A program made the position numbers and the translations under genes. The notes under the pieces were generated by a model. The model ran no database searches and was not told where the DNA came from. It saw only the letters and a list, made by a program, of their open reading frames with translations. Source: Chlamydiota bacterium (lineage in GTDB: Bacteria; Auribacterota; Tritonobacteria; UBA1439). From it: 64,000 nucleotides of DNA. Of this stretch, positions 1-64,000 are shown in pieces. Within the stretch, counting starts at the first letter, position 1. Every line of letters starts with the position of its first letter. Where the stretch lies: the NCBI GenBank assembly GCA_012729785.1, contig JAAYCL010000044.1, forward strand, positions 34,752-98,751. The letters run 5' to 3'.

Positions 1-339
1 CCTGAGCAGCCGCGCGGCTGCGGAGCTTCTGGGGTTGGGGGCGAAGAAGAAGTGGAAGAGGGAGGGGCGCGGGCCCCGGAGGAGGAGACGCGCGAAGAGG
101 CGGAGGTTCTCGGAGAGGGCGGGGGCGAACGACCCGGCGTCGCGGTAGATCGCCTCCTCCGCGGCGTGCGGCAGTCCGAGCGTCGTGTTGCGCGGAACGA
201 AGACCCTGAACCGCTCGCCGGGAAGGTGGGTGACGATGTCGCGGGCGAGGTTCTTGCCGCTGTCGTTCCAGGGCGGGGCGAGCGGCTTGGAGACGATCGC
301 GATCTCGCGGCCGCGGTCCGCCCGGGGGCTCCTGTTCAT
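1..339 (-). CDS. Partial CDS (N-terminal ~113 aa; 3' end beyond window start) of a glycosyltransferase-like protein
   Basis: ATG at 339..337 overlaps the TGA stop of the downstream-coordinate GT4 gene (ATGA). Translation MNRSPRADRGREIAIVSKPLAPPWNDSGKNLARDIVTHL... is open to position 1 and resembles a GT-B N-terminal domain. Confidence 0.5.
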   Translation of the reverse strand, partial: MNRSPRADRGREIAIVSKPLAPPWNDSGKNLARDIVTHLPGERFRVFVPRNTTLGLPHAAEEAIYRDAGSFAPALSENLRLFARLLLRGPRPSLFHFFFAPNPRSSAAARLLR

Positions 340-1529
340 TCCGTCCTTTCAGTGCAGCGCCTGCATTCCCTCAATAACGCCGCGTACCGGTCCGCGACTG
401 CGGCGACGGCATAGGGACGCGCGGAGAGGCGGGCGCCCTCCGAGAGCCGGTCGCACAGGGGGCGGTCTCCCCGGAGTCTCTCGACGGCCGTCCTGAGGGC
501 CGCCTCGTCGCCCGGCGGCACGAGGAGGCCGTTCACCCCGTCCGCGACAAGCTCGCCGAGCCCCCCCGACGCGGCGGCGACGACCGGTTTCCCCGCGGCG
601 AGCGCCTCGAGCACGCCGACCGGCATCCCCTCGGTCCTCACTCCCGCGAGCACGCGCGAGGGCGCCGCCACTATATCACAGAGGGCGAGCAAATCAAGCC
701 TGCGCGCCCTGTCGACGAACCCCTCGAAGCGCATGTCGACGCCCAGACCGCGCGCGAGCCGTTCGATTTCCGCGCGGCACGGTCCGTCCCCCGCGGCGAC
801 GAGGAGGGTATCGGGGAGCCCCGCGAGCGCCCGCACGAGCAGGTCGAGCCCTTTGATCTCCACGAACCGCCCGGTGAAGAGGACGACGAATTTCTTGCCG
901 ATCCGTTCGCGCGCCCTGAGCGCCGCGCGCCCGCCGCGCGGAGAGAAGAACTCCTTGCACACGCCCATCGGGGCGAGGGGGATGTCGGCGGGCGCGCGCC
1001 CGAGCGGCGCCGCGATCCGGGAGCGGGTCGCCGCGCTCACCGCGGCGACCCGCGTCGTGGTTCCGAACGCCCCCCGGAGGAGGCGGAGCGTCATACCGGG
1101 GGGGGCGGAATGGGCTGTGACGAGATGGGGTTTGCCCAGGAGGCGCGCCGCCGTAGCCCCGGCGAACCCGGCGGGGAAAAGCCAGTGCGACCAGAGGAGG
1201 TCGCTCCGCCGCGCTTCCCGGATCGCCGCGGTGATCAAGGTCATGGCGAACGGGGGGATGAGGAGGCGACGAAGCGGGTGCAGGCGGAGGTTCTCCTCGA
1301 TCCCAGCCCCGTAGGCGAGGCGCTGGAGACGGCGGGGGATGCAGTACGTGAACGGCGTCACGGCGATCCCGGGCTCTTCGGGAAGGCGCCTGGATGCGCG
1401 GTCCGCGGGGACCAGGACGGTGAAGGCGAATCCCCGAAAGACGAGCTCCCGGCAGAGGTCGCGGATGAAGGTGCCGGCGATATCCCCTTCGAAGCGCGGG
1501 TAGGAGGAGGTGAGGAGGCAGATGTGCAT
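336..1529 (-). CDS. GT4-family (GT-B fold) glycosyltransferase
   Basis: 397-aa ORF. N-terminus MHICLLTSSYPRFEGDIAGTF and C-terminal EGMPVGVLEALAAGKPVVAAASGGLGELV are typical GT4 retaining glycosyltransferase motifs. Confidence 0.85.
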   Translation of the reverse strand: MHICLLTSSYPRFEGDIAGTFIRDLCRELVFRGFAFTVLVPADRASRRLPEEPGIAVTPFTYCIPRRLQRLAYGAGIEENLRLHPLRRLLIPPFAMTLITAAIREARRSDLLWSHWLFPAGFAGATAARLLGKPHLVTAHSAPPGMTLRLLRGAFGTTTRVAAVSAATRSRIAAPLGRAPADIPLAPMGVCKEFFSPRGGRAALRARERIGKKFVVLFTGRFVEIKGLDLLVRALAGLPDTLLVAAGDGPCRAEIERLARGLGVDMRFEGFVDRARRLDLLALCDIVAAPSRVLAGVRTEGMPVGVLEALAAGKPVVAAASGGLGELVADGVNGLLVPPGDEAALRTAVERLRGDRPLCDRLSEGARLSARPYAVAAVADRYAALLRECRRCTERTE

Positions 1530-1553
1530 GGGACCTGTCTCGAATTTGAGATC

Positions 1554-2330
1554 TCAGATATGAGAATTCGGTTCCGGGCCCTCTTTTCCGGGCGGGCGGG
1601 CGGCCCCCCGGAGGAAGCCGCTCAGCATCCTCCGGACGGCGCACCGAGCCAGGATAAACGCCATCTTGACGGCGTAGGAGGGGATCCATATCCCGGACGT
1701 CTCGTCCGCGTAGACCGCCTTGACCGGCACCTCGACGATTGTAAGGCCGCGCAGGACGAGTCCGCAGAGCATCTCATTCGGGTACCCGTAGCCGTCGCGG
1801 TACGGAAGGTCGGCCAACGCCCGCAGCGCCGCCGGGCCCGCGGCGGTGTACCCGCACTGAGAGTCCCGTATCCCCGGGTGCCCCACGGCGAGGCGCGTGA
1901 GGGCGCTCAGGAGACGGTTGCCGAACCGCCTCACCGGCGGCATCGGGCGCGCCAGGATCGGATCGGCGAGGCGGTTCCCCTTGCTGTAGTCGGCCCCGCC
2001 CACGGCGACCGGGTCGAGGAGGCGAGGGAGATCGGCCGGGTCCGCCTGCGCGTCGCCCGGCATCACGACGGCGACGGCGGCTCCGCACTCGATCGCCTTT
2101 CGATAGCCGGTCCGGATGGCCGCCCCGACGCCGCGCCGTTTTGCGTGCCGGACGAGCAGGAGGCGTTTGTCCGCGCGCGCGGCCGCCCGGGCCGCCGTCG
2201 CATCGGTCGAGCCGTCGTCCACGACGACGATACGGTCCACGAACGGCGGCATCCCGCCGACGACCCTCTCGATGAGGCGTTCCTCGTTGTGCGCCGGCAC
2301 GACCGCCGCGATCCGCATCCCCCGGTACAT
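1554..2330 (-). CDS. GT2-family glycosyltransferase (DPM1/polyprenyl-phosphate sugar synthase-like)
   Basis: 258-aa ORF. AAVVPAHNEERLIERVV...VVVDDGSTDAT matches the GT-A DxD region. Confidence 0.85.
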   Translation of the reverse strand: MYRGMRIAAVVPAHNEERLIERVVGGMPPFVDRIVVVDDGSTDATAARAAARADKRLLLVRHAKRRGVGAAIRTGYRKAIECGAAVAVVMPGDAQADPADLPRLLDPVAVGGADYSKGNRLADPILARPMPPVRRFGNRLLSALTRLAVGHPGIRDSQCGYTAAGPAALRALADLPYRDGYGYPNEMLCGLVLRGLTIVEVPVKAVYADETSGIWIPSYAVKMAFILARCAVRRMLSGFLRGAARPPGKEGPEPNSHI

Positions 2331-2503
2331 GGGGGGCAGTATAGCACAAGGCGGCCGCGCAGCCGTGCCGGTCAGGTCTCCGGTTGCTTCGGTGTGCCGG
2401 TCCTATGGGACCTATGGGAAGAGCGGCGGTGCCCGACGAAGGCCGGGCGGCCACCCGATACGTCTCGAACCGTTTTTCGGCTTCCGCGTCGTCGGCGGGT
2501 GTG

Positions 2504-2512
2504 CGATAATCC
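2504..2512 (+). promoter_or_regulatory. Candidate extended -10 element (TGcGATAAT) upstream of the GT-C/NHL gene
   Basis: TGnGATAAT lies 37 nt upstream of ATG 2549. The RBS GGAGGAG sits 5 nt before the ATG. Confidence 0.3.
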
Positions 2513-2548
2513 GGCACCTGGACGCATTCGCCTATAGCGGAGGAGCAG

Positions 2549-5401
2549 ATGAGTCGCCCGGCCCCCGTCGAACAGAGCCCCGCCCCCGAGAAAGGGTACG
2601 TGACGATACGCCTGGACTGGTTCCGCGTCGTATTCGCCGCGATACTCGCCTTTACCGTCGTGACCCGTTTTTACGGCCTCTCCCTGAAACCGTTTCACCA
2701 CGACGAGAGCCTCTACGCGACCTACTCCTGGTACCTGTTCGAGGGGAGGGGGTACAAGTACGACCCGATGATGCACGGCCCCTTCATGTTCTACCTCGAC
2801 GCCCTCCTCTTCACCCTCTTCGGGGTCGGGGACTTCGTCGCCCGGATGGGCGCGGCGCTCTTCGGTGTGGGGCTCGTCTGGTGCGCCTGGCTGTTCCGAA
2901 AAGAGCTCGGGAAGGCGGGCGCCCTCTCGGCGGCCGCGCTCTTCGCGGTCTCCCCGACGTTCATGTACTTCTCCCGCTTCTTCCGCGAGGATGTCTTCGT
3001 CGCCTTCTGGGCCCTCCTCTCCGTGGGGCTCTTCGTGAATCGACTGCGTGCCGGCTCGAGGGGGTGGCTCTACGGGGCCTCGGCGGCCTTCTCCCTGATG
3101 TTCTGCGTCAAGGAGAACTCGTACATGTTCCTGGCCATCTTCGTTTCGTTCTGGGCTTTCATGCTCCTCTTCGAACGGTGCTTCGGGCGCGCCGCCCTCC
3201 CGGGAACGCCGTGCGCCGCGGGGGGGGGGCGCCGCCTCCTCGGCCTCCTCGACACCGTCGTGGCGCTCGGCATCTTCTTCGCGATCTTCTATCTGTTCTT
3301 CACCTCCTTTTTCCGCAACCCGCCCGGCTTCATCGACGGCCTCTACCGGAAGTCGCTCGGCTACTGGATGCACCAGGACAAGATCCAGCGCATCAAGGGC
3401 CCGTTCACCTACTTCTGCCCGATCGCCGCGACCTACGAGCTCCCCCTGCTGGCCGTCCTCTTCGCCGGCGTCGTCGCCACCCTCAGGCGCCATCGTCTCT
3501 CCCTCGCCGTCATGGCCGGTTCGAGCGCCGTCGCCCTTCCGCTGATGTGCCTCTGGAACCGGCCCCTGCCGGTCGCGTGGGACACGCTGTTCCACATGAC
3601 GAGCACGCTCCACGTCGTCTTCGCCCTCTACGTGTTCGCCCTCGGGATGGCGGCCACCTGCACCTGCCTTCGGGAGGGGAGGCGCTTCGCCGCCTTCGTC
3701 TCCTACTGGAGCTGGACCAGCCTCCTGCTCTACTCGTACGCGGGGGAGAAGGTCCCCTGGCTCCTGATGCACGTGCTGATGCCGATGGTGCTCTGGGCGG
3801 GCGTCTTGTTGGGCGACTTCTTCGCCTCGGAGCGGTTCCGGCGGAACACGAACGCGTACGCGGCGCTCCTCGGGGTCGGGCTCCTCCTCTTCCTGCAGGC
3901 CTCGCTCCGGCTCTGCTTCGTCAACGAGGCCAACCCGGTCGAGTGCATGGTCTACACCCAGACCTCCACGGACATCCAGAAGACGCTGCGGATCATCAAC
4001 GCCCTCGCCGAGGAGACCGGGAAGGGGCTGCAGCTCCCGATCGGCATCCAGGGCGAGTCCACCTGGCCGTACACCTGGTACCTCCGCGACTACAAGGACT
4101 GGTTCCATCCGGGAACCTTCACCGCGCCGAGCAAGATGGTCGTGGCGGTGGACTGGGACAAGCGCCGGGACTTCAGCGCGGTCCTCGAGCCGCACTACCG
4201 GGAGACGCGGATGAAGCTCAGGGAGTGGTGGGTGCCGAGCCCGCTGGGCTCCCTGAAGAGCCCCGGGCCGGGGTGGGCCGAGCGCGTCTTCGGCCGGCGG
4301 CCGTTCTCGGTCTTCATCGCGGACTCCTCCCACCGGCTCCGGGCGCTGCTGCGGTACTACTTCAGCCGGCAGGTCTGGAGCGTCCTCGGCTCGCAGGATA
4401 TCGCCTTCTACGTGCGGCGGGACCTCCTCGGCGAGGCGCCCGGCCCCGTTTCCGCCGCGGAGGCGCCGCAGGCGCCCGCGGTGGCCAAGGAGTATGCGGT
4501 GATCGGGACGACGTCCCCCGACGCCGTCTTCGGTGAGCGGGGAAGCGCCGCGGGCCGCTTCGACGAGCCTCGTGGCATCTGGGCGGACGCAACCGGTGCC
4601 ATCTACGTCGCCGACACCAAGAATCACCGCTGGCAGAAGCTCGACGCGCAGGGGAAGCCCCTCCTCACGGTCGGGAAGCCGGGGAGCGGCCCCGCGGAGT
4701 TCAAGGAGCCGATGGGGATCGCCGTCGACGGCGACGGATTCGTCTACGTCGCCGACACCTGGAATCACCGCATCCAGAAGTTCGACCGGGAGGGGAGATT
4801 CGTCAAGGAGTGGGGCGGCGGCGCGGGCGGCTTCTGGGCTCCGAAAGGCATGGCGTTCGACCGGGAGGGGAACCTGTACGTGGTCGATACGGGGCGGCAC
4901 CGGGTCCAGAAGTTCACGTCCGGCGGCTCCTACCTGCTGCACTGGGGTGACCAGGGGGAGGGGCCGGGAGAGTTCAGGGAACCGGTGGGGATCGTCGTGG
5001 TTTCAGGCGAAGCCGCCGCGGCGGCCGGCGACGATACGAAACAAACGCCCGGGGATGCGGTCCTGGTCGCCGATACCGCCAACAAGCGCGTGCAGAGATT
5101 CGACACGAAGGGGAGGTTCCTCGGGCAGTTCCGCGTCCTCGGGTGGGAGGAGTACTACACCGAGCCGTTCGCCGCGGCGGACTCCGCGGGAAGAATCTGG
5201 CTCACCGACAGCCGGAACAACCGCATCCAGATCTTCAGCCCCGACGGGGTGCTCCAGGCCCTCTGGTCGGCGAAGGGGTTCAAGCCGGGCGACTTCAACG
5301 TCCCGACCGGCATCTTCATCGCCGACGGACGCGTCTACGTCAGCGATACCCACAACCACCGCGTGCAGGTGTTCGCCGAGAAACGGGTCTGCCGGAGGTA
5401 G
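2549..5401 (+). CDS. Polytopic GT-C-type membrane glycosyltransferase (PMT_2/ArnT-like N-terminus) fused to a C-terminal six-bladed NHL-repeat beta-propeller
   Basis: 950 aa. N-terminus has multiple TM helices and an HHDESLYATYSW loop motif. C-terminus has six NHL repeats: VYVADTKNHRWQK, VYVADTWNHRIQKF, LYVVDTGRHRVQKF, VLVADTANKRVQRF, IWLTDSRNNRIQIF, VYVSDTHNHRVQVF. Confidence 0.85.
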   Translation: MSRPAPVEQSPAPEKGYVTIRLDWFRVVFAAILAFTVVTRFYGLSLKPFHHDESLYATYSWYLFEGRGYKYDPMMHGPFMFYLDALLFTLFGVGDFVARMGAALFGVGLVWCAWLFRKELGKAGALSAAALFAVSPTFMYFSRFFREDVFVAFWALLSVGLFVNRLRAGSRGWLYGASAAFSLMFCVKENSYMFLAIFVSFWAFMLLFERCFGRAALPGTPCAAGGGRRLLGLLDTVVALGIFFAIFYLFFTSFFRNPPGFIDGLYRKSLGYWMHQDKIQRIKGPFTYFCPIAATYELPLLAVLFAGVVATLRRHRLSLAVMAGSSAVALPLMCLWNRPLPVAWDTLFHMTSTLHVVFALYVFALGMAATCTCLREGRRFAAFVSYWSWTSLLLYSYAGEKVPWLLMHVLMPMVLWAGVLLGDFFASERFRRNTNAYAALLGVGLLLFLQASLRLCFVNEANPVECMVYTQTSTDIQKTLRIINALAEETGKGLQLPIGIQGESTWPYTWYLRDYKDWFHPGTFTAPSKMVVAVDWDKRRDFSAVLEPHYRETRMKLREWWVPSPLGSLKSPGPGWAERVFGRRPFSVFIADSSHRLRALLRYYFSRQVWSVLGSQDIAFYVRRDLLGEAPGPVSAAEAPQAPAVAKEYAVIGTTSPDAVFGERGSAAGRFDEPRGIWADATGAIYVADTKNHRWQKLDAQGKPLLTVGKPGSGPAEFKEPMGIAVDGDGFVYVADTWNHRIQKFDREGRFVKEWGGGAGGFWAPKGMAFDREGNLYVVDTGRHRVQKFTSGGSYLLHWGDQGEGPGEFREPVGIVVVSGEAAAAAGDDTKQTPGDAVLVADTANKRVQRFDTKGRFLGQFRVLGWEEYYTEPFAAADSAGRIWLTDSRNNRIQIFSPDGVLQALWSAKGFKPGDFNVPTGIFIADGRVYVSDTHNHRVQVFAEKRVCRR

Positions 5402-5475
5402 GAGCGCCGCGCCCGTTTCCGCCGGCGAACGCGCAGCGCGGCGGGGCCCCTCCGGCCCGAAGGCGGATCGAAACC

Positions 5476-7227
5476 ATGACCGTAGTGCGCACCGTCGTTT
5501 TGGCGCAGCCGCCGCTCCCGGCGAACGAGCGACACAAGCGGGTGCTCCCCCTGGGGCTCGCCTACCTGGCCGCCTACGCCCGCGATCGAATCCCCGGGCT
5601 GCGCGTGCGGATCGTCGACGGCCAGGCGTGCAAGCTCACCGTCCCCCAGATCGCCGAGCAGGTGCGGGCGGAGGATCCTGGGGTTGTCGGCATCACCTAC
5701 TGGACCTGCCAGGCCCCCGCGGCGCACCTCCTCTCCCGGTTGCTCCGCGAGACGGCGCCGGGCGCCGCGATCGTGCACGGGGGGATCCATCCGACCATCT
5801 ATCCCTCCGCGGCGCTCGAGACGGCGGACTACTGCATCATGCACGAGGGAGAGGAGACGTTCGTAGAGCTCCTCCGTCTGCTCGCCGGGGAGGGGCGGGG
5901 GCCTGAGGGGATCGCGGGCCTCGCCTGGAGGGACGGCCGGGAGCCGCGCGTCAACCCGCCGCGGCCGTTCATCGCCGACCTCGACGCGCTCCCGTTCCCC
6001 GCGTGGGATCTCCTGCCGATGGACCGGTACGACTCGCCGCTCCACGTTGTCGGCGGCCGGCGGCTCCCCATCGTCGGTTCCCGAGGCTGCCCCTACGGCT
6101 GCACCTACTGCGGCTCCCCCTTGATGTGGGGCCGCCGCGTCAGGTGGCGCAGCCCGGAAAACATCCTCGCCGAGATGAAGGCCGCGATCGCCGCGCTCGG
6201 CCTCACGCAGTTCCATTTCTGGGACGACAACCTGATGCTCGACCGCCGCCATGTCGAGCGGCTCTGCCGTCTGATCATCGAGGAGCGGCTCGCCGTGCGG
6301 TGGACCGGTCTGACGCGCGCCTCCCATATCGCGCGCAACGGGGATCTGATGGGACTCCTGAAACAGGCAGGGTGCATCGGCCTGGAGGTGGGGATCGAGA
6401 GCGCGAACCCGGAGACGTTCTCGCAGATCGACAAAGACGAGGATTTGCAGGTCATCAGGGAGGTGGCGCACCTCCACAAGGCGCACGGGATGTCCCCCCT
6501 CTTCACCTACATGGCGTGCAACCCGGGGGAGACGATCTCCGGGTATTACGCCCAGGCGCGGTTCATCGACGAGCTTGTCGCGGGGCTCCCGTGGTACGCG
6601 CACTTTCACCCGATGCCCTTCCCGCTCTACACGGGGCAGTTCGCGACCCCCCATATGGGGACGAAGCTCCACGACGAGGCGCCGAAGCTCGGGATGGTGC
6701 TGGCGGAGCGGCTCGAGGAGTACCACCACCATCGGATCAACTTCGTGCCGAACTCGCTCCTCGACGACATACCCGCCCGCAACATCCGGGCGCTCGACCT
6801 GTACCAGTACCGGCTCTGCCGTTACGCCCTCTGGTACTCCTTCTGGGACGACTTCAACGCGGCGGTGCCCCGGGACCGGCAGCGGGAGACGCTGGCGCGG
6901 TACCGGGATTTTCTCTCCTTTTTCTGGAGACTGTGCGACGGCAGGAATACCATCCGCCAAATCGCCGCCGCCGCCGGCCGCAGGGCGGGCGTGGAACCGC
7001 GGCAGGCGGTGCGGTTCGCCGCTTTTACGGCGCTCATCCTCGGGCAGACCGGGGTGATCGTTTCGGCGATCCACGACGCGGGGAGGAGACGGCCGGTGGT
7101 TGCGGTGGCGACGCCGGCCCAGGTCGAGGGCTGCCTCACGCCGGCCGGGGGCGAGATGCCGCCCCCGTCCGCCGCGCGCCGGGTCGCCGACGAGGCCGTA
7201 CGGCTCCTGCGGCGGTTTCTCGGATAG
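5476..7227 (+). CDS. Cobalamin-binding (class B) radical SAM protein
   Basis: 583 aa from ATG 5476. Has a B12-binding-like N-terminus (VVLAQPPLPANERHKRVLPLGLAYLAAY) and a radical SAM CxxxCxxC motif (GSRGCPYGCTYCGSP). Confidence 0.85.
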   Translation: MTVVRTVVLAQPPLPANERHKRVLPLGLAYLAAYARDRIPGLRVRIVDGQACKLTVPQIAEQVRAEDPGVVGITYWTCQAPAAHLLSRLLRETAPGAAIVHGGIHPTIYPSAALETADYCIMHEGEETFVELLRLLAGEGRGPEGIAGLAWRDGREPRVNPPRPFIADLDALPFPAWDLLPMDRYDSPLHVVGGRRLPIVGSRGCPYGCTYCGSPLMWGRRVRWRSPENILAEMKAAIAALGLTQFHFWDDNLMLDRRHVERLCRLIIEERLAVRWTGLTRASHIARNGDLMGLLKQAGCIGLEVGIESANPETFSQIDKDEDLQVIREVAHLHKAHGMSPLFTYMACNPGETISGYYAQARFIDELVAGLPWYAHFHPMPFPLYTGQFATPHMGTKLHDEAPKLGMVLAERLEEYHHHRINFVPNSLLDDIPARNIRALDLYQYRLCRYALWYSFWDDFNAAVPRDRQRETLARYRDFLSFFWRLCDGRNTIRQIAAAAGRRAGVEPRQAVRFAAFTALILGQTGVIVSAIHDAGRRRPVVAVATPAQVEGCLTPAGGEMPPPSAARRVADEAVRLLRRFLG

Positions 7228-7252
7228 GAATCGGGACAGAAGGGGGGGCGGG

Positions 7253-8284
7253 GTGGCGTCCTTGAAGAAGCTCTATCAGTACCACACCTATCGGGGGGCC
7301 TTCCAGCTCGTCAGGATGCTCGCGCCTGGATGCGGGGCGGAGCGCGGAGTGTGCACCGCAGGCCGCCCCCCCGACGGCGTATCGCCCTCCCGCGATTACC
7401 GCGCGATGCTTGTGCGCCTTATGCGGTTCAACCTCGCCTACGGGGCTGAGCGCCTCCAGCCCATCCACTACGTGCGGTATATCGAATACGCCCTCGCCGG
7501 GGCCCTCGCGGACATAGGGGAGGGGATGCGCGTGCTCGACGTGGGGAGCGGGGGATCGCTTCTCCCCGCTTTTCTGCTCTCCCTCGGGGCGACGGTGTAC
7601 AGCACCGATATCGACGCCGGCGTGCGGTTTCAACCGAAGATATGCCGCCTCAACAAGTTGCTCCGGGAGAGGGATCTCGAGAGGCTGCGGGTCGAGATCA
7701 GGGACATGCGACGCACCGGCTATCCCGAAGGGTATTTCGACAGGGTGATACTGCTCTCGATGGTGGAGCATATCCACTACGGCGACGATTCCGTCGCGAT
7801 GAAGGAAGCCGCGCGCATCCTCAAGCCCGGGGGAAAAATCTTTCTCACCTTCGATGTCGCACGGGACGCCCACGAGCTCATCTACCAGGGGCGCTACTAT
7901 TATGGCTTCACCATGGACGACATCAGGGGGATACAGGACGAGGTGCGCAAGGATCCGTCGCGCCGCCTCCAGGAGGATTTCATTACGCTCAAGGAGGGAT
8001 ACAACCCAGGCTACACGCGCTTCTACAACGAACGCACGATGATGGAATCCCTCGTCGCCCCGTCGGGTCTGGAGCTCGTCGAACACGGTTATTTCGGGGA
8101 CCACACCTTCGTGATCAGGGCCTTTTTCGACAGGAGGGGGATCGTCGAGTATCTCCACTGGATCCAGCCGATCCTCGCGTTGCTCATCTACCGAAGATAC
8201 GCCGGTGCGAACGAGCTGAGCGAGAAGCCGGGCGCAATCGGGTACTGTGTCCTGCAAAAGCCGTCCGCGCCCCCCGGGGCATAG
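7253..8284 (+). CDS. Class I SAM-dependent methyltransferase
   Basis: GTG 7253 is preceded by AGGGGGGGCGGG. Motif I VLDVGSGGSLLPAFL and a post-I acidic TDID are present, plus KPGGKIFLTF. Confidence 0.75.
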   Translation: MASLKKLYQYHTYRGAFQLVRMLAPGCGAERGVCTAGRPPDGVSPSRDYRAMLVRLMRFNLAYGAERLQPIHYVRYIEYALAGALADIGEGMRVLDVGSGGSLLPAFLLSLGATVYSTDIDAGVRFQPKICRLNKLLRERDLERLRVEIRDMRRTGYPEGYFDRVILLSMVEHIHYGDDSVAMKEAARILKPGGKIFLTFDVARDAHELIYQGRYYYGFTMDDIRGIQDEVRKDPSRRLQEDFITLKEGYNPGYTRFYNERTMMESLVAPSGLELVEHGYFGDHTFVIRAFFDRRGIVEYLHWIQPILALLIYRRYAGANELSEKPGAIGYCVLQKPSAPPGA

Positions 8285-8301
8285 AGAACGCTCCACGCCT
8301 G

Positions 8302-8310
8302 TGCTATACT
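8302..8310 (+). promoter_or_regulatory. Candidate extended -10 element TGcTATACT upstream of wzm
   Basis: Lies in the 63-nt intergenic region, 38 nt upstream of ATG 8348. Confidence 0.3.
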
Positions 8311-8347
8311 GTGATCCTGTGTTCCCTGGGTACGTCGACAAGGGGGA

Positions 8348-9208
8348 ATGTGCGTGAGGGCGCTCTCGCGGCTGAAGTCCCTGTGCACCGTGCACCGGGA
8401 ACTGCTCTTCCACCTGGCGTTGAAGAACCTGAAGGTGCAGTACAAGTACGCCTTCCTCGGATTCCTCTGGGCGTTCTTCGTGCCGCTCTGCATGGCGCTG
8501 GTCTTCTGGTTCCTCTTCGCCTTCCTCTGGCAGCGGCCGATACCGCCCCTCTCCATCGTGACGGCCCTCTTCGTCTGGCAGTTCGTCAATATGAGCATCG
8601 CGAGCTCCACGACCTCCATCATCGACAACGCGGGCCTGCTCAAGAAGGTCTACATCCCGCGGGAGATCGTCCCCCTTTCGATCGTGCTGTCGAACTTCAT
8701 CAACTTCCTCCTGTCGCTCGTGGTGCTGGTCGTGCTGGTCCTGATCTACACCACCTTCAAGGCGGGTCACCCGATCCTCCCCGTACAGATCCTTTTGCTC
8801 CCCCCGCTGGTCGTGGTGACGTTCCTGATGACGTCGGGGTTCGTGCTGATCACCTCGTCCCTCCAGGTGCTCTACCGGGACGTGAAGTACATCGTGGAGA
8901 TCGCCCTCCTGATCATCTTCTATCTTTCCGGCGCCTTCTACGAGGTGGACCTGATCGCCGCCGGCGCCGCCAGGAAAGGGATTCCGTGGCTCGTGCACCT
9001 GTTCATGTTGAACCCGATCTACGACCTGTTCGCGATGTACCGGATCGTCCTTCTTCCCTCCGCCATCTCGGAGATGACGGTGGACATCTCGCGGTACTAC
9101 CCGGTCTGGCTTGTGGTCTCCCAGACCGTCGTGTTCAGCGTTCTCCTCTTCGTCGCCGCCTACCGGATGTTTCTGCGGAGGGAAGTCGACCTGGTCGACC
9201 TGATTTGA
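8348..9208 (+). CDS. wzm: ABC-2 type polysaccharide export permease (Wzm/TagG-like)
   Basis: 286 aa with 6 predicted TM helices. LKNLKVQYKYAFLGFLWAFFVPL is the ABC-2 permease signature. The RBS is AAGGGGGAATG. Confidence 0.85.
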   Translation: MCVRALSRLKSLCTVHRELLFHLALKNLKVQYKYAFLGFLWAFFVPLCMALVFWFLFAFLWQRPIPPLSIVTALFVWQFVNMSIASSTTSIIDNAGLLKKVYIPREIVPLSIVLSNFINFLLSLVVLVVLVLIYTTFKAGHPILPVQILLLPPLVVVTFLMTSGFVLITSSLQVLYRDVKYIVEIALLIIFYLSGAFYEVDLIAAGAARKGIPWLVHLFMLNPIYDLFAMYRIVLLPSAISEMTVDISRYYPVWLVVSQTVVFSVLLFVAAYRMFLRREVDLVDLI

Positions 9209-9212
9209 CCCC

Positions 9213-11513
9213 ATGAGCCACAGTATTGAAGTCAAGAATCTCCGGAAGAAGTACCGGGTCTACTTCGAGAAGCCGGCGCTCATCCGCAACATCCTCCCGT
9301 TCCTCGTCTCCCAGGGGAAGGCGCAGGAGTTTTGGGCGCTGGACGGCGTATCCTTCTCGATGCAGAAGGGGGAGTGCGTGGGGATCATCGGCCCCAACGG
9401 CTCGGGGAAGAGCACCATCCTGAGCATCCTCGCGGGGGTCTCCGCGCCCACGGAGGGCGAGGTCTCGATCAGCGGGAGGGTTTCCTCGCTCCTCTCGCTG
9501 GGAGCCGGGTTCAACTTCGAGCTCACCGGGCAGGAGAACGTCTACCTGAACGGCGCCATCCTCGGCCTCTCGAAAACGCAGATCGACGCCATCTACGACG
9601 ACATCGTGGCGTACGCCGACCTCGGGAGGTTCATGAACGCCAAGCTCTCGACCTACTCCTCGGGGATGAACATGCGCCTGGGCTTCGCCATCGCCGTGAT
9701 GGTGCCGTTCGACGTCCTCTTGATGGACGAGATCCTCGCCGTCGGCGACCTCTCCTTCCAGACGAAATGCTTCCGGACGATGCGGAAGTTCTGGGAGGAC
9801 GAGGGAAAGACGGTCATCTTCGTCTCTCACGACCTCGTCAAGATCGAGGAGATCTGCTCGAGCGTCCTCTGGTTCGAGCACGGCAAAATCGAGGCGATGG
9901 GCGCGCCGGAGGAGGTCATCGAGGCGTACCGGGAGCGCTACCGTGAGAAGCTCGCGCTCGGCCCCGCGGTGAAGCGGCAGGCGCGCGCCGAGGTCCCGGT
10001 GCTCGTGACCGTGGACGCCGCGAGGGAGCTCCGGCGGATCCCGGAGACGATCTTCGGAAGCAACGTCGACATCTTCAGCGACGGGTGCATCGTGTATGAC
10101 GGGAAGCGGCGGCAGGCAAACCGGATGGCCCACGCATGGATCGCGCCGCTCGGTTTCACATTGTTCAGATACCCCGGGATGTTCCATGCGGACTATTTTC
10201 ACTGGCGTGAGGCGGTCGGCGAGGAGCGCCTCCCGCAGGTGTGCGGCACCTCCTCCTCGAAATCCACGCTGCCGCCCACCTTCGGCCCCGCGGAGTTCCT
10301 CGATATGTGCACCACGCTCGCCGCGGCGCCGATGGTCACGCTGAACGCGGGGACGGGCACAGCGGAGGAGGCGGCGGCATGGGTCTCGTGGATCCGGGAG
10401 CGTTACCGGGGGCCGCTCCACCTCGAAATCGGGCACGAGCTCTACTACGACGAGTTCCATCCCCTCGGGGCCGACTTCCCCTGGACTCCCGCTCGCTACG
10501 CGGGAGCCGTGGAGGAGTTCTCGCGCGCCGTGCGGGCAGTGGACGGCGAGGCGAGGATCGGCGCGCAGTGCTGCATCGAGAACGGGGCGTTCACGCGTTA
10601 CCGCGACCCCCGCTGGAACGAGGCGCTCCTCGCGCTCCCACCAGGAACGTTCGATTTCCTCTCTCTGCACCACGCCTCCCTCCCCATCCTGAACATCACC
10701 GGAGACTACCGCACCCCCGCCGACGCCGAGACCTACGGTACGCTTCTCGCAGCCCCGGCCTTCGTCGAGGCGAGCCTGGCGGCGCTGGCGGCGCAGGCGG
10801 CGCGCGCGGGCCGGGCCGGCATCCCCATCGCCCTGAGCGAGTACGGCTGCTTCTTCACGAGCGTGCCGAACATCGTCCACGGGACCCACGCGGTGCACGA
10901 CCGCTGCTCCGACTCGGTGGAGTGGGGGAGGAACCACACGCTCGCCGCCGCCCTATACGAGGCAGGCGTCCTCCACGCCTGCCTCAGGCGGCCGGAGGTG
11001 CAGATCGCGGCGCGCATGACCCTCTTCCATACGCTCTTCTCCAGTGTGGCGGACTTGCGTCGCCAAGCCCGCCACCCGCAGTACCTCGTGCACGAACTTC
11101 TCGACAGATTCGCGGGCAAGACGCTGGTCCCCTCGCGGGTGGAGACGAAGCGGATCGCGACCCCGGCGCTGGGCTTCGTGCCGGCGCTGCGCGATCTCCC
11201 GATCTGCGAGGCGGTGGCGGTGAAGGATGCCGGAGGGGGAAAGATCGCCCTCTCCCTGATCAACCGCAGCCTGGACAGTCCCATCAGCGTCCGGCTCGAC
11301 CTGAACGGCTTCGCGGCGCGCTTCTGCACCGTCAGGACCGTCTCCGCCGAGAGCCCGGAGTGCGACCACACCCTCCCCGGCCCCGGCCAGGTGGCGATGG
11401 GGCAGCAGACCTATCGCACGGAGGGGATGCGGGGAGGGGACGGGTTGCTGCGCTATCTCCTTCCGCGGCACTCGCTGAGCGTGATCTCCTTTTCCGACGA
11501 GGACTGGATCTGA
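9213..11513 (+). CDS. wzt: ABC transporter ATP-binding protein (Wzt/TagH-like NBD) fused to a ~500-aa glycoside-hydrolase-like (clan GH-A TIM-barrel-like) C-terminal domain
   Basis: Walker A GPNGSGKST, signature LSTYSSGMNMRL and Walker B LLMDEILAVGD lie in the first ~250 aa. The C-terminus contains LEIGHELYYDE and IALSEYGCFF, reminiscent of GH-A acid/base and nucleophile glutamates. Confidence 0.85.
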   Translation: MSHSIEVKNLRKKYRVYFEKPALIRNILPFLVSQGKAQEFWALDGVSFSMQKGECVGIIGPNGSGKSTILSILAGVSAPTEGEVSISGRVSSLLSLGAGFNFELTGQENVYLNGAILGLSKTQIDAIYDDIVAYADLGRFMNAKLSTYSSGMNMRLGFAIAVMVPFDVLLMDEILAVGDLSFQTKCFRTMRKFWEDEGKTVIFVSHDLVKIEEICSSVLWFEHGKIEAMGAPEEVIEAYRERYREKLALGPAVKRQARAEVPVLVTVDAARELRRIPETIFGSNVDIFSDGCIVYDGKRRQANRMAHAWIAPLGFTLFRYPGMFHADYFHWREAVGEERLPQVCGTSSSKSTLPPTFGPAEFLDMCTTLAAAPMVTLNAGTGTAEEAAAWVSWIRERYRGPLHLEIGHELYYDEFHPLGADFPWTPARYAGAVEEFSRAVRAVDGEARIGAQCCIENGAFTRYRDPRWNEALLALPPGTFDFLSLHHASLPILNITGDYRTPADAETYGTLLAAPAFVEASLAALAAQAARAGRAGIPIALSEYGCFFTSVPNIVHGTHAVHDRCSDSVEWGRNHTLAAALYEAGVLHACLRRPEVQIAARMTLFHTLFSSVADLRRQARHPQYLVHELLDRFAGKTLVPSRVETKRIATPALGFVPALRDLPICEAVAVKDAGGGKIALSLINRSLDSPISVRLDLNGFAARFCTVRTVSAESPECDHTLPGPGQVAMGQQTYRTEGMRGGDGLLRYLLPRHSLSVISFSDEDWI

Positions 11514-11547
11514 TCCTTGCGGGCCGGAGCGGCGGCCCGCACCCCCC

Positions 11548-12765
11548 ATGGACCATCGCGACGAACATCGGCTCGCAGGGATAACCGGCGGGTCCCGCGC
11601 CCTCTGCGGGCCCGAACAGATCCATCTCGATCTCACCAACGCGTGCACACTGCGCTGCCTCTGCTGCTGGCACCGCTCGCCGCTCCTTGCCGCAGGGGAT
11701 ATTCCCCCCCACTGGTCGCCGGACCACCGTCTCTCGTACGAGACGGCCCTCGGCGTCATCGAGGACGCGGCGGCGATGGGGGTTCGGCGGATCATATTCA
11801 GCGGCGGGGGCGACCCCCTCTGCCACCCCCGCACGATGGACCTGCTCCGGGCCGCGGCGGAGAGGGGGCTGGAGACCACCCTCATCACCAACCTCGTTGT
11901 CGCCGGGGCGGAGACGATCCGAACGCTTGTCGAGGCGCGCCTCGGCAGGCTGGCGGTGAGTCTGTGGGCCGGCGACGAAAAGACGTACGCCGTGATGCAT
12001 CCGGGCGCGTCTTTCGGGACCTTCGGGAGGATCGTGGGGCTGCTCCGGGGCCTCGGGGCCCCCCTCCCTCCGGGACGCGGGCCGCAGCTCATCCTGACGC
12101 ACGTGCTGTGCGCGCGCAACGCCGGGAATATCGAGGCGATGGTGCGCCTTGCCGTGGAGCTCGGCGCGGGCCAGATCTGGTTCCAGCCGACGGATGTGGA
12201 GACGCCGCGTCTGAAGCCGCTCCTGCTGGGCCGGGCGGAGATCGCGGCCGTCGTCGCGTCGCTCGAAAACTGCGCCGCACGGTTCCGCCCCCTCCTGCGG
12301 CCCGGGCAGGAGGGGCTTCTCGACTTCAGCCTGCTCCTCGGAAAGCTTTCCAACAGCAGGGCCCACGAAGGGGTCTTCCACTCCGACGTGATCGACACGA
12401 TGCCCTGCTACATGGGTTGGTACGAGAGCCGGATACTCGCCAACGGCGACGTGGTTCCGTGCTGCAAGGCGGACCGTCTTCCGCTCGGTTCTGTGCGCGA
12501 GCGGCGCTTCCGCGACATATGGTTCTCGCCTGCGTACGACGAGTTCCGGAGGCGGGCGCTGACCCTCTCCAAGTCGGACCCGTACTTCGCGAAGATCCGG
12601 TGCGGGAAGTTCTGCGACGACTGGTGGCTGAATGCCATCGTCCACCGGTCGTACCTCGGCAGCCGCGCGCGGCCCGGCGGGAGGGACCGGCGCGGGCCGG
12701 CCAAACGGATCCTCTCCGCGTTTCTCAAACTGGCGGGTCGGCGGGGCGGGGAGGGGGGGGCGTGA
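11548..12765 (+). CDS. Radical SAM / SPASM-domain protein
   Basis: 405 aa with CxxxCxxC (LTNACTLRCLCC). The C-terminal Cys cluster (CYMGW...VVPCC...KIRCGKFC) is SPASM-like. Confidence 0.85.
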   Translation: MDHRDEHRLAGITGGSRALCGPEQIHLDLTNACTLRCLCCWHRSPLLAAGDIPPHWSPDHRLSYETALGVIEDAAAMGVRRIIFSGGGDPLCHPRTMDLLRAAAERGLETTLITNLVVAGAETIRTLVEARLGRLAVSLWAGDEKTYAVMHPGASFGTFGRIVGLLRGLGAPLPPGRGPQLILTHVLCARNAGNIEAMVRLAVELGAGQIWFQPTDVETPRLKPLLLGRAEIAAVVASLENCAARFRPLLRPGQEGLLDFSLLLGKLSNSRAHEGVFHSDVIDTMPCYMGWYESRILANGDVVPCCKADRLPLGSVRERRFRDIWFSPAYDEFRRRALTLSKSDPYFAKIRCGKFCDDWWLNAIVHRSYLGSRARPGGRDRRGPAKRILSAFLKLAGRRGGEGGA

Positions 12766-13907
12766 AGGTCGTCTTCATCGGGCTCAGCGGCTATGACCAT
12801 CCGTACGTGCGGGTGCGCTGCCACAACTTCGCGAAGCTGCTCAGGGAACGGGGGGTCGAGGCGGAGGTGCTCTCCTTCAAGGAGGCATTCTCCCCCTCGG
12901 TCGCGGACGACGGGATGCTCCGCCTCCGCGACCCGCAGAAGCTCGGGCAGACCCTGAGGGCGCTGTGCCGGCTGGCGGGGAAGCGGCGGGCGATCCTTTA
13001 CGTTCAGAAGGCGCACTGGCATGCGGCGGCGCCGTTCATCCTCCGGAGGTTGCGGCTCAACCGGTTCGTCCTCGACTACGACGATTGGGATCTCGACCGG
13101 TCGCCGTTCTTCGACCGGAAGCGGATGAACCGGCTGCTGTTCGGGGCCGACGGCGTGGAGCCGATCACGCGGCGGGTGGCCGCCGCGGCGGACGCGGTGG
13201 TGGCGTCCAGCGGGCCTCTCCTCGAGCTCATGCGGCGGTACAACCCCGCCGCGTTTCTCGTCCCGACCGGCGTCGACGAGAAGAGGTTCAGGAGGACGGG
13301 ACCTCCCCCCGAAGGCCCCGTCACCGCGGTCTGGTGCGGGAAGGTATGGGGGCGAGTGATCTACGAGAACCTCCGTTTTTGCGTCGACTGCGTGCTCGAT
13401 GCGCGGCGCGTCCATCCGTCCCTGCGGTTTGTCGTCGCCGGGGACGGCGCGTGGATGGGGAGGATCGAAGAGTATGTCCGGGAGCGGGGCGCGGGCGGTG
13501 TCGAGTTCGCCGGATGGATACACCCCGACCGGATGTCCGATTTCCTCTCGCGGGCGCACATAGGGCTCCTCCCGCTGGTCCCCGACGCCGAAAACTCCGA
13601 TTGGATGCGGTGCAAGAGCCCGACAAAGCTTTTCGAGTACATGGCCATGGAGATCCCCACCGTGGCCAGCAGGTACGGGGAGGCGGTATCCATCGTCGCC
13701 GACGGGCAGGAGGCGTTCCTCGCCTCGGAGAGGGGGGAGTTCGCCGCGAAGCTGGCCGCGCTCGCCGGGGACGCGGGCCTCAGGCGAGCGATGGGCTCGC
13801 GGGCTCGGCGAAGGGTGGAGGAGAGATACTGCCATCGGGTGATGGGGGACGCCCTGCTGGAGGCGGTCGAGTGCGCGGCCGGCCTCCGCGGTCGCCTCGG
13901 AGGCTGA
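12762..13907 (+). CDS. GT4-family glycosyltransferase
   Basis: GTG 12762 overlaps the upstream stop (GTGA). The C-terminal EIPTVASRYGEAVSIVADGQEAFL and overall GT-B layout match GT4. Confidence 0.8.
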   Translation: MKVVFIGLSGYDHPYVRVRCHNFAKLLRERGVEAEVLSFKEAFSPSVADDGMLRLRDPQKLGQTLRALCRLAGKRRAILYVQKAHWHAAAPFILRRLRLNRFVLDYDDWDLDRSPFFDRKRMNRLLFGADGVEPITRRVAAAADAVVASSGPLLELMRRYNPAAFLVPTGVDEKRFRRTGPPPEGPVTAVWCGKVWGRVIYENLRFCVDCVLDARRVHPSLRFVVAGDGAWMGRIEEYVRERGAGGVEFAGWIHPDRMSDFLSRAHIGLLPLVPDAENSDWMRCKSPTKLFEYMAMEIPTVASRYGEAVSIVADGQEAFLASERGEFAAKLAALAGDAGLRRAMGSRARRRVEERYCHRVMGDALLEAVECAAGLRGRLGG

Positions 13908-13984
13908 AATGGCGGGACGGAAGCCGCGCGGGTGTGGTATCATCCGCTCGTGCATGGCGGCGGCCCGCGCAAGGGGGGGCAGGA

Positions 13985-15547
13985 GTGAAAAGTCCGCGTG
14001 AACATGACGCAGTCTCGCCGGGCGGCCGCGGAACCGCACTGACGCTCTGCATCTGTTGCCTGCTGGTCGCGTACGGAAGTTTCTTTATCCTGCTCGACTA
14101 TCTCCAACCGTTTGCCGGCGTGTGGCGCAATCCGATCTCGGTGGAAACGCTCACCTTTGCGCAGACGGGGAAGAACCTCGCGCGAGGCAGAGGGTTCACC
14201 ACCGAGTGGATCCTCCCCGCAGCCCTGCGCTACGCGCAATCCTTGGCGCGGGTGCCCGATCTGTATAATCCGCCACTTTACCCGGCCCTTCTCGGGGTCT
14301 TCTTTGCCGTGTTCGGCGTTCATTTCCACTCCATACTCCTCTGCACGGGGGTGTTGTTTCTGGCAACCGGGGTGTGCATCTATTTCTTCGCACGAGACGC
14401 ATTCGGTCCCTATGCGGCGATAGCCGCGGCGGCACTCTTCCTCTCCAGCGCGCCGATGCGCTGGTACGTCATCAAGGGCGAGAACATAGCCCTGCTGGTG
14501 TTGTTAATGACGCTGCTGTTCTGGAAACTCTACAAAAGCCGGATGAGCGCCCCGCGGGACGCCATGCTGATCGGCGCGCTGGCCGGCATGTGCTATCTCA
14601 CCGCGTACCCGTACTGGGTCCTGCTGCTTCCCCTCTGCGCCTCCTGCCTCGCCTCTTCCGGGGAGCGGAGGGGCGGGAACGTCCTTGCGTTGCTCGGCGG
14701 ATTCTGCGCCGTCTCGGCGTGCTGGTGGCTCCGCAACGCCATCGTCACGGGGAATCCGTTCTTCACGCTCCGCCTGGGGGCCGGGATATACGGAAAGGCG
14801 TTCACATCCGCGCTCGAGTCGGTCCTCAAGAGCGTTGGGGACGTGCTCGCCCCGGGGGCCCGGATAAGAAACCTGCGATGGCAATCCGGCACCCTGGTCA
14901 CGATGTACGGCAACTGGCTGATCGTTCTCCTCATCGCCGCCGCCTTTTGGAAATGCGATGACGCGCGGATGCAGTGGACGCGGCGGGTGCTGTACGTTTC
15001 CTGGGCGGCGATCTGGATCCTCGTGGGAAGCTGGACGTCTGTCATCGGTCCCCTGGCGGCCCTCCCGTTCCTGCCCCTCGCGTGTATCATCGTATCGGGT
15101 TTCATGTTCCGCATCGCGACTGCGGTAAACCTTCGGCGCGTTTCCATCTGTATCGCCATCACGGCGGCACTGGTCGTCGTCAACACCGCTCCCCTCCCGT
15201 TCTGGATCTACCAGGGGGCGGCGCCCTACGAATGGCCCGCCAGCGCCTACCTCGACACGGTCCCGAAAGAAAAGGTCTTCTTCTCCGACATGGCGCTGCA
15301 AATCGCGTGGCTCAAGGACAGGCCGGCGGTCGAGATGCCGATGGATGCCGGGGAGTGCGCGAAGGTCGCCTCGATGGCTCCCGGTGGCGTGGCGGTGTAC
15401 ATGTCCCAGGACTTCGGCGACGAGTACGGGGCCTCCTCGGCCTTCTGGCTCGGGATCCACGCCGCGGCGCGAAACGGCGTTCTGAGCCGCACCTTGCCGG
15501 CGCGACGCGGGGAGTTGTTCGGGGACGGGGAATACCTCTTCTACTGA
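13985..15547 (+). CDS. Polytopic membrane protein, PMT_2/GT-C-like glycosyltransferase paralog
   Basis: GTG 13985, about 520 aa and 10 or more TM helices. The loop ETLTFAQTGKNLARGRGF resembles the EYHWLAKNLCRGRG motif of the 17439 gene. Confidence 0.6.
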   Translation: MKSPREHDAVSPGGRGTALTLCICCLLVAYGSFFILLDYLQPFAGVWRNPISVETLTFAQTGKNLARGRGFTTEWILPAALRYAQSLARVPDLYNPPLYPALLGVFFAVFGVHFHSILLCTGVLFLATGVCIYFFARDAFGPYAAIAAAALFLSSAPMRWYVIKGENIALLVLLMTLLFWKLYKSRMSAPRDAMLIGALAGMCYLTAYPYWVLLLPLCASCLASSGERRGGNVLALLGGFCAVSACWWLRNAIVTGNPFFTLRLGAGIYGKAFTSALESVLKSVGDVLAPGARIRNLRWQSGTLVTMYGNWLIVLLIAAAFWKCDDARMQWTRRVLYVSWAAIWILVGSWTSVIGPLAALPFLPLACIIVSGFMFRIATAVNLRRVSICIAITAALVVVNTAPLPFWIYQGAAPYEWPASAYLDTVPKEKVFFSDMALQIAWLKDRPAVEMPMDAGECAKVASMAPGGVAVYMSQDFGDEYGASSAFWLGIHAAARNGVLSRTLPARRGELFGDGEYLFY

Positions 15548-15578
15548 GGGGCGTCAATTCCACTCCGTCTTTGTGAGC

Positions 15579-16196
15579 ATGTCGCCTTCGATACGGCTTT
15601 GCAGGGTCTACCTTTCGCTGCTGCTGTGCATCGGCGCCGCCTTCGCGTTCGTGAACGCGGCCGGCTACGCGGCGAGACGCTATTGGATCCCTTCCCGCGT
15701 CAGATTCGCCGTGATCGAGGATTTCCTCTTCTCCATCAAGGCGGGGGATGCCGGGCACGCCATCGAGCTTCTGTCTCCCGAGACGACCGTCGTGACGGAC
15801 GAGGAGGGGGAGATCATCGGGCTTGCCGAGGGGGACTATTTTTGCTCCCTTCGCGAGCTCGCCCGCTGCGCCATCGATGATGAGTATCCAGAGGGGCAGA
15901 TGTTGAGAAATGGCGCTTTCCTGAAGGTGATCAGCCGCCGCGCGGTCTCCCTCGTCTCCGCCGATACGCCCTTCCCGTGGAACGGGACAGAGTACCTGCG
16001 CAGGAGCCGCCGGGAGAAGATCCACACGGTGACCGCCCATCTGCGCGAGAAGATCGGCGACGACAGGAGCTGGATATTCGGCCTCACCGAGCTCGAACGG
16101 CTCACGAAGGCGCGCCTGATTCCTGAAAGGATGCCCCCCCCCGTGGAGAGGGCGCGCGTGCTTTCAGGGATCGAAAGACAGATGGCGCATGACTGA
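15579..16196 (+). CDS. Hypothetical secreted protein (N-terminal signal peptide)
   Basis: ATG 15579. Hydrophobic N-terminus SIRLCRVYLSLLLCIGAAFAFVNA. No recognisable domain. Confidence 0.5.
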   Translation: MSPSIRLCRVYLSLLLCIGAAFAFVNAAGYAARRYWIPSRVRFAVIEDFLFSIKAGDAGHAIELLSPETTVVTDEEGEIIGLAEGDYFCSLRELARCAIDDEYPEGQMLRNGAFLKVISRRAVSLVSADTPFPWNGTEYLRRSRREKIHTVTAHLREKIGDDRSWIFGLTELERLTKARLIPERMPPPVERARVLSGIERQMAHD

Positions 16197-17307
16197 ACCG
16201 GAGAAGAGCGGTATTCCCACCCTCCACAAGTTTCTCATCGCAGCCCTGGTCTGTATCGCCGCCTTTGGCCTGCTGGAGAACGTCGCGCGTTTCTGCGAGG
16301 TCGAGGTGTACGACCCCTACTCCCTGAAACAGCAGTTCGCGGGGGACAGCGGGCACGGCGATTTTCTCGACCTCCATAGCAAGTTTATACGCGACCCGGA
16401 TCTGTTCTGGAAGATCAGGCCGCATTTCGGCCCCCTCTCCTACAACCATATCTCGGCCACGATGTACACGGAGACCACGAATTCGCGCGGTTTCCGCGGG
16501 AGCGAGGAATACGGTTCGAAGCCGGACGGCGTCTATAGGATCGTCTGCCTGGGGGATTCATGGACCTACGGGGTTATGGTCAACGACCATGAGACGTATC
16601 CGGCGCAGCTCTGCCAAGTGCTCAACGCCGAGTCGTCCCCTCGCCGCTTCGAGGTGCTGAATCTCGGATGCGTTGGCTACAGCTCGTACCAGGGGAAGGT
16701 ACTGCTCGCCAAGTACATCCGGCAGCTCGCCCCCGACCTGGTTACGATATGCTTCGGCGGCAATGACGCGAGACGGTCGAGGCTCTTTTCCGACAGGGAG
16801 CAGCCCCGGATAGGGGAATGGGTCATCCTTGTCCAGTCCATGCTCGGCAAGAGTCGGTTCTATCAAGTTTTCAGGAACCAACTTCTTGGGATAAAGAAAA
16901 GGGCGTCGTTGGGACGGGAGGGCGCCGCGCCGATTCAAGAGTGGCCGCAGCGGGTTTCCCCGGACGACTACGAGGCGAACATGAGGGAGATCATCTCCCT
17001 CGCGCGGCAGAACAACTGCGCGGTTGTCTTCCTCTTCTATCTCGGGACATGCCCCTGCAGGGACAGGCTCGAGAAACTCTCCGCGGAGACGGGTATTCCC
17101 CTTGTGGATGTCAACGAGATCCTGTGCAAGAACCCCGACTACGCGGTTAAGGATCTCTCGATCGATTACCCCCGGGATACCCACCCGAACGCGAGGGGAT
17201 ATTCGCTGATCGCCCGAAAACTGGAGGAGGTGGTGCGCGAGGTGGCCGACGGGAACCCCTACCCGGCTGCCCCCGCGCCGCCCCCCGAGAACAATCGCCG
17301 CCGCTGA
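16189..17307 (+). CDS. SGNH/GDSL-family hydrolase (probable glycan O-acyl esterase/transferase)
   Basis: Block I VCLGDSWTYG and a later GGND block. Has an N-terminal TM anchor and an 8-nt overlap with the upstream gene. Confidence 0.8.
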   Translation: MTEPEKSGIPTLHKFLIAALVCIAAFGLLENVARFCEVEVYDPYSLKQQFAGDSGHGDFLDLHSKFIRDPDLFWKIRPHFGPLSYNHISATMYTETTNSRGFRGSEEYGSKPDGVYRIVCLGDSWTYGVMVNDHETYPAQLCQVLNAESSPRRFEVLNLGCVGYSSYQGKVLLAKYIRQLAPDLVTICFGGNDARRSRLFSDREQPRIGEWVILVQSMLGKSRFYQVFRNQLLGIKKRASLGREGAAPIQEWPQRVSPDDYEANMREIISLARQNNCAVVFLFYLGTCPCRDRLEKLSAETGIPLVDVNEILCKNPDYAVKDLSIDYPRDTHPNARGYSLIARKLEEVVREVADGNPYPAAPAPPPENNRRR

Positions 17308-17438
17308 TCCCTCGGGTGTGCGCTCACCCGCCTTGCGGGAGGGGCCTGTCGGGAGGCTACACCGGGAGCGCGTGCATCGCTGCATCGCTGGTGGTATACT
17401 CGCGCGGATCAGGACCGCCCCATCGGGAGAAGGCATCC

Positions 17439-19517
17439 GTGAACCGCCTGAGCATCTATCTCCTTTTCCTTGTCCTCGGCTTCGTCGCGGCGTTGGCCGT
17501 GCGGATCTCCTTCACCGACGACCTGTCGGGGATGGACCTCTCCTGCGGCAACTACGACGGGATGGAGTACCACTGGCTCGCCAAGAATCTTTGCCGGGGC
17601 AGGGGCCTGCGCACCTTCTCGGAGGGCGGGTTCGACTATCGACTGCTCCGCCCCCCGGGCTACCCGCTCTTCATCGCCGCGGTGTACTGCATCTCGGGGA
17701 TGCAATTCCTCCACCTCAGGATCGCGGACGCCGTGCTCTCCGCCCTCAGCGCCGTTCTGGCCGCGCTCATCGCGCGCGAGCTCGCAGGGAGGAAGGCCGC
17801 CTGCATCGCCCTTCTCCTCGCGGCGCTCTACCGCCCGGCGGCCTTCTTCGCCACGCGCATCTTCTCGGAGAACCTCTTTTGCTTCCTGATGCTGCTCTCC
17901 CTCCTGCTCCTGATCCGCCGCGGGAACAGGCCGTGGGCATGCCTCATCGCGGGGGCGCTGTCGGGCGGGCTTGTGTTGACGAGGCCGGTGTGGCTCGGGG
18001 TGTTCCCATTCGTTCTCGCGTGGGTCGCCGCGGCGCGGGGCCGGCGGATCGTGCGGTCGGCGTGCCTCCTGCTCGGCCTTGCGGCGGCGACGGCGCCGTG
18101 GGCGGCCTACTGCCGCCTGACGCTCGGCATGCCGGTTTCCCCTGTCATCTTCTCGTCGTTGCGGGGCCTGTACAACACCTGGCTGGCCTACAACCCCGAG
18201 GCGGGCGATTTCACGCAGCGAGGGCCCGAGGAGGGGCGGGAACTGGAGCACGAGTGGGCGCAGTTGATGGCCCTTCGATTCAGGTATTGGCGGATGCCGG
18301 AGGCGGAGTACCTGGCGGCCGTCTCCGCGGAGACGTCGCGTTTCTTCCGGGCGGATCCGCGGCGGTGCCTCTCGCTCGGCGTGAAGAGGGTGTACCGCGC
18401 GTGGCTCGGTTCCGGCCTGCTTGACGGCCAGGGCACCGTCCTCCCCGACACGGGTGAGAATCCGTACGGGATCATATACTGGAAGAGACGGATCTTCGAT
18501 CCGGCCGTGTACCTCGGCGACACGGAGATCATCGAGCAGCTCCCGTTCAGCAGGGAACTCCGCATCCTCGGCGTCCGCGTCCCGCTGCTCTCCTTCGAAG
18601 GGGCATTCTACCTCATGGCCCTCGCCCTCCTCGCCTGCGCGGCGCTCAATGCGCGGCATCTCGCGGGGAAGACAGGAGAGGCGGTGCGAAGGTATTCCCT
18701 CTTCGTGCTGGTTGCCGCGGGGTACACGGCCGCCAACACGATCTCCGTCACCATGCAGCGATTTCGCTTCCCGCTGGAATACCTTATGATCGTCGTCGCC
18801 GGGGCGGGGATCGCCTGCGCGCTCTCGCCGCTCTTCCGCTTTGTATGCGCGGGGCTTCGAACCCTCGGATTCCGGATCGCCGGCGAGCCGGAAGGCCCCC
18901 CCCGTCGGTTGGCGTGTCGAGTCGCGCCGAACGCAGCCCTGCTCGCCGGGGCGGCCGTCGCGGCGGCGCTCGCCGCGAGGTGCTCGTGGAATCTTCACGG
19001 TTTCCGCGAGGCGGTGAGGGCGCAGTGCGCCGTGCGCGTTTCGGATGCCGACATCGAGGCCCGGATGGGTCGGGGCGCGCGGGAGGGGGGAGGCGGGCCG
19101 GGGTACAGGGAGGTCTGGAAGCGGCAGGTGGAGGGCGCCGGAAACCTCGGCGGGATATTGGGAAAGGAGATCCTATGGCGGGGCGAGGCCACGTGGATTA
19201 ACCCCCCCTCCCGGGCCGATTTCCAGGGCGAATACTACCTCCGTTCGGCGCAGGCGAGGTTCGTGTCGGAGATGGAGAACCCCGGCTTCTTCATGCTGAT
19301 CGTGGATTCCTACCGCGACCCAGACTCCATCGGCTCGGGAAGGGCGGTCGTCGTTGCGCCCGGTGGAACGGTCGAACGGCTTGCGGAGGGGGACCACATA
19401 GCCGTGCTCGGCAGGCTCGGGGGCACCGATTTTGTCGAGGGATCGATCATCGTATGCGCCGAGGAGATTCTTGTTTTGAGCGGAGGGCGCGCGCCACTCG
19501 GAGGGGAGCGCGGGTAG
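17439..19517 (+). CDS. GT-C membrane glycosyltransferase, PMT_2 (GT39/GT83-like) family
   Basis: GTG 17439 follows GGGAGAAGG. YDGMEYHWLAKNLCRGRGLRTF...PPGYPLFIAAVY is the first-loop DE/YH motif, with multiple TM helices. The C-terminal ~200 aa are soluble. Confidence 0.75.
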   Translation: MNRLSIYLLFLVLGFVAALAVRISFTDDLSGMDLSCGNYDGMEYHWLAKNLCRGRGLRTFSEGGFDYRLLRPPGYPLFIAAVYCISGMQFLHLRIADAVLSALSAVLAALIARELAGRKAACIALLLAALYRPAAFFATRIFSENLFCFLMLLSLLLLIRRGNRPWACLIAGALSGGLVLTRPVWLGVFPFVLAWVAAARGRRIVRSACLLLGLAAATAPWAAYCRLTLGMPVSPVIFSSLRGLYNTWLAYNPEAGDFTQRGPEEGRELEHEWAQLMALRFRYWRMPEAEYLAAVSAETSRFFRADPRRCLSLGVKRVYRAWLGSGLLDGQGTVLPDTGENPYGIIYWKRRIFDPAVYLGDTEIIEQLPFSRELRILGVRVPLLSFEGAFYLMALALLACAALNARHLAGKTGEAVRRYSLFVLVAAGYTAANTISVTMQRFRFPLEYLMIVVAGAGIACALSPLFRFVCAGLRTLGFRIAGEPEGPPRRLACRVAPNAALLAGAAVAAALAARCSWNLHGFREAVRAQCAVRVSDADIEARMGRGAREGGGGPGYREVWKRQVEGAGNLGGILGKEILWRGEATWINPPSRADFQGEYYLRSAQARFVSEMENPGFFMLIVDSYRDPDSIGSGRAVVVAPGGTVERLAEGDHIAVLGRLGGTDFVEGSIIVCAEEILVLSGGRAPLGGERG

Positions 19518-19518
19518 T

Positions 19519-21687
19519 ATGAACACGACAGCGAGAAGACACGCATGCCTCCTCCTCCTCCTCGTTCTGGTGGTGCTGTGCCATGCCCTCTGCAATTGGC
19601 GCTACCTCGCCGGCGATCTCTATCCCCAGCAGAAGGACGTTGCGGCGCACCTCAAGGTGTGCACGAAGTATCTCCTCCAGTCGAGGGACGCGATCCGCAG
19701 CGGCGCACCCCTGCTGGAGCGCTTCACGAGACTCGCCTCGCTCTTCCACCAGGAGAGCATACCGGTGGAGCACATATGGATTTGGCCCCGTCTTACCTAC
19801 GTGGTGACCGCGCCAGCTGCGGCCATCTGGGGTCTGACGCCGCGGGTGATCATCCTCTCGAACATCGTCTGGCTTGCGGTACTGCTCCTGTCGGTTTTCT
19901 CCATCGGATCGCGGTGCATGAGCCCCGAAGCGGGATTCATGGCGGCGCTCATCACCTCGTTGTTTCCCGCGACCTACGGCCTCTCAAGGAATTACGGTCT
20001 CGACTTCTCCCTGATGGGGATTGCCGCGCTCGCCGTCTACTGGCTTATCAGGACGGAGGCCTTTTCCCGGAGGGCTCCGTCGATCGTCTTCGGTTGCGTG
20101 TTCGGCATCGGGCTTCTGGTGAAGGTGCAGCTTCTCATCTTCCTCTGCGGCCCGCTCCTCTTCGCGCTCGTGTGCGGGTGGCGTCGGTCGCGCGATCGGG
20201 GGATCACCGCCGGGAGGGTGTTCGCGAACGTCGCGCTCGCGGGTCTCGCCGCGCTGCTTCTCTCGATTCCATTCTGGTGGGGAAACATCGACAACATCGC
20301 GGCGGTGTTCATCCGGCACGCCGAGGCGCGCGACGGCATCGACCCGCACCACCTCTCCGTGCCCGTGATGAGCGCCCGATACTTCGCATACTACCTCGTG
20401 GCGGCGATCGTCTACGTTTCGCCGCCGCTGTTCGCGCTCGGGGTTCTGCTCCTCCCGGTGTTCATCCTCTCCCGCTTCAAGGCGAGGGCGGTCGTACTCC
20501 TCTGGGCTCTTGTGCCGTACGCGATGTTCACCCTCATCGAGTTGAAGTACTCCGTATTCTATCTGTCGAGCCTCCCCGCGGTCGGCGTGGTCATCGGTGC
20601 GGGGCTCGCGTCCCTCAGGACGAGGGCGCTGAAGTACTTTCTGTGTGCCGCCGCCGCTGGGTGGGGCCTCATCCACTTTCTGCAACTCTCGTTCGCCGTT
20701 GGCCCTCCGCCATACAGAGGTTGCAGGCCGTATTCGAGCGATGCTTTGCGTGCGGACGGCTACCCCGTTTGGGCGCACCCGGCCTTCCCCAACAACCTGG
20801 AGAGGGTCGCGCGGAGGTTTATCGAAGAGATCGGCTCCCACGAACGAGGGAACAGGTATGTGCGGATCGGCGTCTGCGAATTCGAGTATTCGAACAAGGA
20901 TTACCTGCTCGTCGACTCGCTCGAATACTTCATGGAGTCGGTGAATCCCGCTGTCTATGTGTTCCGGAGCCACTTTTCAACCGACTCGTTCCTGGAGTGC
21001 ATGGACAGTTTCAACTACCTCGTTGTCCTGGAGGAGGGAGACAAGCCTATGCCGGACTTCCGGCGGTTTGAGGAGTACTTCAGCAACGGCAGCGGCGCCT
21101 CTCTCTGCGCGAAGTATCTGAATGGTCCCGCGACCCTCGCGCGACTCATCGAGAGCTACCGAAGGTACGAACTCCTCGACCGCGAGCTATTGTACCCTGA
21201 CGGCGTCAGCGCGTTCCTGATGCGAAAGCCCCCCTTCCCCGTGGAGGACGACGCCGTCATCCCCGCCGCGCATCTGGTGAGCGCCAACGTCTTCATCGCC
21301 TGGCCCCGGATCGGCGTGGACGAACGGCTGCGGCGCCCTCCGACGATCGGCGACTACGACGTCCTCTTCCCGTACGACCTCGAGTTCCCGCTCGTGCCGC
21401 CCGCCCGCCGGGACCCGTCCGAGCCCTACTTCGCCCGGTACCGCCTCTCCTTTGAGCGGGGAGGGACGTACGCGCTTTCCATCAAACTCAAGGATCGGGA
21501 GGCGTCGCCTCCTCGTGCCTCCGTGAACGGGAAGCCCGTCATCGGACGCCATCCGCGGGAAGCGAACGGCGGGATGAAGCGCATCGGATCGTTCCGCGTT
21601 CAGGCGGGGGTGGGCGAGGTGGAGCTCCTCGGGGACGAGTATTTTTCCGTCACAGAGCAGCTTCGAATCACGAGGGAGGGGGAGTAG
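19519..21687 (+). CDS. Polytopic membrane protein with large C-terminal soluble domain (GT-C-like)
   Basis: 722 aa. The ATG overlaps the previous stop (TAGTATG). About 11 TM helices in the first 400 aa. Confidence 0.7.
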   Translation: MNTTARRHACLLLLLVLVVLCHALCNWRYLAGDLYPQQKDVAAHLKVCTKYLLQSRDAIRSGAPLLERFTRLASLFHQESIPVEHIWIWPRLTYVVTAPAAAIWGLTPRVIILSNIVWLAVLLLSVFSIGSRCMSPEAGFMAALITSLFPATYGLSRNYGLDFSLMGIAALAVYWLIRTEAFSRRAPSIVFGCVFGIGLLVKVQLLIFLCGPLLFALVCGWRRSRDRGITAGRVFANVALAGLAALLLSIPFWWGNIDNIAAVFIRHAEARDGIDPHHLSVPVMSARYFAYYLVAAIVYVSPPLFALGVLLLPVFILSRFKARAVVLLWALVPYAMFTLIELKYSVFYLSSLPAVGVVIGAGLASLRTRALKYFLCAAAAGWGLIHFLQLSFAVGPPPYRGCRPYSSDALRADGYPVWAHPAFPNNLERVARRFIEEIGSHERGNRYVRIGVCEFEYSNKDYLLVDSLEYFMESVNPAVYVFRSHFSTDSFLECMDSFNYLVVLEEGDKPMPDFRRFEEYFSNGSGASLCAKYLNGPATLARLIESYRRYELLDRELLYPDGVSAFLMRKPPFPVEDDAVIPAAHLVSANVFIAWPRIGVDERLRRPPTIGDYDVLFPYDLEFPLVPPARRDPSEPYFARYRLSFERGGTYALSIKLKDREASPPRASVNGKPVIGRHPREANGGMKRIGSFRVQAGVGEVELLGDEYFSVTEQLRITREGE

Positions 21688-21723
21688 TTCCCGGCGATCC
21701 GCCTGTGGGGGTATGGCGCACGA

Positions 21724-23376
21724 TCACTGGCTTCCCTGCCGCGGCGGGTTCATGATCCTCTCGGAGTATTCGATGCACCTCTGCCGCCACCGCTCAAGCT
21801 CTCCCATCTCATCGGCTGGATCGAACGTCCGCTCGCGTTCCTCCGGCGTGGGAAGGTCGAGGTCCGCGGGCGTCATGAGAGGGTAGCGCCGCCGGTAGTC
21901 GGTATAGAGGCCGGGGTCGCATGCTGTGGAGAGATCCTTTCTGAACTGGCGCAGCACCGCCTCCCGCTGCGCGACGAGCGGGCCGGGAGCGAACGGTTTC
22001 TGCGCGCGCCACATATCCGGTGCGCCGATGATGTAGGCGCGGAATGCCATCATCAGGTAGAAATTCCACAGCACGAGGATGACGACGGCCGCTCTCAGGG
22101 CGAGCCAAGCCGCCCTCCCGCGCCGCGCGAGCATGAAGACGACCGACAGGCCGTACGCGAACACGAACGTGTAGTCGGACTGGTACCGCGCGCCGAACGA
22201 ATTGCCCATGTGCCACCCCGGAAAGCAGCCCGAGAACCATACGTCCGCGAGAAGGATGTAGCAGCAGATCCACGGCCACGGCGACGCGCGCCCTTCCCGC
22301 CTGATCCCCAGGATCATTCCCGCCGTGGCGACCAGTGCGAGGGGCGTCCAGACGAAGAGCCCGCAGAGGGGACTGAACAGCACATGGAGGAAAAACTTTG
22401 AGTACGGGTACAGGGGTTCCCTGAAGCGCCCGTAGGTGTTGAGCAGCCACTCGCCGTACATGGACCGCCACACGAGCATTTGCGGGAGAAACCCGATGAT
22501 GTACCCCGCGCCGATGACGCCGAGGGAGGAGAGCGCGCTGGGCCGGAAGCCCCGCCCGATGCCCGTCCCTTCGCGCGCGCGCCGCCACCCCTCGTGGACA
22601 CACGCGATGAGGGGGACGGGCATGATCAGCAGATTGTTGAACCTGATCGAACAGCAGACCCCCCCGGAAATCCCGACCAGAAGCGGCAGGAGAGGGCGAA
22701 AGGTGCCCCCCGCGCGCCCTTTCAGGTCCTCGTGCCACCGGGCGCAGAGGAGGAGGTAGAGAGTGACCCCTGCGAACGAGATGACGTGCGTCCAGGCGTT
22801 CTGGAAGATGAGGTAGAAGCCGAGGGAGAGGCCGAGGACCGTGGCCGCCACCGCCGCGGCGGCGACCTTCGGGGGCCTTCCGAGCCGCCGGAGCAGTGCG
22901 TACCCGGCTGCGATCCCGGCGAACGACCAGGAGAGCATCCCGAGCTTGTACGCCCAGAGGTAGACCGCCGCGAACCGGTGCACCTCCGGGCCCCCGCACG
23001 ATTCGTAGAGCGACGCCGCAAGCCGGGCGGCGAGGAGGAACGGGAGGGTCAGGAGCGCGGTCCCGAAACCGACCTTCGAGTGCATCGGCATGTCGGGCTG
23101 GGCGAAATAGTCGCCGTAGTAGAGGCCGTTCATTAATTTCCCTACAGGGCCGAAGGCGATGAACCTGAACTGGTCGGTGAGGTCCGCGTCCCCGTCGAAC
23201 GCGAGCGAGTGGGCGAAGGCGTAGTAGAACGCCTCGTCCGACCACTGCAAAAACGGAACGACGACCTCCGCGTTGCGTCTCTCGAGGAAGTTGAGGAGGT
23301 CGATATGGGCGACGGCGGCAAAGAGGAGCGCGAGAACTACCCCCGCACCCCGTTTCTCCGTGAGCCAGCGGGCCAT
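21724..23376 (-). CDS. Polytopic membrane protein, PMT_2/GT-C-like
   Basis: Loop motif QWSDEAFYYAFAHSLAFDGD (DE..Y..A), then about 12 TM helices. Start set at MARW (23376) because the extended -10 TGcTATGAT encompasses the alternative ATG at 23409. The alternative start 23409 remains possible. Confidence 0.6.
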   Translation of the reverse strand: MARWLTEKRGAGVVLALLFAAVAHIDLLNFLERRNAEVVVPFLQWSDEAFYYAFAHSLAFDGDADLTDQFRFIAFGPVGKLMNGLYYGDYFAQPDMPMHSKVGFGTALLTLPFLLAARLAASLYESCGGPEVHRFAAVYLWAYKLGMLSWSFAGIAAGYALLRRLGRPPKVAAAAVAATVLGLSLGFYLIFQNAWTHVISFAGVTLYLLLCARWHEDLKGRAGGTFRPLLPLLVGISGGVCCSIRFNNLLIMPVPLIACVHEGWRRAREGTGIGRGFRPSALSSLGVIGAGYIIGFLPQMLVWRSMYGEWLLNTYGRFREPLYPYSKFFLHVLFSPLCGLFVWTPLALVATAGMILGIRREGRASPWPWICCYILLADVWFSGCFPGWHMGNSFGARYQSDYTFVFAYGLSVVFMLARRGRAAWLALRAAVVILVLWNFYLMMAFRAYIIGAPDMWRAQKPFAPGPLVAQREAVLRQFRKDLSTACDPGLYTDYRRRYPLMTPADLDLPTPEERERTFDPADEMGELERWRQRCIEYSERIMNPPRQGSQ

Positions 23377-23404
23377 GATGTCCAATCCCCTAAGGCAGGG
23401 CCTT

Positions 23405-23413
23405 ATCATAGCA
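23405..23413 (-). promoter_or_regulatory. Candidate extended -10 (TGcTATGAT on minus strand) for the 21724..23376 gene
   Basis: Revcomp of 23405-23413 is TGCTATGAT. It lies ~29 nt upstream of ATG 23376, with AGGGGATT RBS-like sequence in between. Confidence 0.3.
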
Positions 23414-23465
23414 CACAGCCGGTGCTACATTAAGGGCCGGGTCAATGGCTGCGGTTGCGGCCCGA

Positions 23466-23474
23466 TGGTATACT
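23466..23474 (+). promoter_or_regulatory. Candidate extended -10 (TGgTATACT) giving a leaderless or short-leader transcript of the ARH-family gene
   Basis: The -10 ends 6 nt before ATG 23481. Confidence 0.3.
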
Positions 23475-23480
23475 GTTCGC

Positions 23481-25682
23481 ATGAGACGGTCCACGCGTGT
23501 GCTCTGCCTCCTCCTGTTCGTCGGGGGTTTTCTCGCCGCGCCCCCTCCCACCGGATGCGCCGGCGCGAAAACGTTCTCCATCTCCAGGTCCGACTATCTC
23601 GAGAAGGTGCACGGCTGGTGGATGGGGAAGCTGATCGGCGTGACGCTCGGGGGGCCGTTCGAGTTCCGCATGCCCTGGCCGCCGAAGGAGGTCACGGGCT
23701 ACGTCTTCGACGCCCCCGTAGCCGATTACTTCGGCGACAACGACGACCTGTACGTCGGCATGGCGTACCTGCTCGCCCTCGATCGGCACGGGGCCGGGGT
23801 GACGCAGGTACAGATGGCAGCCGAGTTTTTCCGCCGTCTGGAGCCGCGACGCCTCTGGATGGCGAATCAGCGCGCGTATATGAACCTCGCCGCCGGGCTC
23901 GCCCCTCCGAAGACCGGCCACCCGGTTTTCAACGAATGCTCCTGGGCAATCGACGCGCAGATAGAAAACGACGTCTGGGGCGTCGTCTGTCCCGGGATGA
24001 TCGACACCGCCTGCCGTTATGCCGACCTCGCCGCGCATGTCACCAACCACGCCGACGGGGCGTACGGCGGTCTCTTCACGGCGGCACTGGCGAGCGGCGC
24101 CTTCGCGGAACGCGATGTCGAAACGCTCGTCGAAACGGCGCTCGCGAAACTGCCCCCCTCCTGCGACTACGCGGAGGCCGTGCGGGACGTCATCGCATGG
24201 CATCGGGAGGAACCCGGCGACTGGAAGAAGACGCGGGAGCGGATCCGGAGTAAGTGGCAGGTGGAGAGGGGGCACAGGGACGAGTCGGCGGTGGTCAACG
24301 GCGCGGCCGTCGTGACGGCGCTGCTCTATGGCGGCGGTGATTTCGATACAACCGTCAGGATAGGGACAATGGCGGGGTGGGATACCGATTGCAACGCGGC
24401 GTCGGCGGGGGGGATCCTCGGGATCATCCTCGGTGCCAAAGGGATCCCGCCACAATGGAACATCTTCCACGACCGCTACAAGAATATCTCGCTTCGAAAC
24501 CTCCCGATGTGGATGACGATCACGGGGCTCGCCGAGTGGACCGCCGCGCTCGGGGAGAGGACGATTGCCGCGCACGGCGGGCGGCTCGACGGCGACCGCC
24601 TCGTGATCCCGCGGAGGAAGCCGGCCACCCCGTGTGCGGCGGGGACGTCCGTGCCCGGCGGTCCGCGCCGGGATGAGGAGTGGAATCCCCTCCGCGTCGA
24701 GAAGCTCGCGCTCGACCTTCGGCTCTGGAATCCCGATCTGGATCTTTGGAACTGCATCGCCGACGGGACGACGGGTCTGAGCCGGGAGTTCAAGGGGAAA
24801 CGGCACGTCTTCAGGACGGTCCCGGGCCCGACGCAGGGGCCGTGCGTGCTGATCTTTCCGGACGTCGCCCCTCCAGATGGGCGAGAGGAGATTTTGCTGG
24901 AGATCTCCGCGTGCAGCGGCGACGCCCCCTGGGACCTCTCCGTGGCGGCGGGGGAGAGGGAATTGGGGCGCGTCAGAGTGGGGAAGGAAGCCCCGGCGGG
25001 GTTTCGGGCGACCACGATTGTGCCGCGCCGCGGCGAGGATATCATCCTGTACCCGGCGGAGGACGGCTCCACCTACCTCGACCAGAAGCTCACCCGCCTC
25101 GCCCAGCCGTCGCCGTCATTCAACCCGGCGGCGAAACCCGTCCCGCTCCGCATCCGCTCCGCGCAGAACAATGTGAACCTCTTCAGATATGGCGGGAAGT
25201 GCCCTCCGGGCAAGCCCGAGATACGCGCGTACTACATCCTCACGGAGTGGACGGACAGCCCCTATCCCGTCGCCTGGCTCTCCCCCGGCGACCCACATCC
25301 GTACGGCTGCTACTGGCCGAAGGAACACGTCCCCGACCTCCCCCTCCAGGAGCCCAAGCAGATCAAGTTGAGGATACAGGCCGAAGAGGAACTTCCCGCC
25401 ATACCCGAGGGGGGAAAGTTCGTCCTCGTGCACGATGAGGGCAACGCGACGGTGATCTCGCTTCCGCGGGTATCCACGAAGCCGACGCCGTGGCACCGGC
25501 TGCGCTTCGATCTCACGCCGTACCTGGCGTTGCGGCCGCGGGTCGAGGTCCGGAGCACGCCGGCCGTCGGGGAAGGGAGGGGGGAGGCGTTCTGGGAGTA
25601 CGTCAGGATTGTCAGGAGGCCCGTCTCCACCGTGGACGGCGGCGCAAACGGTCAAACCCCTTCCGACCGCCGGCAGAGGTAG
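23481..25682 (+). CDS. ADP-ribosylglycohydrolase-family protein (secreted/lipoprotein) with ~350-aa C-terminal extension
   Basis: Signal peptide with possible lipobox (LLFVGGFLAAPPPTGC). The ARH signature GWDTDCNAASAGGILG and a GDNDDLY acidic cluster are present. Confidence 0.75.
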   Translation: MRRSTRVLCLLLFVGGFLAAPPPTGCAGAKTFSISRSDYLEKVHGWWMGKLIGVTLGGPFEFRMPWPPKEVTGYVFDAPVADYFGDNDDLYVGMAYLLALDRHGAGVTQVQMAAEFFRRLEPRRLWMANQRAYMNLAAGLAPPKTGHPVFNECSWAIDAQIENDVWGVVCPGMIDTACRYADLAAHVTNHADGAYGGLFTAALASGAFAERDVETLVETALAKLPPSCDYAEAVRDVIAWHREEPGDWKKTRERIRSKWQVERGHRDESAVVNGAAVVTALLYGGGDFDTTVRIGTMAGWDTDCNAASAGGILGIILGAKGIPPQWNIFHDRYKNISLRNLPMWMTITGLAEWTAALGERTIAAHGGRLDGDRLVIPRRKPATPCAAGTSVPGGPRRDEEWNPLRVEKLALDLRLWNPDLDLWNCIADGTTGLSREFKGKRHVFRTVPGPTQGPCVLIFPDVAPPDGREEILLEISACSGDAPWDLSVAAGERELGRVRVGKEAPAGFRATTIVPRRGEDIILYPAEDGSTYLDQKLTRLAQPSPSFNPAAKPVPLRIRSAQNNVNLFRYGGKCPPGKPEIRAYYILTEWTDSPYPVAWLSPGDPHPYGCYWPKEHVPDLPLQEPKQIKLRIQAEEELPAIPEGGKFVLVHDEGNATVISLPRVSTKPTPWHRLRFDLTPYLALRPRVEVRSTPAVGEGRGEAFWEYVRIVRRPVSTVDGGANGQTPSDRRQR

Positions 25683-26746
25683 CAGACGCCGGCCCTCTCC
25701 CCGATCTGCGCGAGCCGTGCCCGGGTGCAGATCGCACGCGCGCTCGTGTAGAAGTCGTTGTTCCAGATGGCGCCGAAGCGCTCCTTCCGAAGATCGCCGA
25801 AGACGGCCTGCGGAAAGTTCGGGTAGTAGCAGCAGGGCGAGACGCTCCCGTCGCAGTTGATCGACGCCGATCGGTACAGCCAGGGACAGACCCGTTTGGC
25901 CCGCTCCGCGCGCAGGTCGACGCCCGCCTCCAGGTCATACTGGCGGTAGCGGGGGATCGTGGAGACCCACTTCTCGAGCAGGTCCCTCCTCGACGGATCG
26001 ATGTTCCCGACGGGGGTGAAGGTCAGGTAATCCACCCCGATCTCCCGCGCCGTTTTTCGGGCAAGGTCGATCTGGTGTTCGTTGTGCCGCATCACGATGA
26101 ACTTCCACTCCACCAGCGGCGCGCGGCGGCGGAGCCGCCGCTTCTTCTCCACGATCCGCACGATGTTCTCCCTGACGAGCCCGAAGTCCCCGCCGACGCG
26201 AAACTCCGCGTACGCCTGCTGATCCGCCCCGTCGAGCGAGACCTCCAGGTAGTCGAGGCCCGACTCGACGACCTCCTCCGCGAAGCCGTCCTTTGCGATG
26301 TTCAGGTTGGAGCTGATCATGGTGCCGAGGTTTCGTTCCCGCGCGTACCGTATCATCCGAAAGATGTCCGCGGCGAGGAACGGTTCCCCCTGCCCGTAGA
26401 GAAGGACGCAGAAGAGAAAGGGGGCGAGCTCGTCGATGAGCTGCGCGTACAGGTCGAACGGCATCGAGCCGAGCACCGCCTTCTCCGCGCCCTTCACCTG
26501 GCAGTAGCCGGTGACCTGGGGGCAGAGCGGGCAGCGCAGATTGCAGCGGTTCGTCGGCTCCACCTTGATGAAGTACGGGAGACCGCGGAGCGTGCGCCTC
26601 CGCAGCAGCATCTCCGCCTCCACGAGGGCGATGTTGCGCAGCTTGGCGGGGGTCATGTGGCGCAGCGCGAGCCGGAGGAGGACCTTCAGCTTCCGCACGT
26701 CCTCCTGGACGTTCAACTGCACCGGATTCAATCGGTGTATCCGCAT
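25652..26746 (-). CDS. Radical SAM / SPASM-domain protein
   Basis: CxxxCxxC (EPTNRCNLRCPLC). SPASM-like C-terminus CPWLYRSASINCDGSVSPCC...CTRARLAQ...CYLC. Confidence 0.85.
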   Translation of the reverse strand: MRIHRLNPVQLNVQEDVRKLKVLLRLALRHMTPAKLRNIALVEAEMLLRRRTLRGLPYFIKVEPTNRCNLRCPLCPQVTGYCQVKGAEKAVLGSMPFDLYAQLIDELAPFLFCVLLYGQGEPFLAADIFRMIRYARERNLGTMISSNLNIAKDGFAEEVVESGLDYLEVSLDGADQQAYAEFRVGGDFGLVRENIVRIVEKKRRLRRRAPLVEWKFIVMRHNEHQIDLARKTAREIGVDYLTFTPVGNIDPSRRDLLEKWVSTIPRYRQYDLEAGVDLRAERAKRVCPWLYRSASINCDGSVSPCCYYPNFPQAVFGDLRKERFGAIWNNDFYTSARAICTRARLAQIGERAGVCYLCRRSEGV

Positions 26747-26770
26747 GGGGCGTGCCCGGCGCCGTCCGCC

Positions 26771-28186
26771 TTAGATCCTTCGCAGGTAGAGGAGGCCCTT
26801 CAGGAGGACGACGATGTCGTTGAGCGATCGGATCCGGCGGATCGAGCGCCAGATGTAGCGGGGGCGGATGTAGAAGCGGCGGTACGCCCGACGGTACATT
26901 CTTCGCGCGTCCGCGGCCGTGAAGCCATCGGTCTCGTAGTGGGGCGTCGCGCCGAGAAAATCGAGCTTCGTGACGTCATCGCCGATGAGCGACCGGCCGT
27001 GTTTCTTCACCCACGTCCAGAGCGCCGTTCCCGGGAGCGGCGTGCTCATGGTGAACTGCGCGTAGGTCGGGTCGAGCCGTATGGCGAAGTCGATGGTTTT
27101 GCGCATCGTCTCGACCGTGTCGAACGGGTGGCCGATCATGAAGAAGCCGATCGTCTCCATCCCCGCCCTCTTCGCCGCGGCGAAGGCCCGTTCGACCTGC
27201 GCCGTGGTGATCTCCTTGCCGATTTTCCTGAGGACCTCGTCGTCCCCGGACTCGATGCCGAAGGCGACCTCGTAGCAGCCCGCCCGCTTCATCATTTTCA
27301 GCAGCTCGTCGTCGATGAGGTCCACGCGCGTCCCGTTCCCGAGACGCCAGGCGAAACGGAGGCCGCTCGCGGACACGCGGTCGCAGAATTCCGCGACCCG
27401 GTTCCGGTCCAGCGTGAAGGCGTCGTCCAGGATCGATATCTCCTCCACCCTGAAGCGCTCCACGAGCTCCCGCACCTCCCCCATGACGTTGTCCATGCTC
27501 CGGTACCGGAGGTTCCTGCCGAAGGGGCGGAAGCAGAACATGCACTTGCCGGGACATCCCCTGCTCGTCACGAGCGTGGCAAAACGCTTCCTCCCGGTGT
27601 GGATCGTCTGATAGCGGTCGAGGGGGAGGAGGTGACGGGCCGGGAACGGGATCGAATCCAGGTCGCGGATGAGCGGCCGGTCGGGGGTGTGCACGACCTC
27701 CCCCTTGTCCCTGAAGGAGATGCCCGGGACATCGCGCCAGCCCGCCGTTCCCCGCCCCAGACGCGCCATCAGATCCAGGATGGTCTCCTCTCCCTCGCCG
27801 CGCACGCATATATCCGCCCCTCCGCGCTCGAGCGCCTCCTCGGGGGCGATCGTGGGGTGCGGGCCTCCGAAGATGAGGAGCGGCGGGCGGGGGAGGGCCT
27901 TCACGCCGTCGGCGAGTTCGCGGGCCGCCGCGAGCATGGAGGTCATCATTGTGGCGCCGACGGCGGCGGGCTGTTTCTCTCGGACGACGGCGAGGATATC
28001 CTTCAGGGACATCCCGAGCCCGTTGGCGTCGAGGAGCTCGAACGGGATGCCGGATCGCTCGAGCACCGCGGCCACGTACGCCAGGCCCAGGGGCGCCTCG
28101 GCGCAGCCGGCGTGGTAGAACGGGATGTTAACGAGGAACAACCCCGGCGTGCCGCCTGCCGCAGCCCCGTGTCCGTTTCGGGTCAT
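26771..28186 (-). CDS. Cobalamin-binding (class B) radical SAM protein
   Basis: Start ATG 28186 (MTRNGHG...). B12-domain-like N-terminus GLAYVAAVLERSGIPFELLD. Radical SAM motif TSRGCPGKCMFC. Confidence 0.8.
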   Translation of the reverse strand: MTRNGHGAAAGGTPGLFLVNIPFYHAGCAEAPLGLAYVAAVLERSGIPFELLDANGLGMSLKDILAVVREKQPAAVGATMMTSMLAAARELADGVKALPRPPLLIFGGPHPTIAPEEALERGGADICVRGEGEETILDLMARLGRGTAGWRDVPGISFRDKGEVVHTPDRPLIRDLDSIPFPARHLLPLDRYQTIHTGRKRFATLVTSRGCPGKCMFCFRPFGRNLRYRSMDNVMGEVRELVERFRVEEISILDDAFTLDRNRVAEFCDRVSASGLRFAWRLGNGTRVDLIDDELLKMMKRAGCYEVAFGIESGDDEVLRKIGKEITTAQVERAFAAAKRAGMETIGFFMIGHPFDTVETMRKTIDFAIRLDPTYAQFTMSTPLPGTALWTWVKKHGRSLIGDDVTKLDFLGATPHYETDGFTAADARRMYRRAYRRFYIRPRYIWRSIRRIRSLNDIVVLLKGLLYLRRI

Positions 28187-28248
28187 GGAGAGTGCCTTCG
28201 CGACGTCGTTGGACAGCCATGGTATCCGCTTCGAACGCAATCCGCAAG

Positions 28249-28276
28249 TGCATTGTCCCGGCTTGCATTGTCCCGG
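28249..28276. repeat. Tandem direct repeat TGCATTGTCCCGG x2 (3-nt spacer) in the 5' region of the minus-strand B12-rSAM gene
   Basis: Read directly: copies at 28249-28261 and 28264-28276. Confidence 0.6.
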
Positions 28277-28305
28277 GTCGACGCATCCCCATCGATGGGA
28301 ACTGC

Positions 28306-29331
28306 TCAATCGTTGCGGCGTTTCCCCGCGAGGATCTTCGAGAACCCCTCGATTTCGCCGACCCCGTAGCCGAGGTGCGTGAGAAGGAGGGCGGCGAAGA
28401 CGAGGGGGATGCGGGCGGGGCGACGCGCCCGGATGGAGGCGAGGCAGGCCGTAACGGCCATCGCGGGGAGGTAGACGAGGGGGAGAAGAAGCGGGCGCCA
28501 GAGGAGCCCCAGCGGCGAGAAGGCGAGGCCGAGGAGGAGGAGGAGGGGGGCGAGGTAGTGGAGGTTCAGCATCGCGGGCTCCCGGACGAGGAGCACCCCG
28601 CGCGCCCTGCCGTAGCGCCGCATGTTGCGCCACCAGGAGAGGGGGGTCGACCGGTACCGGTGATAGACGACCGGGAGGGGGGAATAGAGAAGTTTTCTTC
28701 CCGAGGTGAGGATGCGGTAGGAGAAATCGGCATCCTCCCCCTCGTTTTCTAGGCGGTCGTCGAAAAAGCCGATGCGATCGAAGAGACCCCGCTCGTAGAT
28801 GACGTTCAACGAGGGGAGGTCGTCGACGAATCTCTCCCGAGGGTGGCACATCCCCGTCACCCGGCCGCCGCTCCCGACCCAGGTGTTGAGGGCGAGTTTC
28901 AGCGCTTCCACGAACGGGGGGCTCCCCTCGGGGATGAGGCTGGGGCCGCCGACCGCGGCGACACGCGCGTCCCTCTCCCGCGCCTCGCGGAATACCGCCG
29001 CGAGGGAGGAAAGCCACCGGGGAGCGGCGACGCAGTCGGCGTCGATGAAGGCGACGAATGGGGCGCGGGATTCCCGTACGCCGGTGTTGCGGGCGACGGC
29101 CGTCCCCTTTCTCGGTTCGACGACGACGCGGATGCACGGGTGGCGCAGGGCGCGGGCGCGGGCGATCTCCAGGGTGCCGTCGCTGGAATCCCCGTCCACC
29201 ACGATCACCTCGAAGGAGCCCGAAGAAAACTCCTGTCCCGCGACGGAATCCAGGCACGCGGCGATGTTGTTTCGCTCGTTATAGCAGACGACGACCACGG
29301 AGAGATCGAGCGCGCGGGGCGTGTCGGTCAC
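28306..29331 (-). CDS. GT2-family glycosyltransferase with C-terminal TM segments
   Basis: LSVVVVCYNERNNIAACL...VVDGDSSDGT...FIDADC are the GT-A DxD motifs. Hydrophobic C-terminus. Confidence 0.85.
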   Translation of the reverse strand: MTDTPRALDLSVVVVCYNERNNIAACLDSVAGQEFSSGSFEVIVVDGDSSDGTLEIARARALRHPCIRVVVEPRKGTAVARNTGVRESRAPFVAFIDADCVAAPRWLSSLAAVFREARERDARVAAVGGPSLIPEGSPPFVEALKLALNTWVGSGGRVTGMCHPRERFVDDLPSLNVIYERGLFDRIGFFDDRLENEGEDADFSYRILTSGRKLLYSPLPVVYHRYRSTPLSWWRNMRRYGRARGVLLVREPAMLNLHYLAPLLLLLGLAFSPLGLLWRPLLLPLVYLPAMAVTACLASIRARRPARIPLVFAALLLTHLGYGVGEIEGFSKILAGKRRND

Positions 29332-29350
29332 GGCTGCCCTCCCTGCCCGG

Positions 29351-30802
29351 TCAGCGGCGCCGCCTCAGGCCGCGCGCGAGGTACGCGGCGTAGCGCCGGG
29401 CCGACCGCAGATTCCTTCTCCCCTCCGACGGCCTGAGGGCCGACTGGACGAGCTTACGGGCGAGGTAACGAGGGTTGAAGTGGTAGGAGCGGTACGCCCG
29501 TTCGCAGAACCGCTCCATCTCCTCCATCGAGATGCCGGGGAGCGACAGCGGACTCGCGTGGGAGAGGGAGGGGCTCATCCACTTCGAATAGTCCTCGGTC
29601 AGCAGGTAGCCGTGCGCCTTCGCCCACGCGTACGCCTCGGTCCCCGGGTAGACGATGAGCGGGTAGAACTGGAAGCTGTCGCAGGCCAGCTCCTTCGCGA
29701 AGCGGAGGCTCTCCGCCATCGTCTCCCGCGTCTCGCCGGGGTTTCCGACCATGATGCAGCCGTGGACGAGGATACCCGCCCGGCGCGCGTTTTTCACGAA
29801 GGCGCGGGACTGTTCCAGACGCAGCCCCTTCTTCATCCTGTTCAGGAGCTCCTGGCTCCCGCTCTCGAACCCGACGGTCACCAGCCGGCACCCGGCCTCC
29901 TTCATGGCGGCGAGCGTCTCGTACTCCAGGTCCGCGCGCACGTTCGTGTACCATTTCAGCCGGTTCCTCTGCCCGACGAGGAGCTCGCAGATCCTCCGCG
30001 CCCTCCCGCGATCCACGGTGAACGTGTCGTCCTCGAGGCCGATCTCCCGGGCCTCGGGGAGATTCGCCGCGATGAAGGCGAACTCGGCGGCCACGTTCTC
30101 CGGGCTTCGAGGACGGAACCTCCGCCCGTGAAACGTCTGGGGGTAGACGCAGAAGAAGCAGCGCTGCGGGCAGCCGCGCGCGCTTATGATCTGGACGACC
30201 GGGTAGTCCGCGGCGGCGAAGTAGTAGTCGCGGATATCGAGGTGTTTCCGGTAGGTTTCGCTGACGAACGGGAGCTCGTCGAGATCTTCGATGAGGGGGC
30301 GGGGGGCCGTGCGGAGGCAGATGCCGCCCCGCCGTATGCAGAGGCCGGCCACCCCCGCCGGATCGCCGCCGGCCTTCAGACGGCGCGCGAGGTCGCGGAG
30401 CGTGTAGTCGTATTCCCCGAGCGCGACGGCGTCGACCCGGGGGGCGAGCGCGAGCGTCTCCTCGGGGAGGGCGGTGGGGTGCGTGCCCGTCAGGACGACG
30501 AACGCGCGGGGGAGGGTCTCCTTGAGGGACTCGGCCACCTCCGCGTCGTTGTAGATGCTGGGGGTGCTGGTGTCGCAGACGACGATGTCGGGGGAGAAGT
30601 CCGCGGCCCGCGAGAGAACCTCCCCCCGCGCGAAGCCCCGGGCGGGGGCGTCGAGGAGCAGGCAGTCGAAGCCGTCCTTTTCCAGCACACCGGTCGCCGC
30701 GGCGAGCCAGAACGGGTAGTAGAGCGTCCCACCCTTCGTCACCGCGGGGCTTCGTTGCGACCTGGAGAACCGCGGGTGGAATGGGGGGTTCAGCACCAGC
30801 AC
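29351..30802 (-). CDS. Cobalamin-binding (class B) radical SAM protein
   Basis: GTG 30802 lies 2 nt after the stop of the upstream GT2. N-terminus KVLVLNPPFHP is typical of the B12-binding domain. Radical SAM motif ISARGCPQRCFFC. Confidence 0.8.
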   Translation of the reverse strand: MLVLNPPFHPRFSRSQRSPAVTKGGTLYYPFWLAAATGVLEKDGFDCLLLDAPARGFARGEVLSRAADFSPDIVVCDTSTPSIYNDAEVAESLKETLPRAFVVLTGTHPTALPEETLALAPRVDAVALGEYDYTLRDLARRLKAGGDPAGVAGLCIRRGGICLRTAPRPLIEDLDELPFVSETYRKHLDIRDYYFAAADYPVVQIISARGCPQRCFFCVYPQTFHGRRFRPRSPENVAAEFAFIAANLPEAREIGLEDDTFTVDRGRARRICELLVGQRNRLKWYTNVRADLEYETLAAMKEAGCRLVTVGFESGSQELLNRMKKGLRLEQSRAFVKNARRAGILVHGCIMVGNPGETRETMAESLRFAKELACDSFQFYPLIVYPGTEAYAWAKAHGYLLTEDYSKWMSPSLSHASPLSLPGISMEEMERFCERAYRSYHFNPRYLARKLVQSALRPSEGRRNLRSARRYAAYLARGLRRRR

Positions 30803-30804
30803 CT

Positions 30805-31980
30805 TCAGAGCTGGCCCCTCCGTTTCATGTCGAGCATGCTGAGGAAGAACGAGGAGAAGAAGGTCTGGATGCCGATGATCATCAGGGCCGCCGCAAGCGC
30901 GGCCCTGTTGAGCTCCACGACGGTGATGCTGAAACGGACCTTCACCGCGGTGTGGAAGACATACGCGTCGATGCCGAAGCCGACGAGGAATACGACGCTG
31001 CCGAGCAGCAGGCCTCTCTCCAGACTGAAGCGGCGGTAGAAGCGCGTGATGAACCGTGCGTCGTCCTCGAACTGCGCCTCGTAGGAGTAGGTCTTCGCGT
31101 ACAGGCCGAGCAGGATGATCTGGAAACCCAGGATGGCCAGGACGGTTCCAGCGAGCGAAAAGTGGGTCCCGTAGCCGTGGCCGCCGATCCAGACAAGGCC
31201 GCCGGTGAGCCCGAGGAGCGGGATGAAACCGAGGGCCATGAAGACCGCCCCGGGGACGAAGAACAGGTAGGTGGGGCTGTACATCAGCATGAAGCGCAGG
31301 TGGCGGTAGCCGTCGCTGAAGGTCCTGAGGTGGGGCCTCCCGCTGCGCCCGTCCCGGTGGAGGGTGATCGGTATCTCGGCGATCCGCATCTTGGCCTTGC
31401 ACGCCTTCACGATCATCTCGGAGGCGAACTCCATACCGACGGTTTTGAGGCGGAGCCTGCGGTACGCCTCCTTGGTGAGCGAGCGCATGCCGCAGTGGGC
31501 GTCGGAGACGCGGCCGCCGAAGAAAAGCCGCAGCATCCAGGACAGCACCGGATTACCGAGGTACCGGTGGAGCCAGGGCATCGCCCCCGGTTCGATGGAG
31601 CCCTTGAACCGGGAGCCCATGACCATGTCGAATCCCTGCTGCAACGGGGTGACGAAGCGCCCGACCTCCGACCAGTCGTAGCTGTCGTCGGAGTCGGCCA
31701 TGACGATGTGCCTTCCGCGCGCCTCATCCAGCCCTCGGAGGTAGGCGCTTCCGTACCCCTTGACCGGCTCGCGGACCACGCGGGCTCCGCGCGCGGCGGC
31801 GATCTCCGCGGATCGGTCGGTGGAGCCGTTGTCGACGACGATGACCTCCCAGGGCAGGTTCAGGCGCGTGAGGGCGCGCACCGCCTTCTCCACGCATGTC
31901 CCGATGGTCTCCTCCTCGTTCAGGCACGGCATGACCGCGGAGACCTCAATTTCGCCACGCCTTCCTGCGTCGCTGTTCAA
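30805..31980 (-). CDS. GT2-family glycosyltransferase with C-terminal membrane domain (DPM1/GtrB-like)
   Basis: VSAVMPCLNEEETI...VVDNGSTDRS...MADSDDSYD, followed by a C-terminal domain of 4 TM helices. Confidence 0.85.
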   Translation of the reverse strand: MNSDAGRRGEIEVSAVMPCLNEEETIGTCVEKAVRALTRLNLPWEVIVVDNGSTDRSAEIAAARGARVVREPVKGYGSAYLRGLDEARGRHIVMADSDDSYDWSEVGRFVTPLQQGFDMVMGSRFKGSIEPGAMPWLHRYLGNPVLSWMLRLFFGGRVSDAHCGMRSLTKEAYRRLRLKTVGMEFASEMIVKACKAKMRIAEIPITLHRDGRSGRPHLRTFSDGYRHLRFMLMYSPTYLFFVPGAVFMALGFIPLLGLTGGLVWIGGHGYGTHFSLAGTVLAILGFQIILLGLYAKTYSYEAQFEDDARFITRFYRRFSLERGLLLGSVVFLVGFGIDAYVFHTAVKVRFSITVVELNRAALAAALMIIGIQTFFSSFFLSMLDMKRRGQL

Positions 31981-32138
31981 TGGCGTTCTCGCTTTCTGTG
32001 CGCACGGCGCCGCCCGCGTGCCCGCCGACCCCGTCGCACAAAGATACTACAAACGGCGGCGCGGCGCAATGCGGATAAGGCCATGACGGGGTTCCGGGAA
32101 TGCCCTCTCCACGCCTGTGGCACGCGGTCGCCATATCA

Positions 32139-32164
32139 CGCGGCGTCATGTCGCGCGGCGTCAT
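32139..32164. repeat. Direct repeat CGCGGCGTCAT x2 (4-nt spacer) abutting the -35 box
   Basis: Copies at 32139-32149 and 32154-32164. The second ends in the TTGACA hexamer. Confidence 0.55.
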
Positions 32165-32193
32165 TGACAGGGCGTTCTTGTGTGCGCAATAAT
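32164..32193 (+). promoter_or_regulatory. Sigma70-like promoter: TTGACA -35, 18-nt spacer, AATAAT -10
   Basis: TTGACA 32164-32169; AATAAT 32188-32193. Lies ~57 nt upstream of ATG 32250 (RBS GAGGAG). It is the only perfect -35 hexamer noticed in the intergenic regions. Confidence 0.5.
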
Positions 32194-32249
32194 GCTGTCT
32201 TTGGGCGTGTTCTCCCGGCGCGCATGAGAGGCACGAGGAGTCTCCGTTG

Positions 32250-33494
32250 ATGGGCAGGCGGGCAAGAAGAACGGCGATCTCGTGCGCCTGCGTTCTCCTC
32301 CTCTACTTCGTCTGCGAACTGGTCTCCGTTGCCGGCATGCGGCTCGCCGATCTCAGGCGCGGGTATAGGCTGGAGTTCGGGGTGCCCGTGCTTGATGAGG
32401 AGCGGATGCGGGAGCTCCGGGCGCTGCTCGCGTCCGGGGACGGCGCCCGCGGCATGATCGTGCACGACCCCGACCTGGGATGGAGACTCCGGCCCGGGTA
32501 TTCGGGGGGGGGGCAGCGCACCAACGCCGCCGGCCTCGTGGCGACCCGGGAATACGATCAACGCCCCGCCCCGGGAACGGCGAGGATCGCGGCGTTCGGC
32601 GACTCGTTCACGCAGTGCGTCGTGCCGAACGAGGCGACCTGGGAACAACTGCTCGAGGAATCCTGCCGGGGCATAGAGGTGTTGAATTTCGGCGTCAGCG
32701 CCTACGGCCCCGACCAGGCGTACCTCCGCTACGCGCGCGAGGGGCGGAAGTATCATCCGGGGATCGTGCTCATCGGCTATATGACGGAGAACCTCGCGCG
32801 GCTGGTCAATGTCTTCAGGCCGTACGCGGACCCGATGAATGCCCCCCTCGCGAAGCCCCGGTTCACGCGTGCGGAGGGGCCCCTCGAACTGGTCCCGAAC
32901 CCCCTGGCTGACAGGAATGCCCTCATGGAGCTCCTGTCGTTGAACGAAAACCCCGCGCTCCGGGACCGCCTCGGCCGGCACGATAACTACTACCGGAGGT
33001 ATTATTACCGGCGTCCCCCGCGGCTGGTGCGCTATTCGCCGCTCGCGCGGCTCGCCTTCAGCGTTTTTCTGGTGGGGGACTGGAAGCTGCGGGACCTGAC
33101 CATGACGAACATCCACGCCGCGGACGGCCGCTACAACACCGGGTCGGAGGCGTACCGCCTCCTCGAAGCGCTGCTGCTCCAATGGACGGGGGAGATCGTG
33201 CGCGACGGCGCCGTTCCGGTCGTGCTCGTCTTTCCGCAACGATCCGACATCGAGCGGTGGCGCGGGGGAGAGGGGATGAAGCAGTACGAGCCGCTCCTTG
33301 AGTTTTTGCAGGGGGCGCGGATCGCCTGCATCGATCTTATGGATGCGTTCCCGCCCCGCGAGACGGCCGAGGCGTTCACCGCGGATGGCCACTACAGCGC
33401 GCTCGGCAACCGCCTCGTCGCCGCCCGTGTCGGCGAGGCGCTGGTGCGCCGGGGGCTTGTCGCGGGGCCGTGCCAAGGGATGGGGATGCCGTGA
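32250..33494 (+). CDS. SGNH/GDSL-family hydrolase
   Basis: Block I IAAFGDSFTQC. N-terminal TM anchor. Paralog of the 16189 gene. Confidence 0.8.
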   Translation: MGRRARRTAISCACVLLLYFVCELVSVAGMRLADLRRGYRLEFGVPVLDEERMRELRALLASGDGARGMIVHDPDLGWRLRPGYSGGGQRTNAAGLVATREYDQRPAPGTARIAAFGDSFTQCVVPNEATWEQLLEESCRGIEVLNFGVSAYGPDQAYLRYAREGRKYHPGIVLIGYMTENLARLVNVFRPYADPMNAPLAKPRFTRAEGPLELVPNPLADRNALMELLSLNENPALRDRLGRHDNYYRRYYYRRPPRLVRYSPLARLAFSVFLVGDWKLRDLTMTNIHAADGRYNTGSEAYRLLEALLLQWTGEIVRDGAVPVVLVFPQRSDIERWRGGEGMKQYEPLLEFLQGARIACIDLMDAFPPRETAEAFTADGHYSALGNRLVAARVGEALVRRGLVAGPCQGMGMP

Positions 33495-35173
33495 CGAAGG
33501 CCGGCGCACAACTCACGATGCTCCTCCTCACCGTCGTCGTCGGGGCGGCGATCCTGGCGCCGTATGTGGGGTACCAGGATGTTTTGGACCAGTCGGATCG
33601 CGGGCGGGACCTCTACTGCTTCAAGAAGACGATGGACGGCGCAACGGTCTACAGGGACTACTGGTGGATTTACGGGCCGGCCATGCCGTACTACTACAGC
33701 TTGTTCTACCGGGCGATGGGCGTGAGCGTGCGGAGCGTGCTGGCCGGACAGTGCGTCCTGCTGCTCCTCTGCGGCGTCCTGATCTTCCTGACGGCGGCGC
33801 TTTTCGTTTCGCCGGGCTGCGCCTGTCTCGCCTCGGTCGTCTTCTGGGTGTATTACCCGGATTTTCCCCACACCTACGTCTATACGGGCGCCGTCGCCTG
33901 CATGCTGCTCGCCCTCTACTTCCTTGTCCGTTACATCCGCCGCCCGGGGCTCCCGTCCCTCCTCCTCTGCGCCGCGGCCGCGGCGGTCGCCGGCATGGTC
34001 AAGCTCAATATCGGGGCGGCCCTCTTCTGCGCCTCGCTCGCCGCCGCCTTTGTCGCGGACCTCCTGCGGGAGGGGCTCTGCGGCCTCGGGGGCAGGCTGC
34101 GGCGCTACGCCGCCTCCGCCTCCCTCTTCGGCGGGGGGATTGTCCTCGGCTACCTGCCGTTCACCCGGGGGTTGCCGGGGGTCGTCAGGTCCCAGTCGTT
34201 CCCCTTCTCGAACCCGCAGCGCTCCTCCCTGCCGCCGCTCCTCCCCCGCCTCCGGGGAATCGCGGAGATCGCCGCCGAGCAGTTTTCTCTGGACTGGCGC
34301 TACCCCCTCCTGCTCGCGGTGTGCCTGGCGTGTCTCGCGCGGGGGCTCTGGCTGATCGCGCGGAACAGGCCGATTGCCGCGCCCCGTTCCGAGCTCGGCG
34401 CCGCGATGATCGCCTTTCTGCTCATCGCCCTCTTCTCGATTCACGAATACTTCATGAACATCTTTGCGATTTACTATCAGCTGATCTGGGCCTTCCCCCC
34501 CCTCTACCTCCTCTTCGTCCTCGCCGTGTGGACGGGAACGCGCGGCCTCCCCGCTCTTGCGCGCCGGGCGGTCGCGGCACTGGTCGTTGTCTGCGCGGCG
34601 ACGAGCCTCGCCTCGACCGCGCAAACGATACGGCGCTCCATGGTCCCCGCGCAGCACCTGGGATTCGCGAGGGGCGGGGTGTACCTGAACCCCGCCAACA
34701 ATCCGCCGGAGTGGCTCGCGACCGTCCGGGGCGCCGTGGATTATCTGATGCGCAACGTCGGGAAAGATGAGAAGATAGCCGCGTTTCCCTACGATACCCT
34801 TTACTGCTTCCTGAGTGAGCGCGACAGCGCCATCCGCCAGCAGGAGATTCTGGCGCTGAGCCATCCCACCGAGGAGCAGGAGCGGGAGATCATCGCGTCG
34901 ATGGAGCGGCAGAACGTGAGGTGGGCGGTGCTCTCCAACCTGTATCGCACCACGGAGCCCGGGAAGGGCGCCGGCTTCGGCCTCGTCTGCTGCCGCACGC
35001 TTAGCGGGTATCTCGAGGAGCATTTCGACATCGCGTCGGTTTTCGGGCCGTGGCGCACCGACCCGCCGTGGTGGATCGAGGGGCACGGGGTGGCGATTCT
35101 CCGGAGAAGGGAAATCCCCGGCAGGGAGACGCTCTTCTGGTGGGGGAGCGCAAGGAGGGTGACGGTAAAATGA
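33491..35173 (+). CDS. Polytopic membrane protein with C-terminal soluble domain (unassigned family)
   Basis: GTG 33491 overlaps the upstream stop (GTGA). About 11 TM helices. Alternative ATG at 33518. Confidence 0.6.
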   Translation: MTKAGAQLTMLLLTVVVGAAILAPYVGYQDVLDQSDRGRDLYCFKKTMDGATVYRDYWWIYGPAMPYYYSLFYRAMGVSVRSVLAGQCVLLLLCGVLIFLTAALFVSPGCACLASVVFWVYYPDFPHTYVYTGAVACMLLALYFLVRYIRRPGLPSLLLCAAAAAVAGMVKLNIGAALFCASLAAAFVADLLREGLCGLGGRLRRYAASASLFGGGIVLGYLPFTRGLPGVVRSQSFPFSNPQRSSLPPLLPRLRGIAEIAAEQFSLDWRYPLLLAVCLACLARGLWLIARNRPIAAPRSELGAAMIAFLLIALFSIHEYFMNIFAIYYQLIWAFPPLYLLFVLAVWTGTRGLPALARRAVAALVVVCAATSLASTAQTIRRSMVPAQHLGFARGGVYLNPANNPPEWLATVRGAVDYLMRNVGKDEKIAAFPYDTLYCFLSERDSAIRQQEILALSHPTEEQEREIIASMERQNVRWAVLSNLYRTTEPGKGAGFGLVCCRTLSGYLEEHFDIASVFGPWRTDPPWWIEGHGVAILRRREIPGRETLFWWGSARRVTVK

Positions 35174-36288
35174 AGGTGCTGATACGCCCCGCCCGCTACG
35201 ACGCCATCGGCGGCCCTATCGAGGAGATCCTCGACTCGTTTTCGCTTCGATGGAAGGGGGCGCGGGTCCTCGTCAAGCCGAACGTGCTCGGGCCGTGGAC
35301 CGCGGATGCGGGCGTCACCACGCACCCGTCCGTGGTCGCGGCGCTCGTGCGCGCCCTTGCGGCGCGCGGCGTTGGGAAAATCATGGTGGGGGACAACCCC
35401 GGTCTTCGCGGCTACGCTGAGAACGAGCGCTGCTTCAGGACCTGCGGTCTGATGGAGGCGGCGGGGGGGCAGTACGTCAACCTTGGGAGGAGCCCGGTCA
35501 AGGTGAAATTCAACTCCCGCTATGCCTCCGAGGTCACCGTCTCGAAGGAGGTGCTCGACTGCGATATCCTCGTCTCGGTCCCCAAGTTCAAGACGCACGC
35601 CCTCACCATGCTCACGGGCGCGGTGAAGAACACCTACGGCTACATCGTGGGGGCGGAGAAGGCGCTCCTTCACGCCGCGGCGACCTCCCCCGAGAGGTTC
35701 GGCGAGGTCGTGGCGGATGTCTACGCCGTGCGCCCCCCGGACCTGTCGATCATGGACGCGGTGGTCTGCATGGAGGGGAAGGGGCCGTCGGGCGGGGCGC
35801 TTCGGCAGGCGGGGAAGCTGATCGCCTCGGATAACGCCGTCTGCCTCGACGCCGTGATGTGCTCCATGGCGGGCGTCGCGCCCGAGAAGATCCCCACGCT
35901 CAGGATCGCCCACGCGCGCGGGTTCGGGGAGATCGACCTCTCGAAAATCGAGGTGGATGGCCCTCTCGAACCGATCAGGGATTTCTCGATGCCGGGCACC
36001 TTCACGGCCGGACTCTTCGGATACATCATCCATCGTTTCGTCTTCCCCCGGCTCCGCACGAAGCCGCGGTTCAATATGCGCACATGCACCAGGTGCAAGG
36101 CCTGCTACGAGCTGTGCCCCGTGAAGGCGATCTCCTGGGACGACGGGCCGGTGCTCAAGCGGGAGAAATGCATCTCCTGCTTCTGCTGCATGGAGAGCTG
36201 CCCCTCCAACGCCGTGGAGCTGAGGGGCGTGCTCTACAAGGTCAGGGATGCCCTGACGAAAAGGACCGCCGGCGGCCCCTGCGGGTGA
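35170..36288 (+). CDS. DUF362-domain protein with C-terminal 2x[4Fe-4S] ferredoxin-type motifs
   Basis: ATGA overlap with the upstream gene. DUF362-like core (VLVKPNVLGPW...ILVSVPKFKTHALTMLTGAVKN). The C-terminal motifs are CTRCKACYELCP and CISCFCCMESCP. Confidence 0.75.
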   Translation: MKVLIRPARYDAIGGPIEEILDSFSLRWKGARVLVKPNVLGPWTADAGVTTHPSVVAALVRALAARGVGKIMVGDNPGLRGYAENERCFRTCGLMEAAGGQYVNLGRSPVKVKFNSRYASEVTVSKEVLDCDILVSVPKFKTHALTMLTGAVKNTYGYIVGAEKALLHAAATSPERFGEVVADVYAVRPPDLSIMDAVVCMEGKGPSGGALRQAGKLIASDNAVCLDAVMCSMAGVAPEKIPTLRIAHARGFGEIDLSKIEVDGPLEPIRDFSMPGTFTAGLFGYIIHRFVFPRLRTKPRFNMRTCTRCKACYELCPVKAISWDDGPVLKREKCISCFCCMESCPSNAVELRGVLYKVRDALTKRTAGGPCG

Positions 36289-36377
36289 GCGCATCGGCTG
36301 GGCCCGGTTCACCCTGCGCCACCGGGAGACGCATCAGAAGAGCCGGTGCCCGGGTAGCGCATGGTCCCCCAAACGAA

Positions 36378-37844
36378 ATGAAGATTCTTTTGCTGCAGCC
36401 GAGATTTACCTATTCGCGCTATATGCAGATCGCAGTGGAGATGCCGCTGGGCCTCTGCTCCCTCGCGGCGGTCGCCCGGCAGCGCGGCCACACGGTGGTG
36501 ATTGTCGACTGTCTCGCGGAGGGGGTTGCGAACGCGGTGAGGGAGGGTGACCTCACCACCTACGGCCTCCCGGATGAGGAGATCGAAAGAAGAATCAACG
36601 AGTTCCACCCCGACCTGGTCGGAGTGAGCTGCCTCTTCAGCGCGCAGTACGGGAACGCACGCCGGCTCTGCGAGCTCACGAAACGCGTGGCGCCGCGCGC
36701 CATCACGGTGATGGGCGGGATGCACCCCACGGTCAAGCCCCGCGAGGTTCTGTCCGAGGAGTCGGTGGATTTCATCTTCCAGGGCGAGTCCGACATCACC
36801 TTCTCCGACTTCGCCGACGCCCTGGAGCGCGGAGACGGGTACGGCGACATCGACGGTCTCGGCTACAAGCGGGATGGGGTCCTCGTGATCAACAGGAAGG
36901 AGCACTTCATCGCGGACCTCGACGCCCTCCCGTTCCCCGCCAGGGATCTGCTGAAGGTCGACTGCTACTACCGGGCGGCGCGGGCACACGGCTTTGTCTT
37001 GACGCACAGTAAGAACATGAATCTGATCACCAGCCGCGGCTGCCCGGCGCGGTGCATCTTCTGCACCATCTTCCTCGTATGGGGAAGGCGGTTCAGGGCG
37101 CGGAGCCCCGAGAACGTCCTCGCGGAGCTCGAGCAGATGAAACGGGATTTCGGGGTCCGGCACGTGCAGTTTGAGGACGACAACCTGACATACGACATCG
37201 GCCGCGCAAAGAGGATCTTCAGGGGGATGATCGACCGGCGTCTGGGCCTCGCGTGGAACACCCCCAACGGTGTCGCGCTCTGGTCGCTGGACGAGGAGGC
37301 GCTCGATCTGATGAAACGGGCCGGGTGCTACTACGTCAAGTTTGCCATCGAATCCGGGAACCAGCGGGTGCTCTCCCGGGTGATAAAGAAGCCCCAGGAC
37401 CTTGCGCGCGCCCGGCGACTCATCGAGTATGCGCGCTCCCTGGGGATGATGGTCGGCTCGTTCTTTGTGGTGGGCCTCCCCGGGGAGACGAGGGAGGAGA
37501 TGCAGGATTCGTTCGACTTCCGGTACACGACACGGCTGGACTACACCGTCTACATCGCCGCCAAACCGGAGCACGGGACCGAGCTCCGGCGGCTGTGCGA
37601 AGAAAAGGGGTATCTCCGGAAGCACACCGACCTGGAACTCGAGGGGGGCGAGGGGTTCATCGAGACGCCGGAGTTTACGCCCGAGTGGCTCAGAAACAAG
37701 ATCGCACGGGAAAACAAGCGATACCTGCGCTTCCTCATCACACACCAGCCGGGCACCCTCCTCTCGCTCGGGTGGCTTATCTTCAAGCGGGACCCGCTGA
37801 TCGTCGTGAAACACCTTGCGCACACGCTGGGGTTGACAAGATGA
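36378..37844 (+). CDS. Cobalamin-binding (class B) radical SAM protein
   Basis: MKILLLQPRF... (B12-binding domain), then TSRGCPARCIFC. Confidence 0.85.
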   Translation: MKILLLQPRFTYSRYMQIAVEMPLGLCSLAAVARQRGHTVVIVDCLAEGVANAVREGDLTTYGLPDEEIERRINEFHPDLVGVSCLFSAQYGNARRLCELTKRVAPRAITVMGGMHPTVKPREVLSEESVDFIFQGESDITFSDFADALERGDGYGDIDGLGYKRDGVLVINRKEHFIADLDALPFPARDLLKVDCYYRAARAHGFVLTHSKNMNLITSRGCPARCIFCTIFLVWGRRFRARSPENVLAELEQMKRDFGVRHVQFEDDNLTYDIGRAKRIFRGMIDRRLGLAWNTPNGVALWSLDEEALDLMKRAGCYYVKFAIESGNQRVLSRVIKKPQDLARARRLIEYARSLGMMVGSFFVVGLPGETREEMQDSFDFRYTTRLDYTVYIAAKPEHGTELRRLCEEKGYLRKHTDLELEGGEGFIETPEFTPEWLRNKIARENKRYLRFLITHQPGTLLSLGWLIFKRDPLIVVKHLAHTLGLTR

Positions 37845-37959
37845 CGCCGCACCGTGAGAGAATGAGGCTCCGTCGCGGCTTTTGCCGCGGGTGCCTCCCC
37901 CGGCGCGATCGAGGAGGCACGGCGGTCTGGGCGGCCGTTGCGCCTGGAGGGTGGACTCG

Positions 37960-39081
37960 ATGAACGAGTGTGTCCTGCACCGGCCCGGAGCCGGGGGCGA
38001 GGTGGCCGTCGTCGCCGCGCGCAAGGCGTGCCGTTACCACCGGCCCGGGGAGTCGTATCCGGCCGTTCGGATGACGCCGGACGGGCTCTGTCCATTTGCG
38101 TTCCATCTCCTCTATCCCGACTGCCTTGCCATGCTGAGCAGGGGAAGATACCCGGTGGAGGGGGGGAGGGAGATTTGCCGCCTCCAGTGCCCGTTCGCGG
38201 GCGAGGGGGTCGAGTTCGGCGTGTTCCGGATCCCGCGGAAACGGACCTTTTTCGGGAAACTGGAACTCCTCGCCAGGAAGACCGCGGACCTCTTCACGCC
38301 GGTCGAACTGCTCGAATACGGTATCGCCATCGAGGTGACCAAGGCGGGCGCCGGTTGTCCACATAAGTACCGGGCGGGGGACATGTTCGAGATGAACATC
38401 AAGGGGAAGAAGGAACTGTGTCCCGCGGCATTCTACACGATCTTGCCCTTTTATCCGGCCGCGCCCCATGGGGAGAAGGGGGCGGGCCTCTGCATCTCGT
38501 GCGCCGACTACTGCACGGATATCGTCTTCTCCCTCGGCGGCGGGGATCCCGGATCCTTCTTCGGGGAATGCGATGCGTACGGGGACATCGCGGTGCGGGT
38601 GGAGGGGGCGCGCGGGGGAGGAACGGGGAGCCCGCGGGAAGGAACCGAATATCCCGTGAACGCCCTCATCGACGCGATGCGCATCCCCTGCTTTTCCGCG
38701 CTCGCGGCCGCATTCCCCTATATGCGCACGCTGGAGCGCGGGGGCTCGCTCGGGTTTCTCACCCGCGACAGGGATGCGGCGGGGATCCAGTGCCCGAACC
38801 CGTCGGTTCGCGTGCGGATGTTCGTCCGCCGGGACCGGGCGACAGGAAGCTTTCGGCTGGACGTGCACGGCCGCGACGGCGTCTGCCCGAAAAATCTCCA
38901 ACCGGGCAGGAGCTATCCGCTGCCGCCGCTGGAGGGGGGGGCGCTCCCCCTTCGGCTCCTCGCGACTCTCTATCCGTATATCATGCGTCTGAAAGCGGAT
39001 GCCGCCGGGGCGCCGCGCACGGTGCGCTGTCCGGTCGAAGCCGGCGCGGCGGATGTGCGGGTATTCCGGGGGAGGGGATAG
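37960..39081 (+). CDS. Cys-rich protein composed of four tandem TIGR04076-like repeats
   Basis: Repeated motif pairs: LCPFAFHLLYP...CRLQCPFAGEGVEFGVFRIPR; CPHKYRAGDMFEM...LCPAAFYTILPFY...CISCADYCTDIVFSLG; IPCFSALAAAFPYM...IQCPNPSVRVRMFVRR; LRLLATLYPYIM...VRCPVEAGAADVRVFR. These match my recollection of the TIGR04076 family motif (C.HAF.SLLP...QCPDP...V.F), which I cannot verify here. Confidence 0.6.
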   Translation: MNECVLHRPGAGGEVAVVAARKACRYHRPGESYPAVRMTPDGLCPFAFHLLYPDCLAMLSRGRYPVEGGREICRLQCPFAGEGVEFGVFRIPRKRTFFGKLELLARKTADLFTPVELLEYGIAIEVTKAGAGCPHKYRAGDMFEMNIKGKKELCPAAFYTILPFYPAAPHGEKGAGLCISCADYCTDIVFSLGGGDPGSFFGECDAYGDIAVRVEGARGGGTGSPREGTEYPVNALIDAMRIPCFSALAAAFPYMRTLERGGSLGFLTRDRDAAGIQCPNPSVRVRMFVRRDRATGSFRLDVHGRDGVCPKNLQPGRSYPLPPLEGGALPLRLLATLYPYIMRLKADAAGAPRTVRCPVEAGAADVRVFRGRG

Positions 39082-40143
39082 ATGGCCGTGAAAGGGTCTC
39101 TCATCAGGCACGTTCGCACCTTTGGGGCGATCCTGAGATCGCGCCTGCTGCACAGGCGGATACCGGTGATTGCGAATATCCTGATCACGAATCGGTGCAA
39201 CCTCCGGTGCTTCTACTGCTACCCAGATTCGTTCAACCGCGCCCTTGAGGACATGCCGCTCGCCGACTTCAAGAGGATCATCGACCTTGTGCACGCGAAA
39301 GGCTCCCGCGTGGTCGTCCTGCTGGGCGGGGAGCCGCTGATCAGGAAGGATATCGGGGAGTTCATCGGCTACGTGCGCGCGAAAGGGATGGCGTGCGAGG
39401 TCGTGACGAACGGATTCTTCGTCCCGCAGCGCCTCGACGCCCTGAAGAACGCGGACAGCGTCTGCGTGAGCATCGACGGCGACGAGGAGGCGAACGACAA
39501 GAACCGCGGGAAGGGCAGCTTCCGGAAGGCGATGGAGGCGATCGAGCTGCTCCAGGCGAGCGGGATCCACACAAGGATCAAGGCGGTGATCACGAGGAAC
39601 AACCTCCGCTCCATCGACTTCTTGGCCCGCCTCGCGCGGGAGAGGGGGATGGTGCTGATGGCGATCATCCCGACGACCTATGAAGACAGGGTCTATCCGG
39701 ATGGCGTCGCCGCGCAGTGGTTGAGCCAGGAGGAGTACCGCGCCTTCGTCATAAAGCTGATCGGGCTCAAGAAGGACGGCTACCCGATCTTCCACTCCTA
39801 CCGCGCCCTGCGCTACTGCAGGGACTGGCCCTACCCGTACGACGAGATCGTAACGGGGAAGCGCCTGAAGAACGGCGCGCGGGCTATCCCGTGCACGGCA
39901 TGGGAGTACGGCATATTCATCGACGTGGACGGAAGGTTCTTCATGTCGTGCCTTAAGACGTTCGACATCCAGGGGAGGAAGATTCTGGAAACCGATTTCG
40001 ACGACTGGTGGATATCGCAGCGGCGCTTCGGCTGCACCACCTGCGCCCTGCTGCCGAACATCGAGAAGTCGCTCGTCTACAACATGCATCCGGGGGCGCT
40101 GTGGAACATGGTGCGGATGGCCCTCTGGCGCGGGGGCCGGTGA
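39082..40143 (+). CDS. Radical SAM / SPASM-twitch domain protein
   Basis: Starts 1 nt after the TIGR04076-like gene stop. ITNRCNLRCFYCY is the CxxxCxxC motif. C-terminal Cys IPCTAWEYG...FMSC...FGCTTCALLP. Confidence 0.85.
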   Translation: MAVKGSLIRHVRTFGAILRSRLLHRRIPVIANILITNRCNLRCFYCYPDSFNRALEDMPLADFKRIIDLVHAKGSRVVVLLGGEPLIRKDIGEFIGYVRAKGMACEVVTNGFFVPQRLDALKNADSVCVSIDGDEEANDKNRGKGSFRKAMEAIELLQASGIHTRIKAVITRNNLRSIDFLARLARERGMVLMAIIPTTYEDRVYPDGVAAQWLSQEEYRAFVIKLIGLKKDGYPIFHSYRALRYCRDWPYPYDEIVTGKRLKNGARAIPCTAWEYGIFIDVDGRFFMSCLKTFDIQGRKILETDFDDWWISQRRFGCTTCALLPNIEKSLVYNMHPGALWNMVRMALWRGGR

Positions 40144-40150
40144 TCGCCGC

Positions 40151-42178
40151 GTGGAGGGCATCGTCGCCGTGAAAAGAGCACTCGTCGTCATCGCGCTGGC
40201 TGTTCTCGCCGCGCCGGTGGCCTATAATGTCGCCACGTCGTATGTCGGGGATGAAGATCTCTGGCGCCTCGCGCGCAGTCTGGAGTTGACGCTCAAGGAC
40301 GCCCTCCTGCAGAGCAACTACCATGTCCCTGGCTGGAAGCATTTTCGGCCGACGCAGTACGCCGCGTTTTTCCTGCTCGCCCGCCTCTTCGGGAGGGCCG
40401 CATGGGCGTACCATCTCTCGTTCTTCTCCGTCCATGTCCTCAGCGCGGTCTTCCTCTATCTCCTGACCCTCCGGTTGACGCACAACAGGGTGTGCGCCCT
40501 TGTCGCAGGCACCCTGTTCGCCTTCCATCAGGCCAACACGGAGATCCTGTGCGTGCTCGCATCCTTTCATTACCTGCTGTTGGTTTTTTTCTCCATCCTC
40601 ACCCTGTTCTTTCTCGCGCGGCATCTCGATCGGGGTCGCATGTCGGATCATGCGCTCTCGGTCCTGTGGTGCATCCTCGGGCTCCTCTCCGACACCCCGG
40701 GGGTCATTCTCATGCCGTTCGTGCTCCTGCTGGCGGAGTTGTTCTACCCCGCCAAACTGACCCTGCGGAGAAGGATTTGGCTGTACTCGAGCTACGCGGT
40801 CCCTGTGTGCGCCTTTGTATTCGTCCGCCGGCTGCTGGTACCCGCCCCCCTGGTCGGGGCGAGCCATATCGCCGACGTTTCGCATATCATTGCGAACTGC
40901 CGCATGATCGTCCGCGCCGTCTTCCTGCCGTACGACACCATGTGTCACCCCCCGTATGGGGGCGTCTTCCTGGCGTTCTCCGTTTTAATCGGGTGCGCGT
41001 ATGCAGGCGCCTTCCTTCCGTTCATCCGCCGGGGCGGGCTGCGCAACAAGCTCTTTCTCTTCTCCGCTATCTGTTTCTCTCTCTACGTGCTCAGCGCGGG
41101 CAACTTCTTCGGGCACGAGAGGATGTGCAGTATGGCAATCCCGTTCTACGCGCTCCTTATGGCATCGCTGTTCTGCAACGGCTATGAGGACACTGGACGG
41201 CTGTATAGATTCGCCACGAGTGCTCTCTCTGCAATGCTCATGCTGAACAACTACTCCCTTCTGCTTTTGAGGACACATGACTGGGCCAGGGCGGGACAGA
41301 TAAACAAGAAGGTGATGGAGATCTTCGTCCGCGGCTCGGATGAGGCCGCAGGCAGGAAGATCCATACCGTCGGCTTCCACGAGGTCCGGCTCTGGTTCCT
41401 TCGGGGGAAGCCGATCGTCGGTGATGCGGGCGAGATGTACCGCTGGTGCCATTGGTGGAACGGGAAGGATCGCGCGCTCGATGAGACCTATTTCAGGGAG
41501 TGGAGCGGCTACCCGGAGATTCTCCGTGCGTACGCGTACGGTCGGGGGGTGGTGAGGGACGATGATCTGATCGTCGCGCTTGAAAAGCGGAAGGAATACG
41601 GCGTCTACTCGTTCGCCGTGAGGGCCGACCGCGCCGAGAACGCCCTTGTCGGCCGGCGGAAGCACGTCAAGGCGCCGCGCGAGTCGTCCCCCATCAGGGT
41701 CAACTTCCAATGCTTCAACACCCTCTCCATCCCGATGGAGGGTTTCGAGATCGACGAGGGGAGGAGCTACCAGCCCTGGCGGGGGTATGGATGGGACGGG
41801 GAGTTCATCGGGAGGGACGGCATCTGGGACAAGTGGACCGTGGTGGATATCGACCGCAGGAGCGTTTCGGAGCACCTCAGGGACACGTACGTGTTCACCG
41901 ACAGGGGGAAGGCCACCTGGACTATTGACCTCGACAACGGCCCCTATCGCGTGGATCTCGGATGGTGCGATCCGATCTTCCGGAGAGGCCCGCAACGCGT
42001 GGCGATCGAGGGGAAGGTTGTAGCGAGCGCCGGGCCGCTGGAGAGGGACACCCTGTTCTCCGTCGAGAACGTCCCCGTGGAGGTGCGCGACGGGAACCTG
42101 ACCATGGAACTTATGCCCATGCCGCCGGCATCGAGCGCCATCATCAACTACATCATCATAAGAAAAGGCGCCGAGTAG
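40151..42178 (+). CDS. Membrane protein (about 9 TM helices) with ~300-aa C-terminal beta-rich soluble domain
   Basis: GTG 40151 with a hydrophobic N-terminal half. The C-terminal half (WRGYGWDGEFIGRDGIWDKW...) is Trp/Gly-rich and carbohydrate-binding-like. Confidence 0.65.
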   Translation: MEGIVAVKRALVVIALAVLAAPVAYNVATSYVGDEDLWRLARSLELTLKDALLQSNYHVPGWKHFRPTQYAAFFLLARLFGRAAWAYHLSFFSVHVLSAVFLYLLTLRLTHNRVCALVAGTLFAFHQANTEILCVLASFHYLLLVFFSILTLFFLARHLDRGRMSDHALSVLWCILGLLSDTPGVILMPFVLLLAELFYPAKLTLRRRIWLYSSYAVPVCAFVFVRRLLVPAPLVGASHIADVSHIIANCRMIVRAVFLPYDTMCHPPYGGVFLAFSVLIGCAYAGAFLPFIRRGGLRNKLFLFSAICFSLYVLSAGNFFGHERMCSMAIPFYALLMASLFCNGYEDTGRLYRFATSALSAMLMLNNYSLLLLRTHDWARAGQINKKVMEIFVRGSDEAAGRKIHTVGFHEVRLWFLRGKPIVGDAGEMYRWCHWWNGKDRALDETYFREWSGYPEILRAYAYGRGVVRDDDLIVALEKRKEYGVYSFAVRADRAENALVGRRKHVKAPRESSPIRVNFQCFNTLSIPMEGFEIDEGRSYQPWRGYGWDGEFIGRDGIWDKWTVVDIDRRSVSEHLRDTYVFTDRGKATWTIDLDNGPYRVDLGWCDPIFRRGPQRVAIEGKVVASAGPLERDTLFSVENVPVEVRDGNLTMELMPMPPASSAIINYIIIRKGAE

Positions 42179-42237
42179 GTGCGGCGCGGACCGGATATGC
42201 GCCCGTTGAAACTTGTTCAGAACGCGAGGCGGACACA

Positions 42238-43776
42238 GTGACCGGACCCATCGCGCTCTTCTCCGTCAGCGACCTTCGAAATATCGCCGAATTCGGAACA
42301 ATATTCATCAAGAACGGTTGGCGGGTGGTGGCCACGCCGGACGCCTACGGCGCCCTCAGGACCGCCGGCATCCCCGCGGTCTGCATCGACGAGTTCACGG
42401 GCACCGTGGAACGGTACTCGTTTCCCCCCACGCTCCATCCGAAGGTGGAGGCGGCGCTGACCGCGCCGGGATCGGGGGAGCGCATAGAACTCGTGTACGA
42501 CATCCCGTATCCCCTCGCGCAGGGGAACGACGTGGGCGGGATGACGCTGCTCGCGCTGGCGGTGAAGGGGGGGCGCATCGCCGTGTCGGCGCACGAGGAT
42601 ATGGCCCGTGTCGCGGCGATGGTGAAGGAGCGCGGCGCCGTCCGCGCCGACGAGCGGGAGCGCCTCGCCGCGAAGGCGCTGCGTCTCATCGAAGGCCACT
42701 ATGGCGCCCTTCTCGACCGAACGGAAATACCTCCTCGCGCCGGCATCCGCGGCGTCGAGCAGACGCGGCTCGCCCACGGTGAGAACCCCTACCAGGAACC
42801 CGCCTCCCTGTTCGCCGCATGCCCCGGCAACGACGACCCGCTCGCCCTGCATCGGTTCGAACGGATTTCCGGAGAGACGCCGTGTTTCACCAACATGGCC
42901 GACCTCGACAGTGTCGTCGCCACCCTGTGCCGTCTCGCCGGGGCCTACCGGCGGCTCGGCGGCGGCCTCCCGCACATCGCCGTGGCGGCCAAGCACGGCA
43001 ACGCCTGCGGCCTGTCGGCGGACCGGACGGACCCGCTCGAGGCCATCGAGGGGGCGCTCTGGGGCGACCCGGCGGCGGTCTGGGGGGGGGAGGTCGTCGT
43101 CACCTTCGAACTGGACGGCGCGCGCGCCGAGCGTCTCCTGCGGAGCGCGCGGAGAGGGGAACTCCACGGGAGCCCCGGCTGGATGCTCGACGTCGTCGCC
43201 GCCCCGGCGTTCTCGGGCGATGCGGTCGAGATTCTCGGGAAGAGGGCGCGGCGGAAGCTGTTTCTGAACCCCGCCCTCGCCGATCCACCCCCCCCGGCGG
43301 ACCGTTGGAGCTATCGGGGCGTCAGGGGCGGCTTCCTCAGGCAGCCGCACCCGTCCTACCTTCTCGACCTCGGCGAGTTGGAGTGGCCCTCGGGGATGTT
43401 CGACGCGGCGTCGCTCGACGACCTTCTCATCGCCTGGGCGGCCGCGTACACCTCGAATCACGGAGGGAACGAGGTGGCGCTCTCCGCAAACCGGGCGCTC
43501 ATCGGCGTCGGCGGAGGCCCCTCCACCGTCGCGGCAACCGAGACCGCCGTCGCGCGGGCGCATGCGCACGGGCACGCCACGGCGGGCGCGGCGTTCGCCG
43601 CCGACGCCTTCTTCCCGTTCACCGATGCGCCGCGGCTCCTCGCCGCGGCGGGGTGCGCCTGCGGCCTCGTCCCCCGGGGCGGGCAAAACGAGGGGGAGGT
43701 CCGCTCCTTCTTCTCCACGCACGGCGTCAGGGTCGGCTATCTCCCGGAGCGGTGCCGGGGATTCTGCAGGCACTAG
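42238..43776 (+). CDS. Divergent PurH-like protein (MGS-like domain + AICAR-transformylase-like domain)
   Basis: N-terminus ALFSVSDLRNIAEFGTIFIKNGWRVVATPDAYGALRTAGIPAVCIDEFTG resembles an MGS domain. C-terminus AFAADAFFPFTDAP...GLVPRGGQNEGEV...FSTHGVRVGYLPERCRGFCRH resembles the PurH C-terminus (SDAFFPF...GG.RD.EV...TG.RHFRH). Confidence 0.6.
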   Translation: MTGPIALFSVSDLRNIAEFGTIFIKNGWRVVATPDAYGALRTAGIPAVCIDEFTGTVERYSFPPTLHPKVEAALTAPGSGERIELVYDIPYPLAQGNDVGGMTLLALAVKGGRIAVSAHEDMARVAAMVKERGAVRADERERLAAKALRLIEGHYGALLDRTEIPPRAGIRGVEQTRLAHGENPYQEPASLFAACPGNDDPLALHRFERISGETPCFTNMADLDSVVATLCRLAGAYRRLGGGLPHIAVAAKHGNACGLSADRTDPLEAIEGALWGDPAAVWGGEVVVTFELDGARAERLLRSARRGELHGSPGWMLDVVAAPAFSGDAVEILGKRARRKLFLNPALADPPPPADRWSYRGVRGGFLRQPHPSYLLDLGELEWPSGMFDAASLDDLLIAWAAAYTSNHGGNEVALSANRALIGVGGGPSTVAATETAVARAHAHGHATAGAAFAADAFFPFTDAPRLLAAAGCACGLVPRGGQNEGEVRSFFSTHGVRVGYLPERCRGFCRH

Positions 43777-43835
43777 GGACGGGGTGGCGGGTGGCGCGAG
43801 GTAGATGCTATACTTGCGCGTCCGGAGGGTTGATC

Positions 43836-44771
43836 ATGATGAAGGTTCTCTTGACCGGGGGGGCGGGGTATATCGGCTCGGTGCTCACCGGGCGCCTTCT
43901 CGCGCGCGGGATGGACGTCGCCGTCGTGGACAAGCTCATCTACCGCCAGACCAGCCTGCTTCAGTACTTCGACAACCCGCGCTTCTCCTTCGTCAACGGC
44001 GACGTGCGGGACGAGCGGCTGATGCGGGACCTCGTCCGGGACAGGGACGTCATCCTCCCCCTCGCGGCCATTGTGGGCGCGCCTGCCTGCGCGCGGGACC
44101 CGGAGTCGAGCACGTCCATCAATCTGCACGCGGTGGCGATGCTCGCCAAGATCAGTTCCGCGGGCCAGGCGGTGATCTACCCCACCACGAACAGCGGCTA
44201 CGGGACGACCTCCGGCGAGGAGTTCTGCACCGAGGAGACCCCGCTCGCCCCCATCTCCCTCTACGGCAGGGACAAGGTGGAGGCGGAGCGGATCCTGCTC
44301 GAGCGGGGCAATGCCGTCACGCTGCGCTTCGCGACCGTCTTCGGCGTGTCGCCGCGGATGCGGCTGGACCTCCTGGTCAACGACTTCACCTTCCGCGCGG
44401 TGCGGGATCGCTTCCTGGTGATCTTCGAGAAGCAGTTCAAGCGCAACTTCCTGCACGTCCTGGACGCCGCGGACTGCTTCGTCTTCTGCATCGAACAGTT
44501 CGCGCAGATGAAGGGCGAACCGTACAACGTCGGCCTCAACGAGGCGAACATCTCCAAGGAGGAGCTCGCCCTCGCGATCAAGAGGCGGGTCCCCGAACTG
44601 TACATCCACTTCGCGGAGGTCGGCTCGGACCCCGACAAGAGAAACTACGTCGTCTCGAACGACAAGATCAACAGGAAGGGGTTTGTGGCGTCCCACGGCC
44701 TGGACGAGGGCATCCGGCAGCTCATCCGGGCGTACGCGATGATCGGGAAATCCGAGATGTACAACTGCTGA
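43836..44771 (+). CDS. NAD-dependent sugar epimerase/dehydratase (SDR family)
   Basis: MMKVLLTGGAGYIGSVL Rossmann motif. 311 aa. RBS GGAGGG. Confidence 0.85.
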   Translation: MMKVLLTGGAGYIGSVLTGRLLARGMDVAVVDKLIYRQTSLLQYFDNPRFSFVNGDVRDERLMRDLVRDRDVILPLAAIVGAPACARDPESSTSINLHAVAMLAKISSAGQAVIYPTTNSGYGTTSGEEFCTEETPLAPISLYGRDKVEAERILLERGNAVTLRFATVFGVSPRMRLDLLVNDFTFRAVRDRFLVIFEKQFKRNFLHVLDAADCFVFCIEQFAQMKGEPYNVGLNEANISKEELALAIKRRVPELYIHFAEVGSDPDKRNYVVSNDKINRKGFVASHGLDEGIRQLIRAYAMIGKSEMYNC

Positions 44772-44785
44772 AGGCGGGGGGAACG

Positions 44786-45751
44786 ATGGCCGATCGGATG
44801 GATCTGAGAGGGAAGAGGATCCTCGTGGCGGGCGCGGACGGTTTTCTCGCGCACCACGTGCTCGCGGAACTCGAGAAGCGGGGGGCGCGCGACGTCGTTC
44901 AAGCGGACCGGCGCGACTGCGACCTCCGCGAGCAGGCCGATGTCCGCCGGCTTCTCGCGGAGGCGAAACCGCAGGTCGTGGTGAATCTCGCCGGCCTCGT
45001 GGGCGGGATCCTGGTGAACACCCAGCGGCCCGCCGAGTTCTTCTACGACAATCTGACGGCGGGCACCCTGCTGATGCACGAATCGTGGCGGGCGGGGGTG
45101 GAGAAGTACGCGGCCTGCATGTGCGGCTGCTCCTATCCGGACACGGGTTCTCCGCTGATCTCCGAGGCGATGCTCTGGGACGGCCCCCCGCAGCGGAACT
45201 CGGCCCCGTACGGAAGCGCCAAGCGTCTCCTCCCCGTGCAGGCGGAGGCATACCGGCGCCAGTACGGGTTCCGCGCGATTGTCCTCGTCCCGGGAAACAT
45301 CTACGGTCCCCACGAGAACTTCAGTCTCAACGACGCGCACGTCATCCCCTCCCTCATCAGGAAGTTCTACGAGGCGCGGAGGGGCGGGGCGCCCCGGGTC
45401 ACGGTCTGGGGGTCGGGGAGCCCCGTCCGCGACTTCGTCTATGCCGGCGACGCCGCGGAGGCGATCGTCCTCGCCCTGGAGACGTACGACGGGGCCGAGA
45501 TCGTCAACATCTCCTCCGGCACCGCGACCTCGGTGCGGGAGCTCGTACAACTCATCGCCGAACTGTTCAATTACCGGGGGGAGATCGTCTGGGATGCCTC
45601 CAAGCCCGACGGGCAGGCGCGCAAGATCTTCGACACCGCCCGGATGCGCCTCCTCCTCGGCTACGAGTGCAGGACTACGCTACGCGAGGGGCTGGAAAAG
45701 ACCATCGCCTGGCTCGAGGAGAACTATCCGCGGGGGACCGTGCGGCTGTGA
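44786..45751 (+). CDS. GDP-L-fucose synthase-like (Fcl/GMER family) 3,5-epimerase/4-reductase
   Basis: ILVAGADGFLAHHV...VVNLAGLVGGILVN...CSYPDTGSPLISE is the Fcl-like pattern. Confidence 0.8.
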   Translation: MADRMDLRGKRILVAGADGFLAHHVLAELEKRGARDVVQADRRDCDLREQADVRRLLAEAKPQVVVNLAGLVGGILVNTQRPAEFFYDNLTAGTLLMHESWRAGVEKYAACMCGCSYPDTGSPLISEAMLWDGPPQRNSAPYGSAKRLLPVQAEAYRRQYGFRAIVLVPGNIYGPHENFSLNDAHVIPSLIRKFYEARRGGAPRVTVWGSGSPVRDFVYAGDAAEAIVLALETYDGAEIVNISSGTATSVRELVQLIAELFNYRGEIVWDASKPDGQARKIFDTARMRLLLGYECRTTLREGLEKTIAWLEENYPRGTVRL

Positions 45752-46509
45752 TCCTCATCCTCGGCGCGCGGGGGTTCGTCGGCTCGGCGTTCTGCGCGGC
45801 GTGCGCGGCGGCGGGTCTGGATTTCCAGGGAGTGGACCTCGACGACTACGACGGCGCGCGCGGCGCCCGCTGCGATCTGTTGATCAACGCCGACGGGAAC
45901 TCGAAGAAGTATCTCGCCGAGAAGGAACCGGCTCGGGACTTCCGGCTCTCCGTCTTGAGCGTAATGGACAGCATCGCGGATTTCTCCTTCCGCAGGTATC
46001 TCTATATCTCGTCCACGGCGGTCTATCCCGACCCGTCCGATCCGCGGCGCACCGCCGAAGACGCCGTCCTCGACCCTGCCGCGCAGTCCCGCTACGGCTT
46101 CCACAAGCGCCTCGCCGAGGAGCTGGTCGTGAAATACTGTCCCGACTGGCTCATCCTCCGGCTCGGCGGGATGGTGGGGGAGGGGATGCGCAAGGGGCCT
46201 ATCCACGACATCCTGACGGGGGCGCCGCTTTGGGTCGGCACCAAGTCGAGGTTTCAGTTCATCCACACGCGCGACGTGGCCCGCATCGCCCTTCGGATGC
46301 TCGCGGAGGGGAGCGGACAAGAGATCTTCAATGTCTGCGGAAGGGGGACCGTCACGCTCGCCGAGGTGCAGGGGATGGCGGGCCTCGCGGGGGAGAACGA
46401 CCTGCCCGCCGAGGTATGGGACGTCAATACGGACAAGGCCCATCGCCGCTTCGGCCTCCCCTCGACGGAGGATACGGTGCGCGCCTTCATCGCGCGGCGG
46501 CGGTCGTGA
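45748..46509 (+). CDS. Short NAD(P)-binding epimerase/reductase-like protein
   Basis: GTG 45748 overlaps the upstream stop (GTGA). ILILGARGFVGSAF is the Rossmann motif. 253 aa. Confidence 0.65.
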   Translation: MILILGARGFVGSAFCAACAAAGLDFQGVDLDDYDGARGARCDLLINADGNSKKYLAEKEPARDFRLSVLSVMDSIADFSFRRYLYISSTAVYPDPSDPRRTAEDAVLDPAAQSRYGFHKRLAEELVVKYCPDWLILRLGGMVGEGMRKGPIHDILTGAPLWVGTKSRFQFIHTRDVARIALRMLAEGSGQEIFNVCGRGTVTLAEVQGMAGLAGENDLPAEVWDVNTDKAHRRFGLPSTEDTVRAFIARRRS

Positions 46510-47372
46510 TGCAGCCCCAAAGGGGGGATAAAGGGAAGAAACGCGCCGCGGGGAATACGCCCCGATCCTCCCCCCCGCGAGGAGGGTCCGGAAAGGCCGC
46601 GCCTGGCCGTTCCGCGTCCGGGGTATACCCATTTTTCCGGAATGATGTTATCATCCTCGCCGGAGGTTTCGGCAGAAGGCTCGCAGGGGCGCTCGGCGGA
46701 CTCCCCAAGCCGATGGTCGAGGTCGCGGGGCGGCCGTTCCTCGAGTGGGTGCTTCTGTACCTGCGGCGCTTCGGTTTCCTGTCGTTTGTCTTCTCCACCG
46801 GCTACCGCCGCGAGTCGGTGCGGGGGTTCTTCGGCGACGGGAGACGCTGGGGCGTCGAAATCGAGTACGCCGAGGAGGATGCGCCGCGGGGGACCGCGGG
46901 GGCGCTCCATCTGGCCGTCGCCGCCACGCGTTCCGCCGACCTCCTCGTGCTGAACGGCGATTCGCTGTGTTTGTGCGATTTGGGCGAGTTGTATCGGTTC
47001 CACCAGTCCCGCGGCGGGGAGGCGACGATCTGCTGCGTCCGTGTCCGGGACGCCTCCCGGTACGGCGCCGTGGTTTTCGACGAGACGGGTATGATCACGC
47101 GCTTCGCCGAGAAGGGATGCCCGGGCGGCGGCTGGATCAACGCGGGGATCTACTGGATGCGGAGGGGGTTCATCGAGGGGATGCGGGGGCGCGCGCCCCT
47201 CTCGCTCGAGCAGGACATCCTCCCGTGTCGAACGGGGCGGGGGCTGTACGCGTACCGCGCGAACGACCCGTTCATGGACATCGGCACGCACGAGGCGCTC
47301 GCGCGCGCGCCCGGATTTGTGAAGAGAAACAATCTGCCGCGCCTTGCGCGTGCTACCGAGGGGGATGCATGA
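46509..47372 (+). CDS. Sugar-phosphate nucleotidyltransferase (HddC/ManC-like guanylyl/nucleotidyl transferase) with basic ~45-aa N-terminal extension
   Basis: The core VIILAGGFGRRL...LPKPMVEVAGRPFLEW is the NTP-transferase signature. There is no in-frame ATG near the core. The only start is ATG 46509, overlapping the upstream TGA by 1 nt (TGATG), so the start position is uncertain. Confidence 0.7.
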   Translation: MQPQRGDKGKKRAAGNTPRSSPPRGGSGKAAPGRSASGVYPFFRNDVIILAGGFGRRLAGALGGLPKPMVEVAGRPFLEWVLLYLRRFGFLSFVFSTGYRRESVRGFFGDGRRWGVEIEYAEEDAPRGTAGALHLAVAATRSADLLVLNGDSLCLCDLGELYRFHQSRGGEATICCVRVRDASRYGAVVFDETGMITRFAEKGCPGGGWINAGIYWMRRGFIEGMRGRAPLSLEQDILPCRTGRGLYAYRANDPFMDIGTHEALARAPGFVKRNNLPRLARATEGDA

Positions 47373-48358
47373 TCATCTCGCGAACGCCCGTCCGGGTGAG
47401 CTTCCTCGGGGGGGGCTCCGACTACCCGGAGTACTGCCGGGACCATATCGGGATGACCCTGTGCGCCACGATAGACAAGTACTCGTACATCACGGTCAAC
47501 GCGCTGAGCGGCTTCTTCGATCACAGCATCCGCATCAGCTACTCCAGAACGGAGCTCGCGAAAAAACTCGACGAGATCCAACACCCGTCCGTCAGGGAGT
47601 GCCTGCGCAGCATGGGGATCGAGAAGGGGATCGAGGTCCACTACGTCGGGGACCTCCCCGCGCGCACGGGGCTGGGCTCGTCGTCGTCGTTCACCGTGGG
47701 GCTGCTCCATGCCCTCTACGCCCACAAGGGGCGGATGGTCGAGAAGCGCCGCCTCGCCGAGGAGGCGGTACGGGTCGAACGGGAGATGATCGGGGAGAGG
47801 GTCGGTCTCCAGGACCAGTACGCGTGCGCCTTCGGAGGGTTCCTTCACCTGTCGTTCCGCCGGGGGACGGAGGCGGAGGTGCGGCACCTGACGCTGGCGC
47901 CGCAGCGGGTCAAGGCGATACAGGACAGGCTGCTCCTCTTCTACACGGGCCTCCAGCGGACCGCCCACGAGATCCTCGGGGAGCAGATGGAGAAGACCGA
48001 GAGAGGTGACGTGGACCGGCAACTCGAGGCGCTCGCCGCGCTCGTCCCCCGCGGGGCCTCGATCCTCTGCGAGAGCGACGACCTCTCGGAGTTCGGCGCG
48101 CTGCTCCACGAGAACTGGATGCTGAAGCGGGAGCTGTCGAGCGCCATCACCAACAAAACGATCGATGACTGCTACGAGGCGGCCCGGGCGGCGGGCGCCC
48201 TCGGCGGCAAGCTGTGCGGCGCGGGCGGGGGAGGGTTCATCCTCCTCTACGTGGAGCCGTATAACCAGGAAAAGGTCCGCAGGGCTTTGCGATCCCTCCT
48301 GGAGGTCCAGTTCTCGTTCGAGACCGAGGGAAGCACGATCATCTTCTACAGGCCGTAA
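47369..48358 (+). CDS. GHMP-family sugar kinase (D-glycero-D-manno-heptose 7-phosphate kinase HddA-like)
   Basis: ATGA overlap with the upstream gene. PVRVSFLGGGSDYPEY and GLGSSSSFTVGLLHAL are the GHMP motifs. Confidence 0.8.
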   Translation: MIISRTPVRVSFLGGGSDYPEYCRDHIGMTLCATIDKYSYITVNALSGFFDHSIRISYSRTELAKKLDEIQHPSVRECLRSMGIEKGIEVHYVGDLPARTGLGSSSSFTVGLLHALYAHKGRMVEKRRLAEEAVRVEREMIGERVGLQDQYACAFGGFLHLSFRRGTEAEVRHLTLAPQRVKAIQDRLLLFYTGLQRTAHEILGEQMEKTERGDVDRQLEALAALVPRGASILCESDDLSEFGALLHENWMLKRELSSAITNKTIDDCYEAARAAGALGGKLCGAGGGGFILLYVEPYNQEKVRRALRSLLEVQFSFETEGSTIIFYRP

Positions 48359-48372
48359 CGCGGAAGGCGGAT

Positions 48373-49104
48373 ATGGCAGCCAAACCGGCGTTGAGCGTCA
48401 TCATCTCCTGTTTCAATGAGGAGGAGAGCATCGGGGAGTGCCTGCGGAGGACGATGCAGGCCGTCCCCGACGCCGAGATCCTCGTCATCCACGGCGGGAG
48501 CGACAAAACCGCCGACATCGCCGAGGAGATGGCCCGCGGGAACCCGAAGATCACGGTCATCCGGAACCTCGACGACCGGGGAAAGGGGCACGCGATCAAG
48601 GTGGGGATCAGGCGGTCGTCCGCCGACGTGATGGTGCAGTTCGACGCCGACCTCCAGTTCATGCCCGAGGAGATACCGAAGGTCGTCCGGCCGATCCTCG
48701 CCGGCGAGGCGGATTTCTCGTTCGGCGCGCGCTTCATGAAGGAGTCCGACGTGGAGCGGTACGACTTCAGCTTCTTCCGTGTGATGGGCAACCGCATCGT
48801 GAACCGATACGTCAACCTCCTGACCCGGCAGCGGTTCTGCGACATCACGACCGGATTCAAGGCGTGGACGCGGGACGCGATCGAAAGCGTCGCCTTCAAG
48901 GACGACCGGTTTATCTACGAGGCGGAGATCGCGGTCAGGGCGGGGCTCGCGGGGCGCCGGTTCGCCATGGTGCCGATCACCTACTTCAACCGATACGGCG
49001 GCATCTCGGGACACGGGCGCGGGTGGAAGGAGCCGGTGAGCATCATCTGGACCGGCGTCAAGATCCTGATCTTCTCCACGCTGATACGCCTCTCCCTCTG
49101 GTGA
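48373..49104 (+). CDS. GT2-family glycosyltransferase (DPM1-like polyprenyl-phosphate sugar synthase)
   Basis: LSVIISCFNEEESI...DADLQF plus a C-terminal amphipathic or TM tail. Confidence 0.85.
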   Translation: MAAKPALSVIISCFNEEESIGECLRRTMQAVPDAEILVIHGGSDKTADIAEEMARGNPKITVIRNLDDRGKGHAIKVGIRRSSADVMVQFDADLQFMPEEIPKVVRPILAGEADFSFGARFMKESDVERYDFSFFRVMGNRIVNRYVNLLTRQRFCDITTGFKAWTRDAIESVAFKDDRFIYEAEIAVRAGLAGRRFAMVPITYFNRYGGISGHGRGWKEPVSIIWTGVKILIFSTLIRLSLW

Positions 49105-49245
49105 ACGGCTCGGGGGGCGCGGGCATGCGCGCCGCCGCAACCTCAACGGCGGCGTCTTGCTCGACGGGGTGGTGCGAGGTCCCGTTCCTCATAGCTGTTC
49201 TCATCCGCGCTCGTCGCGCTCTTTTTCTTCCTGTGCCTCTCCGGC

Positions 49246-49692
49246 ATGCTGCGTCACGAGATGTGGAGGGACGAGCTCCAGGCGTGGATGATCGCACGGG
49301 ACAGCGCGACGCCGGCCGAGCTGCTGCGCAATGCCCGCCATGAAAGCCATCCGGCCCTCTGGCACGTTCCCCTCTACGGCGTCTCGCGGGCGACCCGCGA
49401 TCCGCGGGGGATGCAATTATTGCACCTGTGCATCGCCACGGGTGCGGTGTGCCTTTTCGTGCGCGCCGCGCCCTTTTCCCGGGTACAGAAAGTCTTGTGC
49501 GCCCTCGGCTACTTCCCCCTCTTCGAGTACGGGATCATCAGTCGGAGCTACTCCCTCGGGATGGCGCTGCTATTCCTCTTCTGCGCGCTCTGCTGCATGC
49601 GCGCGGACATCATCTGGATCGCCTGTACGCTGGCCCTCCTGTGCCAGACGAATCTCATCGGCCTCCTCCTCGCCGTATGCGCCGCGGTGTAG
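49246..49692 (+). pseudogene. Probable remnant (N-terminal ~150 aa) of a PMT_2/GT-C membrane glycosyltransferase
   Basis: MLRHEMWRDELQAWMIARD...HESHPALWHVPLY matches the first-loop motif of the GT-C paralogs, but the ORF stops after 3 TM helices. The in-frame upstream sequence encodes a hydrophobic stretch without a start codon. Confidence 0.4.
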
Positions 49693-49799
49693 TATGTGCT
49701 CGGTCGGGTGCGCGGCGAGCGGCGTTGCGGCGCCTGGATCCGGGTATCCCCCGCGTTGACGCGCATTTCGCTCCGTCGGGCGCGCGCCATATCCGCCGT

Positions 49800-52073
49800 T
49801 CACACCCCCCCGTAGACCTCCAGTTCCGCGATGGTCCAGGGGTAGAGGTTGTCCATCCGGGTGAGGGTCATCCGGATGTAGCGCGCCTTCACGGCGGGGA
49901 AGGAGATCCGGAAGAGCTTCTCCCCCGGGTCCGCGATCAGCCGCTGCGTGAAATCCAGGTACGCCCCCCCGTAGTCGACGGGCGTCCATCTCCTGCCATC
50001 GTTCGAGATCTCCACGCGGGGGTTCTTGGGGCACTCGTTCGCGCTCTTGAGGATCATCCCGATCCCGGCGATCTTTTCGCTACGCCCAAGGTCAAGCTGG
50101 AAGAAGAGGCCTGCAACCTGGTTGTGCCGCGTCGACCATGCCGTCTCCTCCCTGCCGTTGATGGCCAGGGAGGCATCCGACGGGTGCGGGTACGCCGTCG
50201 CCGTCCATCCGTGGCGGGGAAGGGGGGCGCCCGGGGGGATCGCGGGGGCGGAAGGGCCCGGGAGGATCTCGTAGAGGCGGTCGCCGCCGGCCTTCACCCT
50301 GAGGGCCAGTTCGCCACCGAAGCGGTCGAGGCGGTCGAGCGTCGCGCGCCAGTCGTAGGCCGCCTCGGGATGGGCGCGAACAAGCTGCCACTGCCACTCC
50401 AGGCGCGGGAGTCTCCCCACGTGCAGGACGACGTAGCGGACGCCGAGGGAGCGCAGGATGTCGATGGTCTCCCGCGAGGGGAAGCGCTTCATCTGGTCGG
50501 CGATGATCTTGTACTCGGGGTAGGCGAACGCCGTCTGGCCGTTGACGATTCGCCTCCCGTGGAAGGCGGCCCAGTACATCGCGGCGGTATCGAGACCCAA
50601 CGCCCCCCCGATCTCCTCGGGTTCCCAGGGCATCGGGAGTTCGATGACGGGAGCGGTGTCGCGTTGCGCCATCAACCATCGGTATACCGCGGGGGGGTCC
50701 CGGGGCACGCAATAGAACGGTTCACCCCACGTGGTGGGGGGGTAGCTGGCATATTCGATGGTCAGAATCGCGAGGAGCCCGGCGCCGAGCACGCCCCGAC
50801 GGCAGAGACGGGCCGACTGGAGCCGGTCGGCCAGCCACTGCACGCCGAAGCCGGCCATGACGCAGACGTAAATAAGCACGACCATCCCCAGCCCCCCGAG
50901 CGTCCTCAGCGCCGGGAAAAAACGATAGACGAGCATGGAGGGCCCGGGGCAGAGCTTCACCCCCGGCGTGAGACATATCCACGGCCCGAGCGAGAGCAGA
51001 AAGGCGGCGAGGCAGATGGCGAGCGCGAGCGGGGGCATGTACGCGGGGAGGAAACGCGCCGTCTTCCGGGCGGCAAAGAAACCGATGGCGGCGAGGATCC
51101 ACGCCGCCGCGCCGAAGAAGTTGACCTGCCGGGCGTTCAACGAGAATCCCGCGGTAGCCCTGCCGTAGAGGATGTTCCCCGGAGACGGCGAGAGATAACT
51201 CGAGATCGCGGGGCATATCTCCTGCACCGTCTCGGCGTCCCAGGCGACCCGCTCCTCGCCCATCCCCTTCCTGATCGCACGCAGGGGGGCCGTCGCCGCA
51301 GCCAGGCAGAGGGCGAGGAGGGCGAGCATGGCGGCGGCCCTCGCGAGCCCGCCGGGGCCGAGTCGTTTGAGATTGGCGAGGAGGCCGAAGGCGAGCACGG
51401 GAAAGAAGGCGAGGCCCAGGTAGAGCCCCCCCACCATGTCGGAGAGGCACTGGACGAGGTACAGCGCGAGAGAGCCGGCGAGGAGCGTGAAGCCGGGCGC
51501 CCCGCCGCGGGAAAGGCGTTCAGAGAATTTGAAGAGGAGAAGGATGGCGAAGACGACCCAGTAGTTCGTCACGAACGGGGTGTATTGGAAGTTGGCGGTC
51601 CTGACCGGACAGAAGCCGAATATGGCCCCCGAGACGATGGCCGGGAGCTCCCCGCCGGTGAGATGGCGCACAAGGATGTACATCGCGAAAGCGTCGAGGG
51701 CGAGGGTGAGGAGATGGAGGATGTTGTAGGAGCCCACCGGGCTCCGGGTGAGCGCGTAGAGCGGGATGTACGCGAGCCCGACCATGTAGTTGTGAAAGAC
51801 GGAGGGAAGCGTTTGTCGATGCGGATGGTAAAACGGTGCATCGAAGAGGTCCCGGGGATGCCGGAGGACGTTGGCCCTGAAAAACTGGAGCACGGATGCG
51901 AACATGAGCGTGTCGAAGTCGTTGTCGAGCGCCGTGTCCAAATGGAGCGGCAGCGGCCAGGAGAATCCGACCGCGAGCACGATGAACACGCACAGGATGG
52001 CGAATAACCTCATCATATACCCCTTGATGCAGTGCCGGTCCGCCGCGCGCGGAAACGAGAAAACGACGCGCAT
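49800..52073 (-). CDS. Large polytopic membrane protein (YfhO/GT-C-like) fused to a C-terminal F5/8 type C (discoidin/CBM32-like) domain
   Basis: At least 12 TM helices in the N-terminal 400 aa. The C-terminus ...AWSTRHNQVAGLFFQLDLG...ARYIRMTLTR...WTIAELEVYG is the discoidin pattern. The start may be the internal MMRLFAIL. Confidence 0.8.
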   Translation of the reverse strand: MRVVFSFPRAADRHCIKGYMMRLFAILCVFIVLAVGFSWPLPLHLDTALDNDFDTLMFASVLQFFRANVLRHPRDLFDAPFYHPHRQTLPSVFHNYMVGLAYIPLYALTRSPVGSYNILHLLTLALDAFAMYILVRHLTGGELPAIVSGAIFGFCPVRTANFQYTPFVTNYWVVFAILLLFKFSERLSRGGAPGFTLLAGSLALYLVQCLSDMVGGLYLGLAFFPVLAFGLLANLKRLGPGGLARAAAMLALLALCLAAATAPLRAIRKGMGEERVAWDAETVQEICPAISSYLSPSPGNILYGRATAGFSLNARQVNFFGAAAWILAAIGFFAARKTARFLPAYMPPLALAICLAAFLLSLGPWICLTPGVKLCPGPSMLVYRFFPALRTLGGLGMVVLIYVCVMAGFGVQWLADRLQSARLCRRGVLGAGLLAILTIEYASYPPTTWGEPFYCVPRDPPAVYRWLMAQRDTAPVIELPMPWEPEEIGGALGLDTAAMYWAAFHGRRIVNGQTAFAYPEYKIIADQMKRFPSRETIDILRSLGVRYVVLHVGRLPRLEWQWQLVRAHPEAAYDWRATLDRLDRFGGELALRVKAGGDRLYEILPGPSAPAIPPGAPLPRHGWTATAYPHPSDASLAINGREETAWSTRHNQVAGLFFQLDLGRSEKIAGIGMILKSANECPKNPRVEISNDGRRWTPVDYGGAYLDFTQRLIADPGEKLFRISFPAVKARYIRMTLTRMDNLYPWTIAELEVYGGV

Positions 52074-52190
52074 CGCCCGCGGGGGAATGGCGCACCTGTT
52101 TTCCCGGAATGTCTCTCGCAGATGATGGTGAGGCGCCCCTGCGGCGGTCTCCGCCCGCAGAAGTTAATCAAGAAACGGAGGGCAAGTCAA

Positions 52191-52214
52191 TCTGCGACAG
52201 CGTCTGCGACAGCG
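52191..52214. repeat. Perfect tandem 12-nt direct repeat TCTGCGACAGCG x2 flanked by GTCAA/TCAAT
   Basis: Copies at 52191-52202 and 52203-52214, in the 480-nt divergent intergenic region. Confidence 0.6.
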
Positions 52215-52430
52215 TCAATGCGCGGCATGAACACGAAACACAACCGCCGCTGCAAAAGCGATATCCGGCGGCCTGCGCAGTCGCCCGCGGATTCAGGATT
52301 TGCACTTTCAGCGTGTTTGTTCTTTAGTATACTTGCCCCCGCGCTGCGTCGCCGTCGGGTGCCCCGCTCGTGTGATACGGCAGCGCTAAATCCGGCTTGG
52401 CCCCGGTTTGTCTAACTTCTCTGCCGCGAG

Positions 52431-52441
52431 TATACTATAAT
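52431..52441 (+). promoter_or_regulatory. Candidate -10 region TATACTATAAT (consensus TATAAT at 52436-52441) for the downstream radical SAM operon
   Basis: Perfect TATAAT lies ~133 nt upstream of ATG 52575 in the lowest-GC stretch of the window. The -35 (TAACTT) is weak. Confidence 0.35.
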
Positions 52442-52574
52442 CGTTTTCGCATCCTTGCGTGCACACCGGCGCAGTGGCGTTTTTGTAAACTTTTGCGCGG
52501 CGCGCCGGACTGCAAGGAGAAGAAGAAGCCCCGCCACCCTCTGATGGCGGGCGTTGCATAACACGTTCTTGTCC

Positions 52575-53633
52575 ATGAAGATACGGCATTTATTTCGGGC
52601 GGGAAAGGCTGTTCTTGAGGAGCGCCTCCTGGGCAGGCGGCGGCCGCTGGCGGTCTGGATCGACATCACCAACCGCTGTCCCGCCGGCTGCGCCTACTGC
52701 GACATCTCCAAGAGCGGGAAGAAGGACATGCCGCTCGAGGGGCTCCTGCGCATCATGGACGAACTCGCGGCTATGGGGTGCGTGCGTCTTCACCTCACCG
52801 GCGGCGACCCCCTCATCAGGGACGATATCGGAGAGATCATCGGGCGCGGGAAAGGAATGGGATTCCTCGTGACCCTTTCCGTCCGCGAACACTTCGTCCG
52901 GAGGCGGCTCGAGGCCCTGAAGAACGCCGATATGGTGTTCCTGAGCTTCGAAGGGCTGAAGGATGTCCACGAGGAGCTCAAAGGTAGGGGGAGCTTCCCC
53001 CTGCTCCTGGATGCGTTCAAGGCGCTCAGGGAGCGCGGGATACGCACGCTCACCACCACGACGCTCACCAGGCGCAACAGGGAGTTCATCCCGTTCATCC
53101 TCGAAACCGCCCGGAACTACGGCTTCGTCACCAACTTCCAGTGCCTTCACTATCCGCTGGGGGCGGCGGGAGGGGGGGGGTTCCGCCGGGAGCACCCGCT
53201 GGCGGAACTGCTCCTCGACGAGGAGGAACACCGCCGCATCGGGAACGAGCTCATCGCCCTGAAACGCTCCGGTGCGCCGATCGCCGACTCGGAGATGTGT
53301 CTCAGGCGCATCTTCATCGACTGGGAGGATCACCGCGCGATTTTTCTCCCGCGCCGGCCCCCGGGGCACCCGCCGTGCCGGGCGGGCCGGCTCTTCTGCC
53401 AGATCGACGTGGAGGGGATCGTCTACCCGTGCGGATCCACTTTCGAACGGGCCCGGAAGGAGCTCTACCTGAACGCCCTCGAGGTCGGGATGCGCAAGGC
53501 GTTCCGCGCCCTCCCCGAAAGCTCCTGCGCGGCGTGCGTGCAGGCGTGCCACGTGGAGCTCAACCTGCTCCTGTCGCTGAATCCGGGAACGATCATGCAC
53601 TGGTGCCGGCAGCTCATCGGAAAGAGGATATGA
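52575..53633 (+). CDS. Radical SAM / SPASM-twitch domain protein
   Basis: ITNRCPAGCAYCD is the CxxxCxxC motif. C-terminal Cys CRAGRLFCQ...CGS...CAACVQAC. Alternative TTG start at 52554. Confidence 0.8.
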   Translation: MKIRHLFRAGKAVLEERLLGRRRPLAVWIDITNRCPAGCAYCDISKSGKKDMPLEGLLRIMDELAAMGCVRLHLTGGDPLIRDDIGEIIGRGKGMGFLVTLSVREHFVRRRLEALKNADMVFLSFEGLKDVHEELKGRGSFPLLLDAFKALRERGIRTLTTTTLTRRNREFIPFILETARNYGFVTNFQCLHYPLGAAGGGGFRREHPLAELLLDEEEHRRIGNELIALKRSGAPIADSEMCLRRIFIDWEDHRAIFLPRRPPGHPPCRAGRLFCQIDVEGIVYPCGSTFERARKELYLNALEVGMRKAFRALPESSCAACVQACHVELNLLLSLNPGTIMHWCRQLIGKRI

Positions 53634-55063
53634 ACGGTTCCGGGAAGCGGAAAAGGGGGCGGGTGGCGCTCGTCAACCTGCCGCAGGTCGTTCCCGACCT
53701 GATGTACACCCCGCGCGTGAGGAAGGCCTACACGGACACGGCGCAGATACTCCCCAACCTCAGCCTCGCCTACCTCGCGGGGCACCTGGAGAAGTCTGGG
53801 TTCGAGGTCTGCTACGTCGAGGCGTTCGCCCTCCGGCTCTCCGCGGAGGAGATCGTCCGGCGGCTCCGAGAATTCGATCCGATCGCGGTGGGGTATAACC
53901 TGATCACGGAGACGTTCCTCGAGTCGCTCGCCTACATCGAGCGGATCAAGCAGGCGTTTCCCGTCCCGGTCATCGTCGGGGGGATGCACCTCTCCCTCTA
54001 CCCCCGCGAGACCCTCTCCCACGAATGCATCGACTACGGAATCGTCGGCGAGGGGTGGAGAAGTTTCCCCCAACTGCTCCATGCGATCGCCCAGGGAGGG
54101 CGGGACGTCGGCGGCATCGACGGTCTGGTACGGAGGGACGACGGAGGGGTGACCTGCGTTCCCCCGACCGCCGACAGCGTCCCGCTCGACCGGGTCCCGT
54201 TCCCGGCGCGCCACCTGCTGCCCAACGAGGCCTACTCGTGCGTGATGTCGAAGCGCCACCCTGTGACGGTGATGATCTCCAGCTACGGCTGCCCGTTCAA
54301 GTGCGCCTACTGCGACGTGGGCACCATCCGCCACCAGATGCGCAGCGCCGAGAGCGTTATCGCCGAGATGGAGGAGTGCAGGAAGCGGCACGGGATCCGC
54401 GAGATATGGTTCCAGGACGAGACGTTCACGCTCAACCCCGGGCGCGTCCAGGCCATCTGCGAGGCGATCCGCCGGAAGAAGCTCGACGTCACCTGGTCGG
54501 TGCGGACGCGCGCGGATCTCGTCTCGCCTGACATGCTCGCGTCGATGAAGGCCGCCGGCTGCTTTAAGATGCACTTCGGCGTCGAATCCGCCGACCCCGA
54601 CGTGCTCTCCCGCCTCGGGCGCTCGATGTCCATCGAGCGGATGCGGGAGGCGTTCTCCTGGGCGCGGGAGGCCGGCATCTCCACGCTCGCGTTCTTCATG
54701 ATAGGAAACCCCGGGGAGGACCGTCCCGCCCTCAAGCGCTCCATCCGGTTCGCGAAAACGATCCCCTGCGACTTCATCCAGGTGAACAAGTTGACCCCGT
54801 GCCCCCCCTCGCGACTGTACAGCCAGGTGGTGAAGGAGACGGGGAGGGACTTCTGGGCGGAGTACACCCTCGGCAGACGCGGGGCGATCGCGGAGATGGG
54901 GAACTACTTTTCCGTCTTCCCCCCTGGCGAGCTCGACCGCCGGCAGAAACAATTCTTCAGGGCGTTTTACTACCGGCCCTCGTACGTGGCCCGCAGGCTC
55001 CTCGCTGTCCGCTCGTGGCACGAGTTCGCGACGCTCGCCAGGGCGGCTCTCTCGATCCGATAG
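53630..55063 (+). CDS. Cobalamin-binding (class B) radical SAM protein
   Basis: ATGA overlap with the upstream gene. RVALVNLP...LSLAYLAGHLEKSGFEV (B12-binding domain). SSYGCPFKCAYCD. Confidence 0.85.
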   Translation: MNGSGKRKRGRVALVNLPQVVPDLMYTPRVRKAYTDTAQILPNLSLAYLAGHLEKSGFEVCYVEAFALRLSAEEIVRRLREFDPIAVGYNLITETFLESLAYIERIKQAFPVPVIVGGMHLSLYPRETLSHECIDYGIVGEGWRSFPQLLHAIAQGGRDVGGIDGLVRRDDGGVTCVPPTADSVPLDRVPFPARHLLPNEAYSCVMSKRHPVTVMISSYGCPFKCAYCDVGTIRHQMRSAESVIAEMEECRKRHGIREIWFQDETFTLNPGRVQAICEAIRRKKLDVTWSVRTRADLVSPDMLASMKAAGCFKMHFGVESADPDVLSRLGRSMSIERMREAFSWAREAGISTLAFFMIGNPGEDRPALKRSIRFAKTIPCDFIQVNKLTPCPPSRLYSQVVKETGRDFWAEYTLGRRGAIAEMGNYFSVFPPGELDRRQKQFFRAFYYRPSYVARRLLAVRSWHEFATLARAALSIR

Positions 55064-55069
55064 GCGCCG

Positions 55070-56161
55070 ATGAGGAAAAAGTACTCCCGTGTGCTCATCC
55101 GCCGGTTGCGCTCCGGCCGCCCGCTCCGGGCGTTCCGACAGGCGGTGAACGCCCTCGCCGTGATCGGGTCGGCCTGGAGGGGGAGGACGTTCTGCGCCCC
55201 GATCTCGGCCACCCTCGCGCTCACCTACCGCTGCACCCAGCGCTGTGCGATGTGTAACTTCCCGCAGCGGGTGCGAAGGGGTGCCGAAGAGATCCCCGGA
55301 GAGAGGGCGAAGGAGATCATCGGGGAACTGGCCAGGATGGGGGCGTACGGCGTCTCCTTCTACGGCGGCGAGCCGCTTTTGAGGAGCGACATCGTCGAGC
55401 TCGCGGCGGTCGCCCACCGCGCGGGGCTGACCGTGCACATACCCACCAACGGGATGCTGCTGACGGACTCCGTTGCGCGCGCGCTCGTCGAAGCCGGCGT
55501 CGATCTGATCACCCTCTCGATGGACGGGGCGACGCCGGAGATGCACGACCGGCAGCGCGGCGTGCCGGGCGCCTTTGCACGCCTGGGCGAGGCCGTCCGC
55601 AACGTCCTCTCCGCCCGGCGCCTGCTCGGCCGGGGCTGCCACTGCGCCCTCGCGGCCACGCTCACCGAGGGGAACGTTGATGACGTCGCGGGGATCGTGA
55701 ATGCCGCCCGCCGGCTCGGGGCGGACACCCTCTCGGTTTTCGAGGCGCAGGATCTCGGCGGCCTGTCGCAACCGTCCGCGGCGGAACGGGCGGCGTCGCT
55801 GCTGCGCGCCAACGAGCGGTTGCGCGAAGAGAAGATGCGTCTGCCCGACTTCATCGACAACTCCGAGGCGTACCTCGACTACTGCAGGCGGCTCTTCTCG
55901 GGGGAGAGGCCCGTTCTCAGGTGTTTCGCCCCGTACACCGACATCTTCATCGACGCGTATGAGGACGTCTACGCGTGCAACTATTTCTTCGGGATGGCGC
56001 AGCCGGTCGGGAACCTGGGAGGGGGGAGTGTGCGGGAGTTCTGGCGCTCAACTGCGTATGATTCCGCGCGGAGGGAGCTGAAGGGCTGCGCCGCGTGCAA
56101 CTACATGTGCCATCGGGAACTGAGCCTCATGTTCAACAGGGCGTCCCCGTCCGCCGTATGA
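55070..56161 (+). CDS. Radical SAM / SPASM domain protein
   Basis: LTYRCTQRCAMCN is the CxxxCxxC motif. C-terminal Cys VLRCFAP...VYACNYF...CAACNYMC. Confidence 0.85.
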   Translation: MRKKYSRVLIRRLRSGRPLRAFRQAVNALAVIGSAWRGRTFCAPISATLALTYRCTQRCAMCNFPQRVRRGAEEIPGERAKEIIGELARMGAYGVSFYGGEPLLRSDIVELAAVAHRAGLTVHIPTNGMLLTDSVARALVEAGVDLITLSMDGATPEMHDRQRGVPGAFARLGEAVRNVLSARRLLGRGCHCALAATLTEGNVDDVAGIVNAARRLGADTLSVFEAQDLGGLSQPSAAERAASLLRANERLREEKMRLPDFIDNSEAYLDYCRRLFSGERPVLRCFAPYTDIFIDAYEDVYACNYFFGMAQPVGNLGGGSVREFWRSTAYDSARRELKGCAACNYMCHRELSLMFNRASPSAV

Positions 56162-56192
56162 TACAATATCGTGTTCCCGTACAGCCATTCCG

Positions 56193-57566
56193 ATGAAGAT
56201 CGCGCTCGTTTTCCCGCGGTTGAATTCTAGGTCGGGGGACCCGCCCCTCGGGCTTGGGTACCTCGCCTCCAACCTGCCCGCAGACCTCGGGGCGCGGGTG
56301 ACCCTCGTGGACGGGACGTTCCTCAAATCGGCGGAGGAATTTCACGCCAGGCTCGAAGAGACTCGCCCCGACCTCGCGGGCATCTACTTCGACACGATGA
56401 GCTACGAACGCGGGATCGAGGCTGCCAGGCGGGCGAGGGCGATGGGGGCGTTCGTGGTGGCCGGGGGCCCGCACGCGACGGTCCTCCCCGAGACACTCGT
56501 GGATCATGCGGACATCGTGGTGCTGGGCGAGGGTGAGCGGACCTTCGCCGAGGTCGTCCGGGCCTCGGCGTCCCGCGATCTGAAGGGGGTACGGGGCATC
56601 TGCTACCGGGAGGGAGGCCGGATCGTCACGAGCGCACCCCGCGAGCCGGTCGCGGATTTGGACGCCTTGGAGTTCCCGGACCGGCGCCTGTTCGATATGG
56701 AGAGGTACACGGCGACCTGGCACTACCTCGACATCCTCGGGATGAAGATCAGGGGGACGACGGTCGTCGCCTCCCGGGGCTGCCCCTTCCGGTGCACCTA
56801 CTGCCAGCCCACGCTGGTGAAGCTGTTCGGCAGCCGGCTGAGGATGCGGAGCCCGTCGAACATCGTCGCGGAGATCGCGGGGCTGAAGCAAGACCACGGC
56901 ATCAGGGGGATCTTCTTCCACGACGACACGCTGACGGCGAACCGGCGCTGGCTCGAGGAGCTCTGCGACCGCCTCATCGCGGACCGGCTCGATATCCTGT
57001 GGGCGTGCAACACGCGGGCCGACATCACCGATGACGCGACGTTCCGGAAGATGCACGAGGCGGGCGTCCGGTATCTCCACATCGGCGCCGAGTCGGGCAG
57101 CCAGCGGATACTCGACGACGTCTACAAAAAGCGGATACGCCTCGAGAACATCAAGACGACCATCGCCGCGGCGAGGCGGGCGGGGATCAGGGCGGGCTGC
57201 TTTTTCATGCTCGGCGCCCCGACGGAGACAAGGGAGGAGCTCCGCAGGACCATACGATTCGCCTCCTCGCTCGACATAGACGAGGCGACGTTCAACATCG
57301 CTACCCCCCTCCCCGGGACATACCTGTTCGACATGGTGACGGAGCTCGGCTACAAAATCAGCGACAACTACACGGATTTCAACTACTATTCACGCAGGGC
57401 GTTCGAGGACCCGAACATAGACACCCGGACGCTGAAGAGATTCCAGCGGAAGGCCCTCTTCAGCTTCTACCTGCGGCCCCGGCGCTGGGGGTACATCCTG
57501 CGGCATTTCGTGTCGCCCGGGGGCATCCCGAAGCTCGTCACCAAGGTCAGGAGATTCTTCCGATGA
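56193..57566 (+). CDS. Cobalamin-binding (class B) radical SAM protein
   Basis: MKIALVFPRL...LGLGYLASNL; ASRGCPFRCTYCQ. Confidence 0.85.
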   Translation: MKIALVFPRLNSRSGDPPLGLGYLASNLPADLGARVTLVDGTFLKSAEEFHARLEETRPDLAGIYFDTMSYERGIEAARRARAMGAFVVAGGPHATVLPETLVDHADIVVLGEGERTFAEVVRASASRDLKGVRGICYREGGRIVTSAPREPVADLDALEFPDRRLFDMERYTATWHYLDILGMKIRGTTVVASRGCPFRCTYCQPTLVKLFGSRLRMRSPSNIVAEIAGLKQDHGIRGIFFHDDTLTANRRWLEELCDRLIADRLDILWACNTRADITDDATFRKMHEAGVRYLHIGAESGSQRILDDVYKKRIRLENIKTTIAAARRAGIRAGCFFMLGAPTETREELRRTIRFASSLDIDEATFNIATPLPGTYLFDMVTELGYKISDNYTDFNYYSRRAFEDPNIDTRTLKRFQRKALFSFYLRPRRWGYILRHFVSPGGIPKLVTKVRRFFR

Positions 57567-59008
57567 AGGTTAAGTTCGTCAACGCAACCCTCGGGGGCGA
57601 CTACAGCGCGCTCGACATCGCCATCACCTGCCTGGCCACCTACCTGAACGAGAGGACGCCGCATCGCGCCACGATTACGGACCTGACGTTCAGGCGGAGG
57701 GTGTGGAAAGAAAAGCTGCTGGCCGACATCGACCGGGATGCGCCGGACCTGATCGGCATCTCCGCCAACACGATGTACATGCAGTACGTGAAGGAGGTCA
57801 TCGCGCACATCGCGCGGCACCGCAACCTCCCGGTTATCCTCGGCGGCTACCACGCGTCGCTCAAACCCGAGGAGACGCTCTCGCTTCCCGGCGTGGACGC
57901 CCTTTTCATCGGAGACGGGGAGCTCACCCTCGCCGACTATCTAAACCGCCTCGAGGGGGGCGGGGACGTCTCGCAGATCCCCGGCGTCTGGACGAAGCGC
58001 AACGGAACCATCGTCAAGACCGGCCGGGGGTGTTTCATCAAGGAGATCGACAGTCTCCCGATCCCCAACTGGGACCTCTGGGAGGATCTGGACCTCTACT
58101 TCTACTTCCTGGGGATGCTCTACATCATCGGCACGCGCGGCTGCCCGTTCAAGTGCACCTACTGCGACGCGCACGGCATCTCGGAGGCGGTGGAGGGGCA
58201 GTACTACCGGGTGCGGGACCCGGTCAGCTACGCGCAGGAGATCGCCTTTCAGTGGGAGAAATATAAGCACCGGAACATGCGGCTCGCCCAGCTCTTCGAC
58301 CAGATCCCCACCGCCAGCATCGCGTGGCTGCGTCCGTTCTGCGAGTCCTACATGCAGACGAGCGCCTGGGGAAAACTGCGGTACAGCATGTTCGCCCGCA
58401 TCGACCAGCTCGACGAGGAGAAGCTGGAGCTGCTGGGCAAGTCGGGGTGCGCCCTCCTGCGCGTCGGGATCGAGTCCGGGAACGACTTCATCCGCAACGA
58501 GGTCTACGGCAAGCATATCTCCCGGGAGAAGATTAAGGAGATCTTCAGGATCGCCAAGGCGAACGGCATCGGCTTCACGGCGTTCAACATCCTCGGGGGC
58601 CCCGCCGAAACCCCGGCGACGCTGCGGGACACCATCCGGCTCGCCATGGAGCTCGACGCGAACCGGACCGCCTTTTTCATCTACAAGCCGTTCACCGAGG
58701 AGGGATGCCGGCAGATCTACCAGTACGGCGGATGGATAGACGATGCGCGGTGGAAGGCGGCCGACAACATCACCTTCGGCGCCGTGGTCGAATCGAAGAA
58801 GCTAAGGGTCAGGACGGTGGAACGGTACCAGAAAATCGCCTACTTCCTCACCTTCGGCAGACGCCTGCTCAGGATGATCCTGCGCCAGAAGCTACGGTAC
58901 TTCAGGAACCTCTTCGTCTACCTCCGGCGGGGGTGGCGGTACGGCCTGCACTTCGGCTACACGATGATCTACTACCACATCTACGGCTACGACAACGTCG
59001 ACAAATGA
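57563..59008 (+). CDS. Cobalamin-binding (class B) radical SAM protein
   Basis: ATGA overlap with the upstream gene. GTRGCPFKCTYCD. Confidence 0.85.
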   Translation: MKVKFVNATLGGDYSALDIAITCLATYLNERTPHRATITDLTFRRRVWKEKLLADIDRDAPDLIGISANTMYMQYVKEVIAHIARHRNLPVILGGYHASLKPEETLSLPGVDALFIGDGELTLADYLNRLEGGGDVSQIPGVWTKRNGTIVKTGRGCFIKEIDSLPIPNWDLWEDLDLYFYFLGMLYIIGTRGCPFKCTYCDAHGISEAVEGQYYRVRDPVSYAQEIAFQWEKYKHRNMRLAQLFDQIPTASIAWLRPFCESYMQTSAWGKLRYSMFARIDQLDEEKLELLGKSGCALLRVGIESGNDFIRNEVYGKHISREKIKEIFRIAKANGIGFTAFNILGGPAETPATLRDTIRLAMELDANRTAFFIYKPFTEEGCRQIYQYGGWIDDARWKAADNITFGAVVESKKLRVRTVERYQKIAYFLTFGRRLLRMILRQKLRYFRNLFVYLRRGWRYGLHFGYTMIYYHIYGYDNVDK

Positions 59009-60429
59009 GGATTGCCTTCGTCCACAGCTTCCCCCAGGAATACCACGGCATCATGTACCTCGCCGCGGCGCTCAAGGCCGCGGGGCACGAGTGCGAGGTG
59101 TTCGTCACCTCGCTCGAGAAGAACATCCTCGGGGAGCTCGCCCGTTTCGCCCCCCGCCTCGTGGGTTTCTCCTGCACCACCGGCGAGCACCTCGCGATGG
59201 CGCGCCTTGCCGGACGGGTCAGGCGGGAGCTCGGCGCGATGACCGTCTTCGGCGGAGCGCACGCGACCGTCTGCCCCGAGATCGTCGAGCACGAGGGCGT
59301 GGACGCCGTCTGCGTCGGGGAGGGGGAGGACGCCCTCTGCGAGCTCGCGGCGGTCCTGGAGCGGAACGGAGAGATCGCCGAAATCAGGAACCTTTGGGTC
59401 AAGCGCGGCGGCGCCGTGGTGAAGAACGAACCCAGGCCGCTGCGGGAGGATCTCGAGAGCCTCCCCCGGCCCGACTGGTCCCTGTACTACAAGTACCGGT
59501 TCCTCCGCGAGAAGACGACGAAGACGTTCATCGGGAGCCGTGGGTGCCCGTTCCGCTGCACCTTCTGCACGGACCCGTATTTCCAGTCGCTCTACCGCGG
59601 GAAGGGGAGGTACCTCAGGATGCGGGCTCCGCGGAGCTTCGCCGCGGAGATACGGGAGCAGAAGGAGATCCTGCGCTTCGACACGGTCACCTTCGACGAC
59701 GAGGTCTTCGTCTGGAACAGGGACTGGCTGCGCGAGTTCCTCCCTCTCTATCGCAGGGAGGTCGGCCTCCCGTTCTTCTGCGGCGTCAGGGCGGACACCC
59801 TGACCGAGGAGATCGTGGGCGAGTTGCGCGAGGCCGGCTGCTACGGGATGTCGTTCGGCGTCGAGAGCGGGAGCGAATTCGTCCGGAACGAAATAGGGGG
59901 GAAGGGGATCAGCAACGAGCAGATCGTCTCGGCGGCCCGGTGGGTGAAGGCGCGGGGGATCATTTTGAGGACGACCAGCATGTTCTGCATGCCGGGCGAG
60001 ACCCCCGCGCGGGCCTGGGAGACCGTGCGCCTCAACGTCGACTGCCGGGTCGACCACCCGTTCGCCTACGTCTACCAGCCCCTCCCGAAGACCGGGATGT
60101 ACGACTACGCCAAGGCGCGCGGCTACCTCGGCGACGGGTTCAACTTCGACCGGCTCGAGCCGCTCCACCTCGGCGACAATCCTTTGCGGCTGGAGAGGAA
60201 GGGGGAAATCCTGAACATCCAGAAGCTCTTTTACCTCGCGGTCCGCCACCCGCGCCTCATCCCCCTGCTGCGGCTCCTCGTGAAACTCCCCCCGAACCCG
60301 CTCTTCAACGGAATCTTCAAGATCTGCCTGGTGAGGAACTACTCGCGCTACAAGAAACTGGGCCTGCGCAAGACCCTCGCGATCGCCCTGAAGACGCGCG
60401 GTATCGCGCAGGAGGTCGAACCGCTATGA
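59005..60429 (+). CDS. Cobalamin-binding (class B) radical SAM protein
   Basis: ATGA overlap with the upstream gene. MRIAFVHSFPQEYHGIMYLAAALKAAGHE; GSRGCPFRCTFCT. Confidence 0.85.
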   Translation: MRIAFVHSFPQEYHGIMYLAAALKAAGHECEVFVTSLEKNILGELARFAPRLVGFSCTTGEHLAMARLAGRVRRELGAMTVFGGAHATVCPEIVEHEGVDAVCVGEGEDALCELAAVLERNGEIAEIRNLWVKRGGAVVKNEPRPLREDLESLPRPDWSLYYKYRFLREKTTKTFIGSRGCPFRCTFCTDPYFQSLYRGKGRYLRMRAPRSFAAEIREQKEILRFDTVTFDDEVFVWNRDWLREFLPLYRREVGLPFFCGVRADTLTEEIVGELREAGCYGMSFGVESGSEFVRNEIGGKGISNEQIVSAARWVKARGIILRTTSMFCMPGETPARAWETVRLNVDCRVDHPFAYVYQPLPKTGMYDYAKARGYLGDGFNFDRLEPLHLGDNPLRLERKGEILNIQKLFYLAVRHPRLIPLLRLLVKLPPNPLFNGIFKICLVRNYSRYKKLGLRKTLAIALKTRGIAQEVEPL

Positions 60430-61706
60430 CGGTTGAACGGTGCGACGCGATCGTGCTCGGGGGAGGGCCCGCCGGCCTCGCCGCCGCGGATCGTCTGGCG
60501 GAGGGGGGGATGCGGGTCGTCCTTCTCGAGGCGGACACGGAGCTCGGCGGCCTGGCGAAATCGTTCCGGCAGGACGGGAAGTGGATCCCGATCACCTACC
60601 ACCACGTCATGGGGATCGACACCGCCACCCACCGGTTCCTGAAAAGGTTCGGTTTGTGGGAATCGATGGTCTGGAAGAGCATCAAGGTCGTCTTCTGGTT
60701 CCACGGGAAGGCGTACCCGCTCGTGCAGCCGTGGCACATCCTCGGCTTCGCCCCGCTCACCCCCCTGGAACGGCTCCGCCTCGTCCGTTTCGGCGTGGTC
60801 TGCTATTTCAAGAAGAACTGGCACGCGTTCGACGCGGTCAGGAGCGACGAATGGATCGAGCGGATGCTCGGCGGGAGGGCGCGGAAGGCGATCTTCGAGC
60901 CGCTCGCCGAGATGGAGTTCGGGACGCCCCTCTCCGCGGTGAGCAGCGGCTGGCTCGGCTACCGCCTCCACGAGAGCGCCCGGAACAGGTCCAGCTACGG
61001 CTACCCGTCCAAGGACCTGAAGGCGCTCATCGACGGGATCGCCGCGGCCGTCGAGAAGAAGGGCGGGCGCATCATGCGGGGGGTCGAGGCGGTCCGGGTG
61101 GGGCGGGGGACGGTGGAGGCCGTCGGCCCGAACGGGACGCGGCACCGCCTGGAGTCGCCGAGGATCGTCAGCGCCGTCCCGCCGGAGATACTGCTGCGCA
61201 TACACGAGGAGCCGGGGCGGCTGGATCCGGAACTCTCCACGATCCGCTACCGCCCCCTCATCTGCATGTGCTTCGGCTCGCGCCACCTCATCTCGCCGCA
61301 CTACTGGAACGTCTTCATGGAGCCGGTCCTCCGTTTCGGGGGCATCTTCAACCACACCGCCCTCTTCCCGGAGGGGGGGGCGCACGGGGAATATGTCTAC
61401 TACCTGTTCAGCTACGCCGACGAGGAATCCCCCCTCTACCGGACCTCCGAGGAGGAACTCGCGGCGATCTACCTCGAGGACATCCGCACCGTCTGCCCGA
61501 AATTCGACTATCTTTGGCGGAGGATATTCAAGATACCGTACAGCACGCCCCGGTACGGCCTCGGGTACAAAAACCCGCCCGTCGAGAGCGTCTACCCCGG
61601 CCTCTTCTTCGCCGGTGTGTACCGCAGGTACCCCTGCACCAGGACGATGCACACGGCGCTGCTGAGCGGCTGCGAGACGGCGGCGGCGGTTCTGAAGAAG
61701 GGGTGA
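60426..61706 (+). CDS. FAD/NAD(P)-binding oxidoreductase (amine-oxidase/phytoene-desaturase-like fold)
   Basis: ATGA overlap with the upstream gene. DAIVLGGGPAGLAAADRLAEGGMRVVLLEA is the dinucleotide-binding GxGxxG motif. Confidence 0.8.
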   Translation: MTVERCDAIVLGGGPAGLAAADRLAEGGMRVVLLEADTELGGLAKSFRQDGKWIPITYHHVMGIDTATHRFLKRFGLWESMVWKSIKVVFWFHGKAYPLVQPWHILGFAPLTPLERLRLVRFGVVCYFKKNWHAFDAVRSDEWIERMLGGRARKAIFEPLAEMEFGTPLSAVSSGWLGYRLHESARNRSSYGYPSKDLKALIDGIAAAVEKKGGRIMRGVEAVRVGRGTVEAVGPNGTRHRLESPRIVSAVPPEILLRIHEEPGRLDPELSTIRYRPLICMCFGSRHLISPHYWNVFMEPVLRFGGIFNHTALFPEGGAHGEYVYYLFSYADEESPLYRTSEEELAAIYLEDIRTVCPKFDYLWRRIFKIPYSTPRYGLGYKNPPVESVYPGLFFAGVYRRYPCTRTMHTALLSGCETAAAVLKKG

Positions 61707-61710
61707 GCGG

Positions 61711-62466
61711 ATGGAACGGCCCCCGCCTGCGCCGTCGAATGTGCCGCCGGGGAAACGGATCCTGATCGTCATCCCCGTCTACAACGAGCGGGAGAACATC
61801 GTCGGCCTGCTTGACCAGCTCCTCGCCATCCCGCCCGCCCTCGACGTCCTCCTCATCGAGGACAACTCCCCGGACGGCACGGGGGCGGTCGTGGACGCCT
61901 ACAGCCGGGAGAATCCCCGCGTCGCGGTCATACACCGGCCCGGAAAACTCGGCCTCGGCACCGCCTACGTCCGCGGGTTCGCCTACGCCATCGGGAACGG
62001 GTACGACTACGTCATCGAGATGGACGCCGACAACTCCCACGACCCCAAGTACATAGCCCCGTTCATCGAGGCGATCGAGGGATACGACCTCGTGATCGGC
62101 TCCCGTTATCTGAAGGGGGTGAGCTCGGTCAACTGGCCGTTCTGGCGCCTCGTGATGAGCTACCTCGCCAACAAGTACGTGCGCTTCGTGTCGGGGATGC
62201 CGTACACCGACTGCACCGGGGGCTACAAGATCATCTCCCGCCGTGCGCTCGAGGCGATCGACCTCCGCGAGGTGAAGTCCAACTCCTTTTCGTTCCAGTT
62301 CGAGCTTCTCTACCGGATGCACGCGAAGGGGATGCGGATCAGGGAGATTCCCATCATCTTCTACGAGCGCGCCATCGGGAAGTCCAAGATGGACAAGAAG
62401 ACGTTCTTCGAGGCGCTTTTGAAGGTAATCCAGCTCCGCCTGAAGCGTGCGCGTGGGCGGCTCTGA
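61711..62466 (+). CDS. GT2-family polyprenyl-phosphate sugar synthase (Dpm1/Ppm1-like)
   Basis: ILIVIPVYNERENI...LLIEDNSPDGT...VIEMDADNSHDP is the classic DPM1-type pattern. 251 aa. Confidence 0.85.
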   Translation: MERPPPAPSNVPPGKRILIVIPVYNERENIVGLLDQLLAIPPALDVLLIEDNSPDGTGAVVDAYSRENPRVAVIHRPGKLGLGTAYVRGFAYAIGNGYDYVIEMDADNSHDPKYIAPFIEAIEGYDLVIGSRYLKGVSSVNWPFWRLVMSYLANKYVRFVSGMPYTDCTGGYKIISRRALEAIDLREVKSNSFSFQFELLYRMHAKGMRIREIPIIFYERAIGKSKMDKKTFFEALLKVIQLRLKRARGRL

Positions 62467-62469
62467 GAG

Positions 62470-62820
62470 ATGAAGACGCCGTCCTCTTCGCGCGAAAAGG
62501 CTTTTCGTGGCGCGCGTCCCGCGCCGAAACGCTTGCTGAAGACGCTCGGCGAGGTCGCGGCAATCCTCGGGATAGCTCTCCTCGTGGTGTTCCTCTTCTT
62601 GCATGTGCCCATGAACGCCGATTCATATGTTCCCTACACCAACCTCGCGTGGGAGCACTTCATGTCCATGTCGATTGGGGCGTGGAGTACATCAAGGCGC
62701 TCTACGGGAACCGGGACCAGTGCAACGTGGCGGCGTGGCCGATGGATTCCGACGAGGTCGTGCGGAGGGTGTGCGACATCTGCCGGCAGACAGGCAGAAC
62801 GCCGATGTTCATACGGATGA
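62470..62820 (+). CDS. Hypothetical small membrane-anchored protein, probably frameshifted into ORF 62649..63080
   Basis: The N-terminus (MKTPSSS...ILGIALLVVFLFLHVPMNADSYVPYTNLAWEHF) looks genuine. The rest of this frame is GC-driven junk, while the overlapping frame from about 62660 looks protein-like. Confidence 0.35.
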   Translation: MKTPSSSREKAFRGARPAPKRLLKTLGEVAAILGIALLVVFLFLHVPMNADSYVPYTNLAWEHFMSMSIGAWSTSRRSTGTGTSATWRRGRWIPTRSCGGCATSAGRQAERRCSYG

Positions 62821-62986
62821 AGGAGCGGTCAGGCACCGACCTCGCGTTTTTGAAGAGGAACTTCTGGGGGCTCGTGCCGATGCAACTCGACTGCGATGCC
62901 GGCGCGTGGGAGATCTGGTGCCGGCCCGTGAGAAGGTGGAGGAGATACTCGCACGGGGGATACGGCGCGGCCCCCGGGACCGCACA

Positions 62987-63691
62987 CTACCCGCGCAGCC
63001 GGTACTTCAGGAGCGCGCAGAAGATCCTCGGCACGTCCCGCCAACTTATCTTCTTTCCCTGGTCGAAGCGCCGCGGGTAGTACCTGACGGGGACCTCATG
63101 GATGCGGTGCCCGCGCTTGAGGAGCTTGGCCGCGATTTCCACCTCGATGCCGAAGCCGTCGGATTTGATGTCGAGTGACCGGAAGATGTCCGTTCTGATG
63201 AGTTTGTAGCCGATCATGACGTCCGTGACGGTGGCGGTGAAGAGGACGTTGACCAAGAAATTGAGGGCGAGCCCCGCGAGGAACACCGCCCTGTCGGCCG
63301 ACGATCCCTGGACGGCGTGGTGGTAGTCGTAGTTGATCATCCGGGTCCCGAAGACGACGTCCGAGACCCCCTCCCGCACGGGCTCCAGCAAAAAACGATA
63401 GTCGTCGGGGTCGAGCTCCAGATCGGCGTCCTGGATGATGACGTAGTCGCCGGTCGCGTGCGCGAGGCCGGTCCGTATCGCCGCCCCCTTTCCGCTGTTG
63501 CGCTCGTGGCGGACGATCGTCGCCTTCCCCTGCAGCGCATCGCGGGCGAGATCCCCGGAGCCGTCGGTCGAGCAGTCGTCCACGACGATGAGTTCCTTCT
63601 CGGCGGGGATCTGCACCGCGAGGACCTTCCGCGCGATATCGAGGATCGTGCTTTTCTCGTTGTAGCAGGGGATGATGATGCTGAGTTTCAT
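62987..63691 (-). CDS. GT2-family glycosyltransferase (DPM1-like)
   Basis: [14 protein letters not shown]...[10 protein letters not shown]...IIQDADLE. 234 aa. Confidence 0.85.
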
Positions 63692-63698
63692 CGGTTCC

Positions 63699-64000
63699 TT
63701 ACGCGCCGAAATCGACCGAGAGGGCCAGCCCCTCGGCGCCGCGCAGTTGTTCGGCTATTGTAACCGTCCTGAGCCCGCAGTCAAGGATAAGCTCCCGGGT
63801 GACGGGCCCGTAACGCGTCCCGAGGAAACCGTACGGATGCACGCAGAGGACCCTCCCGGGGAGAAGGTGGGGGCGGAGGGCGTCTGCGATTTCTTCAGGG
63901 CCGGGCTCGTGCAGGATCAGGGGGACGTCCATAAAGGCGATGCACCGCTCCATCGGGTCCAGCCGGGCGGCGGAGCAGAGCAGCGACGAGGAGTAGGCGA
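63699..64000 (-). CDS. Partial CDS (C-terminal ~100 aa; 5' end beyond window end), hypothetical
   Basis: Open minus-strand frame continues to position 64000 (...[36 protein letters not shown]...). Its stop lies 7 nt from the start of the next GT2 gene. Confidence 0.45.

Follow-up and report, generated by a model that had tools for sequence, protein, structure and literature searches.

A candidate pathway for the radical and flavin-dependent tailoring of lipid-linked sugars encoded by an eight-gene operon of an uncultured Chlamydiota bacterium

Operon organization

The window analysed here is a stretch of 64,000 nt from a Chlamydiota bacterium (assembly GCA_012729785.1, contig JAAYCL010000044.1, positions 34,752 to 98,751 of the forward strand). 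The host is an uncultured anaerobic PVC-group MAG that is labelled Chlamydiota, with close cluster mates labelled Ca. Auribacterota. An operon of eight genes on the + strand (52575–62466) encodes six radical SAM enzymes, one flavoenzyme and one GT2-type glycosyltransferase. The gene order is a radical SAM enzyme with a reduced SPASM/twitch motif, a B12-binding radical SAM enzyme (B12-rSAM), a radical SAM–SPASM enzyme, three consecutive B12-rSAMs, an FAD oxidoreductase and a Dpm1-like GT2. All eight ORFs begin with ATG and contain no stop codon other than the terminal one, and all are backed by a GC3 frame plot with values of 0.8–0.99 in the coding frame; the same eight genes were called on five metagenome contigs by independent gene callers. 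The ORF checks and Pfam searches bear out the gene order and the B12-rSAM, FAD and GT2 domains given in an initial annotation, as well as its account of the junctions: ATGA overlaps are found at 53630, 57563, 59005 and 60426, and the other three junctions have gaps of 6 nt (55063/55070), 31 nt (56161/56193) and 4 nt (61706/61711), so that all but one of the gaps are no longer than 7 nt. Overlaps of 4 nt also occur at four of the 14 junctions of the upstream + strand gene array; since they are common in the genome, those of the operon indicate an ordinary tight operon, and the unusual part is its gene content. Upstream of gene 1 is a divergent intergenic region of ∼500 nt (52074–52574), the probable promoter region, in which the GC3 plot shows no frame-specific signal and a single weak σ70-like match (9/12 positions) is located at 52408–52436 on the + strand. 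Genes 1–8 are predicted to be read as a single transcript. We found no published description of this operon.

Domain assignments of the encoded proteins

Gene 1 (52575–53633, + strand; 352 residues) encodes a radical SAM protein (Pfam Radical_SAM, 74.6 bits) with a reduced SPASM/twitch-like C-terminal cysteine motif, C268-x12-G-x4-C286 and C318-x2-C321(-x3-C325). The cysteines C35/C39/C42, C268, C286, C318 and C321 are invariant in 14 homologues, and the family is rare, with 17 clusters at E ≤ 1e-10. The best PDB folds for the AF2 model (pLDDT 86) are SuiB, BlsE, SkfB, PqqE and anSME, with DesII also among the fold matches. Gene 3 (55070–56161, + strand; 363 residues) matches Radical_SAM (80 bits) and SPASM (25.7 bits against a cutoff of 21.5), and its best NCBIfam matches, AhbD, MftC and PqqE, all score far below their cutoffs. 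The initial description of both as radical SAM–SPASM genes therefore holds for gene 3, whereas gene 1 has only the reduced motif and gave no SPASM match in the Pfam scan. No clear orthologue of gene 3 is present in related operons, where the SPASM genes of loci L006 and L091 are just 20–25% identical to it, and gene 3 is probably a lineage-specific addition.

Genes 2 (53630–55063; 477 residues), 4 (56193–57566; 457 residues), 5 (57563–59008; 481 residues) and 6 (59005–60429; 474 residues), all on the + strand, match both the B12-binding (PF02310, 53–71 bits) and Radical_SAM (PF04055, 63–97 bits) families above the cutoffs, with scores of 71 and 97 bits, respectively, for gene 2. The CxxxCxxC motif is present in all four as CPF[KR]C[AT][YF]C, and their domain content is that of Class B (B12-binding domain) radical SAM enzymes. 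Genes 2 and 4 both have HpnJ (TIGR03471) as their highest-scoring NCBIfam model, but it was rejected as an assignment for either, with scores of 145.3 and 184.0 bits, respectively, against a cutoff of 577.6; gene 4 also scores below the cutoff for BchE (174 bits). Among solved structures, the closest relative of gene 4 is AprD4 (PDB entry 6fd2; 94 bits), which is a dehydratase and not a methylase, and the chemistry is thus not readable from the domain. None of the radical enzymes of the operon reaches the cutoff of any curated NCBIfam family, so that no reaction type can be assigned to them on this basis. Gene 6 is 31% identical to gene 5; among the related operons compared, it has an orthologue solely in the close relative L006 (78% identity), and it too is probably lineage-specific.

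Some of these similarities could point to the maturation of a ribosomal peptide or protein, with SPASM enzymes introducing cross-links, B12-rSAMs performing C-methylation as in proteusins and the GT2 acting as a glycosylating accessory. The maturases SuiB, SkfB, CteB, PqqE and MftC are found among the proteins nearest to gene 1 by fold and to gene 3 by family, and ApyD is among the best matches of genes 5 and 6, but the maturase scores are all far below the family cutoffs. Furthermore, no precursor-like ORF is found in or beside the operon: the small ORFs within 52074–52574 are Arg-rich and out of frame, and the intergenic gaps of the operon are too short for a precursor-peptide gene. No RRE and no peptidase or transporter genes were detected, and every conserved neighbour is a glycan gene. 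We consider peptide maturation to be highly improbable.

Gene 7 (60426–61706, + strand; 426 residues) encodes an FAD-dependent oxidoreductase (Pfam Amino_oxidase/NAD_binding_8) of the PRK07233 family (NF005560; 263.9 bits against a cutoff of 252, residues 9–424 aligned to positions 4–430 of the 435-position profile), a family that carries no assigned function. Plant phytoene desaturase gives the best superposition with the predicted fold of gene 7, at a sequence identity of 18%. The closest named sequence family is that of the hydroxysqualene dehydroxylase HpnE (TIGR03467), which was rejected as an assignment owing to a score of 89.8 bits against a cutoff of 283. No carotenoid or squalene context surrounds gene 7, and the hopanoid genes shc, hpnH and hpnG are absent from the window. 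Conserved motifs in the family of gene 7 (YHH, RLHES-RNRD-YGYP and FGGIFNHT) contain many His, Tyr, Trp and Arg residues, which is suggestive of a polar substrate.

Gene 8 (61711–62466, + strand; 251 residues) encodes a Dpm1/DPMS-like GT2 and is a predicted polyprenyl-phosphate sugar synthase (Pfam Glycos_transf_2, 107.7 bits). The best PDB match is the DPMS of P. furiosus (PDB entry 5mlz; 106.8 bits), with the MDAD and GSRY motifs aligned, followed by ArnC and GtrB. The GT-A domain, the DxD motif and the nearest relatives all fit a Dpm1/DPMS-type GT2, and the NCBI annotation names the protein polyprenol monophosphomannose synthase, whereas scores against the curated equivalogs AglJ, PpgS and ArnC are all below the cutoffs. 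Gene 8 has no transmembrane domain. Its probable activity is the glycosylation of polyprenyl phosphate with a nucleotide sugar as donor.

The glycan locus and its conserved modules

The operon is part of a glycan locus that spans 35 kb or more and contains GDP-sugar genes, three short Dpm1/ArnC/AglJ-like GT2s and several GT-C-like membrane proteins. Six B12-rSAMs of the locus lie inside the window, and a seventh is located just past its end. An upstream block (43836–49104, + strand) comprises, by Pfam and NCBIfam, three NAD epimerase/dehydratase-family genes, a sugar-1-phosphate nucleotidyltransferase, a GHMP kinase and a second Dpm1/AglJ-like GT2. The best NCBIfam matches in this block (GDP-L-fucose synthase, 260 bits; mannose-1-phosphate guanylyltransferase, 127 bits; HddA, 133 bits; AglJ, 110 bits) are all below the cutoffs, and the block is likely to be a supply line for a GDP-sugar. 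Between this block and the operon, a gene on the − strand (49800–52073) encodes a polytopic membrane protein of 757 residues with ∼7 hydrophobic segments in residues 14–416, a long loop after the first transmembrane segment and a C-terminal discoidin domain (F5_F8_type_C, 54 bits, residues 632–748). The membrane part matches no Pfam family; the protein is a candidate, not proven, GT-C-type user of a lipid-linked sugar. The membrane proteins of the window score 19–20 bits against PMT_2, below the cutoff of 26.1, and have a GT-C-like topology; these two features are the basis on which we regard them as putative GT-C proteins. On the downstream side are an ArnC/ArnD-like pair (GT2 and Polysacc_deac_1), a methyltransferase and another B12-rSAM. 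We detected no flippase of the GtrA type in the window, an observation that counts against the pathway proposed below, and no gene called in the window region or the downstream flank matches a GtrA-type Pfam family; small ORFs inspected for a flippase (49246–49692, 62470–62820, 62627–63178 and 62682–63080) match no Pfam family.

Two sets of genes from the operon recur elsewhere. In 76 of the 120 best clusters of a fusion protein, from Elusimicrobiota, Omnitrophota and PVC-group MAGs, a B12-rSAM of the gene 2 type and a DPMS-like GT2 are joined in one chain. The best operon match of the fusion proteins is gene 2 (34% identity, 308–323 bits), and in both fused loci examined (L007 and L017) a gene-1-like radical SAM gene directly follows the fusion gene. 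The adjacency of genes 1 and 2 is also kept in L006 and L008, in which the gene 2 orthologues are 68–69% identical. Among 36 distant gene-1-like loci, a B12-rSAM lies within 5 kb in 20 and a Dpm1-like GT2 within 10 kb in 14.

The second set, which was absent from the initial annotation, is a trio of FAD (gene 7), B12 (gene 4 type) and B12 (gene 5 type) enzymes that is found again in five distant loci, of which two look archaeal. Gene 4 orthologues (42–49% identity) adjoin gene 7 orthologues in L089, L091, L093 and L094 and share a locus with them in L092; the orthologue in the close relative L006 is 76% identical. Gene 5 orthologues (45–62% identity) are present in L089, L092, L093 and L094, which have genome GC contents of 23–46%, and by these comparisons gene 5 is the most conserved member. 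The trio is accompanied by PMT_2 proteins in L093, by polysaccharide deacetylases in L094 and by extra GT2s in L089. In L092 its neighbours are AglB, DegT and a GtrA_DPMS_TM fragment, which was found solely in this locus, with a cis-prenyltransferase in the same gene string. Smaller modules also exist: in L090, which has no radical SAM gene, orthologues of genes 8 (54%) and 7 (41%) come after membrane proteins of the DUF2079 and PMT_2 families, and in L091 a tightly coupled series comprises DUF2079, a GT2 (48% identical to gene 8), a SPASM radical SAM enzyme, the FAD enzyme and a B12-rSAM of the gene 4 type. We take the DUF2079 and PMT_2 proteins of these two loci as probable GT-C-type transferases. 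The modules also occur with GFO_IDH and methyltransferase genes.

By these comparisons, the strongest conserved unit is genes 7-4-5, with genes 1-2 as the other. The suggestion that each SPASM/B12 pair acts as a unit thus survives for genes 1 and 2 (in L006, L008 and the fused loci) and fails for genes 3 and 4, since gene 3 has no clear orthologue in related operons.

The same neighbourhoods bear on where the radical enzymes act. They could modify a soluble nucleotide sugar or a finished glycan, with gene 8 simply transferring a pre-modified sugar. The sugar-modifying radical SAM enzymes DesII, BlsE, AprD4 and GenK take soluble substrates; AprD4, BlsE and DesII are among the structural relatives of genes 4 and 1, and GDP-sugar genes lie upstream. 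Fusion and synteny alone are compatible with radical action either before or after the GT2 step. However, the fusion to a lipid-phosphate GT2 and the minimal GT-C, GT2 and FAD module of L090 tie the tailoring to a lipid-linked step, and we regard the soluble route as quite unlikely.

Alternatively, gene 7 and the B12-rSAMs could modify the polyprenyl carrier chain rather than the sugar, with gene 8 then glycosylating a special carrier. Possible reactions would be saturation or desaturation by the phytoene desaturase-like gene 7 and methylation or cyclization by the B12-rSAMs, as by HpnP/HpnR, Gmm and GrsA/B. The known radical SAM modifiers of isoprenoid lipids are B12-domain enzymes (review PMC13459092). 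A lipid-tail target is also favoured by the nearest fold and family of gene 7, phytoene desaturase and HpnE, which act on isoprenoid chains, and by the cis-prenyltransferase beside the trio in L092. Against this, the HpnE score of gene 7 is far below the cutoff, many polar and aromatic residues are conserved in its family, and the modules are accompanied by genes for sugar modification (deacetylases, DegT, GFO_IDH and methyltransferases). In addition, several separate sets of GT2 and radical SAM genes are present in the locus, which would be needless for a shared carrier and would fit sugar-specific tailoring better. Modification of the carrier chain is in our view unlikely.

Proposed pathway and comparison with known systems

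The gene structure, domain identities, conserved neighbourhoods and fusions described above are direct observations. We give about an even chance to the interpretation that the operon is a line for making a polyprenyl-phosphate-linked monosaccharide and tailoring it by radical and flavin chemistry before its use by GT-C enzymes. On the cytoplasmic side of the membrane, soluble gene 8 would load polyprenyl phosphate with a sugar, probably taken from a GDP-sugar made by the upstream genes. The lipid-anchored intermediate would then be reworked by gene 7 and the radical SAM enzymes in modules (gene 1 with gene 2, and gene 7 with genes 4 and 5), to which genes 3 and 6 would be lineage-specific additions. 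We consider the head-group sugar to be the likeliest target, ahead of the polyprenyl tail, and by analogy to HpnJ, Cds, AprD4 and GenK candidate reactions include C-methylation, dehydration, oxidation and ring rearrangement. The finished donor would be flipped and used by the nearby GT-C-type transferases on a glycan or glycoprotein of the envelope. Transcription as one unit, the substrate, the sequence of the steps and every reaction type are what we infer from these observations. The initial annotation had placed the radical enzymes, the flavoenzyme and the GT2 on a single lipid-linked sugar or carrier; the fusions, the position of genes 7 and 8 beside DUF2079/PMT_2 proteins and the lack of a precursor peptide give this comparative support, while the stepwise chemistry that it envisaged is conjectural.

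More tentatively, it is possible that uncultured bacteria and archaea share a pathway in which cobalamin-type radical SAM enzymes and a phytoene desaturase-like flavoenzyme rebuild polyprenyl-phosphate monosaccharides, which GT-C enzymes then install, as a new class of envelope sugar donor. The possible reactions include C-methylation, deoxygenation, ring contraction and carbocycle formation, and the signature genes would be the FAD-B12-B12 trio and the B12-rSAM–GT2 fusion. Lipid-linked monosaccharide donors such as Dol-P-Man, Und-P-Ara4N and decaprenyl-P-arabinose are central to envelope assembly and are drug targets; to our knowledge, few modifications of the lipid-linked form have been described so far, none of them radical. 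If the proposal is correct, radical SAM chemistry acts on lipid-linked donors in many uncultured anaerobic bacterial phyla, possibly also in archaea, and novel sugars or carrier lipids are predicted in their envelopes. It would also give a first biological role to many unannotated B12-rSAMs, PRK07233 flavoenzymes and B12-rSAM–GT2 fusions. The small modules of L090 (GT2 and FAD) and L091 (GT2, SPASM, FAD and B12) are tractable for biochemistry.

The arrangement of a Dpm1/ArnC/GtrB-type GT2 beside polytopic GT-C-like proteins resembles GtrA/GtrB/GtrC, ArnC/ArnD/ArnT and Ppm1 with GT-C mannosyltransferases. ArnD of the Arn pathway removes a formyl group from the lipid-linked sugar ahead of its transfer, and the ArnC/ArnD-like pair lies just downstream of the operon. 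Here, by contrast, no GtrA flippase was detected and gene 8 lacks the membrane domain, and we know of no three-component system with radical SAM enzymes or a PRK07233 flavoenzyme. Gene 7 shares its predicted fold with phytoene desaturase, but it is set apart from that enzyme by the low identity and from HpnE by the low score. In aminoglycoside biosynthesis, GenK, GenD1, AprD4 and BtrN similarly combine B12-domain and twitch/SPASM radical SAM enzymes on sugar carbons; however, their substrates are soluble pseudo-oligosaccharides, they belong to antibiotic clusters, and the similarity of gene 4 is confined to the radical SAM core. HpnJ and the calditol synthase Cds are radical SAM enzymes that are thought to rearrange a sugar already on a membrane lipid (PMC13459092). 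HpnJ, of the HpnI/HpnK/HpnJ system for hopanoid side chains, has a B12-binding-type domain and is the family that NCBIfam ranks first for genes 2 and 4, but the lipid predicted here is a polyprenyl phosphate carrier and not a hopanoid or GDGT. In mycobacteria, the flavoenzyme of the DprE1/DprE2 system oxidizes decaprenyl-phosphoribose, and the product is used by GT-C arabinosyltransferases. Although DprE1 is an FAD enzyme of the vanillyl-alcohol-oxidase family, the fold of gene 7 is that of an amine oxidase/phytoene desaturase and no DprE2-like reductase is present here, the logic is the same as that of the minimal GT-C, GT2 and FAD module of L090.

Organization of the operon and its host

The operon comprises eight forward-strand genes (52575–62466), each with an ATG start and a single terminal stop: gene 1 (52575–53633), gene 2 (53630–55063), gene 3 (55070–56161), gene 4 (56193–57566), gene 5 (57563–59008), gene 6 (59005–60429), gene 7 (60426–61706) and gene 8 (61711–62466). 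Consecutive genes meet in ATGA overlaps at 53630, 57563, 59005 and 60426, and the remaining gaps measure 6, 31 and 4 nt. ORF lists for the window are noisy because its GC content is 62–71%; a GC3 frame plot gives a single coding frame over 52.6–62.5 kb, and gene callers find the identical eight-gene set on five independent metagenome contigs. The gene map of the initial annotation is correct. Four-base overlaps also occur at four of the 14 junctions of the upstream forward-strand array, and packing of this kind is that of an ordinary tight operon. The intergenic spaces are too small for any terminator. A promoter and terminator scan gave weak consensus matches and nothing stronger, the promoter-like ones lying at 52408–52436 and at 56133–56162, just 5′ of the only sizeable gap; no tRNA or Rfam match was detected in the window.

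Gene 8 is followed on the same strand by two small ORFs that overlap each other and are candidates for a ninth operon gene. The first (62470–62820) has one hydrophobic segment; the second (62649/62682–63080), with a GC3 of 0.85–0.89, is called as 132 residues on other contigs and overlaps the 3′ end of the convergent GT2 gene. Pfam assigned no family to the small ORFs flanking the operon, including these two.

The exact operon proteins were found in NCBI metagenome-assembled genomes (MAGs) labelled Chlamydiota, and cluster mates above 90% identity carry the label Candidatus Aureabacteria/Auribacterota. Judged from these labels, the host is an uncultured PVC-group bacterium. Published Auribacterota MAGs have been reported as fermentative anaerobes that carry cobalamin transporters (PMC9324843).

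Domain composition of the operon proteins

Pfam identifies B12-binding and Radical_SAM domains in genes 2, 4, 5 and 6, Radical_SAM and SPASM in gene 3 and Radical_SAM alone in gene 1. The latter retains a reduced form of the SPASM/twitch cysteine pattern, invariant within its family, and its confidently predicted structure superposes on SuiB, BlsE, SkfB, PqqE, anSME and DesII; a fold search returned generic SPASM/twitch neighbours only (TM about 0.6), which left the function no better defined. All six radical enzymes score below every curated NCBIfam cut-off, and the best sub-threshold names are HpnJ and BchE (genes 2 and 4) and ApyD and BchE (genes 5 and 6). The six B12-binding radical SAM proteins (B12-rSAMs) of the window, which include those encoded at 29351–30796 (reverse strand) and 36378–37844 (forward strand), share 25–34% pairwise identity and all carry CxxxCxxC; they are thus old paralogues, not recent duplicates.

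Gene 7 encodes an amine-oxidase-type FAD domain and exceeds the NCBIfam cut-off only for PRK07233, a model with no assigned function. Gene 8 is a GT2 glycosyltransferase that aligns over its full length with the catalytic domain of Pyrococcus dolichol-phosphate mannose synthase (DPMS), DAD motif included; the membrane domain of the Pyrococcus enzyme is absent. Membership of the hopanoid pathway was considered and rejected: HpnJ, HpnE, HpnH and HpnB topped several match lists, but with scores well short of cut-off, and the vicinity has no hopanoid core genes; the pathway is retained as an analogy.

Surrounding locus and conserved modules

The glycan locus that encloses the operon extends over at least 35 kb. 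The window contains nine radical SAM genes in a span of about 33 kb, and a tenth lies just beyond its end. A first upstream stretch contains a GT2, a B12-rSAM, a GT2 with a transmembrane domain, an AlgX-like protein and two membrane proteins weakly similar to PMT_2; a second contains a DUF362 protein with a C-terminal 2×[4Fe–4S] ferredoxin domain (35170–36288, forward), a B12-rSAM and a paralogue of gene 1 (39082–40143, forward; 32% identical). The two B12-rSAM genes upstream of the operon and the gene 1 paralogue are interspersed with genes for GT2s and GT-C-like membrane proteins. DUF362-like homologues (31–34% identity by tblastn) recur in two distant loci with gene-1-like genes (L016 and L051), and the DUF362/ferredoxin protein may be an electron donor to the radical enzymes. 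The third stretch contains a PurH-like gene, three epimerase/dehydratase genes, a guanylyltransferase-like gene, an HddA-like kinase and a Dpm1/AglJ-like GT2. The divergent PurH-like protein (42238–43776, forward) has an AICARFT_IMPCHas domain scoring 155 bits versus the PurH cut-off of 402. Its gene is flanked by a GT-C-like gene on one side and the sugar-nucleotide genes on the other, an odd location for a purine enzyme, and the protein may have been recruited as a formyl transferase or some other transferase. Divergent from the operon, a gene at 49800–52073 (reverse) encodes a 757-residue polytopic membrane protein with about seven N-terminal membrane segments, to which Pfam assigned no family, and a C-terminal discoidin (F5/8 type C) domain.

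Downstream of gene 8, a convergent reverse-strand operon (window 62987 to about 66715; 12562–16290 of L001, a locus that continues past the window end) encodes a third Dpm1/AglJ-like GT2, a polysaccharide deacetylase (Polysacc_deac_1), a SAM methyltransferase and a seventh B12-rSAM, followed by more GT-C-like membrane proteins. The GT2 and deacetylase pair resembles ArnC/ArnD, which by analogy suggests a second lipid-linked amino-sugar tailoring line. A RiPP cluster was rejected, since neither a precursor ORF nor conserved peptide-related neighbours are present, and we regard peptide maturation as very improbable.

The gene 1 family is rare (17 clusters at E ≤ 1e-10). The close relative L006 has the same seven-gene core with a gene 1 orthologue of 54% identity, the SPASM gene placed before gene 1 and a GT-C-like 549-residue protein after the gene 7 orthologue. 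Another locus (L008) retains the gene 1/gene 2 pair alone (62% and 68% identity) amid different B12-rSAMs. In a genome-contig search with the gene 1 alignment, the best identity among the matches listed was 62%, and these matches include remoter gene-1-like genes in Omnitrophota, Planctomycetota, Elusimicrobiota, Myxococcota, Patescibacteria and Woesearchaeota MAGs. Among the 36 distant gene-1-like loci listed, a B12-rSAM lies within 5 kb in 20 and a Dpm1-like GT2 within 10 kb in 14. Two Elusimicrobiota loci (L007 5692–12444 and L017 6963–10156) encode a GT2–rSAM fusion (715 residues) and a fusion of a gene-2-type B12-rSAM with a DPMS-like GT2 domain in one chain (722–733 residues), with a gene-1-like rSAM immediately 3′ of the latter. 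The B12-binding/Radical_SAM/GT2 architecture is present in 76 of the best 120 clusters matching this fusion protein. L007 also contains a fusion of LPG_synthase_TM (flippase-like) with a methyltransferase, and runs on into a giant ORF of 16 218 residues.

A second, independent line of evidence comes from the gene 7 family. Three loci (L089, L093 and L094) carry a trio in the exact order FAD enzyme, gene 4 type, gene 5 type, with GT2s, PMT_2 proteins, deacetylases, a GFO_IDH oxidoreductase and methyltransferases as neighbours across the set. L091 has the order DUF2079, gene 8 orthologue (48%), SPASM-rSAM, gene 7 orthologue and gene 4 orthologue; L090 reads DUF2079, PMT_2, gene 8 orthologue (54%) and gene 7 orthologue (41%), with radical enzymes absent. 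These loci, together with L092 (below), range from 23 to 46% GC, and identities across them are 45–62% for gene 5, 42–49% for gene 4 and 31–47% for gene 7. In the 23% GC genome, a gene adjoining the trio (L093 9693–10236) runs off the locus and joins rSAM-SPASM and B12-rSAM in a single chain of more than 1100 residues. The seam between the two modules coincides with the 31-nt gap in the operon and with a 115-nt gap at the same point in L006. The proposal that each SPASM/B12 pair acts as a unit holds for genes 1–2 only, and the strongest conserved unit is genes 7–4–5.

Proposed function and relation to known systems

Both independent modules, genes 1–2 and genes 7–4–5, point to a Dpm1-type GT2 and, via the genes around them, to GT-C-type transferases. 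In the simplest reading, gene 8 would make a polyprenyl-phosphate sugar, the remaining operon enzymes would rework it and GT-C enzymes would use up the product. We infer all of this chemistry; the fusions and the conserved modules near GT2 and presumed GT-C genes strengthen the earlier idea of radical tailoring tied to a lipid-linked sugar synthase. We give roughly even chances to tailoring of the sugar at the lipid-linked stage. The sugar is favoured as the target by the several GT2/rSAM sets in one locus, by sugar-modifying neighbours, by polar conserved motifs in gene 7 and by HpnJ and AprD4 as the nearest named relatives. An archaeal-looking locus (L092 5029–15954) places orthologues of genes 7, 4 and 5 with Cdc6, AglB/STT3, DegT, GFO_IDH, a GtrA_DPMS_TM fragment and a cis-prenyltransferase, which links the trio to N-glycosylation and carrier-lipid synthesis. 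Tailoring of the lipid tail, also raised in the initial annotation, is considered unlikely, and action on a soluble or polymeric sugar slightly more so.

ArnD and DprE1/E2 are precedents for altering a sugar already on a lipid. HpnJ and Cds are further examples in which a lipid-attached sugar is thought to be modified (PMC13459092). Literature searches on radical SAM enzymes with polyprenyl, dolichol, undecaprenyl, glycosyltransferase, AglB or Omnitrophota, and on DUF2079 and Auribacterota, found no paper on the operon or the fusions, and we found no published description of such radical enzymes with a PRK07233 flavoenzyme in a lipid-linked glycosylation framework. The framework itself, a Dpm1/ArnC/GtrB-like synthase with GT-C transferases, is already known; the operon described here extends it by six radical SAM enzymes and a PRK07233 flavoenzyme.
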